The position numbers and the translations under genes were made by a program. The notes below the pieces were generated by a model. That model was not told the origin of the DNA, ran no database searches, and saw only the letters and a program-made list of their open reading frames with translations. A stretch of DNA of 64,000 bases from Symsagittifera roscoffensis (taxonomy: Eukaryota), in contig NC_087064.1 in assembly GCF_963678635.1 (NCBI RefSeq), forward strand, positions 32,809,028 to 32,873,027. Reading direction: 5' to 3'. This document shows, piece after piece, positions 1 to 64,000 of this stretch (its first letter is position 1; every line of letters begins with the position of its first letter).

Positions 1-821
1 TTCCTTCCAACCGGGTTAAAGGAAGAGTTGTCATCAGTGAACTTGGAATTCAATAATTGAACAGTTCTTCGTGGGCGAGCTGTGGGATTGTGGAAAGGGT
101 GTGTGAGTTATGGGCGAGTGAAGAATTCAAACTTATAAATGAATCGTCTTGTGAAAAGGTTAGTTTTACTCAATTTATTTGCAGCTTTTCATGAAATTAC
201 TACATAGAAGTTTGAATTTACTGCTATGGAATTTTAACTTTATGAATATACTGCCTTTTGAACAAAAAAAAATATTACTTCAATTACATACTGCGATTGT
301 TAAATTGAATTTTGAAAAATTTATAGAAAAGAGTTTACAATTTTTATTTAGTTTTATTTGTTTTGGAAGAATGAATGTTGAAATCTAATGAAGAAAACTG
401 ACACAAATATGAAGAACGGTTGGTCTGCGTTTGAATTTATTAGATAATTTTAGTGCGAATAGTGGAAATTTTAGTGGAAAATTAGTGCGAATAGTGTCTG
501 ATGATAAGAGGAGTTTGGCAAGCATGCGGATGATATATTTACTTTGAAGGAGTGGCCACAGAAGCTCGAGTGTTCGGATGATAATGGGCTCTTCACTATT
601 GAGTGAGAATTCATGCGATGTATTTTGGCTTAGGTTTTTTAACTTATGATTTTATTTAGTATTGTGAATGTATTCCAGAATAAGGATTTCGATCGGCTGT
701 ATATGTTTCTGGGCGATGACTACTTAGTGGGCGGGAATCTTCAATATCGAAGAATTTGGTTAGTGGGCAGAGTATATACATTTGTTTTATGGGATCATAG
801 TTACGGAGGATGCTGTGTATG

Positions 822-1495
822 TTAGTAATTTTTTTTACAATAAGTGAGGTTTAGAAATAAAAGTGTTGTGTATTTGGAGTAAATGAATGTATATTTGTGC
901 TGCGGGTTTCGTGATGGTGCGTTAGTTATGTAGTGGTGCTGAATAAATTTATAATAGGCGTATGTGAGGGTTAATTTATTTTGTAACATTATCTCGTGTG
1001 AGCAGTGCAAGTCACATTCCTTTGGTGTTAGAAAAAGAAAAGTTAGTAAAAAGTGATTAAATTTGTTGAAATTAGAATCATAAGCTTTGGTGTCTCGGAG
1101 TGCCGTACAAACAATATTATCATAATTTTTATTCATGCTGTTAATTACAAGTACATATTCTGATTTTTTAATAAAAAAGTTTCTCAGTTATTTGGAGGTT
1201 AGTAATTTCATCTTCTTCTATGACTGTATCTTCCAAATATTGTGCAATAGCGTGATTGTAGTTGTTAATTGAAAATCTGTTAGCTTTTTGTGCAACAAAT
1301 CTATTTAATGTTTGTTTCAGTCCGATGGTTGTCATTTTTTTCATGCAGCGCTGTAGTTAGTTGGCGTAGTCGAGATTGACCGATTTCAATGTCGGCTGGG
1401 TTATTGTACAAAAAGAGTGATAGTGGGTTTGTGAAGTAATGGTGAGATGTCCATGATAAGGTGGGAAGCAGGCTATATTCGTCTTCAAAATTCAT
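822..1495 (-). pseudogene. Remnants of the element's third ORF (ORF3 homolog).
   Basis: ORFs 822-1136 and 1301-1495 translate to sequences matching ORF3 residues ...FLAPHERDLHCSHDIMLRTKQTHTYSYYRFIQNH... and ...VDEYVLMPTLSWTSYYHFTNPLCLPL... Interrupted by stops. Confidence 0.8.
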
Positions 1496-2465
1496 CTTTG
1501 GTCATTATTGTGATAGTTGGTTTATTGTGGAATAAAGGTAAAACTAATTTTGAGGAATTTTTTAATATTAGTGTGCTGTGGGTGAAAGGAAAACAGTCGT
1601 GGTGGTCGAGGGTGGTGAAGTATTTTGGTATTGGGGTGCTTTCGCTTGAATACTCGGTGGGCTCGGGTTTCTTCTACTGTGGAGGCTGGGTCGGAGGGTT
1701 CGGAGGAGGAAATGGATTGTGATAACTGATGAATTGGTAATGTGTTATTCTTTGAGGCTGTTGTTGTAAAGTGATGAAAAGGTCAAGTTCGCACTCTAAT
1801 TCTTCATTTACGGGGCTAGGGGCTAAAAATAAATGGTTGTTCTGAGAACGAAATCTAGTGGTGTGTGGTTGTTCTACGATTTGCTAATATGTGTCGTCTA
1901 TATGCGGTTGATTGACTACTATATGAGAAACTGGGCTTTGTGGGTAGCTATGACTTGGAGAGATGTGCTCTGTTATTTTTAGATGTGCTCTGTTATGTGC
2001 TCAGTTTCGTGGTACTAAAGTTAATGGATGATTAATATGAAAATTTGGTAATTGTGCTGCAGTAGGTGTTGTGTTTTTGTTGTCTTGTGAAGTATCGTAT
2101 GCATTTGGTGTGGTTGATAATTTTTAATTGCATTCACTTATTTGAGCCTCTAAAAATTTTTATTAATTGAGTTTGAAAAAGTTCCAAAAAATCCTGCAAA
2201 CAATCTTGCTAATAATATGCGTGCTACACTTGCTTGTTTGTTGTCTTGTGTGTGTACTGCGCATGTGTTTTAGATTCCTTTTAATATTGAGAAAAAAATT
2301 ACAAAAAGATGACCATGGCGGATAAACTACTCAAGCTTTCTAAGATGTAATTGGGTCATCCTAGAAAGGCGAGAAGTTCGTTTTTTAGGTTTACAAATCT
2401 AAAAATATTAAAAGATGAAATATCTTGTGGACGGTATTTTTCAACGTTTAGTCATATGTAACCTT

Positions 2466-5446
2466 TTATATCTCTAATGTATCCGCTAATGTGTCTTGTG
2501 CATAGATGTCTGAAAATCTTGCGGTTCCGGCAAGTTTTCTTAAATTTTGATCTTTTGATTGTCTTCGGGTTGTGTCCATTTTTGTAAGAAAATCTTGAAA
2601 TTGTTGTGTGCGAATGTGATTTTGTATATCAGATCTGGAGTATATACCTATTGATTGTAAATCTATTTTGGGGTTACGAGCAGTAGCTTTTATACTTTCT
2701 GGTGAAAATTTGTTTAATGGTGGCATAAGTGTGGGGTATGGGTAAGAAGATAGTATTTGTCTTCATTCGGCTTTAGCTGTACAACATTGTGGCTATTTTC
2801 AGATACACATGGGACGGCTGTACCTCAAAAATATATTCGTCTAGAAAGTTTATCGACAACATATACTTTATTTTTGTAGAATGTAGGGATTCTCCTATAA
2901 CATCGTTTTTCTTCAAAAACATTTAGTAGAAATTGTGTTCGTTCAAGTCACATAAGTGATGGAGTGTTTCTAAATCTGATAAAGACATTTCTTGAAAAAT
3001 TCTGCTTGTTGAGTCATCCAATTTCATATTTAATGGGTTGTCATAGTGGGATGCGCCAAAATAAATATTGTTCATGAGTGATAGTTCTTGTAAACGTGTG
3101 CTACCTTCATCTTGTGGGCAAAATTGTCCACCAGTATCTCCTGTATTTTTCAAAAACGTTACTAGAATGGATGAGTTTTCGTCACTGTTACTGTGGTACG
3201 TTTAAATTGGGTTAATTTTTAATTTTTCTGTTTTCATGTCGAAACCTTTTTTGTAATCGATGAGATTTTTTGAATATTGTGATTTGTAAAGTGGAGTATT
3301 ATATTTGCAAGGTGAGTTCTGTTTCGGGATAGATCTGAAAACTTGTTAATTTATTTTCTATTTCATCGACATTTTCATAACGATTTCTGTTAGGTCTTAT
3401 TTTATCAGGGTTTAATTGTTCAAAGTAATTTGATTCAATGAAAGTTTTTTGATGAAAATTAATCATTCTTGCGTGAATTCTTGCTAATAAAATGTGGTAC
3501 ATGTGTCTTCAGGGAACCAAGCGATGGTTGCCTGTGTTTGATGGTAGGATCGCAATGACCTTAGTCATTTTTGCAAGCTGAGCGTTTTCCTTGATATTTT
3601 ATTGTGTAATCTTTTAAATCTCCTGTTATTTGTTCTTTTTCTAATTGAACTTTCTAATCAAAAAAACATTATTTCTTGATTTCCTTTATTTTTTTTGTGT
3701 GTGCTTTACAATTAGAAGGGCTATTTATTTTGATGTTTTGTATCCAATTTTTATTGTGTAGGTCATGCTTCAATCGTCCGTGAAACGGATATTTTTTGTC
3801 TATTTTTATATGACCTTGGTATCTTTCAAGTTCTGATTGATGTGAAGAGTCTGGAAAACCCTGAAATTTTACCAAATTTTGTTTTATGCCTTTGTTCGTC
3901 TTTAATTTTAATCGTTTGAGTTCGTTTTTATAGTCGTCACGATTAAGACGTAAAAGTCTTTCAATGTTGCTTTGATAGGAAGATTCGTGATCGAGTCTAT
4001 TTTGGTTTCCATTTGAGACTTGGGAACAATGTGCTTTTTTCTCTGGAAGTTTCGCTGTGAATTTATATCCTGTTAAGGTTGTGGCTCAGGTTTATGAATA
4101 AAATGTCGCTACTATATTTTTTGTTTCTATTTCTTGTTGTTCTGATTCGTATTGAGTTACTTAATTTATTGCGTATTTACGTAGTGTTTTTTCGTTCTTT
4201 TTCTTCATAATCATAATGTGTAACTAATAAGTCTTGTGGTCCTGTTCGAGGGGAGGGATTTTGATTGGATGTTAGTAGAAGAACACGAGGAGAATGGGTT
4301 TGTAGGAAAAAAACTAATAAAAGATACATGTGTAGGATACTCCTGAATATGGGTTATAGAATGTGATATATCCAAGTGTCTTTTTTGTATGTCGATCGTT
4401 TTTATAGACAGTTTCTGTTGTGATAAATGCGGGAGGTACAGATTGAGCTGTTACAATTGGTGCAACTAGGGCTAGAGAGTGATGTACTAAATTTTTTTAA
4501 AATTATTGTTATTTCAAATTTTAGTATTAAAAAGTCTTGTGTAAGGTTCTGTATTTTGTGTTCTTGTATGTCTTTATGAATATCGTGTCTGTATCGTAAC
4601 CTGTTGAGTGACCAATTCTGTATTCTTTCGCTATCAAGATGTTGACCAAGTAAGAGAGGGGTGCTACGAATGTATTGCAATCTAGTCGTAAAAGAATATT
4701 GTTGGTTAAGAGATCTATCATCTAAATTTGTAGAAAAATTTAGTGGAAATGTTGTAGTTGGATTTTGACTTATTATTGAAGGGGTTGTGTAATAAGGTTT
4801 TTGGTAGTGACAAAGATGTATCGGATGAGATATCTATAGGGTCAGTTACTAAATTTGGCTCACCTTGAGTGAAAGCTTGTGTCAGCCAATGTGGGAGACG
4901 TTGTGCTGAAGTTGAAGGTTAAAGGGATTTTCACGAACTTGTTCGGATGTGGGGGTTGATCCTGAGTAATCCAGTGGTATGTTTGAAGTACTTCAATGTG
5001 AAATTGTTTGTAATGGTGGGGGTAGGGTACTTAAAATTGTACTAATGGAAAGATCCAGAGGATTTGGGGATGGTGATGAGGGTATAATAAAATGAACTCT
5101 GGGCGTAAGATTTCTATTTCGTCTTGGATGGATTATTTGTCTATCTTTTGTAGATGTTTGATTTTGGTTTTGACTGCGATATTTTGTTCTATTAATGTCT
5201 CGTTGAAGAGAAGGGTAGGTGTTGTATGTTGGTTCGTATTGCCGTTCGCTTAGAGGTGCATGGCGAACTACGGATATTAAAATTCTGATAGTAACGCGTG
5301 TCTTTCTTCAAATGTATAGGAATCTTCTTGAAATGAAATGCCTGGGGATAATTAGGGTTGAATTTTTTGACTGGACTTTGGTGTTGTTGGAAGTTCCTGG
5401 GATGTCGTAGTCGGTGGGGATTGCTGTGTTGGTTGTTGATTAGCAA
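2466..5446 (-). pseudogene. Remnants of env-like ORF2 and the upstream ATG-less ORFx.
   Basis: ORF 2466-2726 matches env-like LKKFSPESIRAIARNPNIDLQSIGIYSKSDIQHHIRTQQFQELL. ORFs 2923-3153, 3299-3502 and 3669-3875 match successive env segments. ORF 4402-4680 matches the ORFx C-terminus (LFGQHQESNRLHNWALNRLQYRQDIHNDIRDHNIQ...). Confidence 0.8.
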
Positions 5447-6380
5447 TTTTGAAATATTTGAATTGTTTGTTTCTTATGAACGAAATCTATGTAGTTTATA
5501 ATATGCTTCTATGAAAATGATTAAGAGGACTGTTGCTAGTGCAAAGGTGATCATTGCCTTTTTTATACAGTTACAAGTTACAGATTGTCAAAAGTAGGGA
5601 AACTAGAAAGGTGACGAAAGTTACTAAAAAAAGAAGGATGTCTTATCATTTAGATAGTTGTTGAATTATCGTACTTGAGGAGGTGGTCAAAAAGTTTTGA
5701 GAAATTGAGATAGGTTTTTAAGAGGGAATGAAAAATTACGAAAAAACTGCAGTAAATAATGATGAGGAGGAATATTTCAAGGGTGTCTACGATAAAAAAA
5801 TTTTATGGGTTGAAAAAAAATTGAGAAGAATGAACAGGTTTTGAAATTATTTTCCGCATCAAAAATTGAGTAGGGTTGGATTGTTTATTGATTTTTGACA
5901 AGTGGATTGGATATGGACAATTCCTGGTGAGGGCAAACCTGAAGGTCTAGGAATGAGCTTCCTAGTTTTGGTTTTATTCATTGAATGTTTTATTCAAAAG
6001 TTTTATCTACTTTAGGCTAAATGATCATTTCGAATTTTTTCTTCAGGCTTTTTAAATATTTTTCATTGATTGATATGTGCAGTGTAAGTTGAGACAATAT
6101 TGTTGATTTGTGTACTGGTTGTTAAGGGAGTGTTCTAACATTTAGATTTTGTTTATTTCAGTTTTCAAATATAGGCGTGTTGCTTTTTTACCTGGAGGGT
6201 TTTAAGCTATAGTTTCATATGTGTTTGAAGTCAGTAAAGTGTCGCTTAATGAAGTCGTATCAGATGGAGTGATGTTTATATAGATTCTGATTGGTTGAAA
6301 TTGAACTTTTTAATTAAGAGTGTTAACATTAAATATAGAAAGGAGAAGAAAGTTTGCTGTATTTGAAATGTTTAAAACCC

Positions 6381-7578
6381 TTAATTAAATGGAATGTGAT
6401 TTTTGACATTCAACTTTTTTAGTTCTTCAGAGTATGGCATGAAAGTTTTGTGATCTTTCCGTGGTTGGTTTTCCAAGTCGTGATGATTGTAGTTGTTGAG
6501 ATTTTTCTTTTGTTCTTGTGATAAAAATTGTACTTCCGATTTTCGATTTTTTAATTTGGTTTTGAGGTATTTGTTCATTGCTGATTTCTTAAGATTTTGG
6601 GTGGGTCATTTAAATTTCTTTATTTTTTTATGCTAATAATTGTGTTGAACAACAATTTAAATCTTGATTTTGTTGATGATTATCATCTGAGGTGTCGTGG
6701 ACAACTATTAGTCCTGTAGACGAATGTGACTACGTTAGTTCGCGAGGAGCGAATTGTTTTGGGTAATATGGTAAAAGATTGTTTCGGTGTTGAACTATTT
6801 CCTTTTTATTTAAATCAATAAGTTTGTATGTTACAACAGTGGATTTGTCAATTATCTGAAATGGTCTTTTTCGGATTGGTTGTATTTTTTAGATATTCCT
6901 TTTTGTGTTACAAGTTTTGGTATTAAGACATATGTTCCGGTTTTTAAGTTTGTAGCTGGTGTGAATCGTGGATTAATTTGCGATTGAATATTTTGTCTTT
7001 GTAAAAGTTTCTTGGCGATTTTTTGATAACCTTCGTTGTGTTTTTTATCCCTATGCGACATGAGAAGTTCGGGATTTGTTTTTACTGTTATAAAGATGGC
7101 CTAATGTAATGTTTTCATCATTTTTGAATTCAGTGCCCTTATCTGTGAAAAATATTTTTGGTAATCTAAATTTTGCTATCCAGTATTCATAGAGTGTTGT
7201 ATATGGGTAATAAGCATTACAATGAGGTACAAGGTTGAGTGCTACATAGTGTGTAAATGCATCAACTAAAGCGATAATATATGCGTTTCTTTCTGAGGAG
7301 GGTGATATCTGTGATATCGGTCCTTTTGTATCAAATGAGAATCTGTGGTTGAAACATAAACATTGTCCTTTGAATTCTTGTTTTTCTTCTATTTGTTTTT
7401 GATGTGGGTATGGTTTATTTATTTGGCATGTAATGCAATCGTTACGTAATACTTCAACCCGAATTTTTGCATTTAGAAAGTAAAAGTTTTGGATAAAATT
7501 TGAGTAGGTTTTTACTGATCCTGCCTGTCCTTTTGTAATTAAGGAGTGTGAAGTGTGAAAAGCTAGGAGTATCATCAT
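6381..7578 (-). pseudogene. Integrase remnants (DDE core and C-terminal region).
   Basis: ORF 7051-7578 matches ISPSSEGNSYIMVIVDAFTHYVALNPVPHCNAYYAYTTLYEHWIAKFGLPEILVTDNGTEF of the intact polyprotein. ORF 6852-7061 matches NSRFTPASDLKIGTFVLIPNFNTQKGISKK. Confidence 0.85.
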
Positions 7579-7850
7579 TAAAGGTCGTCAGGGTACTTTT
7601 AATCCAAATGTTTGGTTTTCCAAAATATCGGTGTTCTCGTCTATGAATGTGTTATTTAATTTTCTGAAGTATCTAAGAGGTGTTTTGTTTCCTAGATTTT
7701 TGATATCTGCCCCTTTACGGGTTTTGTTTTATATTTCTGCCAAGACTTAAGTTGTCTAATGACTGGGTCAAGGTTTTGTTTTTTTCTGTAGTAGTTCCAG
7801 TGTCATTTTTTTCTGTGGCTGGAAAAAAGTGTTTTCAGTTTCTGTTTTTA

Positions 7851-10800
7851 AGAGAGGTATATCATCTGGAGGGTCATGTAGATTAAAAACTTGATTTTTT
7901 TGTGTATTTTGAGTCTAAATCTGGGGGTCCTGAAAAATTTATTTTTTCAGTTAAGGTTTCTTTTTCTACTAAAGGAAATAAGTCTGTCCTATGCATTTTT
8001 TGTTGAGGTGGTTTTTGTTTTGTATTGTTTTTGATCCATGATGAATATGGTATCACTTTAAATGTAGAGTTTCCTAACAAATCTACTTCGTAATGATTAT
8101 TTTGGCGATCTTAAAATAATGAAAAATGTTGTAAGTTATTTAATTGTGCATTATCAAGATCGGTTTTTAGTGCCTTTTTACATTCTAATCGTGGTGATAT
8201 TTCGTCTTTTGCAAGGAAAAGTTTCGTATTTTGCGGTATTGCTAACGTAGTTTTTCTTGATATCAGTTCATGTGGTGTATTTCGACTGAATGTATCTGGT
8301 AATGCAAAATTTTTTCCTGCAGTCCAGACTATATGTAAGTTTGGGAATTTCATTTAAAATAATTGAAATATATAAAGTTTATCGTTTGGTTTTGATTTTT
8401 GTGTAAATAGGAAAAATATAGGTTTATGATCTGTAAACAAAAATGTTGGATGTTTTGATCTAAGTAATAAAAACTCATATTCTGTGAGAGTATATATTAT
8501 AGCTGTACTTTCTCTCATAAGTGTAGAGAGTCTAAGGTCTAACTCGGCTTGAGTAAATAGTCTTGAGTTTGCTCAGATGAGATTCATTTTGTTGGTTCCT
8601 TTGTGTGATTGTAATAATGCTGCGCCAATTCCCAAATTTGAGGCGTCGCAAATGGCACAAAATGGTTGATCTGGATCCGGGATCGTATTTGATATTTGTT
8701 CAGTGAGAAGTTTTTTTATTCCTTCAATTCGTTTTTGATCTTCTGTCATCCATTCAAAATTATTTTGTTGTCTGAGAATATTATAAAATGGTTCTAAGTA
8801 TAATTGCATTTTATAGACATATTTACTTAAAATTTTAACATTCCGAGTATTTCTTGAATTTTTTTTTATTTGATGGAGGTTAAAGTTTCATGATTGCGTC
8901 GATGCGAGATTTTAATGGAGTGATTGTCTTTCCTTCAGGAATTTAACACGGATAGGGAAGAAATGTGATTTATCTGGGCTGTTTTCATGCTTTCCTTAAG
9001 TAGTTTTTGGTGATACTTTTCCAATACATTAAACACTACGTGTTTCGTCTGTGATTGCATGAAAACATCGTCTAAATATTTAAAAGAATTCATTATTCTA
9101 TATGCTGTTTCTACTGTGGGATAAATTGTTGCATTGGTTTCACAAAATCCTAACATTCCTAGGGGTAGCGCTATTTTATATGGGGATTTATTGTATATGT
9201 GAAAAGAATTTATATCTGAACTAGTTTTTTTTGTGTATTTGATTGATGAGATTGTTACTCGAAAAATTTTATGGATTGATTTGAATTCAAGGTCGGACAT
9301 ATGGTGGTTGTTTATTTTGATCTATCTTATTTTGATGGACTTTACCTATTGAGACTCTGTATACATATCCTGATAATGTCTTCAGGTTTTTTCGTTCTTG
9401 ATTGTATATAGAGTAAAAATCGAAAAAAAATGGAGGTTTTTTGTTTAATTTTCGAAAGAATGTCAATGATGTGTTATTCATTCTTGTGTATTTATCCTTC
9501 AAATGTAATTTAATAATTAGGATATTAATAGTGGAGATATATTCAGTTGTAAATGAAATAAAAACTTTACATCCAAAATTGTTACCTTCACAGACTTCAA
9601 GCAATTTAGCTACAGCACAAGGATCAATTCTGACAAACTATGGAAAAAGTCAATTGCTCCTCGCTTCCACTCGAACAATGGAACAAATTAAACTTAAAAA
9701 TAAAACTTTCAAACAAACATTTCACATCATAGATATAAAAACACATTATCGTTGCGTACCATTTATTACTAAATATATCCCCACTATTAGTATGTGTTTT
9801 CATATCTGTGATGTGAAATGTTTCTTTGAAAAGTTTATTCAAAAGTTTAATTTGTTCCATTGTTCAAGTGGAAGCGAGAAACTATGGATTTTTTTCATAG
9901 TTTGCTAGACCTGATCCTTGTGCTCTACCTAATTTGCTTGAAGTCTGTGAAGATAACAATTTTGGATGTAAAGTTCTTATTTCGTTCCATGTGTGAATTT
10001 TTACAATAATTGAATCTTCTCGTGAGTCTATTATGAAGTCAATTTCGAGGTCTGTTATGTGAAAATCTTTGCTTTTTGGACTTTCTAATAAAAATGAGAT
10101 TGTCCTAATTTTTTCTTTAGGTGGTTGTAATTTATTCGCTGTATTTTGATATATATTATTTGTACTTGAAATTCCTCAAAATTTTTGTTCGGTGTAATCT
10201 GTTATGTTTTGTGTACTGTCTTGATTGTTTTGATGATATCTCGATTCAATTGGTGTTTTGTATTCATTTTCAATCTGAAGCATGTTTATTGAAAGCGTAT
10301 TTTCTGTTTCGCTCTCATCATCTGTGAATTCACAATTTATGTGATTTAGCTGTAATTGTGTTTTATTTCTGTGTGGTGACTGAGAATAATTTATCTGTCG
10401 ATTTGGATAATTAGAATTTCGATTCCTGGAATTTTCAAGTGATCTATTGTGATTATTCTTATAGTTTGATATGCTGTTTGAATAGTTTCGTGATCCAATA
10501 GCAGAGTATTGTCTATTTCTAAGGTTTGAGTAATTCCTGTTTCGATTATATGAGGAGCTTCTGGAACGGTCATTTGAATAATATCTATTTCGAGAGTTTG
10601 AATGAGAAAGATTTGTATTTTAATTTGAGTAAATACTTCTGTTTGGGTTTGATCGTGTATAATTATTTCTATATTGATTATTTTGACTGTTTGAGCCACT
10701 ATATCTATTTTATGAGAAATTTTGTGAATTTCATCGATCTGGAGATCTTGCCCCATAGTTATTTCGATAAGGTGATTGTTGTCTACAAAAAATATAGTTA

Positions 10801-11463
10801 TCTGGGAGTGCTTTTCCCGAACTATTATTACTGCGAATGTTTTTTTTTTGGTAAACTCTGGTCTTCTTTCATGTACTGATAAAAAGTTTTATTTGGTTCT
10901 TTATGTTTCTGTGGTTTTTTAAGATTATCTTGTTGTTTTTGTTTACATTCAGCGATGCTTTGTCCATATTTACGGCAATAGTTACAACATTTTTTGAATG
11001 ACGGTTTTGTTTTAAAATTTGGATTTTTCTTGTAGATATTTAGTAGTTTAGTAATTTTTTCAGCTAGTTCAATGTCGGAGTCATGAATGTTATTCATTTG
11101 TGAAGTAGTGGTATGGATTTTGTTTTCGTGTTGTAATTTTAAATTTTCTCTTTTTTCCCATTTCAGAGTGATTTCAGCTTGTCCAAACTCATCTGCTAGT
11201 TTTCGGAAATCTATATCAGGTTCTTGACTTGAAGATGGATGTGATGCTCTCTTTTTGTTGCTATTTTTGGTAATTGTGGTGTTAGAGTCATCATTAAGAT
11301 TTCTGTCATCTTTTTGTTTTTATAATCAAGCGTATTAGGAGAATATGGTTTCTTACTAATGTTTCAATTCGTACCGCAAGTTGCTTAATTGTTTCATTAG
11401 GGAGTCTACGGAGTCTAGGTTGCATAGAATTCTTTGATGTTGTTTATTTCTTTCAGTGTCGTG
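7851..11463. repeat. Tandem duplication unit 1 (3613 bp) inside the degenerate element.
   Basis: Six-frame ORFs at 7883-8080, 8111-8353, 8573-8809, 8935-9300, 9441-9908 and 10121-10327 recur at +3613 (11496-11693 and onward), some as exact duplicates and some with single substitutions or truncation. The junction gagaggtatatcatctggagggtcatg is present at 7851 and 11464. Confidence 0.9.
9582..9945. repeat. Imperfect palindrome (inverted duplication) inside the degenerate protease region. A second copy lies at about 13198-13565.
   Basis: 9657-9727 is the reverse complement of 9797-9867 around a unique 69-bp centre at 9728-9796. The plus strand (9441-9908) and minus strand (9624-9860) both encode TMEQIKL.NK.FK.TFHI.D.KTH. 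Confidence 0.75.
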
Positions 11464-14400
11464 AGAGAGGTATATCATCTGGAGGGTCATGTAGATTAAA
11501 AACTTGATTTTTTTGTGTATTTTGAGTCTAAATCTGGGGGTCCTGAAAAATTTATTTTTTCAGTTAAGGTTTCTTTTTCTACTAAAGGAAATAAGTCTGT
11601 CCTATGCATTTTTTGTTGAGGTGGTTTTTGTTTTGTATTGTTTTTGATCCATGATGAATATGGTATCACTTTAAATGTAGAGTTTCCTAACAAATCTACT
11701 TCGTAATGATTATTTTGGCGATCTTAATATAGTGAAAAATGTTGTAAGTTATTTAATTGTGCATTATCAAGATCGGTTTTTAGTGCCTTTTTACATTCTA
11801 AGCGTGGTGATATTTCGTCTTTTGCAAAGAAAAGTTTCGTATTTTGCGGTATTGCTAACGTAGTTTTTCTTGATATCAGTTCATGTGGTGTATTTCGACT
11901 GAATGTATCTGGTAATGCAAAATTTTTTCCTGCAGTCCAGACTATATGTAAGTTTGGGAATTTCATTTAAAATAATTGAAATATATAAAGTTTATTGTTT
12001 GGTTTTAATTTTTGTGTAAATACGAAAAATATAGGTTTATGATCTGTAAACAAAAATGTTGGATGTTTTGATCTAAGTAATAAAAACTCATATTCTGTGA
12101 GAGTATATATTATAGCTGTACTTTCTCTCATAAGTGTAGAGAGTCTAAGGTCTAAGTTCGGCTTGAGTAAATAGTCTTGAGTTTGCTCAGATGAGATTCA
12201 TTTTGTTGGTTCCTTTGTGTGATTGTAATAATGCTGCGCCAATTCCCAAATTTGAGGCGTCGCAAATGGCACAAAATGGTTGATCTGGATCCGGGATCGT
12301 ATTTGATATTTGTTCAGTGAGAAGTTTTTTTATTCCTTCAATTCGTTTTTGATCTTCTGTCATCCATTCAAAATTATTTTGTTGTCTGAGAATATTATAA
12401 AATGGTTCTAAGTATAATTGCATTTTATAGACATATTTACTTAAAATTTTAACATTCCGAGTATTTCTTGAATTTTTTTTTATTTGATGGAGGTTAAAGT
12501 TTCATGATTGCGTCGATGCGAGATTTTAATGGAGTGATTGTCTTTCCTTCAGGAATTTAACACGGATAGGGAAGAAATGTGATTTATCTGGGCTGTTTTC
12601 ATGCTTTCCTTAAGTAGTTTTGGGTGATACTTTTCCAATACATTAAACACTACGTGTTTCGTCTGTGATTGCATGAAAACATCGTCTAAATATTTAAAAG
12701 AAGTCATTATTCTATATGCTGTTTCTACTGTGGGATAAATTGTTGCATTGGTTTCACAAAATCCTAACATTCCTAGGGGTAGCGCTATTTTATATGGGGA
12801 TTTATTGTATATGTGCAAAGAATTTATATCTGAACTAGTTTTTTTTGTGTATTTGATTGATGAGATTGTTACTCGAAAAATTTTATGGATTGATTTGAAT
12901 TCAAGGTCGGACATATATGGTGGTTGTTTATTTTGATCTATCTTATTTTGATGGACTTTACCTATTGAGAATTTGTATACATATCCTGATAATGTCTTCA
13001 GGTTTTTTCATTCTTGATTGTATATAGAGTAAAAATCGAAAAAAAATGGAGGTTTTTTGTTTAATTTTCGAAAGAATGTCAATGATGTGTTATTCATTCT
13101 TGTGTATTTATCCTTCAAATGTAATTTAATAATTAGGATATTAATAGTGGAGATATATTCAGTTGTAAATGAAATAAAAACTTTACATCCAAAATTGTTA
13201 CCTTCACAGACTTCAAGCAATTTAGCTACAGCACAAGGATCAATTCTGACAAACTATGGAAAAAGTCAATTGCTCCTCGCTTCCACTCGAACAATGGAAC
13301 AAATTAAACTTAAAAATAAAACTTTCAAACAAACTTTTCACATCATAGATATAAAAACACATTTCGTTGCGTACCATTTATTACTAAATATATACCCACT
13401 ATTAGTATGTGTTTTCATATCTATCTGTGATGTGAAATGTTTCTTTGAAAAGTTTATTCAAAAGTTTAATTTGTTCCATTGTTCAAGTGGAAGCGAGAAA
13501 CTATGGATTTTTTTCATAGTTTGCTAGACCTGATCCTTGTGCTGTACCTAATTTGCTTGAAGTCTGTGAAGATAACAATTTTGGATGTAAAGTTCTTATT
13601 TCGTTCCATGTGTAAATTTTTACAAAAATTGAATCTTCTCGTGAGTCTATTATGAAGTCAATTTCGAGGTCTGTTATGTGAAAATCTTTGCTTTTTGGAC
13701 TTTCTAAGAAAAATGAGATTGTCCTAATTTTTTCTTTAGGTGGTTGTAATTTATTCGCTGTATTTTGATATATATTATTTGTACTTGAAATTCCTCAAAG
13801 TTTTTGTTCGTTGTAATCTGTTATGTTTTGTGTACTGTCTTGATTGTTTTGATGATATCTCGATTCAATTGGTGTTTTGTATTCATTTTCAATCTGAAGC
13901 ATGTTTATTGAAAGCGTATTTTCTGTTTCGCTCTCATCATCTGTGAATTCACAATTTATGTGATTTAGCTGTAATTGTGTTTTATTTCTGTGTGGTGACT
14001 GAGAATAATTTATCTGTCGATTTGGATAATTAGAATTTCGATTCCTGGAATTTTCAAGTGATCTATTGTGTTTATTCTTATAGTTTGATATGCTGTTTGA
14101 ATAGTTTTGTGATCCAATAGCAGAGTATTGTCTATTTCTAAGGTTTGAGTAATTCCTGTTTCGATTATATGAGGAGCTTCTGGAACGGTCATTTGAATAA
14201 TATCTATTTCGAGAGTTTGAATGAGAAAGATTTGTATTTTAATTTGAGTAAATACTTCTGTTTGGGTTTGATCGTGTATAATTATTTTATATTGATTATT
14301 TTGACTGTTTGAGCCACTATATCTATTTTATGAGAAATTTTGTGAATTTCTTCGATCTGGAGATCTTGCCCCATATTTATTTCGATAAGGTGATTATTGT

Positions 14401-15076
14401 CTACAAAAAATATAGTTATCTGGGAGTGCTTTTCCCGAACTATTATTACTGCGAATGTTTTTTTTTGGGTAAACTCTGGTCTTCTTTCATGTACTGATAA
14501 AAAGTTTTATTTAGTTCTTTATGTTTCTGTGGTTTTTTAAGATTATCTTGTTGTTTTTGTTTACATTCAGCGATGCTTTGTCCATATTTACGGCAATAGT
14601 TACAACATTTTTTGAATGACGGTTTTGTTTTAAAATTTGGATTTTTCTTGTAGATATTTAGTAGTTTAGTGATTTTTTTCAGCTAGTTCAATGTCGGAGT
14701 CATGAATGTTATTCATTTGTGAAGTAGTGGTATGGATTTTGTTTTCGTGTTGTAATTTTAAATTTTCTCTTTTTTCCCAATTCAGAGTGATTTCAGCTTG
14801 TCCAAATTCATCTGCTAGTTTTCGGAAATCTATATCAGGTTCTTGACTTGAAGATGGATGTGATGCTCTCTTTTTGTTGCTATTTTTGGTAATTGTGGTG
14901 TTAGAGTCATCATTAAGATTTCTGTCATCTTTTTGTTTTTATAATCAAGCGTATTAGGAGAATATGGTTTCTTACTAATGTTTCAATTCGTACCGCAAGT
15001 TGCTTAATTGTTTCATTAGGGAGTCTACGGAGTCTAGGTTGCATAGAAATTTGATGTTGTTTATTTCTTTCAGTGT
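11464..15076. repeat. Tandem duplication unit 2 (3613 bp).
   Basis: Near-identical to 7851-11463. After ...tttcagtgtcg at about 15076 the sequence continues into a gag-region homolog instead of restarting the unit. Confidence 0.9.
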
Positions 15077-16649
15077 CGAACATTTTCAAAAACTCTTGTG
15101 TGAACCTTTTCCACTCTGGTTTAATGCCTATAGGTAAAACTGAAAACAATTTTCGGCTGCGCCATCAAATGAGGTTTGGATTAGAGTTGTGCTGAAGTAG
15201 CTAATTTTTCTTGAAGTGGCGTATTTACTGGTTCAAGTCCTTTATTTAAAGATAACTTAGCTGTGACTGTTTTTAGTTAATCTTCTAGTGAGTATTCAGG
15301 GTCTGTTTCTGTGATTACCAATAGTAGTTTATTAAAAGTTATGGAAGATCCACCCATGAGGTATGGATTAATAGTCATTTGGAGTGGTTCTGCGGCATTT
15401 GGTATTTGAGAAAAATTAGTAAGTTGTGTTGTTGTTAATTTTTTGGTAATGAGATCTCAATTTGCATTTGCGTTGGTGGATAACTTTGTTTTTTTTTATA
15501 TGATTTAAAGATTCAAAAATTATCACTATTTGATGCTGAGTTTTTTTTGCAGGAAAAGTTTGCCTTGATTGTCGTGTTTGTTCATTTCTTGTATATGGTT
15601 CAAAAGGATCTGGTTGATAAATAGGATCTGGTTGATCAATATTCCAGTTAATGTTTTGTTGATTTGTGTTAAATCGTTATTGGTTTTGGCTAAAATAGTC
15701 TACATCTTCTGAATAATGTGTTTGATTTATTGTAAGATGTTTATTAGTTAAATTTTTATTTTGTTGAGAGAACGGGAAGTTTTCGCTATGATCCAAAGTA
15801 TTTCGTTGAAAAAAACTGAGTGAAAGGCTTGTTGTGTTACTTGTTGATTGTACTTTTGTGCCTATGGCTTGTTTTGATTGATCATAAAGGAGTATTTGTT
15901 ATTTTAAAAATTGTTTCAGTTAGACGTTTTTTGTTTATTTGTTTGTCGTGATGTCGTTGCGGGTCTAAATTTTTGATAACCCATTTATGAGTTGATAACG
16001 AGATATAAAAACACATTTCGTTGCGTACCATTTATTACTAAATATATCCCCACTATTAGTATGTGTTTTCATAAATGATTTAAGTTTTTTGAGTTTTTGA
16101 TGTTATGTTTTAGGTGATAAAGCTGGGATGAAAAAACAAAGATGATGCTTGTGAATTTATGAAACTAACAAAACATTTAATACAAACTATTTTATGTATT
16201 TTTTTTTCAAAAATTCATTTGTTCAAAAGTTTTGATTTACTGCAGATTTTGGGGGGAACGACTTGTGTTCTTTTTATCAGTCGTTATTGTTTAAATATTA
16301 GGTTTAGCACCAAATGAGTTGTTGAAGAATTATTCTTCAAATAACTTTGATGTCAATAAATGAAAATATAAATTTGCTGCATAAAGTATTATTCGTCGTA
16401 CCGGTTTTCGTCGTACTATCATGTAGTAAATTGGTCTGTTTCCTGATTGTTGTTCACACCTTGATCTTGGTCTTCTTACAACACTTAGTATCTCTCGTAT
16501 TGTTTGGAATATTGGCGTAGATTTATTTGAGACGTAAAATATTTAACTCCATCTAACTGTTTTGACGTTTTGCAATAGTCCAAATCTAAGTTCGGTTATC
16601 TAATTCTAAAACAGTTAAGTTCTTGTTCGAGGCTTATGGTCGCACCTGA

Positions 16650-17051
16650 TGAGTTATGACCTTTGTTCTGTACTCCTAAAAAAATTTCAGATAAGGTGCA
16701 CCGTCTGTTCCTCACACGATCTTAATTTCGGCCGGATAGATTCGTGCAACTTTTTAGTCTAATACCAATCTTAATCTTACACTTATATATCCTAGTCTCA
16801 ACAGATCTAGTGTGTAATGGTTTTCGCGAGTTAGTTTCCGGAGTTTATATAGAAGGAGAGCAACTGTAGTCTATGATTTATTCAAATTGTTCTGGTGCTG
16901 AAACTACAAGTAGTTTCAGCACTTACAAACAATTGTCAATGTTAGAGATGGAATATGATTAGTTAGTTAGTAAAATTTTATATTGATAGTTGTATCAATA
17001 ATGTTATAGTATTTATATCCAATTTTGAATACTAGTTTAGAACTGGTTCCG
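16650..17051 (-). repeat. LTR of the degenerate copy (its 5' LTR), diverged from the intact LTR.
   Basis: Reverse-complement alignment to the intact LTR: ggccggatagattcgtgcaac..., ctggtgctgaaactacaagtagtttcagcacttacaaa, and terminal ggttcc equal to reverse complement of TGGAACC. The adjacent 16622-16649 is the reverse complement of the PBS-like TGCGACCATAAGCCTCGAACAAG. Confidence 0.75.
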
Positions 17052-17150
17052 AAACTACGTCATGAAAAAAATTGCTGAATTTTCAATCAACTTCTGTCTA
17101 AAAGGCTAACCATTATTTTAGTTTTTAATGTAAAAAGAAAATTATATAAG

Positions 17151-17311
17151 GGCCTAGCTTAGATCTTCAGTTTTCCTACAAAATATTTCAAACCCGACGT
17201 TCTAAACTGTTAGGCATTCTCAGTGCCAAAAACAACCCCTAAACAGCAGAAGCAGTTTAAAATTTCGGGCTTGAAATACTTTGTAGGAAAACTGAAGATT
17301 TAAACTAGGCC
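17151..17311. mobile_element. Small foldback/MITE-like element (161 bp) with terminal inverted repeats of about 44 bp.
   Basis: ggcctagcttagatcttcagttttcctacaaaatatttcaa at the left end and ttgaaatactttgtaggaaaactgaagatttaaactaggcc at the right end are near-perfect reverse complements. Confidence 0.6.
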
Positions 17312-18025
17312 AAACCAGACGTTTCCAAATAAAAAACCAAATCACGCCTAGAAAACTACTTGATCCGGATTTGTACATCAAAATTCTGACCGTGAAACGG
17401 CAGAAGCATAAAAAAATTAATACTAGGCAAAACTGTGAACCGGATAAGCGTTCAGTTTGTAAAAAAAATTAACAAAATTTACGTGAATTTCCATTCATTA
17501 ATTGTAATTTAAATTTTGTCGGCATCCTAACTTTTTCGCTGATTGCGCAAGGAGCGAATACCAGCTCGTTGTTTCGGATTCTGCGAACTTTGACGGTTTT
17601 TGAGGATTCTCCTTAATTTTACCGATTCCGCTTAATTTTTTGCAATTCCGATCACAGTTTACGGACTTTCGCGATCCTAATTTTTTTTGGAGATTGAACG
17701 TTTCTTGTTTGAGTTATGTAGGAGGCTCACTTTGATTTAGTTTTGACAGTAATGGATTTTGTAGTTTTGGTGTAACTTTTAATTGACCAAAAAAATTCTA
17801 AATTGACCCATTTTTGGGGTAAAATTTTTAACCCAAATTCCGTAAAACAAATTTTCTTAATAAACCATAATATTTATTAACAAATAAAGCGTAATATTGC
17901 TGCTTAAATTCGAAGCAAGTTTTGTCCTCATCCTTTTTTGTCTTAAGTCAACCCAATTTGATGAAAACTTTTTAAATTTCAATTTTTAATCGTTTTGTCA
18001 GGATAATTTGAATCAGCATTGTACA

Positions 18026-18444
18026 CAGGGGCGGATTTAGGGGTGGGGGGACGCTCTCTTTTTCAGGGATTTGACCCCCTGCCGACCCAAAAGGTATCCC
18101 CTCTGAAATATTTTGAGATATCCCCTTTTTGGCTGACGGAGCCCAAAATTTTTCTAAAAGCGCTTTTGGTGCCAATATATACCAAATTTGAAAGGGAGCG
18201 CGCTCCGATATATCGCGATTTTTTGGTCAACAGTTTCCAAAAAGTGCTTAAAAACGCCTTTTTTTGGCCTGTTTTTTTTCGAAGTTTTGCCTGCGGCGCA
18301 AAAATTGCCTGCCAAAATAGGGTCTTTTTAGTGCTTTGGGAGAGCTCGGAAAATCAAATTGGTCGATCTTAAAAAAATATCGACAAAGTTTTAGAAAACT
18401 TTTTGAAGATCCGCCCCCCTCGAGAAAATCCTAGATTCGCCCTG
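18026..18444 (+). mobile_element. hAT-like MITE copy A (419 bp) with a perfect 8-bp TSD ATTGTACA.
   Basis: Termini are CAGGGGCGGATTTAGG...CCTAGATTCGCCCTG (imperfect TIR). The flanking 8-mers 18018-18025 and 18445-18452 are identical. A CAGGG TIR start plus an 8-bp TSD is typical of hAT. Confidence 0.8.
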
Positions 18445-18912
18445 ATTGTACATGCTACTCTATACAGAAGGTAGTTTTATAATTTTCTCCGAAGTTAATG
18501 ATTTAATACTTACTTTAATTACTATAAAAGTTATATTTTGGCCTTTTTTATCTTCAAGTATTTAATTCAGAAGCAAAAGCATTAATTGCCGATCATTGCT
18601 TTTTCAAATAACGGCTCCAAAACACCTTGATAAATTGAAGTTTAAACTTACTGAACAGAATTTTGAAAACTCGAACAATGCCAGTGTTCAATTCTTATAG
18701 ATTGTAACGAGTTCAAAACTTTGCAGTTCTACAGGACATTGAAGTATAGTGAGGGGATGTCAAATTATTGAAGTTCTACTTGATACGATAGTTCGTGTTG
18801 ATCTTTCCTAGGGTTGTTTAAACCCATAATAACGCTGGTACCTCAATGACATAGCAAACAAAAACAATCGGAACATAATCAAGTTCAAACGTTTTGATCA
18901 TCAATTCGATCA

Positions 18913-19245
18913 GTGTTATCAAGTAGCATAATAATGGGGTTCATCACATTTTCTGTGTGTTTACTATTTTTTTGTCATCAACCTATCATTGGGTCGGCTG
19001 AAAGAGATATCGTTGTCAATTCAACAGTTAACATCGAATGGGCATCTTTGACTTTTATAATTCCAGTCATTGGACCACTGACTCAAACCAGAAAAATCTG
19101 TCGAAATTTCAGCAATTACTATTGTCTAGAAGCTTACGAAGCGATTATAAACAACCCAGTTTTGGCTTTACTTCCTTATGTCAATGTTGAGTTTCCTACT
19201 CACGATGCTCTGAATTATTTTAATTTCTGGCTGGAGCGTTTTGCG
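18913..19245 (+). pseudogene. 5' half of a disrupted paralog of the secreted-protein gene at 49946-50695.
   Basis: ORF 18913-19515 begins with a signal-peptide-like N-terminus. Residues DIVVNSTVNIEWASLTFIIPV...CRNFSNYYCLEAYEAI...ALNYFNFWL align to DLVINSTVDVQWTSLTFTIPV...CSNFSYYYCLDAVEAI...ALAYHNYWL of the intact paralog. Similarity is lost after about 19245 and the ORF tail is MITE-derived. Confidence 0.7.
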
Positions 19246-19424
19246 AGTGGAAAGTTTAGGGCGTTGTTTCTGTCAATGTTCAGGCAAACAGATCAATCAA
19301 ATACTAAGATACCCTCAACTCTGGTTGCCCCTTTTGCTATTTTTTTCCGACATCCGTTTTTAGCTGACTCAGAAACCCTATTTTTCCTAATAACATTGTT
19401 TGCACCAATATACAATAAACTTGA

Positions 19425-19595
19425 GGGGGCGAAAAAAGCGGTTTTTTTTGGTTTTAACATTCAAAAAGTGTCAAAAATAGCGTTTTTTTCAAAAAAAAAT
19501 ACCACTGGCGCCTAAATTTTTTTCCCAAAATAGGTTCTTTATAGAGCTTAAGAGGGATTCAGAAAATCAAATTAGTCAGCCTAAAAAAGCCTTTT
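19425..19595 (+). mobile_element. Internal fragment of the hAT-like MITE family, without TIRs.
   Basis: Matches the internal part of copy A (…aaaatagggtctttttagtgctttgggagagctcggaaaatcaaattggtcg…). Confidence 0.55.
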
Positions 19596-20664
19596 TTGCA
19601 ACCAAGTTTTGCAAGATTCTAGCGAAGAAAAACGAATCTTGCAAGAATTTTTCAAGATTTTGAAAAAATACAAACTTCTCGGTAATTATCTTTTAGATTG
19701 GCAATTTTATCGTGCAGTCCCAAGAAGCTCATCGGAGATCATTATGATTTCAATTTGAAAAAAATTCATCGTGCAGTCCACTCAAAACTTGGCCATTGCA
19801 ACAGGAGGGCCCACTAGATGCATGAATCCAACATCCAGGAGATGAGTCCTCTGAACAATTTTTGGTACCCCATTGTATTGCCCTTGCAAAGTCTGGTACC
19901 CGATTGCATTGCCCTTGCTGATTGTCTACAACATTGAGTCTAATCTAGGATTTTTCTTGGATCATAAATAAACAGTGCAAGACGTTGGTTGCATGAATGT
20001 CAACCAGGGGAACAACAGCGGTTCTCTATCAAGAGCTGAACAGCTCGTAGATTGCGCCTTTACTTTTGAATAAATCGTCTTAAAAGGACTTGAAAAACTT
20101 TTTGGACTCGTACAGCATCCTTATGTATCCTTTGCCTTAACAAAAATCGCTAAAAATTCCAAACATACGAAAAAAAATTTGAAGTAAATTCTTAGCATAA
20201 TGCAGAATGTTGCTCATTTTAGGTGTATGGAATATAAACTTAGCAAAAACCTAGCATTGTGAATGCAAATCTCGCAAGAAATAAGCTAAATTAAGGTATT
20301 TATTTGGAACAATTTTTCAAGATTTGCTTTCATTTGCTTTCTTAAGCTAAACATTTAGAATTTTCTTTTCTTAATTTTTCAACAAAATTGAAAATAGTTT
20401 TAAGCTATATGTGTAATCGTAGTTGAGTATTTTAACTCTCAAAAAGGGGAATGATAAACGAAATCCCCCGAATGCAACATACAAGCTATGAAGAGAAATT
20501 TTTTCTTGAAGACATTTGTGAGCATTTTATCTCTTTAACCGTAACCGGTTTTTGCGGTAGAAATTGATTTAAAACATCTGCATGTATGTGAAAAGTTTTG
20601 GTTTCAGTGAAGAATTGAATATTTTGAACTTTGTTACTTTCCCCGCTCAAAGAGAGTACGTAAG

Positions 20665-20903
20665 CAAGACTGCTCGTATCAGGGTGAAGCCTTAAATGTT
20701 CCGACTGCATTTCAAGGCTTATGAACTAGTGTTTTTTTTGAAGAAAGTAGTGTTTTTTTTAAATAAATTTTGCATCCGTTATTTTCAAGCGAACAATTCT
20801 CGGAAGACTTTAAACGCAGTCGGAACATTCAGGGCTTCGTCCTGATACGAGTAGTCTTGTGACAAGATTACTCGTATCAGGACGAAGCCCTGAATGTTCC
20901 GAC
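20665..20903. mobile_element. Palindromic MITE-like element. It has a 41-bp arm, a 113-bp internal region, then a perfect 41-bp inverted pair with a 3-bp spacer.
   Basis: gtcggaacattcagggcttcgtcctgatacgagtagtcttg (20819-20859), then tga, then the exact reverse complement (20863-20903). A related arm lies at 20665-20705. A truncated family member is at 47198-47340. Confidence 0.7.
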
Positions 20904-20940
20904 CTAACTTTTAAAAGTCTATGTAGGGGTGTTGGGCAGG

Positions 20941-21348
20941 TGGAACCTGATCTAAACTATATTTTATGATTGGATAAATTAAATGTTTTACCAATGTAAA
21001 GTATTTAATATTAACCAATCATGATCCATCTAACTAACAACCCACTTATTTGTAAGTGCTGAAGTTACTTGTAATTTCAGCACCAGAGAGATTTGAATTT
21101 AACTTAGAAATTAGTTGGACTCTCCCGAGCACTTCAGCAGCCGCAATAAACCAGTATACCCTAGATCTATTGAGCCTAGCAGAGACTAGTTAAACAACCT
21201 GAGACTAGATAGTATAAGAGTAAGATTAGGATCGGTATTAGACTAAGAAGTTGCACGAATCTATCCGGCCGAAAATAAGATAGCGTGACGAGCAGACGGT
21301 GTACCCTATCCGAAATTACTCTATGAGTTACACTCCAGTCCAAACTCA
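20941..21348 (+). repeat. 5' LTR (408 bp).
   Basis: Base-for-base identical, by eye, to 39499-39906. Starts TGGAACC and ends AAACTCA. Confidence 0.9.
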
Positions 21349-21350
21349 TC

Positions 21351-21373
21351 TGGTGCGACCATAAGTCTCGAAC
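21351..21373 (+). promoter_or_regulatory. Candidate primer-binding site.
   Basis: TGGTGCGACCATAAGTCTCGAAC begins 2 nt after the LTR end. TGG plus the complement of a tRNA acceptor/T-arm is the usual PBS form. The same motif is conserved next to the LTR of the degenerate copy. Confidence 0.55.
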
Positions 21374-22003
21374 AAGACCTTATTAGATTAGAATTAACCA
21401 AAATTAGATTAGAAATTAGACAAAAACATTTACAAAATGTTATACGACAATAATTTAATTGAAATGTCTCTCCGACTCAATAGATCCGAGCCAATATTCC
21501 GAACCATAATAGAACTACCCGGAATTGGAAGAAGACATCGAACCAAAGACGACATACGACAAAGTAGAAACTTGCCGTATAGTTACATGATAGTTCGGCA
21601 AAAGCCAGAACAAACTTTTATATTTCGAATACTACTTGCAATGAATTTAGATTTCCATTTGCAAACATAAAACCTTGAAGTAAATCTTCAAAATCATTTC
21701 AGGCGCTAAACAAAATTAATATTATACAATAACGATTGATAAAAAGATCTAAGATCGTTTTCCTAAAATTCTGCAGTATTATACAAAACATGTTTGAAAA
21801 ATATTTATTGAAAAAAAAAAAAAAATAAAAATTAGTAGCATGACAATAAATGGTTAGTAATCATAAATCATCCTGTTGTTCCAGCTTCATCACCTAAAAC
21901 ATAACAGCAATCATCAACTCACTAATATCATAAAATACTAAATCTTTCCTTTACACAAATTTAAAACCTCATTAAAACTTAAAGTCACTTAATTTTAAAA
22001 CCA

Positions 22004-22148
22004 GATCATCAAGGCTTATCCTTGGATCTTAAATCATTTTCTACTTCATTACATTTTAAATTTGATCATCAAGGCTTATCCTTGGATCTTAAATCATTTT
22101 CTACTTCATTACATTTTAAATTTGATCATCAAGGCTTATCCTTGGATC
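22004..22148. repeat. Perfect 60-bp tandem repeat, 2.4 copies, in the retroelement leader.
   Basis: Unit gatcatcaaggcttatccttggatcttaaatcattttctacttcattacattttaaattt starts at 22004, 22064 and 22124. Confidence 0.9.
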
Positions 22149-22664
22149 AAACAGAACAACTTTGTTCTCCCCCACCCACTTAATTAGTGTCTAACGACCT
22201 CAAACGTCGATTCACTACCCAACCCTTTCTAAAGACCCAAGACTAATAGAAATTTTTAAACAAAACTAATCATTCAAATTAGGATAAACAGTGAAGAACT
22301 TCGGTTATTCATCCTTCACTTGATCCCCCCTCTTACCAGACCCAGGATAAATCTTAGACTTAGTAAGTTTAAAATAGTATCTAACGAACTACTCGCGTTC
22401 TAATTATACCTGAACCTTGTGGATCGATTTACTATTCTCCAACCCTTGAACACAATCACTACCCCTAAGTAAGATTAAGTAAGTTAACACCTTAGCTTAT
22501 ACTAGTCACGAGAAAGTAAAAATCATTCTTCGGAATCGATATACTTTTCTCTCCAACCCTAAACAAATAGACCCAGGTTAAGCTAACCAAAAAATCGTAA
22601 GAACTAACAGTTTAGGAAAATAGAAATCATTTAACAACCTTTTGCACCCGTCATCCTAAACCTT

Positions 22665-23132
22665 ATGTCATTTAAAAACCTAGGGAATAAACAAACAATC
22701 GTTTTACACAATTGTGAAATAGATAACAAAAAATACGACCTTGTAATCACACCTCATACACAAACAGTTGGATACATTCGAACAAAACGACAAACACTAA
22801 AGAGAAAAATAATCACTAAACAAAGACAAATAACACGAAAAAGATTTTCAAAAAATCGAAACGCATTTTCAGAATCAGAAACCAACAGTTTAGACGAACT
22901 CTACAAACTAAAAGAATCAATAGATAAAAATTACCCACAACACGATCAATTATATTTTTCTGACTCAGAAACAACTTCAAATTCATCACAAAGAGGAAAA
23001 AGAAGAATAAAAAAGCAGTATAAACACAAACCAGTACATCTATACAACTGGAATCAACCAATTCGACACATTAATAATTACATATTAACAGTCATCGAAC
23101 GAAAAAATGAGTTCAACGCACACCCCAGGTGA
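22665..23132 (+). CDS. Leader ORF (155 aa, very basic K/R-rich) that overlaps the gag-pol start by 26 nt in another frame. Coding status is uncertain.
   Basis: ORF-track entry. The stop lies downstream of the polyprotein ATG. A-rich sequence biases toward lysine codons, so this may be spurious. Confidence 0.25.
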   Translation: MSFKNLGNKQTIVLHNCEIDNKKYDLVITPHTQTVGYIRTKRQTLKRKIITKQRQITRKRFSKNRNAFSESETNSLDELYKLKESIDKNYPQHDQLYFSDSETTSNSSQRGKRRIKKQYKHKPVHLYNWNQPIRHINNYILTVIERKNEFNAHPR

Positions 23133-26100
23133 CGAAACTCCAGATGATGATGAAATCTTTCCTTTTATAGTAGATGCAGATACTGATAGAGGACAACACA
23201 TATTTTGTCAAAATTTACTCGTAAATTTATTTGAACCCGGAATCAGTCCATGTAAAACAGAGTTCCCCGATGTAAAAATCAAAAGACAAATCATAGATCA
23301 CTATCTAAAAGATATATGCAACATAACACAACAATATGGAATCTACTCTATAGAATTCACTTCCCCAAACCATAATAATAGAACATACACTATTCAAACA
23401 GACGACCTTGATTTAGAATTTTCAAAAGTTTTTTCAGAATATATAAAAAGCATACAATACCATAACTCACAAAGAGCAAACTCCATTTTCACCAATGAAG
23501 TTTTCGCACTAATATATAGTTATATTTCGATATTAGAAAATGAACTCCCATTAACAAATGTCTCACCGACAGAAACATCTAAACATTTAAGAGTACGACA
23601 TGAAATCACACTACTCTCTAGTTATTTAAACATCATTAAAGAAAATTTCACGAAAGACGACGTTTCACAACATACCAAACACGATTTACAAAAAATTTTA
23701 GCATGGTTCATAATAGATTATTTTACACACAATATTGATTTAATTGCACAAGCAAGAAAAAATTTTAGACCCCAAAACTCGAACGATGATACAGCTATCA
23801 CAGAACAATCAGATTATGTTTGGGACCCCGAATGGTCTCATCCCGTATTTATAAACTTTCCACAATCAATCTCAAGTCAAGCAATAGGTACAATATCTTA
23901 CATAAGAGATTATGTAAGAGTAATACCATTAACAATTGATGCAACACCATTAAACTATAATACATTTTTACCCGATACACAAAATAATAGTTTAAACTCT
24001 ACAGTCATACACAATGAAAACCTCAATGGAACTAGGAATCTTACTCAACAAGATATACAGACACCATCACACTTCATAAATGAAGAAATTGTACACACAA
24101 CAACTACACAACAAAGTATTTCACCAATACGCCCAAATTTAACAACACCAAGAAATACAAATCCTTCACAAACACAGGTAACCTTACAATCAACCGTTAA
24201 ACCTTCGGTTGCCCCTAAATATTCACATATGGATTACCAAACATACAAACCCATGACAATACCATCAAAAACACGCAAAACATTCACTAGAAACAACTTT
24301 GCAGACCATAATTATAATTATACACATCCATCAAAAACAAATTATAAACCACAAAGAAATTTTAATCAATATACAAAACCTCGAAACTGGGATAACCCAA
24401 CGGCCCAATATAATTCCACAAATTTTCAACCAAATCCTCCACAGGATCGCAGTGAAAATTACCCATTTTTTCAACAAAATAAAAATAAAAAACAAACATC
24501 TTATCAAATGGATTATTTATCCTCAGATGAAGATTTCTTACAACCAGATATATTTGCACCAAATACTCAAGAATATCGTAGACAAGGAATACAGAAAACA
24601 CGTACAAACCATAGAAATTTTTCTCCACAATCAATAGATGCACAATATCAACAACCAATTCAACAACCAAATCCAATTAATATACAATCTTTTCAACCAA
24701 TTCAACAACAAAATCCAATGACTACACACTCGTATCAACCATCACAAATGCAAAATGAAATACCACTCCCGTATTATCTTCAACAACATGAAATAACAAG
24801 AAACCAACTTTCAAATTTTTCTCAAATGCCAAATGCAGCTGAATCATTACAAATGACAATGAATCCATACCTTATGGGTGGATCATCAATAACATCAAAT
24901 AAACCCTTAATGGTTTTCACAGGAACAGACCCTGAATACTCTGTAGAAGATTACTTAAATGCAGTAACAGCAAATTTAATTTTAAATATTGGACCTGAAC
25001 CAATTAACACGCCACTACATCAAAACTGGATACATCGACGCACAGCGTTGATACAAACAACCTTAGATGGCGCAGCCCAAAAATGGTTTTCAGTACTACC
25101 TCAAGAAATAAAATCAAACTGGAAAAGATTTACACAAGAATTTTCAAAAATGTTTGACTCCGAAAGAAACAAACAACAACAAAGAGTTTTATGTAATGAA
25201 ATTCGCAGATTACCAAACGAAACCATCAAGCAAATAGCAGTAAGAATCGAAACACTAGTTCGAAAAGCATATTCACTAAATACACATGACTATAAAAACA
25301 CTAAGATGACAGAAATCTTAATGATGACCTTAACACCACAATTAAGGAAAATAGCAATAAAAAAGAGAGCATCACATCCTTCTTCAATTCGAGAACCCGA
25401 TTTAGATTTTAGAAAACTAGTAGACAAACTAGAACAAGCAGAAATCACAATGAAATTAGAAGAAACGGAAAATCTGAAATTACAATACGTTAACAAAATT
25501 GAAACGACTCCCACTAATATTAATAATATACAAGAATCAGAAACAGATCTCGTTGAAAAAATCACTGAAATACTCAATATTTACGAAAAGAACCCGAACT
25601 TTAAAGGCAAACCATCTTTCAAAAAATGGTGTAATTATTGCCGACGATACGGACATAGTATTTCCGAATGTAGACAAAAACAACAAGATAGTCAAAATAA
25701 ACCTCAAAAATACAAAGAACCAAATAAATCATTTTATCAATACATGAAAAAAGATCAAAACCTACCAAACAAAAATGTATACAGCAACAACAGTTCAGGA
25801 AAACCACTCCCAAACAATACAAGCTATACAAGAAATCAATCTCCATATAACTCAAGTTATAGAGGAAGATCACCAGAACGAAGAAACACGTATAATTCAT
25901 CACAAAATCACTACAATAGACCGAATAGTCGAAATAACTACTCCAGATCAAATTCAAATACACAACGATTTGTTTCTAGATCTAATTCTCAATCAAGAAA
26001 TAACTATTATCCAAACAACCAATCACGAAATTCATCATACAATAGGAATAGAAACTACTCCTATAATCGAAATAGAAGTTATTCAAACAACCGAAACCAG

Positions 26101-29100
26101 AATTACCCGAACAATCGATCAAGGAATAACTCATATAATAGATCGAACTATAACAGACCAAACAATAATTACCAAAACAGATCACGAAATAATTCACAAA
26201 ATCGACACTCAAGTTATAATAATCGTTATAGAAATTATTCCCAATCACCACACCGGAATAATAATAACTATAATAATTCTAATAATCGCCACAGAAGTAG
26301 TACACCTAAACATCAAAGACAAATCAATCAAGTACAATCTAATCCAGAAACAACATCAGACCCTCCAGGTATTGATGACACAGTAACTGATACGTTACAA
26401 CTCAATCAAATAAACTGTACATCATCAGATTCAGAAAGTGATACTGAAAACACTCTTTCTATCAATATGATAAAAGTCGAAAATGACTATGAATCTGTCA
26501 TATATGAACAACCCTTTCCATCACACATATATGAAAATCAATCAGAATTTCTTCAAAATTATTACACTACACCCATAAATTCCACACCAACAACGCAAGA
26601 AACAAATGAGATTAACACTACAAATCAAACCAATAAAAACACCAAAACAAAATGCTTGAATACAAACCACATTTATCAAAATATACAAAAAGAACAACCC
26701 AAAGAAAAAATTTGGACAATACCATTTCTCTTAGAAAGCCCAAGAAATAAAGAATTTCAACCACCAGACCTTGAAATAGATTTTTTAATTGATTCAGGAG
26801 CAGAATCAAACATAATAAACATTCCCACATGGAATGAAATAAAAATCTTACACCCAAAGCTAACACCTCTTGAAACCTCCAGCAAACTAGCGACAGCACA
26901 AGGATCAACATTGATAAACTACGGAAAAATCCAATTATTTCTCCTCCCTACCAGAACAATGGAACAAAGTAAAATTTTAAATAAGCCATTTAAACAAATA
27001 TTCCATATCACCGATATTAAATATAATATCATTGGAATACCATTTATTTCAAAGTATATACCAACAATTAACATACTAAATAGTAAAATATTAATCAAAG
27101 ATAAATATACAAAAACAAAAGAAACATCCTTAACATTTTTTCAAAGATTGAATAAACAACCACCATTCTTTTCAAAATTTTATCCGATATTTAACCAACA
27201 AAGAAAACACCTGAAACCACTATCAGGAAACATCTATAATTTTTCAATCAAACAAGTTCACCAATATGATAAAGCACAAAACAAACAAAAATTTTATATG
27301 TCAGATTTTGAATTCAAACCGATTCATAAATTTTTCAAAATCACAATCTCTTCAATAAAATATTTGAAAAATTCGAATTCAGATATCATCTCCTTACATG
27401 TCTATAACAACACACCTTACCAAGTAACATTACCATTAGGAGTTTTAGGATATTGTGAAACCAACGCAACAATATCACCAATACACGAAAAAGCCTATCG
27501 CGTAAATAATATACTCCAATTACTAGATATTTGCCAATCTACAATTCTTAATGAAGAATTATCTATAAATAATATAATAAGTAACGAAAACAGAAATACG
27601 GATTATTTCACAAAAACTCCATATTTCAAACCTACATTCAACATCAGTAACTACACAGAGGACCAACAGAAATTTTTAACAATGTTTAATTTCCAACATT
27701 CACAAATAACACAAGACGAATTTGAAAAGTTAGCCAAACAGCTAATTCAATATTCATCAGTCTATGCAACATCAAAATTCGATGTTGGCAAAATCAGTTC
27801 ATCACTACATCTCCCATTAAAACCAGACGCAGTTTTCAAAAAACAAAGAGCAAGTAAAGTACCAATTCACTTACATGATAAAGTAAACAGATTACTCGAT
27901 ATTTTAGAGCAATACAACATTATATCACCGGTTAATAAAGAAGAACAACCAAAAGGCAACACATTCATCAACCCCGTTATCATTCTAGCTAAAGGAGAAT
28001 CGTTAAAAATCGTTCTCGATGCTAGATACCTCAATTCACTCATAGATGAATCAAAATGTAATTGGCTCATTGAACCAATACAAGTTATTTTAACAAAAAT
28101 AAACGGCAAATACTTCACAACCGCCGACATGAATAGTGCATACAATCAAATGCCACTAGATGAACAATCACGACGTTTAACACAATTTGTTATCGGAAAC
28201 CAACAATATGAATTCAACCGCATATTCTATGGAATATCCATAGGACCAGCAGCATTTTCAGCCTTTATGAGCAAAATTTTTAGACCACTAATACTCAAGA
28301 AAAACGCAATCACCTATTTAGACGATGTTTTTATGCAATCACAAACAAAAGACGAAATGTTCAAAGTTTTAGAAACATATCACCAAATACTTCAGAACGA
28401 AAATCTGAAGGCCGCCCCCGATAAATCACACTTCTTTTTGACTAGAGTTAAATTCTTAGGACATAATATAGAAAGAAAAACAATCACTCCACTGAAATCA
28501 CGCATTGACGCTATTCAAAAACTTCAACCACCAACAAATAAAAAGAAAATCCAAGAGTTCCTTGGAATGTTAAACTTTTTAAGTAAATATGTTTATAAAA
28601 TGCAATTATACCTACGACCATTTTATAACATCCTTAGACAACAAAACAACTTTGAATGGAATACAGAACATCAAACACGATTCGAAGAAATAAAGAAACT
28701 TTTAACTGAACAAATTTCAAACACAATTCCAGACCCTGATCAACCATTTTATGCAATGTGCGATGCTTCGAACTTTGGCATCGGCGCAGCATTATTACAA
28801 TCACATAATGGTACAAATAAAATGAACCTCATATCAGCAAATTCTCGATTATTCACTCAAGCAGAGCTACGACTCTCAACTCTAATGAGAGAATGTACAG
28901 CCATAATATATACACTTACAGAATATGAATTTCTGATACTTGGATCAAAACATCCCACAGTTTTGTTCACAGACCACAAACCAATCATCTTTCTTTTTAC
29001 ACAGAAATCTAACCCAAACCACCGAGTTTACAGATTTCAACTAATTCTAATGAAATTTCCAAACTTACATATAGTTTGGACTGCAGGAAAAAATCTTGCA

Positions 29101-31329
29101 TTACCAGACACCTTAAGTCGAAATACACCACCTGAATTACTTACACGAAAAACAACAGTTGAAATACCCAAAAATATAAAATTCTACCTTGCAGAAAACG
29201 AAACATCACCTCGATTAGAATGCAAATATGCAGTAAAAACTGATATTGAACAATCACAAATAAATAATTTACAACATTTCCCACTTTATTTAGATTGTCA
29301 AAATAATCATTATGAAGTTGACCTACTTGGAACATCAACTTTTAAACCAATTCCATATTCTCAATGGATAAAAAATAACACCCAACAAAAACGAACAAAA
29401 CAACACCTACCTAAAAAAGACCATTTTCCACTAATTGAAAAAGAAGATTTAACTGATAAAATAAATTTATCAGGACCACAAACAAATGATTCAAAATACA
29501 CAATAAATCAAGTTTTTGACCTTCACGACCCACTTGATACAATACCATTATCTAAATTAGAAATCGAAAACATTTTTCTCCCCCCAACAGAAACAATTAC
29601 AATTTCAACACTGAAACAATATCAAAACCTTGACCCAGTAATTCGACAACTAAAATCATGGCACAAATATAAAACTAAACCTATCAAAGCAGATTCAACC
29701 ATTCTAGGAAACAAAACACTCCTCCGATACTTTCGCAAGTTTAACAATACAACAATTAACGAAAATACAGACCTTTTAGAGTACAACCTTAATGAATCTA
29801 CAGTTCCCTGTCTCCCTATAAGTATGATTCTTATAGCTTTTAATATTTCACATACACAAAACATTAAAGGACACTCTGGATCAGAGAAAACATATTCAAA
29901 TTTTATACAAAATTTTTACTTCCCAAATGCACCAATTTGGATAAAAGTACTATGCAATGATTGTATAGTATGTCAATTAAATAAACCTTACCCAAATCAA
30001 AAACAAATAGCACAAAAACAAGATTTTAAAGGACAAAGTTTATACTTTAATCATCGTATCTCATTTGATACTAAAGGACCAATTTCACCCTCATCAGAAG
30101 GAAACTCCTACATTATGGTAATTGTTGACGCATTTACACATTATGTAGCACTTAACCCAGTACCACATTGTAACGCTTATTACGCATACACAACACTTTA
30201 TGAACACTGGATAGCAAAATTTGGACTACCAGAAATTTTAGTCACAGACAATGGTACAGAATTCATAAATAATGAAATAATAACACTATGTCATTTATAC
30301 AACATTAAACACAAACCACGTACATCTCATGCACCTTGGACAAACGGCTTAGTCGAAGGTATGAACCGTTCACTACAAGAATATCTTAGATGTATCATCA
30401 ACGGAAATGATACCAAATATACCGAATGGTCAGCAGATGTAAAATTATTTCCATTAGCATATAATTCACAAATCACGACAACTTTAGGAATGTCACCATA
30501 CGAAATGGTTTTCAACCAAAAGCCACGCAAACCAATAATGTTTACAGCAAATTCCCATAAAAACGCACAAGGTTATTGTCAACCAAATAAAGACTCAATT
30601 TGTTATAACCTACCATTACATACGCACGATGAAGATCATTTTCATCACCCACAAATCCTTAAATTAGCCTCCGGTACACACACCGAATGGATTTTAAATA
30701 GAGATAAGAAACACAATGAAATTTACCAAAAAATAACGAAAAAGTTATTACAAAGACAAAACATAAATGAACAAATCAATTCACGTTTTACACCAGCTTC
30801 CGATTTAAAAATTGGAACATTTGTTTTAATACCTAATTTTAATACTCAAAAAGGAATTTCTAAAAAATTACAACCCCTCCGAAAAGGACCCTATCAAATA
30901 ATTGCAAAACCCACAGATGTCACATATAAAATTATCGACTCAAACAAAAAAGAAATCGTTCAGCATCGAAACAACCTATTACCTTATTACCCAAAAGAAT
31001 ACGCACTCCGCGAATTAACCCAATTATATTCTTTCACAGGATTAAAAATTATTCAAAACGAACCACATCTGAAAAACACAGAACAAAATGATAACCCCAC
31101 CGAAAATCAAAACACAAAACCAATCGCTACCAAAAACAATACACAAAACCATAAAGAATCTCCAAAACAAAGAAAAAATAGAAAAATGACAGAACAAATA
31201 ATACCCCAAGAAGAAATAGACAAATCAGAACATAGAAAGACAACAAGACTCCGAAATCAACCACGTAAAAACTACAAAATGTTCATCCCCCAATCTAAAA
31301 TATTAAAGAAAGTAGAATTTAAAAATTAA
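23107..31329 (+). CDS. gag-pol polyprotein (2740 aa): N-terminal extension, gag-like, CCHC zinc knuckle, Arg/Ser/Asn-rich region, aspartic protease, RT, RNase H, integrase.
   Basis: Uninterrupted 8.2-kb ORF. Motifs CNYCRRYGHSISEC, FLIDSGAESN, TTADMNSAYNQMPLDE, YGISIGPAAFS, ITYLDDVFM, RVYRFQLILMKFPNLHIVWTAGKNLALPDTLSRN, H-x6-H-x29-C-x2-C, VIVDAF...VTDNGTEF...TNGLVEGMN, LRKGPYQI. Confidence 0.93.
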   Translation: MSSTHTPGDETPDDDEIFPFIVDADTDRGQHIFCQNLLVNLFEPGISPCKTEFPDVKIKRQIIDHYLKDICNITQQYGIYSIEFTSPNHNNRTYTIQTDDLDLEFSKVFSEYIKSIQYHNSQRANSIFTNEVFALIYSYISILENELPLTNVSPTETSKHLRVRHEITLLSSYLNIIKENFTKDDVSQHTKHDLQKILAWFIIDYFTHNIDLIAQARKNFRPQNSNDDTAITEQSDYVWDPEWSHPVFINFPQSISSQAIGTISYIRDYVRVIPLTIDATPLNYNTFLPDTQNNSLNSTVIHNENLNGTRNLTQQDIQTPSHFINEEIVHTTTTQQSISPIRPNLTTPRNTNPSQTQVTLQSTVKPSVAPKYSHMDYQTYKPMTIPSKTRKTFTRNNFADHNYNYTHPSKTNYKPQRNFNQYTKPRNWDNPTAQYNSTNFQPNPPQDRSENYPFFQQNKNKKQTSYQMDYLSSDEDFLQPDIFAPNTQEYRRQGIQKTRTNHRNFSPQSIDAQYQQPIQQPNPINIQSFQPIQQQNPMTTHSYQPSQMQNEIPLPYYLQQHEITRNQLSNFSQMPNAAESLQMTMNPYLMGGSSITSNKPLMVFTGTDPEYSVEDYLNAVTANLILNIGPEPINTPLHQNWIHRRTALIQTTLDGAAQKWFSVLPQEIKSNWKRFTQEFSKMFDSERNKQQQRVLCNEIRRLPNETIKQIAVRIETLVRKAYSLNTHDYKNTKMTEILMMTLTPQLRKIAIKKRASHPSSIREPDLDFRKLVDKLEQAEITMKLEETENLKLQYVNKIETTPTNINNIQESETDLVEKITEILNIYEKNPNFKGKPSFKKWCNYCRRYGHSISECRQKQQDSQNKPQKYKEPNKSFYQYMKKDQNLPNKNVYSNNSSGKPLPNNTSYTRNQSPYNSSYRGRSPERRNTYNSSQNHYNRPNSRNNYSRSNSNTQRFVSRSNSQSRNNYYPNNQSRNSSYNRNRNYSYNRNRSYSNNRNQNYPNNRSRNNSYNRSNYNRPNNNYQNRSRNNSQNRHSSYNNRYRNYSQSPHRNNNNYNNSNNRHRSSTPKHQRQINQVQSNPETTSDPPGIDDTVTDTLQLNQINCTSSDSESDTENTLSINMIKVENDYESVIYEQPFPSHIYENQSEFLQNYYTTPINSTPTTQETNEINTTNQTNKNTKTKCLNTNHIYQNIQKEQPKEKIWTIPFLLESPRNKEFQPPDLEIDFLIDSGAESNIINIPTWNEIKILHPKLTPLETSSKLATAQGSTLINYGKIQLFLLPTRTMEQSKILNKPFKQIFHITDIKYNIIGIPFISKYIPTINILNSKILIKDKYTKTKETSLTFFQRLNKQPPFFSKFYPIFNQQRKHLKPLSGNIYNFSIKQVHQYDKAQNKQKFYMSDFEFKPIHKFFKITISSIKYLKNSNSDIISLHVYNNTPYQVTLPLGVLGYCETNATISPIHEKAYRVNNILQLLDICQSTILNEELSINNIISNENRNTDYFTKTPYFKPTFNISNYTEDQQKFLTMFNFQHSQITQDEFEKLAKQLIQYSSVYATSKFDVGKISSSLHLPLKPDAVFKKQRASKVPIHLHDKVNRLLDILEQYNIISPVNKEEQPKGNTFINPVIILAKGESLKIVLDARYLNSLIDESKCNWLIEPIQVILTKINGKYFTTADMNSAYNQMPLDEQSRRLTQFVIGNQQYEFNRIFYGISIGPAAFSAFMSKIFRPLILKKNAITYLDDVFMQSQTKDEMFKVLETYHQILQNENLKAAPDKSHFFLTRVKFLGHNIERKTITPLKSRIDAIQKLQPPTNKKKIQEFLGMLNFLSKYVYKMQLYLRPFYNILRQQNNFEWNTEHQTRFEEIKKLLTEQISNTIPDPDQPFYAMCDASNFGIGAALLQSHNGTNKMNLISANSRLFTQAELRLSTLMRECTAIIYTLTEYEFLILGSKHPTVLFTDHKPIIFLFTQKSNPNHRVYRFQLILMKFPNLHIVWTAGKNLALPDTLSRNTPPELLTRKTTVEIPKNIKFYLAENETSPRLECKYAVKTDIEQSQINNLQHFPLYLDCQNNHYEVDLLGTSTFKPIPYSQWIKNNTQQKRTKQHLPKKDHFPLIEKEDLTDKINLSGPQTNDSKYTINQVFDLHDPLDTIPLSKLEIENIFLPPTETITISTLKQYQNLDPVIRQLKSWHKYKTKPIKADSTILGNKTLLRYFRKFNNTTINENTDLLEYNLNESTVPCLPISMILIAFNISHTQNIKGHSGSEKTYSNFIQNFYFPNAPIWIKVLCNDCIVCQLNKPYPNQKQIAQKQDFKGQSLYFNHRISFDTKGPISPSSEGNSYIMVIVDAFTHYVALNPVPHCNAYYAYTTLYEHWIAKFGLPEILVTDNGTEFINNEIITLCHLYNIKHKPRTSHAPWTNGLVEGMNRSLQEYLRCIINGNDTKYTEWSADVKLFPLAYNSQITTTLGMSPYEMVFNQKPRKPIMFTANSHKNAQGYCQPNKDSICYNLPLHTHDEDHFHHPQILKLASGTHTEWILNRDKKHNEIYQKITKKLLQRQNINEQINSRFTPASDLKIGTFVLIPNFNTQKGISKKLQPLRKGPYQIIAKPTDVTYKIIDSNKKEIVQHRNNLLPYYPKEYALRELTQLYSFTGLKIIQNEPHLKNTEQNDNPTENQNTKPIATKNNTQNHKESPKQRKNRKMTEQIIPQEEIDKSEHRKTTRLRNQPRKNYKMFIPQSKILKKVEFKN
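25630..25671 (+). other. Nucleocapsid CCHC zinc knuckle (C-x2-C-x4-H-x4-C).
   Basis: tgt aat tat tgc cga cga tac gga cat agt att tcc gaa tgt, in frame. Confidence 0.85.
25800..26330 (+). other. Arg/Ser/Asn/Tyr-rich low-complexity domain (RS-like) between the NC and protease.
   Basis: About 175 residues of repeated SRNNYS / NRNRSYS / NRSRNNSYNR motifs. Confidence 0.8.
26740..27080 (+). other. Aspartic protease domain.
   Basis: IDFLIDSGAESNIINIPTW, with DSG at 26791-26799. The matching segment exists in the degenerate copy. Confidence 0.8.
27810..29130 (+). other. Reverse transcriptase plus RNase H.
   Basis: RT motifs A through E, with YLDD at 28324-28335. RNase H CDASNFGIGAALLQ then TDHKPI, and the linker ending NLALPDTLSRN at 29124. 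Confidence 0.85.
29800..30950 (+). other. Integrase: HHCC zinc finger, DDE core and GPY/F-like C-terminus.
   Basis: HTQNIKGH...CNDCIVCQ, D(VIVDAF)...D(VTDNGTEF)...E(LVEGMN), and LRKGPYQIIAKPTDVTYKI. Confidence 0.85.
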
Positions 31330-31929
31330 TTTTAAAATTTTATACTTCACAATCTTGAAACCTCCGTAACATTTTTCATTTCCATTTTTCAAAATAACAT
31401 GCTCACAAGTACGCAATAATTCTAGTTCAAAATAGACCAATAGGATTCATCCAATCCGCCACTTTCTCTAACTCAAACTAAGATCAATTAGACGAATAAT
31501 CTAGAACTCCAGGCACATCTCTAACTATAACTTTACAACCTCCAGGTCAAAAATAAGCAAACCACTCCAACTTGACAGCTAAAATAAATATCACCATAAT
31601 ACCGTACCCCTCCCTTATCTAATAACCCAAAGATCAACAATATTTCCCCAACTCAGACCACGAATACCCCCAAAACAAATTTGATAACTTAGCCTAAAGT
31701 CACAAAATGAAGATTTTAATTAGCCTAAAGTATAAAAATCTCACCATACCCCGGATCATTTGACAAACAAAAATAAAGAAAAAGACGACCTCCCAGTCAC
31801 CATGAAAATTGCCCCCAACAATTTTTTACGAAACTCAACCCACTTGTCAAAAAACTAATAAATAATTCGACCACACTAGAAAATCGCCTCAAACAGCAAA
31901 AAATATTCGACAAAGAGATCATTTCTTAA

Positions 31930-32345
31930 ATGCTTTTCTCTCAAACAGTCGCTCAAATATTTATCAATTTTAAACATTTTTTTTCAATACTTCAAGTCTT
32001 TATAATCTTTCTTTTTGATATCATCGAATCTTTTCTAATAATCATAATAATTTTTTGTAACATTTTTTTAATTTTCTACACAATAATTGAACTATTCCTC
32101 CAACTTTCCAAAACCCTTGAATATATCCACAGGTACGATTTTAACAACTTGTCTAAATGATACGAACAATTTTCAGTAGAACTGATATTTTTTTATTGTT
32201 TGTAATTTTCATAACATTTCTATCATCCCTCATTTTGACAATATGTAAATGTATAAAGAAAGCAATCATTACATTTGCCCTAGCAACAATTTTTCTAATT
32301 CTTTTTTTAGAAGAATATTATAATAAACATAAACCCTCTCACTAA
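31930..32345 (+). CDS. Two short, very hydrophobic ORFs (76 and 62 aa) joined by an ATGA stop-start overlap at 32157. Coding status is uncertain.
   Basis: ORFs 31930-32160 and 32157-32345. T-rich sequence could create them by chance. Confidence 0.2.
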
Positions 32346-32350
32346 AGTAA

Positions 32351-33488
32351 CAATTTAAAAATCCATCAAAAATTGCTACCCAACAGTCACAGAATCAGTC
32401 TTCACCGACATCATCCCAAGATAATCCAACACCACCTTCAACTACTCAAAACCCTCAAACATCTACACGAATTTCTTTTCAAGACAATCCATACACCTTT
32501 GAAGAAAGGCACGCTCGTTTATCTGAACCACTAGAACCAGTTCAACGACAAGCATCCCTAAGTGAACCAACATATAATCTTTACCCAACACTACCACAAG
32601 AACTAAGTAGAATACGAAACCTTAGTCAAAACCAAAACACAGCAGAAATAAATAGACAAATTATACATCCTCGACGAAATAGAAATTTTCAAACTCCCCG
32701 AGTTCATTTTGATATACCTCAATCCCCAACACAAACCACTCCAGAAAACACCACTGGTATCACACCAGAAACTCCTACACTTTTTTCACAACGAAGCACT
32801 TCAAGTCTACCTTCAGACTACTTAGGTTCAACACCAACATCTGAACAGATACGTGAAAATCCCTTTAACCCCCCAAACCTAACATCACGACTGCCATATT
32901 GGACTACAAATTCATTCACACAAGGTGAACCAAATTTAGTCAATGACCCCATAGATATTTCTACGGATACAACAACATCCTCATCACTACCAGAAACATT
33001 ATCACTACCATCAACACCATCAATAAGTCAATTTTCACCACTACCCTTTAACTTAAATTTTCCAAATAATCTCGACGCCAGATATCGAGAACAATCATCA
33101 ATAAATATTCCTTTAAGATTAGATTGGAATACATTCACAGCACCTCCACCACTATTTGGACAACATCAAGAAAGTAACCGCCTTCATAACTGGGCACTTA
33201 ATAGATTACAATATCGCCAAGATATTCACAACGATATCCGTGATCACAATATTCAAATACTCCAACAAAACAGTTTACAATTAAAATTTGAAATCACAGT
33301 TAAGTTAAATAATATTACCCAACATCCCTACCCATTAAATCCACCTAACATAACAGCTCAATCACTACCACCACCGTTTATAACTACTGAAGTAATATAC
33401 AAATACGACAGATACACTAAAAACACAATTGGTTACATTACATTTTATAATCCATACTCAGGATTATCATACACATGTATATTCTAAA
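32351..33488 (+). CDS. ORFx: open reading frame of 378 codons with no in-frame ATG. N-terminus is S/T/P/Q-rich.
   Basis: Stop at 32348-32350, then no stop until taa at 33486-33488, in AT-rich DNA where stops are expected about every 15-20 codons. The C-terminal part is conserved at protein level in the degenerate copy (ORF 4402-4680). It overlaps the env-like ATG (33475) by 14 nt. Confidence 0.6.
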
Positions 33489-36093
33489 ATTATTAATTTT
33501 TCTCCAAACCCTTTTTCTAATAACCTCAAATCAAAATATAAACCCTTCCCCTCGTACAGGACCACAAGATTTATTAGTAACACATTACGATTGCGAAGAA
33601 AATGAACAAAAAACACTACATAAATATGCAATCAATCAGGTATCACAATGTGAAACAGAACCACAAGCTATAGAAACCACAGATATAATAGCAACACTCT
33701 ATTCAAAAGCCCGAGCAACAACAGTTACAGGTTATAAATTCACAGCAACATTTTCCGAAAAGAAAGTACATTGTTCACAAGTCTCGAACGGAAACAAAAA
33801 CCGACTTGACCATGAATCATTCTACCAAAGTAATATAGAACGTCTTTTACATCTCAATCCCGACGATTGTAAAAATGAATTACTTAGACTAAACATCACA
33901 AAAAATAAAAACTCCCAAAGAAAATTAGTTAATTTTCAAGTTTTTTCAGACTCTGTACATCAATCACAACTTGAAAGACACCAAGGACATATAAGACTAG
34001 ACGAAAAATACCCGTATAACGGCGCACACGGACGATTAACCTATGACCTACATGATAAACACTGGATACCACACATTGGTATAAATAACCCATCAAACTG
34101 CAAAGCAGACACAAAAAATAAAGGATACCAAGAAATAATGTTTTTCGATTGGAAAATACAACTCGAAAAAATACAACTCACACGAGATTTATCTGATAAT
34201 ACAATGATCTATCAAGGAATCCGACTACCTTGTAAAAATGATCAAGGATATTGCGACCCTACAACGAGAACACAAGCAACAATTGTTTGGTTCCCCGAAG
34301 ACACATGTACAACATTTCAAGTAGCAAAAATACACGCTCGTATGATAAAATTTCACGAAAAATATTTCATACAATCAATTCCATATGAACAAGTCCATCC
34401 ATCACGCAAACTAAGTTCCGATTTTCGAAACATAGACAATATAGAAAATAAATTGACACGTTTTCAAATATATCAAGAAACAGAACTTGCATGTAAATAC
34501 AGGAATCCACTTCACAGAACACAATACTCTGAAATATTAGTTGAATATGAAAAAGGATTCGACATGACCACTGGTAAAGTAAAAATCGACCCATACGCCA
34601 CAGGTCATCCTCTAAACGAAGGAACATCCTATATACCAGTTAATTTTGAAAAAAGCAACGGACAACCTGGTGGACATCTAAAACCTTATGACACCAGAAG
34701 CACACGCTTACAAGAATTATCACTAATGAATACTACATATTTTGGTAATATCCACTATGATATTCATTTGGATATGAAACTAGACTATACAATTAGCCGC
34801 ATTTTTCAAGAAATGTCACTCTCTGAATTAGAAACACTACATCAACTATGCGAATTAGAACGAACACAAATACTACAATCACTTGCACTAGCAGTATTAA
34901 AAATACCCTACGCAGGATACTTATTATCAGGAAATAGATCAAATTTTTTAGACTACGAAGGAAACATCTTATGGTTTTATACTTGTACTAAAAAAGTATC
35001 ACCACTATACGTTTTTGAAGATAAACGATGTTATAAAAGAATTCCTATCTTTTATAAGAATAAAGTACATTTCGTGGATACACTTTCACGAAGAACATAT
35101 TTCTGGGATACCGCAGTCCCATGTGGATCAGAAAATAGCCACAATGTAGTACAACTAAACCCTGATGAAAACAAATATTATCTTCTCACTCCATATCCCA
35201 CATTAATGCAATCACTCAAAAAATTTTCACCAGAAAGCATTCGCGCTATTGCTCGAAACCCAAATATAGACTTACAATCAATAGGAATCTATTCAAAATC
35301 AGATATTCAACATCACATTAGAACACAACAATTCCAAGAATTATTAACACAAATGGACACTATACAAAGACAATCAATAGACCAAAACTTACGCAAACTT
35401 GCAGAAACCGCAGGATTTGCCGATATCTACACGCAAGACTATAGCGGATATTTTAAAGACATAAAAGATTATATATATCTAAACGGCGAAAAATACCGTC
35501 CCCAAGATATATCACCAATTAACATTTTTAGCTTTGTTACACTCAAAAATGAGATCCTAGATTTTCTAGGATGGCCCTACTACATCTTAGAAAAATTGAC
35601 TATTTTATACGCAATGTTTAACTTTATTGGATTTCTTTTCTCACTCTTAAAAGGAATCTACAATACATGTGCTATACACACACAAGTAAACAGACAAGCA
35701 AGCGTAGCACGCATACTCTTTGCAGGATTTTTTGGAATTTTTTCCACATCTATAAACAAAATTCTTTTAGACGCACAAATAAAAGAATATAACACAAAAA
35801 TAACAACACGACAAAATACATACGACGAAGAACATAACAATGTCGACACACAGCCAACGGCACCACAATTACCACCCCTACCAAATAACCATCCACTATC
35901 CCTAGCCCCGCGAAATTTTAGAAATTTAGCAATCACACATAATCCAAATTTTCGACTCACCACATCACAAAGTCCCGTCCAACATATAATGACACATCCA
36001 TCACAAGATGATAATACTTATGAACAAATTATTGAACAGCCCCATACCACCGCTTTTCAATCTCAAAATAATAATTTTTTTAGCCCACGATGA
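33475..36093 (+). CDS. env-like glycoprotein candidate (872 aa): N-terminal signal peptide, Cys-rich ectodomain, C-terminal hydrophobic anchor.
   Basis: MYILKLLIFLQTLFLITSNQN is a signal-like start. Many Cys and N-x-S/T sites. Hydrophobic segments LTILYAMFNFIGFLFSLLKGIY and ARILFAGFFGIFSTSI near the C-terminus. Homologous fragments are in the degenerate copy. Confidence 0.75.
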   Translation: MYILKLLIFLQTLFLITSNQNINPSPRTGPQDLLVTHYDCEENEQKTLHKYAINQVSQCETEPQAIETTDIIATLYSKARATTVTGYKFTATFSEKKVHCSQVSNGNKNRLDHESFYQSNIERLLHLNPDDCKNELLRLNITKNKNSQRKLVNFQVFSDSVHQSQLERHQGHIRLDEKYPYNGAHGRLTYDLHDKHWIPHIGINNPSNCKADTKNKGYQEIMFFDWKIQLEKIQLTRDLSDNTMIYQGIRLPCKNDQGYCDPTTRTQATIVWFPEDTCTTFQVAKIHARMIKFHEKYFIQSIPYEQVHPSRKLSSDFRNIDNIENKLTRFQIYQETELACKYRNPLHRTQYSEILVEYEKGFDMTTGKVKIDPYATGHPLNEGTSYIPVNFEKSNGQPGGHLKPYDTRSTRLQELSLMNTTYFGNIHYDIHLDMKLDYTISRIFQEMSLSELETLHQLCELERTQILQSLALAVLKIPYAGYLLSGNRSNFLDYEGNILWFYTCTKKVSPLYVFEDKRCYKRIPIFYKNKVHFVDTLSRRTYFWDTAVPCGSENSHNVVQLNPDENKYYLLTPYPTLMQSLKKFSPESIRAIARNPNIDLQSIGIYSKSDIQHHIRTQQFQELLTQMDTIQRQSIDQNLRKLAETAGFADIYTQDYSGYFKDIKDYIYLNGEKYRPQDISPINIFSFVTLKNEILDFLGWPYYILEKLTILYAMFNFIGFLFSLLKGIYNTCAIHTQVNRQASVARILFAGFFGIFSTSINKILLDAQIKEYNTKITTRQNTYDEEHNNVDTQPTAPQLPPLPNNHPLSLAPRNFRNLAITHNPNFRLTTSQSPVQHIMTHPSQDDNTYEQIIEQPHTTAFQSQNNNFFSPR

Positions 36094-37883
36094 GCCGCCA
36101 ACTTGGATCACTCCATCGATCAAATTCCCATCCAACCAACCTTACCTCTTCAATCCCAATAATACCACTTTTTGCTTTTCCGCCACCCGATTTTCCATCT
36201 AGCAATGTAACATCAGGCATGAATTCCGACACTAACTCACAAATTTCAGTTTTATACTCCATTTCACAGCTAAATAACCCGAATATTGAAACCCCCGACG
36301 AATTTGCCGACTCAGAACCATCTCCATCCAATAATTTTCATAACCCTTCTCATTTTTCTCAACCTCCTTTTCAACCCATATTATCAAATAACCCTGACCC
36401 AATCACTCCTACACCCTCTTATGCTTCCCAAGTTACCCCAACCTACTCCTCATACCATTCTGACCAATCATCTCCAGACACCCCCCGAATCTCCCCAGAG
36501 CTAGACAATTTTATTACCCTCCAACAACAACCCTACCACCTTAACACCCCGACCATAAACCAAATCTCCTCCACTACAAATTCATCCAATCCCCCTACAC
36601 CCTCTTCAAATTATACCGAATCATTAGCACCATCATCCACATCAACTGAATCCTCACTCAACACTAATAGAGCTTATCGCACTTTTAAAAGAAAGTTCCC
36701 CAACCATCCTTTCCCAGCAAAACCAGGAACAGCCCGAGAATACATCAACCACCCCCAACATACTAACACTAGAGAATTTTTAGCCATCACTTTACCCTCA
36801 TTTCCACAATACACCTTAAACACCCCTCATGACGCTAACGAAACACGCAACTTTGTAGACGAATACGTTTTAATGCCCACTCTCTCTTGGACCTCATACT
36901 ATCATTTCACTAACCCTCTTTGCTTACCTTTAACTAACACATCCATTGATATAGACCGAAACAAAGACATGCTATATCGACTAACTACACCACTCACCGC
37001 TAGACAATTTACTTACGTTGGATATAAAAAATCACTAAAAATACACACTGCACCTAGAGCTAACGAATACACACTAGAATACTATGATCACAACATCATC
37101 AGAGCTAACCAAGATCAATTCTTAGACGACGATCGCTTCGCTAACCCACAAATCACCGAGAAATTTTTCATCAATACACCATATGTATTTACACTAAACA
37201 TCTTCGACCGAAAGTTTGATCACATTATTTCAGAAGCACTAACAAGCACACAAGCGTACGAAAGTTTTAAAGAACGCTTCCAAATCTTTTCACTAACCTT
37301 TCATTTCCTTGCACCACACGAAAGAGATTTACACTGCTCACACGATATTATGTTGCGAACTAAACAAACACATACATACAGTTACTATCGTTTCATCCAA
37401 AATCACTTTGACCTCCACACACCCTCTAGACAACCACACCATCGCTTTCAATTCATCAATTCAAAATACACTTCACCGTATTTCCTAAATTTCACATATT
37501 GTATTAAAAATACTAACCTTCATGGTATTCTTCGTAATTATGACCCCATAACCCAAATGTATATTTTCTGCCCCATCACCAAGACCTTCAACGCAGAAGA
37601 ATCCCGACCCTTCCTTATCCCGCACGAGTTTGTACAGCCTATAGAAATCCCCATTTTAGAATTCATCCACAACACTAAATTTAACCACAAGTTATATAAC
37701 TTAATCCAAAACACACCTTATGAGTTTGCAGTAGGCACTGAAGAACTAACCACTATTAAGGCACTTCAATTGCTTTGGCCACTACTTCAAACTAAAAATA
37801 TCATCCGCATCTTAGCTAAACTACTAACAACTTCAGAACTAATTCACAATATCTTCCCCCACGGTTTTTTCCCCGACGACTAA
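36090..37883 (+). CDS. ORF3 (597 aa), unknown function. Pro/Ser/Thr-rich N-terminal half and a structured C-terminal half.
   Basis: Its ATG overlaps the env-like stop (cgATGAgc at 36090-36093). It is conserved in the degenerate copy (822-1495, minus strand). No recognisable motif. Confidence 0.7.
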   Translation: MSRQLGSLHRSNSHPTNLTSSIPIIPLFAFPPPDFPSSNVTSGMNSDTNSQISVLYSISQLNNPNIETPDEFADSEPSPSNNFHNPSHFSQPPFQPILSNNPDPITPTPSYASQVTPTYSSYHSDQSSPDTPRISPELDNFITLQQQPYHLNTPTINQISSTTNSSNPPTPSSNYTESLAPSSTSTESSLNTNRAYRTFKRKFPNHPFPAKPGTAREYINHPQHTNTREFLAITLPSFPQYTLNTPHDANETRNFVDEYVLMPTLSWTSYYHFTNPLCLPLTNTSIDIDRNKDMLYRLTTPLTARQFTYVGYKKSLKIHTAPRANEYTLEYYDHNIIRANQDQFLDDDRFANPQITEKFFINTPYVFTLNIFDRKFDHIISEALTSTQAYESFKERFQIFSLTFHFLAPHERDLHCSHDIMLRTKQTHTYSYYRFIQNHFDLHTPSRQPHHRFQFINSKYTSPYFLNFTYCIKNTNLHGILRNYDPITQMYIFCPITKTFNAEESRPFLIPHEFVQPIEIPILEFIHNTKFNHKLYNLIQNTPYEFAVGTEELTTIKALQLLWPLLQTKNIIRILAKLLTTSELIHNIFPHGFFPDD

Positions 37884-37889
37884 CAGGTA

Positions 37890-37965
37890 AGTATGAACTA
37901 AATGAATATTACTAACTAATTAAAATATTGAAAAACTCACCATTCCTTATTCATGTTTTCTTTAG
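37890..37965 (+). other. Intron-like signal immediately after the ORF3 stop: consensus donor, TACTAAC branch point, pyrimidine tract and AG.
   Basis: gactaaCAG|GTAAGTATg ... atTACTAACtaat ... ttcatgttttctttAG|att. Confidence 0.3.
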
Positions 37966-39498
37966 ATTTTTAGCCTTCATCTTCAATCATCTGAAAAATT
38001 CACAAAAGAAAAATAAAAAATAGCAAACTTCTTCAAAACTATTTAAAACCCTATTTAACTTTTGCACCAACAATTAAATAAATATAATACCAATGCAGTA
38101 AATTAATTTATAAAATTTTCCCCTAAAAGCAGTAAATCTACATATGATGAAAATTTGTATCTTAAAATTCCCCCATTACTAGCAGTAAATTTCCAAATTC
38201 TATGCAGTAAATTAATAAAATGCAATTGCAGTACTAACCTTTTGATATTTTCATTCATTCGCACAGAAATTCTATCCACACTCGCACAGCTCGCCCACGA
38301 AGAATTGTTTAAAATAATGAATTTCAGTTTCAAGTTTTCACACTCAACAACTCTAACAAATAATAACAAGTTTCAAACTTTCCTTTAACCCGGTTGGAAA
38401 GGAATCATATACTAAACAAAACTAACCAACGCAGCTTACTAAATACCACAAATCATAAAATAACAGCATGACTAAGAAAAGGAAACCAACGGTACCCAAA
38501 CCGGATTAACCCAGTTTAAAACTGGATAATTTATTCTTTTGAAGACTATTACAAAGTCTTAGAAAGAAATAATAAAACACAAAAAAGTCAAAAGACAAAC
38601 CCATACCACAAACAATTTGCTTTTTGGAAAAAGTACATAACCAACAAAACATAAGTAAAACCACAACAAACCCAACATAAAATGTTGTCACATAACAGGA
38701 CCCCTCATAAAAACCGCATGAAATCATACTCCCACACCTGGCCTAACCCACCAGGAAAGGACGTCCTGAGCATGCTCTATAGCCGGCCTAACCCACCGTG
38801 CTACATCCACGCTTTGTGACCACACCTTTATTTTTAATAAGAGCTACTCAAGGGTGAGTAACTCTTCAAAATAACCGAACTAAAACAAAAAGCTTTTGTG
38901 AAAACAACTAACTAAAATCATAATTAAAAAATATTAAATTAATAAAAGTTTTATAAAATGTAAAATCACATGATGCAATATATAGATCAGAATACAACAC
39001 CAAGGACGAACATCAAAAGACAAGACGACCTCACTACACTCGAGAGAGAATGACCAACTATAATCGATATGCCGCTCACAATCACAACTCAAAGGATTTA
39101 GAGTACGACTTGACCTCGCAGAAAAGGACTTCATTGAACTAGACCAATGACCACCTCGATGTTCAAGTATACGTACAGATCCGAGTAACCAGGCATCCCC
39201 TCCACGCACAATCTCCACGCCATTCCCGAGCTAGATCAAACACAAAAGAAGTTCTCTCCGAAGAACAGAAAAACCTGACATAGCCAACCATTCTGAAACC
39301 AGAATTGATGCTGTTGCAGAGACTCAGTCGTTGTCACAAGAAGAACACAACGTCTTGTGTCCTCAATTCCAGATCCCTGGAACTTCCTTAACAAAAAGGA
39401 AACAAAAGAAAAATGATGTTCGCCAAATACCAACGTCCATCATCCATCCTTGAACTACAAAAGAACTGTTCTAAAAAACTCTGTAAAACCCGGATGGG

Positions 39499-39906
39499 TG
39501 GAACCTGATCTAAACTATATTTTATGATTGGATAAATTAAATGTTTTACCAATGTAAAGTATTTAATATTAACCAATCATGATCCATCTAACTAACAACC
39601 CACTTATTTGTAAGTGCTGAAGTTACTTGTAATTTCAGCACCAGAGAGATTTGAATTTAACTTAGAAATTAGTTGGACTCTCCCGAGCACTTCAGCAGCC
39701 GCAATAAACCAGTATACCCTAGATCTATTGAGCCTAGCAGAGACTAGTTAAACAACCTGAGACTAGATAGTATAAGAGTAAGATTAGGATCGGTATTAGA
39801 CTAAGAAGTTGCACGAATCTATCCGGCCGAAAATAAGATAGCGTGACGAGCAGACGGTGTACCCTATCCGAAATTACTCTATGAGTTACACTCCAGTCCA
39901 AACTCA
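39499..39906 (+). repeat. 3' LTR (408 bp).
   Basis: Identical to 20941-21348. Preceded by a weak purine tract cccGGATGGG. Confidence 0.9.
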
Positions 39907-40335
39907 CAGGGGTGGATCTAGGATTTTCTCGAGGGGGGGGGGCGATTTTTCAAAAATTTTCGAAATTTTTGTCGACCTTTTTTTTTTAGGTCGACCCGAA
40001 TTGATTTTCCGAGCTCTCCCAAAGCACTAAAAAGACCCTGTTTTAGTCAAATTTTCTGCGCCGCAGGCATTTTTTTGGAAAACAGGCCAAAAAAAAGGCG
40101 TTTTTAGTCACTTTTTAAAAAATTTTGACCAAAAAAAATGCGTTTTTTTGGCGCTCGCTCCCCCCTTAGAGTAAGTATATATTGGCGCCTAAGGCGCCTT
40201 TAGAAAATTTTTAGGGTCCGTCACCAAATATGGATATCTTAAAATAGTACAAAGGGGGGACCCTTTGGGTCGGCAGGGGGCCGAATCCCTGAGGGAGGGG
40301 GAGGGGAGCGTCCGCCCCCCCTAAATCCGCCCCTG
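39907..40335 (-). mobile_element. hAT-like MITE copy B (429 bp). It is the target of the retroelement insertion.
   Basis: Begins CAGGGGTGGATCTAGGATTTTCTCGAG and ends CCCTAAATCCGCCCCTG, the reverse complement of copy A's organisation. The 5' flank at 20937-20940 (CAGG) equals the first 4 bases of this MITE. Confidence 0.8.
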
Positions 40336-40639
40336 GTCTTGTCAATTTGTGTCAATTTAATGCAGCATGCAGTGTTTGAGGATCTAATTTTTTCGGGTCG
40401 GTTATTATTTACCATTCTAACGTTGATTGATCCCAGACGACAAAATCATTTCATTGACCATGAGGGGTGCTGTTTTAGTCAGTATCACAGTTACTCTTTT
40501 TGGGGATACCAGAGACTACTTATGACGGCTGAGGAGTACATAGCCAAACTAACTGGTACATGTATGATAAATGCGTTCCTGTAAGAGCTATTTTGGTATT
40601 AGTCAGAATCCCCGCGCCATTTTGAGTCCTTCTCATTTT

Positions 40640-41110
40640 AGCCCTCCAGCTCGGGTCTACGATTTTCTCGGAGGACGGAGGTTTAAAAAAATCAAAAAAT
40701 TTTAGATCGACCAAAATGATTTTCTGAGCTTTCCCATTTTGAATGGTGGCGCAGGATATTTTTAGGCTTGTGGCAGAGGAGAAAATTTTCTGTGGCGTTG
40801 GAAATTTTTTTTAAAAAGGCCAAAAAAGTCCCCCCTTTGGTACTATTTTACATTTATTGTTGGCTGACCGAGCATCAAATTTTTCTAAAGGCGCCAATAT
40901 ATATTAATTTTGAGGGGAAGTGCGCGCCAAGAAAAATACGCAATTTTTTGGTCAAAACTTTCCAAAAAGGACTTAAAAACCCTTTTTGGCTTGTTTTTTC
41001 AAAAAATTGCGGTTCTGAAAAATTAGGTCGAAATAGGGTTCTTGATATTGATTTGGGAGAGCTCGGAAAGACAATTTGGTTGACCATAAAAAAGGCCAAA
41101 ATCTTCAAAA
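40640..41110 (+). mobile_element. Diverged member of the same MITE family.
   Basis: cagctcgggtctacgattttctcggagg at the start. Internal ggcgccaatatatattaattttgagggg block in the opposite orientation to copy B. ORF 40768-41118 within it is spurious. Confidence 0.5.
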
Positions 41111-41384
41111 GTGGATGATGTCGCGCTGTTTATATGGAACTCCGAGGCACCCCAAACGAGTTTTTAGCCACTGTTTCTCAAACTTTTTCCTGTTGCTCAA
41201 AAAAAATAGCGCAGCAAATTTTGCCTGTTGCTAAACTATTTAGGATAAATGAGATCTGACAGTATCAATGGAAGATGGTTAAATCAGATTGGTCGGTCTA
41301 AAGAAACAACTTTTCAAAATTCCCTTCCCTCCCCGCGAGAAACAGAAAACCTTTGCACCAACTGTCTTCATCTATCATACTTGT

Positions 41385-41680
41385 ACCACTTCACAGATTA
41401 TAGCGAGGAGCATTAACAACTTAATTACATTCAAGCTTTTCACTTACCAGTTTGTCAAGTGAACGTAATTAGCAAACTGGGTTATGGATTGGGGCCTTTG
41501 AGACGGACCAATCACATTGCAGGAGTGAGGAGACAACTTCCAGGAGTTCCGTATCAATTGAAAGTTGGCTCGGAGTGGAGTGAACAAATACCCTATGACA
41601 ACCCTGAAGACTTTCTCACTTTCAGATGGTTCAAACAAAATGTCATGTGCAAGGAGCAACCCTGGATTTGTAAATGACAC
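41385..41680 (+). pseudogene. 3' portion of the disrupted secreted-protein paralog. It pairs with 18913-19245.
   Basis: HFTDYSEEH then a stop, then ORF 41459-41677 NVISKLGYGLGPLRRTNHIAGVRRQLPGVPYQLKVGSEWSEQIPYDNPEDFLTFRWFKQNVMCKEQPWIC. This aligns to the C-terminus of the 49946-50695 protein. Confidence 0.7.
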
Positions 41681-41745
41681 ACTCTCTCTGAAATGAAGGG
41701 AAATAGCGAATGCATTGACTTAAGGTCACGTGAATTATTGTATAT

Positions 41746-42148
41746 CAGGGATGGATCTAGAATTTGTCCACATTTTTGTCCACATTTGTCGCAAATTTTG
41801 TCCACATTTTTTTAGGTCGACCAAATTGATTTTCCGAGCTCTACCAAAGCACTAAAAAGACCCTTTTTGGCCAACTTTTCTGGGTCGCTATCAAAATTTT
41901 GAAAAACCAGACCAAAGAGGCGTTTTTAGGCAATTTGGAAAAATTTAACTGAAAAACATGCGTTTTTTGGCGCGCGCTCCCCCCTCAAATTTAGTATATA
42001 TTGACGCCAGAGGCGCCTTTGAAAAATTTCAGGGCCTGTCGAAAATGGATATCTCTAAATAGTACAAAAGGGGACCTTTGGGTCGGCGGGGGGTCGAATC
42101 TCTGAGGGACGAATTGCCCCCGCCCCTTCCACCCTAAATCCGCCCCTG
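41746..42148 (-). mobile_element. hAT-like MITE copy C (403 bp) with a perfect 8-bp TSD TTGTATAT.
   Basis: CAGGGATGGATCTAGAATT...CCCTAAATCCGCCCCTG. The flanking 8-mers 41738-41745 and 42149-42156 are identical. Confidence 0.8.
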
Positions 42149-43299
42149 TTGTATATGAATAGTTTTCAAATCAAGATAGTTCTCTCAATCTTTAGTTTAA
42201 AAATTTGGGAGTCAGATGGTTCCATTTAAAAATCATCTGCACAATCTTCCATTTTGAGTTAGGTTGCTTGCAGTTTTTAGAAAAAGGGAGGTTTGAAAAA
42301 CAATCCTAGGAAACCTCTAGTTTAGCTACTCGTTTTTAGTAACAATTAATGCAATTGTTTCCAATTTTTATTAGAATTTTCTTTTTGTCCATTTGAAATT
42401 TCGGCCCATGTGAACCATCTACCCCTTGATTAGACCAAGTTAACAAGCTTCCCCCTAAAATCAAATAGCAAACTCAAAAGCAGTAAGGCTTGCATGTACT
42501 ATACTCGAACCTGATTGGCTGAAAATAATTACTTTTCACCAAGTGATTGATTTGCTCCTTAGTTTTTTTTGGAGGGGGGGGGGGGGGGGGAGATGGTTCA
42601 CTTCGTCTTAAATTTCGATAACCTGAGTCCATAAGTTTCCATAATGCATTAACCAATGTTCTTTTTTCGCTCACAATTATTGTTCTAACCGGAGTGAGAA
42701 AAACTCATTACTCTTCTTAATTTTATACTGTTAAAGCGGAAAAACGCTGTGACAACTTTTATTTAATTACGACACCACACTTAAGATGCCTAATTTTGGG
42801 CGGAAATTGGGCGGAAATCCAAAATTCGTGAAGTTGTCGGAACAGTAGAACCAGATCAGGAGATCACCCCTTTTCATTTAGTCAACTCAACGGCAGAGCA
42901 ACATGAACTGCAATTTTTTTGTCAAGACAGTTTTTCAACTCAATTTGAAAATCGCTTTAATTCCATCTGGTACGTGCTCCTATGCATTGCATAAGAAACC
43001 GCGTGAAAAACAACCTGAGATCCTTCCAAATACTTGAAGGTGGACGGAGGAGAAAGTTTCATCTTTGAAGAAAATGTTAGTTCAGCCACTGTCAAATCTC
43101 AAAAAGATCTCAGGTTGTTGTTGTTTGAATAGTGCCCAATTGAAACCGGGTGATTTATTATTTCATCTTGATGAAAATTATTTATGATTAAATATGAAAT
43201 ACACTAAGCTAATCGCGAGTGCAGTAAAAATGATTTAAAATTAAACTAACAAGCCCGTTTCGAATATTCCATCGGCTCGCACAAAGTCAGTTGTTGTTC

Positions 43300-44720
43300 T
43301 GATCAAGCTGTTCAAGCAAAAAATTTTAGAAAACTCAAATGAATCCAAGTCGTGAATCAGTTTGAAAAGTTTTGAAATTCAAAGAACGAATCGATTCGCG
43401 ATAAGTTAACGTTTTCAACGCGAACTCATCAAGCTATGAAACTAGGAGATATTTCTAATTTTCTAAATACGCTATTCAAGCTGTAAAACTTTGAAGTATT
43501 TCAAATTCTTTCATATAGCCAATCAGATGGGGAGATTTTTAAGTTTTTCAATTGAAGTCGTTCAAGCGAAACAATTTTGAACTATTTTTTAGAAGTTATT
43601 TCAAGTTTAAGTTTCTTACCGAGCTATTCAAGCTATGAAACAATGAAACTTTTCAAGTTTATTTGATGAAGCTGCTCGTATGGCAAAGACTTTGAAAATT
43701 TATATTGAAGCCATTCAATTTCAAGCTTTTTTGTTTTTCCGAGTCGGTTTGCTAAAAACTCAAGTTTCCCTATCCAAGCAATGAGACTTTCACGAACCGA
43801 ATCTGTAAGTTTTTCATAGGCAAGGTTTTTAAGTTACAAAATAGTTAATGCATAGACTGACACACTTCGTGAAAAGTCACGTTTATGTAAGGGAGCTATT
43901 TGAGCTATGAATATTATAAATATTCCAAGTTATTTCATATACCGAATACGGTTGGCGAAAAGCTACGGTTTCTAAGCAAGCTTTTCAAGCTATGAAAATT
44001 TGCATTATTTCAAGTTAATTCATAAACTGAATTGATTGGTGAAAACTTAAAGTTTTTCCAAGCAAGGAAATTAAGCTATGAAACTTTGAAACATATCAAG
44101 TTATTTCATAGACTAAATCGGTTTCCACAATGTTTGAGTTTTTGTAAGCAAGCTATTCATGTTATGAAATTTTGAAATTTCTCAAATTATTTCAAAGATC
44201 GAATCGGTTTGCAGAAAAATCAAGTTTTCTAAGCAAGCTTTTCAATCGATGAAATTCTGAGTTATTTCAAATTCTTTTCAGAGCGCGAATCAGTTCGTGA
44301 AAAGTTTTTTTAAGCAAGCTGAAAAAAATTTGTCAAAAACTTTTTAAAGCAAACTAATCAAGTTGAAGTAGTTCAAGTTATGTCATGTTCAAAAGGGTTT
44401 GCTATAAAACCAAGTTTTTTAAGTATGAAGTTACTGTTAAAAGTTGATTCGTTCCAGACTAAAATGCATCCGTGAACGCGAAATTTTGAAAATAAAGCGG
44501 ACAGGCACTTAATGTTTCAAGTTATTCAATAGACCTAATCGCTCGTGAAAAATCTAAAATTTGTAACCAAGCAAGCTATTCAAGCAAAGAAAAACAAAAT
44601 ATTTCCAGTCATTTCATAAAAAATCAGTTTCTCAAAGGTTCGTGAAAATATTTTGAGTTTTTTCAAGCAATTTATTCAAATCATGAAACTTTAAAAAATT
44701 TAACATTATTTTTTAGCGGG
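43300..44720. repeat. Decayed tandem satellite, about 15 monomers of about 90-100 bp.
   Basis: Recurrent …aagcaagctattcaagctatgaaactttgaaa.atttcaagttatttcatagac..aatcggtt.g.gaaaa..caagtttt… at about 95-bp spacing, with progressive divergence. Confidence 0.7.
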
Positions 44721-45049
44721 AATCGGTTCCTGAAAAGTATAGGTGATTCCAATCATACAGATTGCCAAATTTAGTTGATTCGTTACAGACTAAAATGAAT
44801 CTGTAAAGGCAAAATTTTGTTTAAATAGTTTCGGACTTTTTTCAAAAAAAATCTAGAACGTTCTAGACTGAATAATTCTTAGACTTTCTGATCTAAGTGT
44901 TTTAAACCTTGCACTGGATAGCCCTTTAAACATTAGGCTTTATGCTGAAAAGATATCAATCATTTAATATATACGATATGAAACACAGAAGCGAAGCTTC
45001 GCTTTGCAAACACTTGCGAGAATACGACAAAAAGCAGCTCTATAAAGTG

Positions 45050-45130
45050 CAATAAGTAAAAGTAAGAATAGGCTTCCGATTACTAGAAAATCGTCAACGT
45101 CTAAGATTCGTACCTGCGACTTAGAATTTA
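45050..45130 (-). other. tRNA-derived relic (SINE head or tRNA pseudogene). It does not fold into a clean tRNA.
   Basis: Minus strand reads gtggccgagtggttaatg (A-box-like) and cgcaggtacgaatct (B-box-like). Confidence 0.25.
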
Positions 45131-46035
45131 GGAGTTGCCAACATTAACCACTCGGCCACGGACGCTTGATAGTCACCAAACACAAGCCACAAGTAAAACA
45201 GAGAACAGATGCTATGCAATTTCCAATGTTACAGTGAAACTTTCAAATAAATGAACACTTTTAAAGAACACGTAAATTTGCGAGTTTGGTTAGAAAAAAA
45301 CAGAAGGTTCGTAATATTACACTGAGCAAAAGCAATGTAAAAGTAAGACTTCTTAAGCACAAAAAAAGATCTTTTTTTTCTTAGAGAAATAAAATCACCC
45401 CAAAACTACGGTTCCATTGCTGACAAAACTATATGAAAACTAGCAAAATAACCTTCTCAATTTTATAATCACATTTATGTTCGTTTCATAACGAAAAAAT
45501 GTCATTTTTATGATAAAAAATACCAATTTTAATTGAAAACAATTTTTGAACATTGGGAGATTATATTTTTCTTAAACTTTGTTGGGCTTAATACAAGGCT
45601 CATTTTGATATAGCTCTGTCAGAAATTGAACTGATAGTTTTGACTTTGGCGTGACTTTTGATTTTCTTTAAAAAACAAAAAAGATCCCTTTTGGGGTAAG
45701 ACTTTTTCTCAATATCAGGCCCAATTTTGCTATATAAGTTGCACCATATTTATTTTGCTAAAGCTCTGAGCAAAATATGTCTTCTTTTTCTGTCTGAACT
45801 CAACTCATTTTTAGAAAAATCAACTGTGAATAAATCTTTTACCTACTTTTAGCTTTCTATCTTTGTTTTTTTTTAAAGTTTTAGATGGAATTCCAAGCCC
45901 ATAGATTGTTGTCAACAAACTTAAAAATATTCAAAAAGAAAACTGTATTTGTTTTTTCAAAATAGTTTTCAAATCTTACCAAGTTTCCCCTTGTTGCTTT
46001 TGTTCCAGTAAAGATAAATAGAAATAATTTAGTAA

Positions 46036-46330
46036 GGCAAAAATTAGCTGCAAAATGACATTGCGACCATTTGTTCCAATTGCTCTTCATCGAAATAATA
46101 ATTAAAAACTTCAATATGATAACTCATTTAACCTCCTTAGAGTTTTCTTTGATGTACTCAAATTAGACGGAAAAACACTAGATCATCAATTTTTCATATC
46201 CGTAACTGGCTAAAGGTGGCCTAGACAAAAGCAGGCAAAAAATTCTGTTATTTCATCGGATCTTGTTAACTAATCTCCCCTATTGCCATTCGGGAAAATT
46301 GACAAGGTACACAATTCGTAAATGCTTAAC
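46036..46330 (+). repeat. About 300-bp dispersed repeat, copy 1 of 2.
   Basis: About 85% identical to 48070-48368, including …ctcatttaacctccttagagttttc.ttgatgtactcaaatt.gacgga.aaaacactagatcatcaatttttcat… and the ending aaggtacacaattcgta.atgcttaac. Confidence 0.7.
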
Positions 46331-47197
46331 TGTTTAATGCTTTCTTTATAGGGGGGATTTTTTACAAGGTACCACAGGCGGGGAATAGTTAATAAGATCC
46401 ATTTCATCAACATACTGTATATAAAAAACATTTGATATAGTCAATAACTCATGAACCTTGCTATAGTGAGATGAATTTTGTGCTATTGAGAAATTTGGGT
46501 TCAAGTGCTGAAGCAAAAAAATGGTTCAAATAAAGCTGTTTCAATAACACGGCATTTGTTGCTGATTTCATTTTTCTTCAAGTTATATAATTAGAGACAA
46601 AATTCTCAGTCAAGATGTTTTAATTTCCAATGATTGCATTTTTCTATGCTTTATACACCTGGATGGTTTCTGTATTTTTCTTCAACGCTTATATCACATG
46701 TTTGTTTTCAATATTAGTTAAGTTTCTTCATTTGCAAGATTTCGCGGTAAAAATTTTTGGATCCGTCAATGAAATTCTCAGATTCAGTTGCACTACCGGA
46801 ATTCTGATCATTCAATTATGACGTCCAGATTGATTATCACAGACTTCCAAGGATTTGAACACCTCACCAACCAAAGGGTACCCTTATGTTATTAATTGAG
46901 GCGCAATTTATGTAATTTGTAGCTAAAAACCATTAAGTGGCAAAGAATTATGGGCAAATCAGACGCAATGATATATACGTGAGTTCGAAATATTTGTTAT
47001 TCTGTGAATTCCATCAAAAGTTGCTGAATTCCAAATTTAATCTGAAGATTCCTGAGTAATTTTGCTATTTTTGGTATCCTGATTGTGCAATTTTTCAGCG
47101 GTTTCAGCACTGTGTCATTGACTTCTGCATTTTGGCACTAGATTCCACTAGTTGTCATTGATTTTCACAATTGGTCTTCCAACATGAAAAAGCCTGC

Positions 47198-47340
47198 TTG
47201 TATCAGGGTAAAGCCCTGAATGTTTTGACTACCTTTTGACGATCTATGGAGTAGTTTTAACTTTTTAAAAAATTGGAAAAATGTTTTCTTTAAAAAGAAA
47301 AAATAGTTGTTTTTTTTCCGAGATGTTTTTAGAAACATCT
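47198..47340. mobile_element. Truncated member of the palindromic MITE family of 20665-20903.
   Basis: ctgcttgtatcagggtaaagccctgaatgttttgac arm followed by related internal sequence. The second arm is missing. Confidence 0.5.
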
Positions 47341-47366
47341 CCCCACGCACGGCATGATAAAAGTTG

Positions 47367-48050
47367 GAGCCAGTTGGAGCAAAAAAATTCTTACCGAAAT
47401 CCGAAAATGTTCTTGACTTTTAGGTTGTTTCAAAACAATTGTAATGTGTAGAGAAGAACCGTGCATTTCTTTAACAACCTAATGTGCAATTTTCTATGGA
47501 TGAATATTTTTCCATCTAGTAAATCTCAAAACAGTCCATCCAAAAACAAAGATATCTTTCGTTTACTTATCGAAATAAAAGATATTCTTTGAAAAGCATT
47601 CGCGCATGTTACCAAAAGAAAACGAAAAATATCATTGCTTTATGTTTGGAAAAGTAAGCTAAACTATAATTGCATATCTAGAACTTTACTAGATAGAAAA
47701 CAACCCTGGATAGAAAGTTTCATTCCATACAAACGATTTGTCTAATGCTTTCAATTAGGAACAAATATTTGAAAGTAATCAAAACTCGAATTTTCTTTTA
47801 AAGAAATTACTTTTACAAATATATAAGGCTCGCAAGAGCAAAGCAAAATCAAAGAGGCAATCTTGTTGCAAGGGCTGCTGACATTAAACAAAATACACAA
47901 TTTGATCTCGTAATGATAAAAATTTCAATCATTGAGAGCTTTGACTTCGGAAATGGTTTGAAAACTTGCCAAATAAACAATCAAAACGGTTAAAAACAAA
48001 TTAGAAAAAGATGTGCAGTTTTTGTAATTAACTGCATACTTGATTTTATA
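47367..48050 (+). pseudogene. Segmental duplicate of the last 35 codons plus about 600 bp downstream of the secreted-protein gene at 49946-50695.
   Basis: ggagccagttggagc...gttcttgacttttag...caaaacaattgtaatgtgta... aligns to 50578-51290 at about 85-90% identity through ctgcatacttgatttt. The coding part carries a frameshift. Confidence 0.75.
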
Positions 48051-48069
48051 ATTTATTAAAAAATGATCA

Positions 48070-48368
48070 ATTAGCTACAAAACGACTTTGCGACCGTTTG
48101 TTCCCATTTTTCTTTATCGAAATAAGATTAAAAACTATTGGACTTCAATATAATAACTCATTTAACCTCCTTAGAGTTTTCATTGATGTACTCAAATTGG
48201 ACGGATAAAAACTAGATCATCAATTTTTCATGTCCTTAACTGGTGCAACCAGGCCTGGACAAAAGCCGGCAAAAGTTTCTGTTATTTCATCTGATCTTTT
48301 TATTTATTTCCCCCCTATTGCAATAGGGGGATAGTTAACAAGGTACACAATTCGTATATGCTTAACGA
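48070..48368 (+). repeat. About 300-bp dispersed repeat, copy 2 of 2.
   Basis: See 46036-46330. It abuts the end of the gene-fragment duplicate. Confidence 0.7.
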
Positions 48369-49945
48369 ATTGCACTACCGGACGCCTTTACTTTTATCTG
48401 GACGCCATGATAAAAGTAAAGTGATAAATATTCGCATATGGCTAAGTATTAAAAACAGCGAATGGCATACCTCAATTCAATTTGGGACGATTTCTAAGAC
48501 AGAATAAACCTCATATATTTTTAATTTGAGTTCAGGGCAACAACTTTTGAATGATATTTAGAAAATCTCATGAAACATTGCAATTTAAAAATGTCGAAAC
48601 TTGTCAGGAGAAAAGAAACTACCCCGAGAAAAAATGTTCCGTCACTTCCTTCGAAAGTCAGAACAATGAACTTAACTGCAGAATCTAGGACAAAATCTGG
48701 AAACCAGCAATATTCAAAAGAATTTGCTAACTGTCAAGTCCAAAAGACGCACGAGTAAGCAATTGTTTGTAAGCTGCATATTTTCACTGGCGTCCAGATA
48801 TTTCTCGCCAGCCAAAATCTACCTAGTGCTTAATCATTCGTCTGTGGAGTACAGTATTGGATATTTTATGGAATCCCATCCAAATTTAATGGAATCTATC
48901 GATATTTGTATGGAGTCTTAACTACTACCAATGATCCGACCTGATGTCATAACGATAGCTCGCGCCAATTTGTCAATCAGAAATAACGCCCAATCCATAG
49001 AACTAAACATCAATGAAAAATTAACGCAGAATCCTAATTTAGTGTATTTTTAAGATTAGAAAAATTCAGTCTGTGAAGATACAGATGCAATTTAGTGCTT
49101 CTACTGAGCAAAATGACCCACGTCTACTTTCATGCGCCGTTCATACAAAAATTCTGCATACTGGTAAGTTTGCACGAGCGGAGGCAAAAACTCTTTTTTC
49201 TGTATCTTTCAAAGCAAATATACCAGCAATAATATTTTCCAAACGATAAGTTTTGGTGTTGACTTGAATATTCATTAAGAAACACGGCAGTATCATTAAA
49301 ACTGACTATCTACAAGGGAACTGGCTAACATCTACGAGTTGTTCAGCTCTTCACGGAGAACCGCTGTTGTGCCACTGTTTGAGATCTACATGCAATTTTT
49401 TGGTTATTTTTCTGTGCTGGGTAATGTTGCCCCACCCTCAAGCAACGAGCACGGACCATGATGAACATTCGAGCTTTCATCTGATCTTTCCATCCAACCT
49501 TTCCGGAACCATAAGACCTTTCCGGAACATCCGACATTTCCAATGAGAGGCGGAAGGAGACGCAACCACTTCACCACCGCTCCCCAATCGAAACATTATT
49601 GATTGCTTTCGAACTAGCAAGTCGTTTTGAAAAGTTTTAAAGTACCTCAAATGTGCACTAAGGATAATACATGTGAAATGAACGTGAACTCGCTCTTGGT
49701 TAATTTTTTGAATATCAAAATACGGCTGTCCCCTCAAATACGTCATGAACGTGAAGATGAGATGAAAACCTTCATCTTGTTGTTTTTCTTTATCTTTTGG
49801 TAGAATTTTCCAGAAAACTGAACATCAATTCTTGAACTATCTGATCTCTGTTTCTGCTGAACTTTTACCAAGAAGACAGTAAATTGATTTTTGTTTAATT
49901 ATTAAGTTCAAGTTCAACAAATATTTGGCGAACTTATTTAACTAA

Positions 49946-50695
49946 GTGAAGCAATACTTATTAAAACATGTTGTAGTACAAATGATTATGTCAAAAATCA
50001 TTCTCGAATTTTTGTTTTTTGTTGTTCTATCTCAAGGTTTCGATACGAACGACCTTGTAATTAATTCAACGGTCGATGTTCAATGGACATCTCTGACTTT
50101 TACAATACCCGTGCACGAAGCAAAATCTTGCAGTAATTTTAGTTACTATTACTGTCTCGACGCTGTTGAAGCCATTAACTCGAACAGAGTTCCAGTTATG
50201 ACTCCATTTGCTGGTTTATTGCATACAACTGCTCTGGCTTATCATAACTATTGGTTGTGGCACTCTGCCGATGCTGAAGTTATGAACGTCTATTCAGCAC
50301 TAGTTGCTGAGAAACATAACCATTTCATCGATCAAACTTTTTATTATTTCATACACGGATACCATCATATGTTTATTACACCAAAAGAGTATCTCCACCT
50401 CCTCACAGATTACAGCGAGAATGGAAAAGAGTTGAACCTTATTCACGCGTATTACTATCCGGATTGCCACGTGAATATAATTAGCAAATTGGGTTTTGGA
50501 TCTGGTACACTAAGAAGGAAAAATCACTTGAGCGAAGAAAGGAAACAGCACCGAGGAATTCCATATCAGTTAAAAATCGGAGCCAGTTGGAGCGAAAAAA
50601 TTCCGTACCAGAATCCGGAAACGTTCTTGACTTTTAAGTGGTTCAAAACAATTGTAATGTGTAAAGAACAACCCTGGATTTGTTTGACAACTTAA
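49946..50695 (+). CDS. Small secreted protein of unknown function (249 aa, single exon). Intact member of a local gene family.
   Basis: Continuous ORF with a hydrophobic signal-like N-terminus (MIMSKIILEFLFFVVLSQG), conserved Cys residues and N-x-T sites. Paralogous fragments in this window conserve both its N- and C-terminal blocks. Confidence 0.7.
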   Translation: MKQYLLKHVVVQMIMSKIILEFLFFVVLSQGFDTNDLVINSTVDVQWTSLTFTIPVHEAKSCSNFSYYYCLDAVEAINSNRVPVMTPFAGLLHTTALAYHNYWLWHSADAEVMNVYSALVAEKHNHFIDQTFYYFIHGYHHMFITPKEYLHLLTDYSENGKELNLIHAYYYPDCHVNIISKLGFGSGTLRRKNHLSEERKQHRGIPYQLKIGASWSEKIPYQNPETFLTFKWFKTIVMCKEQPWICLTT

Positions 50696-53600
50696 TGTGC
50701 AATTTTTCTATCGAGGAGTATTTTTTCCTTGAGTAAATATCAAAACAGTCCATCCAGAAGCAATGATATATTTCGTTTACTTATCGAAATAAAAGAGGTT
50801 CTTTGCAAAAGCACCCGCGTATGTAACCAAAAATAAACGAAATATATCATAGCTTTATGTTTCGAAAAGTACGCTAAATATATCATTGCATATCTTGATC
50901 TTTACTAAATGGAAAACACCTCTCGATAGAAAAATTACTTGCACCCTTCATTAAAAAAGTATCCTTCTATAGAAACGATTTTTTTAACGCTTTCATTTAG
51001 TAACAAATGTTTTCAAAAAATAAAAATTCTAACTTTCATTCTCAAGAAATTACTTTTACAAACACATAAGACTCACAAGAACAAAAAAAATCAAGAAGGG
51101 CAATCTTGTTGCAAGAACTGCTGACATTACACAAAATACACAATTTGATCTCGTAATGTTAAAAATGTCATTCATTGAGAGCTTTGACTTCGGAAATGTT
51201 TTGAAAACTTGCCAAATAAACAATCAAAACGGTAAAAAATTTAAAACATGTGAAGCTTTTCGTAATTAGCTGCATACTTGATTTTTTTAAAACTTATGTT
51301 TTTTAAAAAAAAATTCAATTTCAATTATCTTTTACTAATTCAAACCGTTAGTAATTTCTTTGCAACAAAAATTAGGAAAACGAGATTCAGCATATCCCAC
51401 ATTGGTAGCTTTTGAGTGTTTTTGTGAGAGAATATATATTTTAAAAAGGTGCCTCTCATTTTATAGTTCCTGAGCAATTACGACATATCCTTCGGACCAG
51501 ATTATTCATTTATTAACATGAAAAAAACTCATGGCAACTTTTGGATTTTTTGTTAGATTTCTGTCGATTTCCATCCTAAATGAGAAGATTGAATATAGAG
51601 TCGAAGCTGAGCTTCGCACTAAATGAATTACAAGAAGCATAGGATTAAAACAGCAAGACACACAAAAACTATCAAAGAGGACTTCGGAAGTTGTAACCGT
51701 AGAAGAAACAACTAGAAAAATAAAATAATAATAACTTTTTTTTCATGTTCAAATGTATTTAAATTTTTTTCAGAGTTCCAAGTGGGGTTGAAATTGAGCA
51801 TTAGAAAACCAAAAACTGAGGCCATAGTCTTAATGACCTCATAAATCAAATTAGAAAATTGTAGGAAACAAAAAATTAGGTGAATAAGCTGACAGAATGA
51901 GAGCTGACAGCCAATCAGCTGAAAATCAACCAAAATTGTTAGACAAAATCGTATTGGAACATACAATTATACTGCCCAAAAAGTATCCACGAAAACCATA
52001 TAGCTGCTGAAATCAAGGTGGTATGTACAATTCGGAAACTAAACTGGAAGCCAAATCTGAAGCCGAAAAATCATTAGCCACAAATTCTAATCGCTGTTTT
52101 ATAGCTATATATACAACCAATCTATCAAGATGAATGCAAGACAATAGAATTTAAAATTAGCATCGGAACCAAACTTACCAAGCGGTAACAAAGCAAAAAA
52201 AAACCTCAACAGAAGCCCTTCAAAAAATTTAATAATAAAAATTTTGAGTCCCCTTCCTCTCAGAACACACACGCACACCAAAACTTTTCTCGGTCATCAA
52301 ACAATGCAATAAGTAGCCACTTAGTAACTATAAAACAGAGGTAAAGCGGAGCTTCGCAATACCTGCGATACAACACAATAATAAAAAAACTAGGTAAACC
52401 AAAATGAAGGACACCTAAACTTGATAGGTGTACAATTTAAGAAAATTCTTGCCGAAAGCAAGTTGTAGCCGCTTGAGCAGAAGAAATCCAAATACTGGGT
52501 TTTCGATTGAGCACAACTTGTGAATCGGCACGGTAGTTTTCGAGTAAAGTCGAACTATTTCCAAAAAACTATCGAAGCTTCAAAACTTTTATTAGTTATA
52601 AGGCCAAAACTTCTTAAGCACATTGAACATAGCTCACTAAAACGGTACGTGAGCAACAACCTGTTAAATCGATAGCCTATAATATTAGATTTGGCAGGAT
52701 ATTTGGCAAAAAAAGACCAAAAAACGGTCAATAAATCAAAAATGTGACATTTACGAGAACCATAGCTTTTTGTGTCAAAGAATTTGGGTGTAGCAGCTAT
52801 TGCAGAACAATTTCGCTCAAATTTTCATTCAGATTGAAACCAAAAACTCAGGTTTGGCATGGTTATTCTCAAGCAAAGTACAAAAAAAATGGTAGAAAAA
52901 AAAACGAAACCTTGACTTTTCTGAGGGCCAGTGTTTTGTGTCAGAAAAATTTGGGCGTAATCTCGAAAGCAAAGGAGTTTTTCACAAAGTTTTTGTGTAA
53001 AAAAAACGTGTAAGGGCCGCTAATTCAGGGTAGTTTTCCACTACCCATTATCTTCTTTAAACCAAAAATTCCGGGTTTTGGTTGGGAAAACAAAAAAAAA
53101 ACATCGGTCAAATCCCCCCAGACAGACTTTGCGAAGGCTGTAAGCGAAGAAGTCAAAAAGAGACCACAGGATTATGCAAACACACAAGGGTGTAGGCGGA
53201 CTTTCTATGGGCATCCATTTTTGAAAACCGGTAAAAAGCGTTTACGAAAGAAACTAAAAAATTTCCCAAGCTTTAAAAAACGCAATCCCATACATTTTCA
53301 TATAACTGTTTTTTATCAAACAAGAATTCTAGACAAACAAGCCAAGCAAGACATTTGAAATTCAAATTAGCAATTGAACAAAACTTACGATGCGGAAACA
53401 AGGCCGATAATCTTTGAGCAGATCAAGTCCCCCGGAATTTACCCTGACTTATATAGTACCCGCCCAGTAGTTAAATTTGAATTTTCATGAGATAAAGATT
53501 TCAGCTGAATAGTAAAATGTGATTCAACTGATTTCGCTCAACTAGTGTTTAACCCACAAAAGTCTACATTTTGATTAAATTAAGCTTGCTAATTGCAAAC

Positions 53601-55199
53601 GTAAAAAGTCGATACCGAATTAGTTTAAAAAAAAAACACAAAAAAAAGTTTAAAAAAAACGAAATTTGAACAACTCGAGTCGGTAAAATACAACTAAGGT
53701 AAAAAACAAATTTCGATTCGGCCGAAGTGTTTAAATGCTAAGACACTTTAAAATATTTAAGCGAAATTTGTTTGCACAAAAAACAAATGATTCTTAGATC
53801 CTGCAACTGAGCGGACAACATAGAAGCAGACAAATTATATAACAAAAAATTTTTTTGAGCCGGAATTTTAACTGTTTGAAAAAAATCAGGTCCGGGTAAG
53901 ATTCGAACCTATGCCCTTTGCCTTTGCAGGTGTAATCGTTACCTCATAGATAAGGGTGCAGGAGACAATACGAAAACCAAAGTATCACCAGGAATCGATG
54001 AGTCCTGAGAACAAAATTATTTACAGAAAAGGAAAAGTCTAGTAACCGAATGCAATACCCTTGATTATCCAAAAAGTAAAAAAAATGTCCTGCCAAAAAA
54101 AACAATAAAAATGGCTAAAATAATATAGTAATATCAAATTGAGAAAATCAATATTCACATTCAAATTTATATCCATTTGCTGTTTTGATCCCTGAATTTT
54201 GCAATTTGTCTTTTTTCAGACGCAAACAAAAGCGCCACAACAAAGAATGATAATTGTACGAAAACATTGTATTTCTTCTTTCTCGTGTTTAGTCGAGTTA
54301 TTTTTGATTTTTTTTACAAAAAAAACAGAGGCGAAGCAGAGTTTTGCGCCACATTATATACTAAATAAAACAAATGAAAACTACATTAAAAAGACAATAA
54401 ATAAATGAGAATTTAAAAACAAAATTTCCTCCATTTGGTGTTAAAAACCAAATCAAAAATTCCACGCAGCAGTAAGACTGAAGTAGAAGTAAAAACAACT
54501 TAAAACAAATGATCAAAAAATTCAACGCATACTTCAAAAATTTTATTACAGAGGCATAAAGAAGTTTCGCGCCAATTGTGATTCAACAAAAATAGCATGG
54601 TTAGCTAGCTGGATTTAAGTGAGGCGACAAAAACCACAACGAAAAAGTTGTTTGAAAAAGGTACAATACTATCTGAAATTTTATCAACTCCTAAATAGAG
54701 CTCAGTTTAAAAAAAAAACTACTAGGAACGCATTGCTAGCATTCAATTAGCTTTCAAAAAAAAGCTAAAATTTATTTGCTAAAAATTCAGGGCGGACGCT
54801 TGTCGAGGCAGAAACAAAATTGTCATCAACAAAAGTACCTACAAGATTTCTAAACTAGATTTTAGAGAATAAACACACACAAAATTTATTAGCGCGATGT
54901 GGAGCACATTAACAGATATCATATAAGCTCTAGAACATTCAAGCGGCCAATTTCATTTGAAGAACAAAAATACAATTTTTATGAAACAGCAGGTTACAAT
55001 TTCCAATGATAGAAGTAAAAATGATGATCGATTCGCTGATGTTAAACACAAAACATTGGATATGACGTCTGAGCCAAACTCTGTTGTCATGATTTACAAA
55101 TTTCGAAAAAAGCTCTAGCAAGGGCATCAGAGCTTAAAACAAACAACAGAGTCAATGGACGCAAGGATACAAAAAAAAATACTCACTTGCTTCTTGCTT

Positions 55200-55635
55200 T
55201 TTCGAAAAATTTCAACTTTCGATTTTCAAAAAAAATGCATATGGGATTTTCGAAAATTTTGACGACCTTTTTTTTAGGTCCACCAAATTGATTTTCCGAG
55301 CTCTCCTAAAGCACTATAAAAACCGTAGATAGACCAAACTTTTTGCACCGCAGGCAAATTTTTGAAAAAACAGGTCAAAAAAGCCGTTTTTGTGCACTTT
55401 TGGAAAATTTTGACAAAAAAATCGCGTTTTTTTTGGCGCGCGCTCCCCCTGAAAGTTAGTATATATTGGCGCCGAAGGCGCCTTTAGAACAACTTAAGGG
55501 TCGGTCGGCCAAAGTTGGCTTTCTTAAAAAGTACCAAAGGGTTTCTTAAAAAGTACCAATTTGGTGGACCTAAAAAAAAGGTCGTCAAAATTTTCGAAAA
55601 TCCCCCCCCCCGAGAATATCCTAGATCCGCCCCTG
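55200..55635 (-). mobile_element. hAT-like MITE copy D. The 5' end is degenerate. It has a 48-bp internal inverted repeat.
   Basis: Ends CGAGAATATCCTAGATCCGCCCCTG at 55635. 55244-55291 is the reverse complement of 55556-55603. It shares the ggcgccgaaggcgcc and gagctctcc internal blocks with copies A to C. Confidence 0.65.
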
Positions 55636-56481
55636 TGTTCTTCCAAATGGTGCATTGGTTCTTAATCATCCAGCAATCTCGAGGCAAATTATCCCTGTTT
55701 CCATTCTTTAAAACAATATCCACAAAACTGAATTGATTAGTATTCAAACAATAGAAATCATCACGGTTATTGATTTGCGACAGCAGCATTTTTCATACCG
55801 ATCATAACAAATAAATTTATTCACATGTGACAAACAAATCCAAGAAAGCGTTGAAAAAGCATTACTGAACTAAAGAGTAACAAGGACGAAATTCATGCTA
55901 TAGTTCCGGAAACTCGTTTAGAAAAACTTAGACAACGTTTATTCTTAATAACCAAGACCATTAAGCATATTTCTGTTTCTAATCCGCTGGGAATTCTAAA
56001 AATAAAATTTACTTTAAAACTGTTCAGGGCGAATTTTTGAGCAATATTGATTTTAGTTTTTGGAGAGCTCAAATTTAGCTTCACTTAGAACATGAAGTTG
56101 AAAAACCGGCTAGAATAGTCAACTACCCAGCCAAAATAAATGCGACCCTTGTTTCAGCAACACTGAAGAAATTGGGAAAAATCAATTAAAGAGGAAAATG
56201 ACCAACAAACACGAAACTAAACAAATTGAAATCTAAGTTTTCATTATTACGGTTTAATATACATTTATTTTGCCTTCCAAAATTTCAAATGAATTTTTCA
56301 CCAGCAATGAATACTAGACAAATCTTAAATACTTTTTAATATAGTCAGCAATGTTCCGAACAGTTTGTATTTTTTATTGGTATTTCACGCGTTAGTAATA
56401 CGAACACTGGTTTAACATCAATCGTGCCACGACTCGGATCGTATGTAGTTCCCATCTTTCAAATCGAGTCGGTTTTCGTAT

Positions 56482-56647
56482 CTACATAGTGAAGTAGTCG
56501 CCTCTGATTCTCCTTGCCAGTTGCATATCGCGTGGCATGATAGTGACTCGTTTAGCATGTATGGAACAGAGATTGGTGTCTTCGAACAGACCGACTAGAT
56601 ATGCCTCTGCTGCCTCTTGAAGCGCTCCGATTGCTCCTGTCTGGAAT
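56482..56647 (-). CDS. Histone H3 variant, exon 2 (histone fold alpha2-alpha3, including the stop).
   Basis: Translates to [55 protein letters not shown] followed by a stop. Preceded by the acceptor tttag. Compare H3 [53 protein letters not shown]. Confidence 0.8.
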
Positions 56648-58799
56648 CTAAATATGGTTTCTTATTTATCACCAAGATATAAATATCCTCAATTAATATT
56701 GACTCTTTTCTATTATCGAAACCTTCCCAAAATAAAACATAGCCAATAGACAGTTAGAACAAAGTCAATGAATGCAAGGAAATAGAAAAAAAATTGGCCT
56801 GTGCATAACTTCGGCTTTCGAACTTACATGGCCGTAAAGCTTTTTCAATTTCAAAAAAATTAAGCACGGGAAATCGTGAAGCCCCCATTTCAATTTCAAT
56901 AGATTTCAAACTAAGAAACCGATGACGACTTTTGTGATTTTTACACTTTTGACACTAGATAATGGATTTTGCCTTCCTTTCAACAAAATAAATGAGCTCA
57001 ACTTAAATTGATGAAATCGTGCAGTTTCTAAATGAAATGTTTTTTTTTGCAGACGATACAAAGTTATCGTGTGATTCCTGAAATTCCCATGACTTTCAAT
57101 TAGATTCGACAAATATTTCCACCTGGTTTTTCTTAAATAAGTTTACTCTACACTCAGATAAAACTAACCAAATAAGTTTAGAAAAAAATTAAGGCTTCCA
57201 ATTTTTGCGTCAAAATTTATTATTATAAAGCTGAACCCTCTTGTATGTACCATGATGTCATTGAGGCGACAATACGATATAACTTCAAAAATGAGATACT
57301 ATGTACCATCTTCAACCTTGCTCAAAGACTATCAGTCGTATATAAAGCCAAGTATACAATAACATTACGCGGCCAAACTGTGCACTGGATAGGCGCACAA
57401 TTTTGTGTCTGTATTTCCTGGATTCCGGAGACAAGTCTTTAAACATGTTAAAATTTTGTCGGAACAATCAAAGGAAAGTAAAGAACGAAAGAAGAACAAA
57501 GGGAGCGTCCTTGTTGCGGAATCCGCTTACAATGCACAAAATGCACAGTTTGGCCTCGTAATGAAGATTAGCTCTGCTCTTCTATGGTGGCACAAATTTT
57601 TTGAACCAAATTTTAAAATTTTAAAGTTGCAGTGAAAAATTATTCGCAAGATTCATTTCAAAAGGAAATAAGATACAAAAAAAATAAACTTTTTTAAACA
57701 ACAAAATAGCAACAGTGCATGAAGTATACGTGTACGATTTGTTAAAAATCAGTTTTCGATTGTTGAATTTAGGACTTTGCACAAATTTCTCAAATTTTTT
57801 TCTCTATACAAAGTTTTGCTTCAAAAACAAAAAATTCAATATGTAAAACATTCATTCAACCATTCTGTACAAAAAATCGTTCATGATTAACAGAGCGAAA
57901 ATACTTTTAAAAAAATATTACCGGAGAAAATCAGAAAAAAGCAGTAAATTAAGAAATTGTTTTCGTCGGTAAATTCAAAAGCAATTTTTTACTCGGAAAT
58001 AATGAAATGATGCATCACATATTTCATTAGATAATCACTTTTTAAGGAGATAGTCATTTTAGGGTTGCGAATCTAGCCTGAAACAAATAAACCTCCAAAT
58101 CATTGTAGTTTTCAAGATATCGCGTTTACTTCCAAAAATTACGCAGAGGCGAAGTTGCACTTCGCATACACAAGCAAAAATATGACCGACAACGCTACTG
58201 GGAAACACTGAATGAGTAAAACTTTGAGTCTACAAAATTTCTTAAGTGACGCACGAGAACTATGAGTCTATATAATTGCTAAGTGACGCAAGCCAATTAT
58301 GACACATTAGCACTACCAGTCAATTTGAAAAGAAATTTACCAACTAACATGCCTCAATTTATAGAGCGGACGCATTTTAACTAGTATACGAAAAAGTTCA
58401 TTAAAAACATGCGACCCTGCTGAGGTTCGAACACTCTTTTTTGCTGCTGGTCTCATTCCCTACCTCTACGCTACCGAACTATAACACCTTGAAGCTAAAG
58501 TGCTATTCGTAATACAATGGTGTGAGTTAATATCCTTAGCATTTGCTGTACTTAATCGCTGGTTATTGATCTTATGCATATAATGCAATAAAAGAGCACT
58601 TTCAAAAAGAGCACTAATATTTGCGAGACTTAAGTTGGAAACAAAAGTGAGTTCGTAATATCACACAAGCTTTGCTTGTGTAATCAACAACACTGAAGAA
58701 TTTTTATGCAAAAATAAATATCATTTTAGCGCATATTTTCTTGCTAGATGACTATCAATGTACGTGTGCTCATCTAACCGCAAATTTTAACCCCTATTT

Positions 58800-59125
58800 T
58801 TCAGTTTTAGAATAATCGATCGGAACAATTTTTGAATGAAACTGGATCAATAAGTGAACTTTTTATTCAGCTGGAAATCTGAAGAACAAAGCCAATTTTC
58901 AAAACTAGAAGTCAATCACGTTTTTCGTGACCTAAAACTTTTGCTAATATATAGGTGAGCTTGCCTTCCTTCTTACAAAGGAAAGAAAATGATCTTCACA
59001 AATCAAGTCAAACCGCGAAAAATCCAATTTTAACGTGAACAAACTATTCCGGAAAAAAAAACTTAAAATTCTCAAGACCTACATACGAGTATTCTAGGTT
59101 CATGACTCAAATAAATTTTTAATAT
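58800..59125 (+). repeat. About 300-bp repeat family (Y), the copy inside the H3-variant intron. A partial copy lies at 59330-59460.
   Basis: Shared blocks gaaaactggatcaat..tttattc.gctgg.aatctga...gatcacg.ttt.cgtgacct..acat..ttgcc..aacaaagg.aa...gtcaaaccgcgaaaaatc... with copies at 60722-61330 and 62350-62665. Confidence 0.65.
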
Positions 59126-59588
59126 TAATTAACTATTAATAACTAAAATTAATATTGCTTGACTAGCGGTTAGACCTAAGTAGGCACGCAATGCGCCTTT
59201 CGTCAATCCATTCCAATTTCATGTTCTGAGTTGACTATTTTGATATAAATTGTTTGTAACTAGTTGAAAACACATTGATGATTATTGCTAGATTCGACAT
59301 GATTTTTCGTCTTCTAAGTAAAAAGAAATAAAAAATGAAGTAGCGCAAAAAATCAAATTTGAGCGTGAACTTTTCCTAAAAAATAAAAACTCGTCAGGAC
59401 CTACGTAAGAAGCTTCACTACGTTCATCGACTTCGCTATAATTTTGTCATTGAGATCGGATGTTAAGAAGTCACATACGTGGAGAAATGTTAAACCTTCG
59501 ACGTACAAAAAGCCACAAGCTATTTTGAACCTAATGACGATATAGCTAGACGGTGGAATTATAAGCAAATCGATCTTAAAAATATTAC

Positions 59589-59803
59589 CTCAAATCTGCG
59601 CTTCCGTACACATCCATTGCAATTTCTCTGACCAATCTCTGGAAAGGTAGCTTCCTAATGAGCAACTCCGTGCTCTTCTGGTAGCGCTTGATCTCAGACA
59701 GGGCCACAACTCCCTTCCTCCTCGGCCTCCTCTTCCTCTTGTTCGCCCTCACTTGAGAAGCAGAGTATCTTGGCTGCTTTGTTGGTAGAGACTTCTTCGC
59801 CAT
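59589..59803 (-). CDS. Histone H3 variant, exon 1 (divergent N-tail plus alphaN/alpha1/loop1). It ends at a GTAATA donor in phase 2.
   Basis: [71 protein letters not shown] then AG|gtaata. Splicing to 56647 gives ...[19 protein letters not shown]..., an in-frame continuation of the H3 fold (126 aa). Confidence 0.8.
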
Positions 59804-60721
59804 AACCTTTAAAGTGATTTCAAATATTGACTAATTCTATACTTTTATTTGTCAGAAAAATAATATTCGGTTACTACTTTTAACTTAATCAGACTGCCAA
59901 AGAATTTGTGAACTTTTTAAACTAATTATGTAAACTACTTACTATTTCACTTTTTTTAAACAAGGTCTTTGAGAATCGTTAATTGATTCAAATTAAACAA
60001 ACTACGTTATGTGGCTAAGAAACACTGATAATGGAATGCAGCTGAAATAATTGATACCTTTTATAAATCACTTTTTATTTAACTTACAGTCAAACCTATC
60101 AACAAACTGATTCCAAACGATATATATCATTTCTACCAACTGATGCGATGCCAATTGAAATCTAACTGAGAAAACGCCGAAGGTTTTTACGATGAAAATA
60201 TTATTATCAATTTTAACTTCAATAATTGAGATTCCGACAACGAATTAATTGAGTTGCACGAAACCATTCAAATGTTTCAACAGCGTCAATTAGATCCAGA
60301 AAGTGTCGACATTCGAATTTTTTTGAGCTTTACCTCCAGTACAACTTCAGCCTTTTTTCGTCATTATAGATACAAACAATATTCTTATTTTCACATCGGC
60401 AGATGCAGAAGCGAATCTTCACTTCGCAACCGCCAACAAAAAACGACAAAATTAGGCAAAAAAAACGGCCGAAATTTTGAGAGCAAAATAAATTTAAAAA
60501 TATGTCTCTAAAGAATATAAATTTTGAAAAAAAAAATAAACATAGCCAACATAAAGTTTGAGGAGTCAATGAACACAAGGAAACAGAAAAAACTGACTAG
60601 TTTTTTGGAAAAAAAAACTTCAATTTTTGAATATTAAAGAAAAAAAACATATGCCCTTAAAGCTATTTAAGTTAACATCTTCTTTGAATTTCTTCGAACA
60701 GTCTATGAATGCTGATTGGTG

Positions 60722-61330
60722 TTTGATTAATTAACCCAAATTGAGAAAACTGGATCAATGGGTAAAAACTTTATTTCGCTGAAAAATCTGATAATTGAAT
60801 TCCATTTTCGATATTAGAACTTGATTACGTTTTCCGTGACCTTTACATGTTTGCCTTCTTTTTAACAAAGGAAATGAAGTGAGCATAGGAAAAAACCAGA
60901 AGTCAAACAGCGAAAAATAAAAAATGATCGTGCACAAATTTTAAGACTTTTCCTAAAAAAACCGCAAAAAAAATCACATACCTATATAGAGTACTCACTA
61001 CGTTGATTGCTCTAAATAAAACTAACCCAATTTGAGGAAACTGGATCGGGTAAATTTTTTATTCCGCTGGTAAATTTAAAAATGAAAATCCAATTACGAA
61101 ACTAGAATTCGATCACGCTTTTTGTAGCCTTTACATTTTTGCTGTTTAATAGTGGAGTTTGCCTTCCTTTTAACAAAGAAAAATAACTGAACTGAAAAAG
61201 AAGTCGAAAGTCAAACCGCGAAAAATCAACTTGGCCTGAAAGATTTGAATGCTCTTTTAAGCGGACATAGATCAAAGTGCGGAAAAAATATATACTCGGA
61301 ACGTTCTGTTTCCCAGATAATTCTAGCAGA
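60722..61330 (+). repeat. Two tandem copies of the Y repeat.
   Basis: Units start near 60722 and 61021 (aacccaaattgag.aaactggatc...). Confidence 0.65.
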
Positions 61331-61345
61331 AAGCCTTATAACGCT

Positions 61346-61858
61346 CCTTTTACATATAAAGTTTTGAGTAAAGCGGAGATTAAATTACACTGCGTGCATA
61401 AATATTTAAAATGAACTAGCGGGTGAATCCCACATACGGTGCATCAAAGAGATCGATCAAATAGGAAACTTCATCCTAAATATCATTGGATGAACTAGCG
61501 GGTGAATCCCACATACGGTGCATCAAAGAGATCGCTCAAATAGGAAACTTCATCCTAAATATCATTGAGACCTTTTACATATAAAGTTTTGAGTAAAGCG
61601 GAGATTAAATTACACTGCGTGCATAAATATTTAAAATGAACTAGCGGGTGAATCCCACATACGGTGCATCAAAGAGATCGCTCAAATAGGAAACTTCGTC
61701 CTAAATATCATTGAGACCTTTTACATATAAAGTTTTGAGTAAAGCGGAGATTAAATTACACTGCGTGCATAAATATTTAAAATGAACTAGCGGGTGAATC
61801 CCACATACGGTGCATCAAAGAGATCGCTCAAATAAGAAACTTCATCCTAAATATCCTT
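61346..61858. repeat. Tandem array, period about 146 bp and about 3.5 copies, with an extra internal 79-bp sub-repeat duplication.
   Basis: Unit ccttttacatataaagttttgagtaaagcggagattaaattacactgcgtgcataaatatttaaaatgaactagcgggtgaatcccacatacggtgcatcaaagagatcgctcaaataggaaacttcatcctaaatatcattgaga repeats at 61346, 61571 and 61717. The 79-bp sub-repeat occupies 61413-61491 and 61492-61570. Confidence 0.85.
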
Positions 61859-62349
61859 GGCAAAAATTGATTGCCAAAAAAGCGATCTGCAATACAACCG
61901 TAAAACAGGCTGATAATCCAGAAATGTTACAGCTTTCCGATTTTCCGTCTTGTCTGCAGTGAAAATAGTTGATAGATGAAGACTAAATGAAATTGCACTT
62001 CACACATTCCTAACATGAGAAAAGAAACGCTTTAAAAAACGAAGCGATTATTTTGAACTTATTTGAATTATTTGAAACTTGAATTGTTTCCAGCACAAAC
62101 AGTAACGAAAAAGTACTATCACCCTTCAAATGAAGCAATATGAGGCAACCATGCCGATAATGGATGAGCCAAAAACCTTTTCTTCCGAATAAACTTTTGT
62201 TGCGGAAAAATACAAAAAGAAAATATTAAAAACACTGAAACAGTTTTCAACTAACAAATATGGCCACCATACAGCTGGAGAAGAGCTGATGAGCGCAAGG
62301 AAAAAATGACTTCTTTTTTATCGACACTTTTTTTAAAATAAAAATAACC

Positions 62350-62665
62350 TTTTAAATAAAAATTTTAGAAAACTGGATCAATACGTAAGTTTTTATTCTG
62401 CTGGGAAATCTGAACATCAAAATCTACTTTCGAAAACAGATGTCGATCACGGTGTTCGTGACCTTGACAATTTGGGGCTCGATGCAACGAAACAATGGAA
62501 ATGAACTGATTTAAAACAAATCAAACGTCAAACCGCGAAAAGTCAAAATTGAGCCTAAAAGATTTGAGTAAAGCGGAGCCTGAAAAAAAAACTTTTTCCT
62601 GAAAAAAAAAATCACTATAGACTTATATAAGAGTCTTCACTAAGTTCATTGCTCTTTATAAAAGG
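62350..62665 (+). repeat. Y repeat copy.
   Basis: agaaaactggatcaatacgtaag ... gtcaaaccgcgaaaagtc ... tcactaagttcattgctctttataaaa. Confidence 0.6.
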
Positions 62666-63332
62666 CATATTTAGAATAAGAAGGATATTTAAAATTCTAA
62701 CAAGTTAAAAATACGTCTGTTTGAGTACTTCCAACAGAGAGGACCAAAATTTTTTTACGATGCCCATTAGCACTTGAACCAAAATAAATCCCGTTGGCTA
62801 GCAGAACCAACTCACTACTGATGCAGCAAAATTTTTGAATCCGAATCACGACTGAAAGGGCTTTAATATGATACTGAACTCGAAATATTTGAACTCGAAA
62901 TAAACATGAGATCAAGTGGATTAAAATCATGCTAGCTCATAGTTCCTTCCCACTTCTCGAAGGTATCGGTGCACTTGACAATCGAAAATTCAGTTTCAAA
63001 AAAACAAATTCTTACCTGTCGTTTAGTCATCAGTCGGCCCATGCCAGCTGTCGGTACCTCTCCTCGTTGACTCTTTCGAGCCGTTTGTTTAGTTGTTCCC
63101 ATCTTTTAATTAAGGCTATAGAGTCTGAAAATGAACACATTCACAACCACATAATTTTACGCCAAAATCATTTTGAGATCACAGTAAAAAAGATAGTGGT
63201 TATCATAAATAATCAATTGATAAAAATATACAATTTTAGTTGAAATTACTTTAACTCAGTCAATTTTAATTTGTGCATTTTTTCCTTTTTTTTTTTAAAT
63301 TTTCTGGATTAATTTTCAAGAGCCTTTAAGGT

Positions 63333-64000
63333 AATTCATTCGTTATCACTGGAACTGGAATCAGCCAGTTCTGTTAATTCCATTTCCAGCTGAGTTTGAA
63401 CACATGCATCAATCGCGTTCAAGTGTATCGCGTATTGTTGATCTAGTCCCAAATACGAATCGCTCATAGCGTACAATGTATAAATACATTTTCCTTTTTC
63501 TTCCGGAGAGAAAAACGATAACGAAATCGCTTGTTTGGGTCTCAAACTAGTCAGTCTTTTCAGCGCCAGTAGCTCCTGGTTTTCAATATCGCCCAAAATG
63601 AAAAACCAGCCGGCTGGTTTTGGCTTCGGGAACTTAGGCGCATACGCATTTCTCGGACACCTATTTAACTTCCTCAAATCCAGTTCAACTAAATACTCTT
63701 GGTCAGCGTGTACGTCAATCCAAATATCAGATTTGTTCAAATTAGATTTTGCAGGGTCGACTATGATAACCGGCTTTTGTTTTCTGGTTCCTGGGTCGTC
63801 CTCCCAAAAACCAGAAATTGCCAAATTCATTTTTAGAATCGGGAGAACTTGCAATGCTTTAAAAAACTGCTCTAGTTCGTACTCTTTCATTTGAGGTTGT
63901 AATATCTCTTTCAAAGAGACGTAGTTTTCACGACAATACATCATCAATTCAGGAAGAGATCGTGCGAAGTTAAGGTTTGACTGGTTTCTGTTTTGATTCC
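63333..64000 (-). CDS. C-terminal exon of a Sec63-domain protein (Brr2/ASCC3/SEC63-type C-terminal fold with an acidic Ser-rich tail). It is partial and continues beyond the window.
   Basis: ...PAGWFFILGDIENQELLALKRLTSLRPKQAISLSFFSPEEKGKCIYTLYAMSDSYLGLDQQYAIHLNAIDA...ELADSSSSDNE then a stop. The GW.(L/I)GD...KR...YTLY.MSD.YLG.DQ.Y pattern and acidic tail are characteristic of the last Sec63 unit. The frame is open to the window edge. Confidence 0.6.

Follow-up and report, generated by a model that had tools for sequence, protein, structure and literature searches.

The analyzed window, a 64,000-nucleotide stretch of the Symsagittifera roscoffensis genome, contains a real, conserved and intron-bearing acoel gene for histone H3, which originated from the replacement histone H3.3. 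Its coding sequence is very probably divided among three minus-strand exons (63102-63016, 59806-59589 and 56647-56482) that together encode a 156-aa product. The features of the locus are listed below in the direction of transcription, with splice boundaries marked by a slash.

63336..64000, minus strand: 3' end of an ASCC3-like helicase gene with a Sec63 domain, a synteny anchor that is not part of the histone gene
63125..63138, minus strand: motif resembling a 3' splice acceptor, GTGTTCATTTCAG/A, 22 nt upstream of the ATG (from sequence only)
63016..63102, minus strand: coding exon 1, 87 nt, ATG at 63102-63100, encoding MGTTKQTARKSQRGEVPTAGMGRLMTKRQ, donor CAG/GTAAGA
59807..63015, minus strand: intron 1, 3,209 nt, phase 0, GT..AG
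59589..59806, minus strand: coding exon 2, 218 nt, encoding part of the tail, alphaN, alpha1 and most of loop 1
56648..59588, minus strand: intron 2, 2,941 nt, phase 2, within the Arg83 codon of loop 1, GTAATA..TTTAG
56482..56647, minus strand: coding exon 3, from the end of loop 1 through alpha2 and alpha3 to the C-terminus ...RIRGDYFTM, stop codon TAG at 56484-56482
56373..56378, minus strand: polyadenylation-type signal AATAAA, starting 104 nt past the stop codon (as read from the sequence)

Coding exon 1 was found by a tblastn search with the ortholog from another acoel, Convolutriloba macropyga (93% identity over 30 aa). Intron 1 ends in the acceptor AAAG/ at 59808-59807, so that exon 2 begins at 59806 (GTT ATG ...). 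The 3' end of exon 2 encodes ...DVYGSADL and contributes the first two bases of an Arg codon, and its boundary at 59589 reads ...GATTTGAG/GTAATA; the sequence before exon 3 is ...ATATTTAG/, and the product of exon 3 shares 93% identity with the C. macropyga protein. Since an in-frame stop codon (59833-59831) lies upstream of exon 2, splicing is required, and we infer the junction 63016^59806 from homology, reading frame and splice consensus. The acceptor-like motif upstream of the ATG has a counterpart in C. macropyga (GTGTTCTTTTCAG/A, 35 nt upstream of its ATG), and this conserved motif may represent the end of a 5'-UTR intron or a trans-splice acceptor.

Intron 1, which has no counterpart at the same position in C. 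macropyga, harbors a 146/224-bp tandem array at 61346-61860, along with a ~200-300-bp repeat that occurs three times. Intron 2 had been described as a 2.9-kb, repeat-filled, phase-2 intron splitting loop 1; its size, phase and site hold, but the repeat content was overstated, as ~380 of its 2,941 nt recur elsewhere in the window, always in intron 1, with one 83-nt tandem repeat in addition. A tRNA-derived SINE suspected in intron 2 (~58440-58500) found no support, ARAGORN reporting no tRNA.

The sequence-only reading of this locus had proposed a two-exon gene with a 126-aa product. Both of its exons and their GT-AG sites are retained here, but exon 1 (63102-63016) had been missed, and the full product has 156 aa. 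The ATG at 59803 is an internal Met codon located 3 nt into exon 2. The two-exon form could in principle be a genuine alternative isoform, transcribed from a promoter inside intron 1 and providing an H3 without the K4/K9 module beside the 156-aa form. The ATG at 59803 has an in-frame stop 28 nt upstream, two C. macropyga isoforms with different tails are annotated (P0008 and P0016), the gene structures of the two species differ, and a start within intron 1 that uses this ATG is conceivable. However, the Met is not conserved (VMAKK in the window, MIGRK in C. macropyga); the codon equivalent to 59803 falls in the middle of exon 1 of C. macropyga, where the matching sequence forms one continuous exon and the first intron lies 20 codons further downstream; and exon 1 shows strong coding constraint in the lineage of the window. 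We therefore regard such an isoform as unlikely and describe the gene below in its three-exon form.

The 126-aa product matches the Pfam Histone family PF00125 (E 3.6e-40, 137 bits against a cut-off of 26.4), and every top PDB match is an H3 chain, the best of them being H3.3 chains (~1e-46). The H3 fold is complete, with alphaN, alpha1, L1, alpha2, L2 and alpha3 all present, and 54 of the 54 invariant columns in an alignment of 20 H3 sequences are kept. Over the fold, identity amounts to 85.4% with H3.3, 83.1% with H3.2 and 59.6% with human CENP-A. Residues 87-90 of H3.3 are AAIG, in which I89 and G90 are chaperone-specificity residues; both acoel species have GAIG, that is, I89 and G90 are kept and A87 is replaced by Gly. 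Loop 1 equals that of H3 plus two residues, by virtue of a 2-aa xG insertion (DVYGSADLR versus DFKTDLR), and was correctly recognized as longer by the earlier reading but counted as longer by one residue. The C-terminus is aromatic and 2 aa longer than in H3.3 (DYFTM or DYYTI, versus ERA), and the previously noted ending GDYFTM is confirmed. Further substitutions relative to H3.3 are K122R and A111S. An AlphaFold2 monomer model built from the 20-sequence alignment is of low confidence (pLDDT 51.7, pTM 0.26), too low to compare folds, and shows nothing more than helices where they are expected. Overall, the sequence and the Pfam and PDB matches bear out the original description of a non-canonical H3 variant whose gene is interrupted by an intron, whose loop 1 is lengthened and whose tail and C-terminus are changed.

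The N-terminal tail combines conserved and altered segments. The TKQTARKS module with K4 and K9 is intact and encoded by exon 1, and the K18/K23 stretch is also kept; HMMER, BLASTP and MAFFT agree in aligning a 14-residue stretch of the tail with RKQLATKAARKSAP of H3. A 15-aa insertion follows P16. Among the modified positions, R2 is replaced by Thr (R2T), K14 by Glu (K14E) and K27 by Tyr (PRYS versus ARKS). The residue aligned with position 31, which is Ser or Thr in H3.3, is Gln (SASQV versus SAPST), thus S31 is not kept. The K36 context is lost, with the Arg/Lys-rich patch KRKRRPRRK preceding alphaN in place of GGVKKPHRYRP. The tail had been reported as a 30-aa segment unrelated to H3 and devoid of the K4, K9, K27 and K36 contexts. 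The segment quoted as the tail counts 31 aa, and the tail aligns with H3 under all three aligners; the loss is real for K27 and the K36 context, but K4 and K9 appeared to be absent because the gene model was truncated. This case demonstrates that gene models starting at the first ATG can mask a canonical tail motif.

Rfam scanning of the whole window at the gathering threshold revealed neither a histone 3' stem-loop nor any other credible element, RF00032 being absent even at E<=10 in the region 56000-56600, and there are no other histone genes in the 64-kb window. The gene has the features of a replacement-type histone gene (two introns, no RF00032 stem-loop, presence of AATAAA, location outside histone clusters) and none of those that characterize replication-dependent H3.1/H3.2 genes (absence of introns, clustering, 3' stem-loop). 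Its transcript is likely to be polyadenylated, as suggested by the AATAAA signal. In our best explanation, which we hold with considerable confidence, it is a single-copy, replication-independent H3 gene that the acoel lineage evolved from H3.3.

The C. macropyga ortholog, named 'histone H3.3-like type 2' in RefSeq, adjoins the same ASCC3-like helicase gene, which is located directly upstream in both species (tblastx, 79% identity over 191 aa; Pfam Sec63, E 2e-10). The spliced product can be aligned over its full length with the C. macropyga XP models P0008 and P0016, only one 1-aa gap being needed. In the two acoels the loop-1 intron agrees in both position and phase, which answers the call of the sequence-only reading for an orthologous intron position. 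For the whole gene, comparison of the two species gives pN 0.108, pS 0.70 (saturated), pN/pS 0.15 and a dN/dS of ~0.06, which is approximate only because dS is saturated. The tail alone is 82% identical and shows pN 0.08, lower than that of the fold, and pS 0.68. Exon 1 differs between the species by 20 nt, with 19 of the 20 differing codons synonymous and one non-synonymous. The fold has diverged by 11% between the two acoels, much faster than H3.3.

Within S. roscoffensis, the same locus is present in the ENA assemblies ERZ25071366 and ERZ25878734 at 99.65% and ~98% identity, respectively, and exon 2 is identical in two further assemblies of the species except for an in-frame addition of 6 nt in one of them. 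The exons are unchanged across haplotypes or individuals that differ by 0.35-2.5% in non-coding sequence, this in-frame 6-nt indel being the sole change. Judged from these substitution patterns, the gene is under strong purifying selection, including its tail, and is functional rather than a pseudogene.

The abundance of retroelement sequence in the window might suggest that the locus is an H3.3 pseudogene, either processed or in decay, or a piece of a histone gene transported by the retroelements of the region. Indeed, a second copy of a 785-bp segment with exon 1 occurs at another site in this genome, where it lies between retroelement pieces and has a damaged donor site. At the locus itself, however, the 156-codon frame is intact and the splice sites are canonical; the presence of introns rules out a processed copy; three assemblies of the species show no variation in the exons; and an intact syntenic gene exists in a species whose synonymous sites are saturated, at the pN/pS given above. 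We give a pseudogene origin practically no credence. Decay of the gene in related genomes, which had been raised as an argument against a functional variant, is not seen in C. macropyga either, where the ortholog is intact, syntenic and under purifying selection.

The sequence-only reading had further suggested a CenH3/CENP-A-type histone, which as an acoel centromeric histone would mark centromeres and recruit CENP-C via loop 1 and a hydrophobic C-terminal tail. Several features are in line with this proposal. Loop 1 with its 2-aa insertion aligns without gaps to the loop 1 of human CENP-A and is equal to it in length, the tail is modified and the gene contains introns, and the protein ends in a lengthened, hydrophobic C-terminus (DYFTM or DYYTI), which recalls the CENP-C-binding tail of CENP-A. 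No paper naming both CenH3 and Xenacoelomorpha was found. However, Q68, F84 and T107/T118 are kept (PFQRL, LRFQ, EDTNLC and RVTIMP are all present), whereas absence of Gln68(69), Phe84(85) and a conserved Thr of H3 is diagnostic of CenH3 (criteria given in Drinnenberg et al. 2014, PMC4359364); in human CENP-A, the residues in place of Q68, F84 and T107 are S, W and A. The folds of CenH3 proteins are ~50% identical to H3, and their tails are typically unalignable and fast-evolving (PMC8015243), whereas the fold of the acoel variant is 85% identical to H3.3 against 60% to CENP-A, and its tail is alignable to H3, retains the TKQTARKS module, and has a lower pN than the fold between two genera with saturated dS. 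In addition, alpha2, which forms the core of the targeting domain in CENP-A, is nearly identical to that of H3.3, in agreement with the original caveat that it would be unusually H3-like for a CenH3. With Q68, F84 and T107 kept, an H3.3-like fold, and a constrained, H3-alignable tail, the variant fails the standard sequence diagnostics of CenH3, and we consider the assignment very improbable. A longer loop 1 is by itself insufficient for a CenH3 assignment. It would be a very long shot that a near-H3.3 protein serves as the centromeric or centromere-associated histone of convolutid acoels, in which an alpha2 of H3.3 type would be joined to a loop 1 as long as that of CENP-A and to a hydrophobic C-terminal tail that binds CENP-C; if true, this would be a CenH3 that evades all standard sequence diagnostics.

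As known so far, the variant gene is found only in S. roscoffensis and C. macropyga. A tail-only profile retrieved only fragments from the same species among 5.8 billion proteins and 1.84 billion representatives, and had no match in the JGI metagenomes. Variants grouped at 50% identity with an H3.3 representative would stay hidden from such searches, as the C. macropyga protein evidently does.

As an H3.3-derived replacement histone, the variant would pair with H4 and enter nucleosomes outside S phase via H3.3-type chaperones. In the resulting nucleosomes, K9 methylation and HP1 binding would still be possible, K27 methylation by Polycomb would be impossible, the normal reading of K36 would be lost, and the added positive charge would be positioned at the DNA entry/exit. 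By analogy with other H3.3 derivatives of single lineages, the most likely use would be in specialized chromatin of one cell type, such as germline/sperm or stem cells. A more specific proposal, likelier and less radical than a centromeric role but still rather doubtful, is that the gene is an animal counterpart of plant H3.10, i.e., an H3.3 derivative with K27Y and without the K36 context that remains competent for K9 and would make the chromatin of germ cells or neoblasts immune to Polycomb.

H3.3 derivatives confined to one lineage can be regarded as natural experiments on the histone tail. The acoel variant combines an intact K9/HP1 module with a lost Polycomb site, a 15-residue insert and extra positive charge, and this combination is constrained across deeply diverged acoels. 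Because acoels serve as models of regeneration, and a different H3.3 paralog is already a marker of some of their stem cells (PMC10163032), a variant lacking K27 may offer a handle on the resetting or protection of chromatin states.

Among known histones, canonical H3.3 (animal H3-3A/B, Drosophila His3.3, C. elegans his-71/72) has in common with the variant I89/G90, 85% of the fold, and a solitary, intron-bearing gene with AATAAA and without a stem-loop. It differs from the variant in the tail (15-aa insertion, R2T, K14E, K27Y, loss of S31, KRKRRPRRK at the K36 context) as well as in the fold and C-terminus (two additional residues in loop 1, K122R, A111S, DYFTM for ERA), and the variant evolves faster. 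The intron of a mollusc H3.3 gene lies after codon 94, unlike the loop-1 intron of the variant, and a coral H3.3 coding sequence is intronless. Likeness to CenH3/CENP-A is limited to two extra loop-1 residues including Gly, a longer hydrophobic C-terminal tail and a non-canonical N-terminal tail, the difference being that the variant keeps Q68/F84/T107, an H3.3-like alpha2 and a conserved, H3-alignable tail.

The sperm-specific H3.10 (MGH3) of Arabidopsis is H3.3-like and altered near K27, such that K27 methylation cannot be maintained (PMC8015243). It is changed around K27, whereas in the acoel variant K27 itself is replaced by Tyr, and the two are of independent origin. H3.10 is not known to have a tail insertion or a change in loop 1.

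The animal H3t/H3.4, H3.5 and H3.Y proteins are, like the acoel variant, H3 derivatives restricted to particular lineages and carry a few substitutions in the fold. Residue 111 is among the positions that destabilize H3t nucleosomes. These proteins have tails of normal length with K27 and K36, and none of them carries a 15-aa insertion, K27Y or a loop-1 insertion. Lineage-restricted animal H3 variants are often expressed in spermatogenesis (PMC8015243).

Finally, the acoel Hofstenia miamia possesses several H3.3 paralogs, namely H3.3 and H3.3-2 with the motif AAIL, H3.3-3 with AAIG, and H3.3-4 with IALE (Hulett et al. 2023, PMC10163032), one of which is a marker of some neoblasts and is required for the animal to regenerate (PMC10163032). 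Compared by published motif, GAIG of the variant matches none of the four. The multiple H3.3-derived paralogs of Hofstenia nevertheless provide a precedent in the phylum for cell-type-specific derivatives of H3.3.

The gene was first read as two minus-strand exons, and this part of the sequence-only reading was borne out: the splice boundaries could be read, the second exon ends in TAG, and the joined exons give the 126-aa protein as quoted. This protein matches the Pfam Histone family PF00125 (E 3.6e-40) and H3.3 chains of the PDB (~1e-46), a similarity to histone H3 that on these scores lies far beyond chance. In a search of 5.8 billion proteins, its closest full-length relative was 'histone H3.3-like type 2' from the acoel Convolutriloba macropyga (isoforms X2 and X1, P0008 and P0016; 83% identity, query coverage 100%). 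Compared with the 126-aa model, the C. macropyga protein has ~30 extra N-terminal residues, MGTTKQTARKSQRGEVPTAGMGRLMTKRH, and tblastn located the matching peptide in the window with 93% identity, in an exon that the first model had missed. The coding exons, together with the first exon as originally read, are as follows.

63102-63016, minus strand: coding exon 1, with an ATG start and the consensus donor CAG/GTAAGA
59806-59589, minus strand: coding exon 2, starting at 59806 (GTT ATG GCG) after the acceptor AAAG/ at 59808-59807
59803-59589, minus strand: first exon as originally read, with the 3' end GATTTGAG followed by the donor GTAATA
56647-56482, minus strand: last exon, preceded by ATATTTAG and ending in TAG

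An in-frame stop at 59833-59831, upstream of exon 2, makes an extension of that exon impossible without splicing. The predicted coding sequence of 87 + 218 + 166 nt specifies 156 aa, and its product matches the C. macropyga protein (155 aa) over the full length with a single 1-aa gap. Exon 1 differs between the species at 20 of 87 nt; since 19 of the 20 codons that differ encode the same amino acid, this pattern marks it as certainly coding in the lineage of the window.

Upstream of the variant, a gene for an ASCC3-like helicase ends at a distance of 392 bp in C. macropyga and of 233 bp in the window (79% identity over 191 aa of the C-terminus; Sec63 domain). The phase-2 intron reported in loop 1 was confirmed and lies at the identical position and phase in both species, inside the Arg83 codon. 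The first intron of the window gene falls between Q29 and V30, a stretch uninterrupted in C. macropyga, whose own first intron is located 20 codons downstream (QLK/AKK) and holds a 36-nt cassette exon that produces isoform X1; these differing positions mean that an intron was gained or lost after the species split. Over the whole gene, pN is 0.108 and pS 0.70, with a dN/dS of about 0.06 (Nei-Gojobori) for which dS is saturated; the tail alone has pN 0.08 and pS 0.68. The locus is also present in two ENA assemblies, ERZ25071366 with 99.65% and ERZ25878734 (L002) with about 98% identity to the window, and their exons equal those of the window except that L002 has 6 nt inserted in frame in its tail. 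This polymorphism (exon 2, about 10060-10070 of L002) changes the basic patch RANKRKRR into RGNGNKRKRR. We rejected a pseudogene on the contrast of pN with pS and on the similarity of the exons among assemblies, and judge from these data that the gene is functional.

HMMER, BLASTP and MAFFT agree in matching the tail to H3, contrary to the proposal that it is unrelated. Residues 1-16, GTTKQTARKSQRGEVP, align to ARTKQTARKSTGGKAP with T3-S10 identical, so that the K4 lysine and the entire K9 'ARKS' module are kept, while R2 and K14 are lost. They are followed by a 15-aa insertion, TAGMGRLMTKRQVMA, and by a 14-residue segment aligned to R17-P30 (RKQLATKAARKSAP), in which K18 and K23 are kept and K27 is Tyr in both species. 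S31-G44 is replaced by a strongly basic 15-residue segment; one lysine is alignable with K36, yet the GGVKKP context is gone. Thus, of the K4, K9, K27 and K36 contexts originally described as missing, the latter two are indeed lost and the former two are present; the tail, as quoted, counts 31 residues rather than 30. The full tail carries a net charge of +19 on 59 residues; the 43-residue tail of H3.3 carries +14.

In the fold, both species share the changes T45V, R49S/Q, Q76M/I, F78V, T80A/S, S86T, A87G, S96A, A111S, K122R and I124M relative to H3.3, as well as an xG insertion in loop 1, which is two residues longer than in H3 (DVYGSADLR versus DFKTDLR) and not one, as first counted. The C-terminus is DYFTM or DYYTI instead of ERA, and the H3.3-specific I89 and G90 are kept. 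An AlphaFold monomer of low confidence (pLDDT 51.7) reproduces the expected helices only. Among uncharacterised H3 variants derived from metagenomes, P0063 also has a loop 1 that is 2 aa longer (QEVCGGKDLRFQ), and P0046 and P0079 have a K18-K27 region like that of the variant tail (KQLPVKQPRTT; KSSPKKEAHADASQV).

CenH3 proteins are distinguished by an extended loop 1 and by lack of the Gln, Phe and Thr that H3 has at 69, 85 and 118 (Drinnenberg et al. 2014, PMC4359364). Only the extended loop is seen in the variant; PFQRL, LRFQ, EDTNLC and RVTIMP are all kept, whereas in human CENP-A the sites at which the variant retains Gln, Phe and Thr are occupied by S, W and A (we take the diagnostic Thr as T107; the variant retains T118 as well). 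According to Talbert and Henikoff (PMC8015243), the fold of a CenH3 shares about 50% identity with H3, and CenH3 tails are unalignable and fast-evolving. The variant fold shares 85.4% identity with H3.3 and 59.6% with CENP-A (H3.3 versus CENP-A, 63% by the same measure), and its tail can be aligned to H3 and changes more slowly than the fold does. On these grounds we rejected the suggested CenH3/CENP-A type. That the variant is the CenH3 of these acoels keeps a very slim chance because loop 1, with its 2-aa Gly-containing insertion, has the length of the CENP-A loop and the C-terminus is longer and hydrophobic.

We classify the architecture as that of a replication-independent replacement histone gene, since it has introns, an AATAAA at 56378-56373 (104 nt past the stop), no histone 3' stem-loop (Rfam RF00032) at the gathering threshold in the whole window or even at E<=10 in the 480 nt past the stop, and no other H3, H4, H2A or H2B sequences in the 64-kb window. 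The loop-1 intron differs from the H3.3 introns of the animals inspected: Mya arenaria has an intron after codon 94, and the Montipora coding sequence is intronless. An acceptor-like motif, GTGTTC(A/T)TTTCAG/A, is kept in an otherwise unalignable intergenic region of 233-392 bp, 22 nt upstream of the start codon in the window (63125-63138, minus strand) and 35 nt upstream in C. macropyga (about 9953-9966 of locus L001), an arrangement suggestive of an intron in the 5' UTR or of trans-splicing to a spliced leader.

Within the 64 kb, a ~200-300-bp repeat with five copies in one orientation (listed spans include 60729-61248, 62358-62663, 58824-59043 and 56908-57007) is confined to the two introns of the variant gene, and a tandem array with units of 146/224 bp occurs in intron 1 (61346-61860, 98% identity). 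As C. macropyga has no intron at that position, the intron-1 repeats may be linked to its origin or growth. Another contig of ERZ25071366, L004, carries between retroelement pieces (at 9572-10337) a duplicated 785-bp fragment of window 63531-62752 (91.6% identity), which covers the 3' end of the ASCC3-like gene, the intergenic region and exon 1 and reaches into intron 1. In this copy exon 1 is unchanged over its 87 coding nt, against 39 substitutions in 700 flanking nt; the donor GTAAGA has become GCAAAA, and no exon 2 or 3 occurs within 10 kb. That the exon stayed unchanged could be due to gene conversion, to its being used, or to chance (P about 0.01).

An endogenous retrovirus of the Ty3/gypsy type, very large and apparently intact, occupies 23107-37883 (plus strand). 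Its gag-pol ORF of 2,740 aa (gag, RT, RNase H, integrase) is followed by an 872-aa ORF matching a Monjiviricetes (rhabdovirus-G-like, class III) fusion glycoprotein (E 3.9e-11) and then by one of 597 aa without a Pfam match. The element has a GC skew of -0.3 to -0.5 throughout, with skewed composition over about 22-40 kb. Positions 1-16000 have skew of opposite sign (+0.2 to +0.4) and a decayed integrase ORF (7051-7578, minus strand), and retroelement pieces of L004 match both 3921-8215 and 29185-33977 of the window; the region looks like a second, inverted, degraded copy of this family.

A tail-only profile recovered only ORF fragments of the same species from the 5.8-billion protein set and from 1.84 billion cluster representatives scanned exhaustively with HMMER, and had no match in JGI metagenomes; by these searches the family is so far known from only two convolutid-type acoels, in one of which it bears an automatic RefSeq name. 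No published description of it was found in the literature. We regard it as a well-constrained natural H3.3 derivative with K27Y and a tail insertion, found in a regeneration-model phylum, rather than a new kind of system.

The comparisons establish, at the level of sequence, that the variant is an H3.3 derivative of expressed type, conserved, complete in its fold and bearing the tail changes listed. From established H3 knowledge, it would pair with H4 and be deposited outside S phase, probably via H3.3 chaperones reading G90 and I89. Because the QTARKS recognition sequence is intact, variant nucleosomes should be open to K9 methylation and HP1-type chromodomain binding; K27 methylation would be impossible on them, and the K36 context of SETD2 type would be missing. 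Reading of K4 by WDR5 and PHD-type readers should be weaker because of R2T and the G1 N-terminus, and K122R would remove an acetylatable dyad lysine. The KRKRRPRRK patch presumably lies at the tail's passage between the DNA gyres and should for that reason make DNA end binding stronger. Taken as a whole, the features suggest that the variant serves stable, Polycomb-independent chromatin, which could be compacted or heterochromatic.

In the acoel Hofstenia miamia, one of four H3.3 paralogs marks a neoblast subset and is needed for regeneration (PMC10163032); the motifs of these paralogs (AAIL, AAIG and IALE) differ from GAIG in the variant. In function, the closest analogue of the variant is H3.10 of Arabidopsis sperm, which is H3.3-like, altered near K27 and escapes K27 methylation (PMC8015243).
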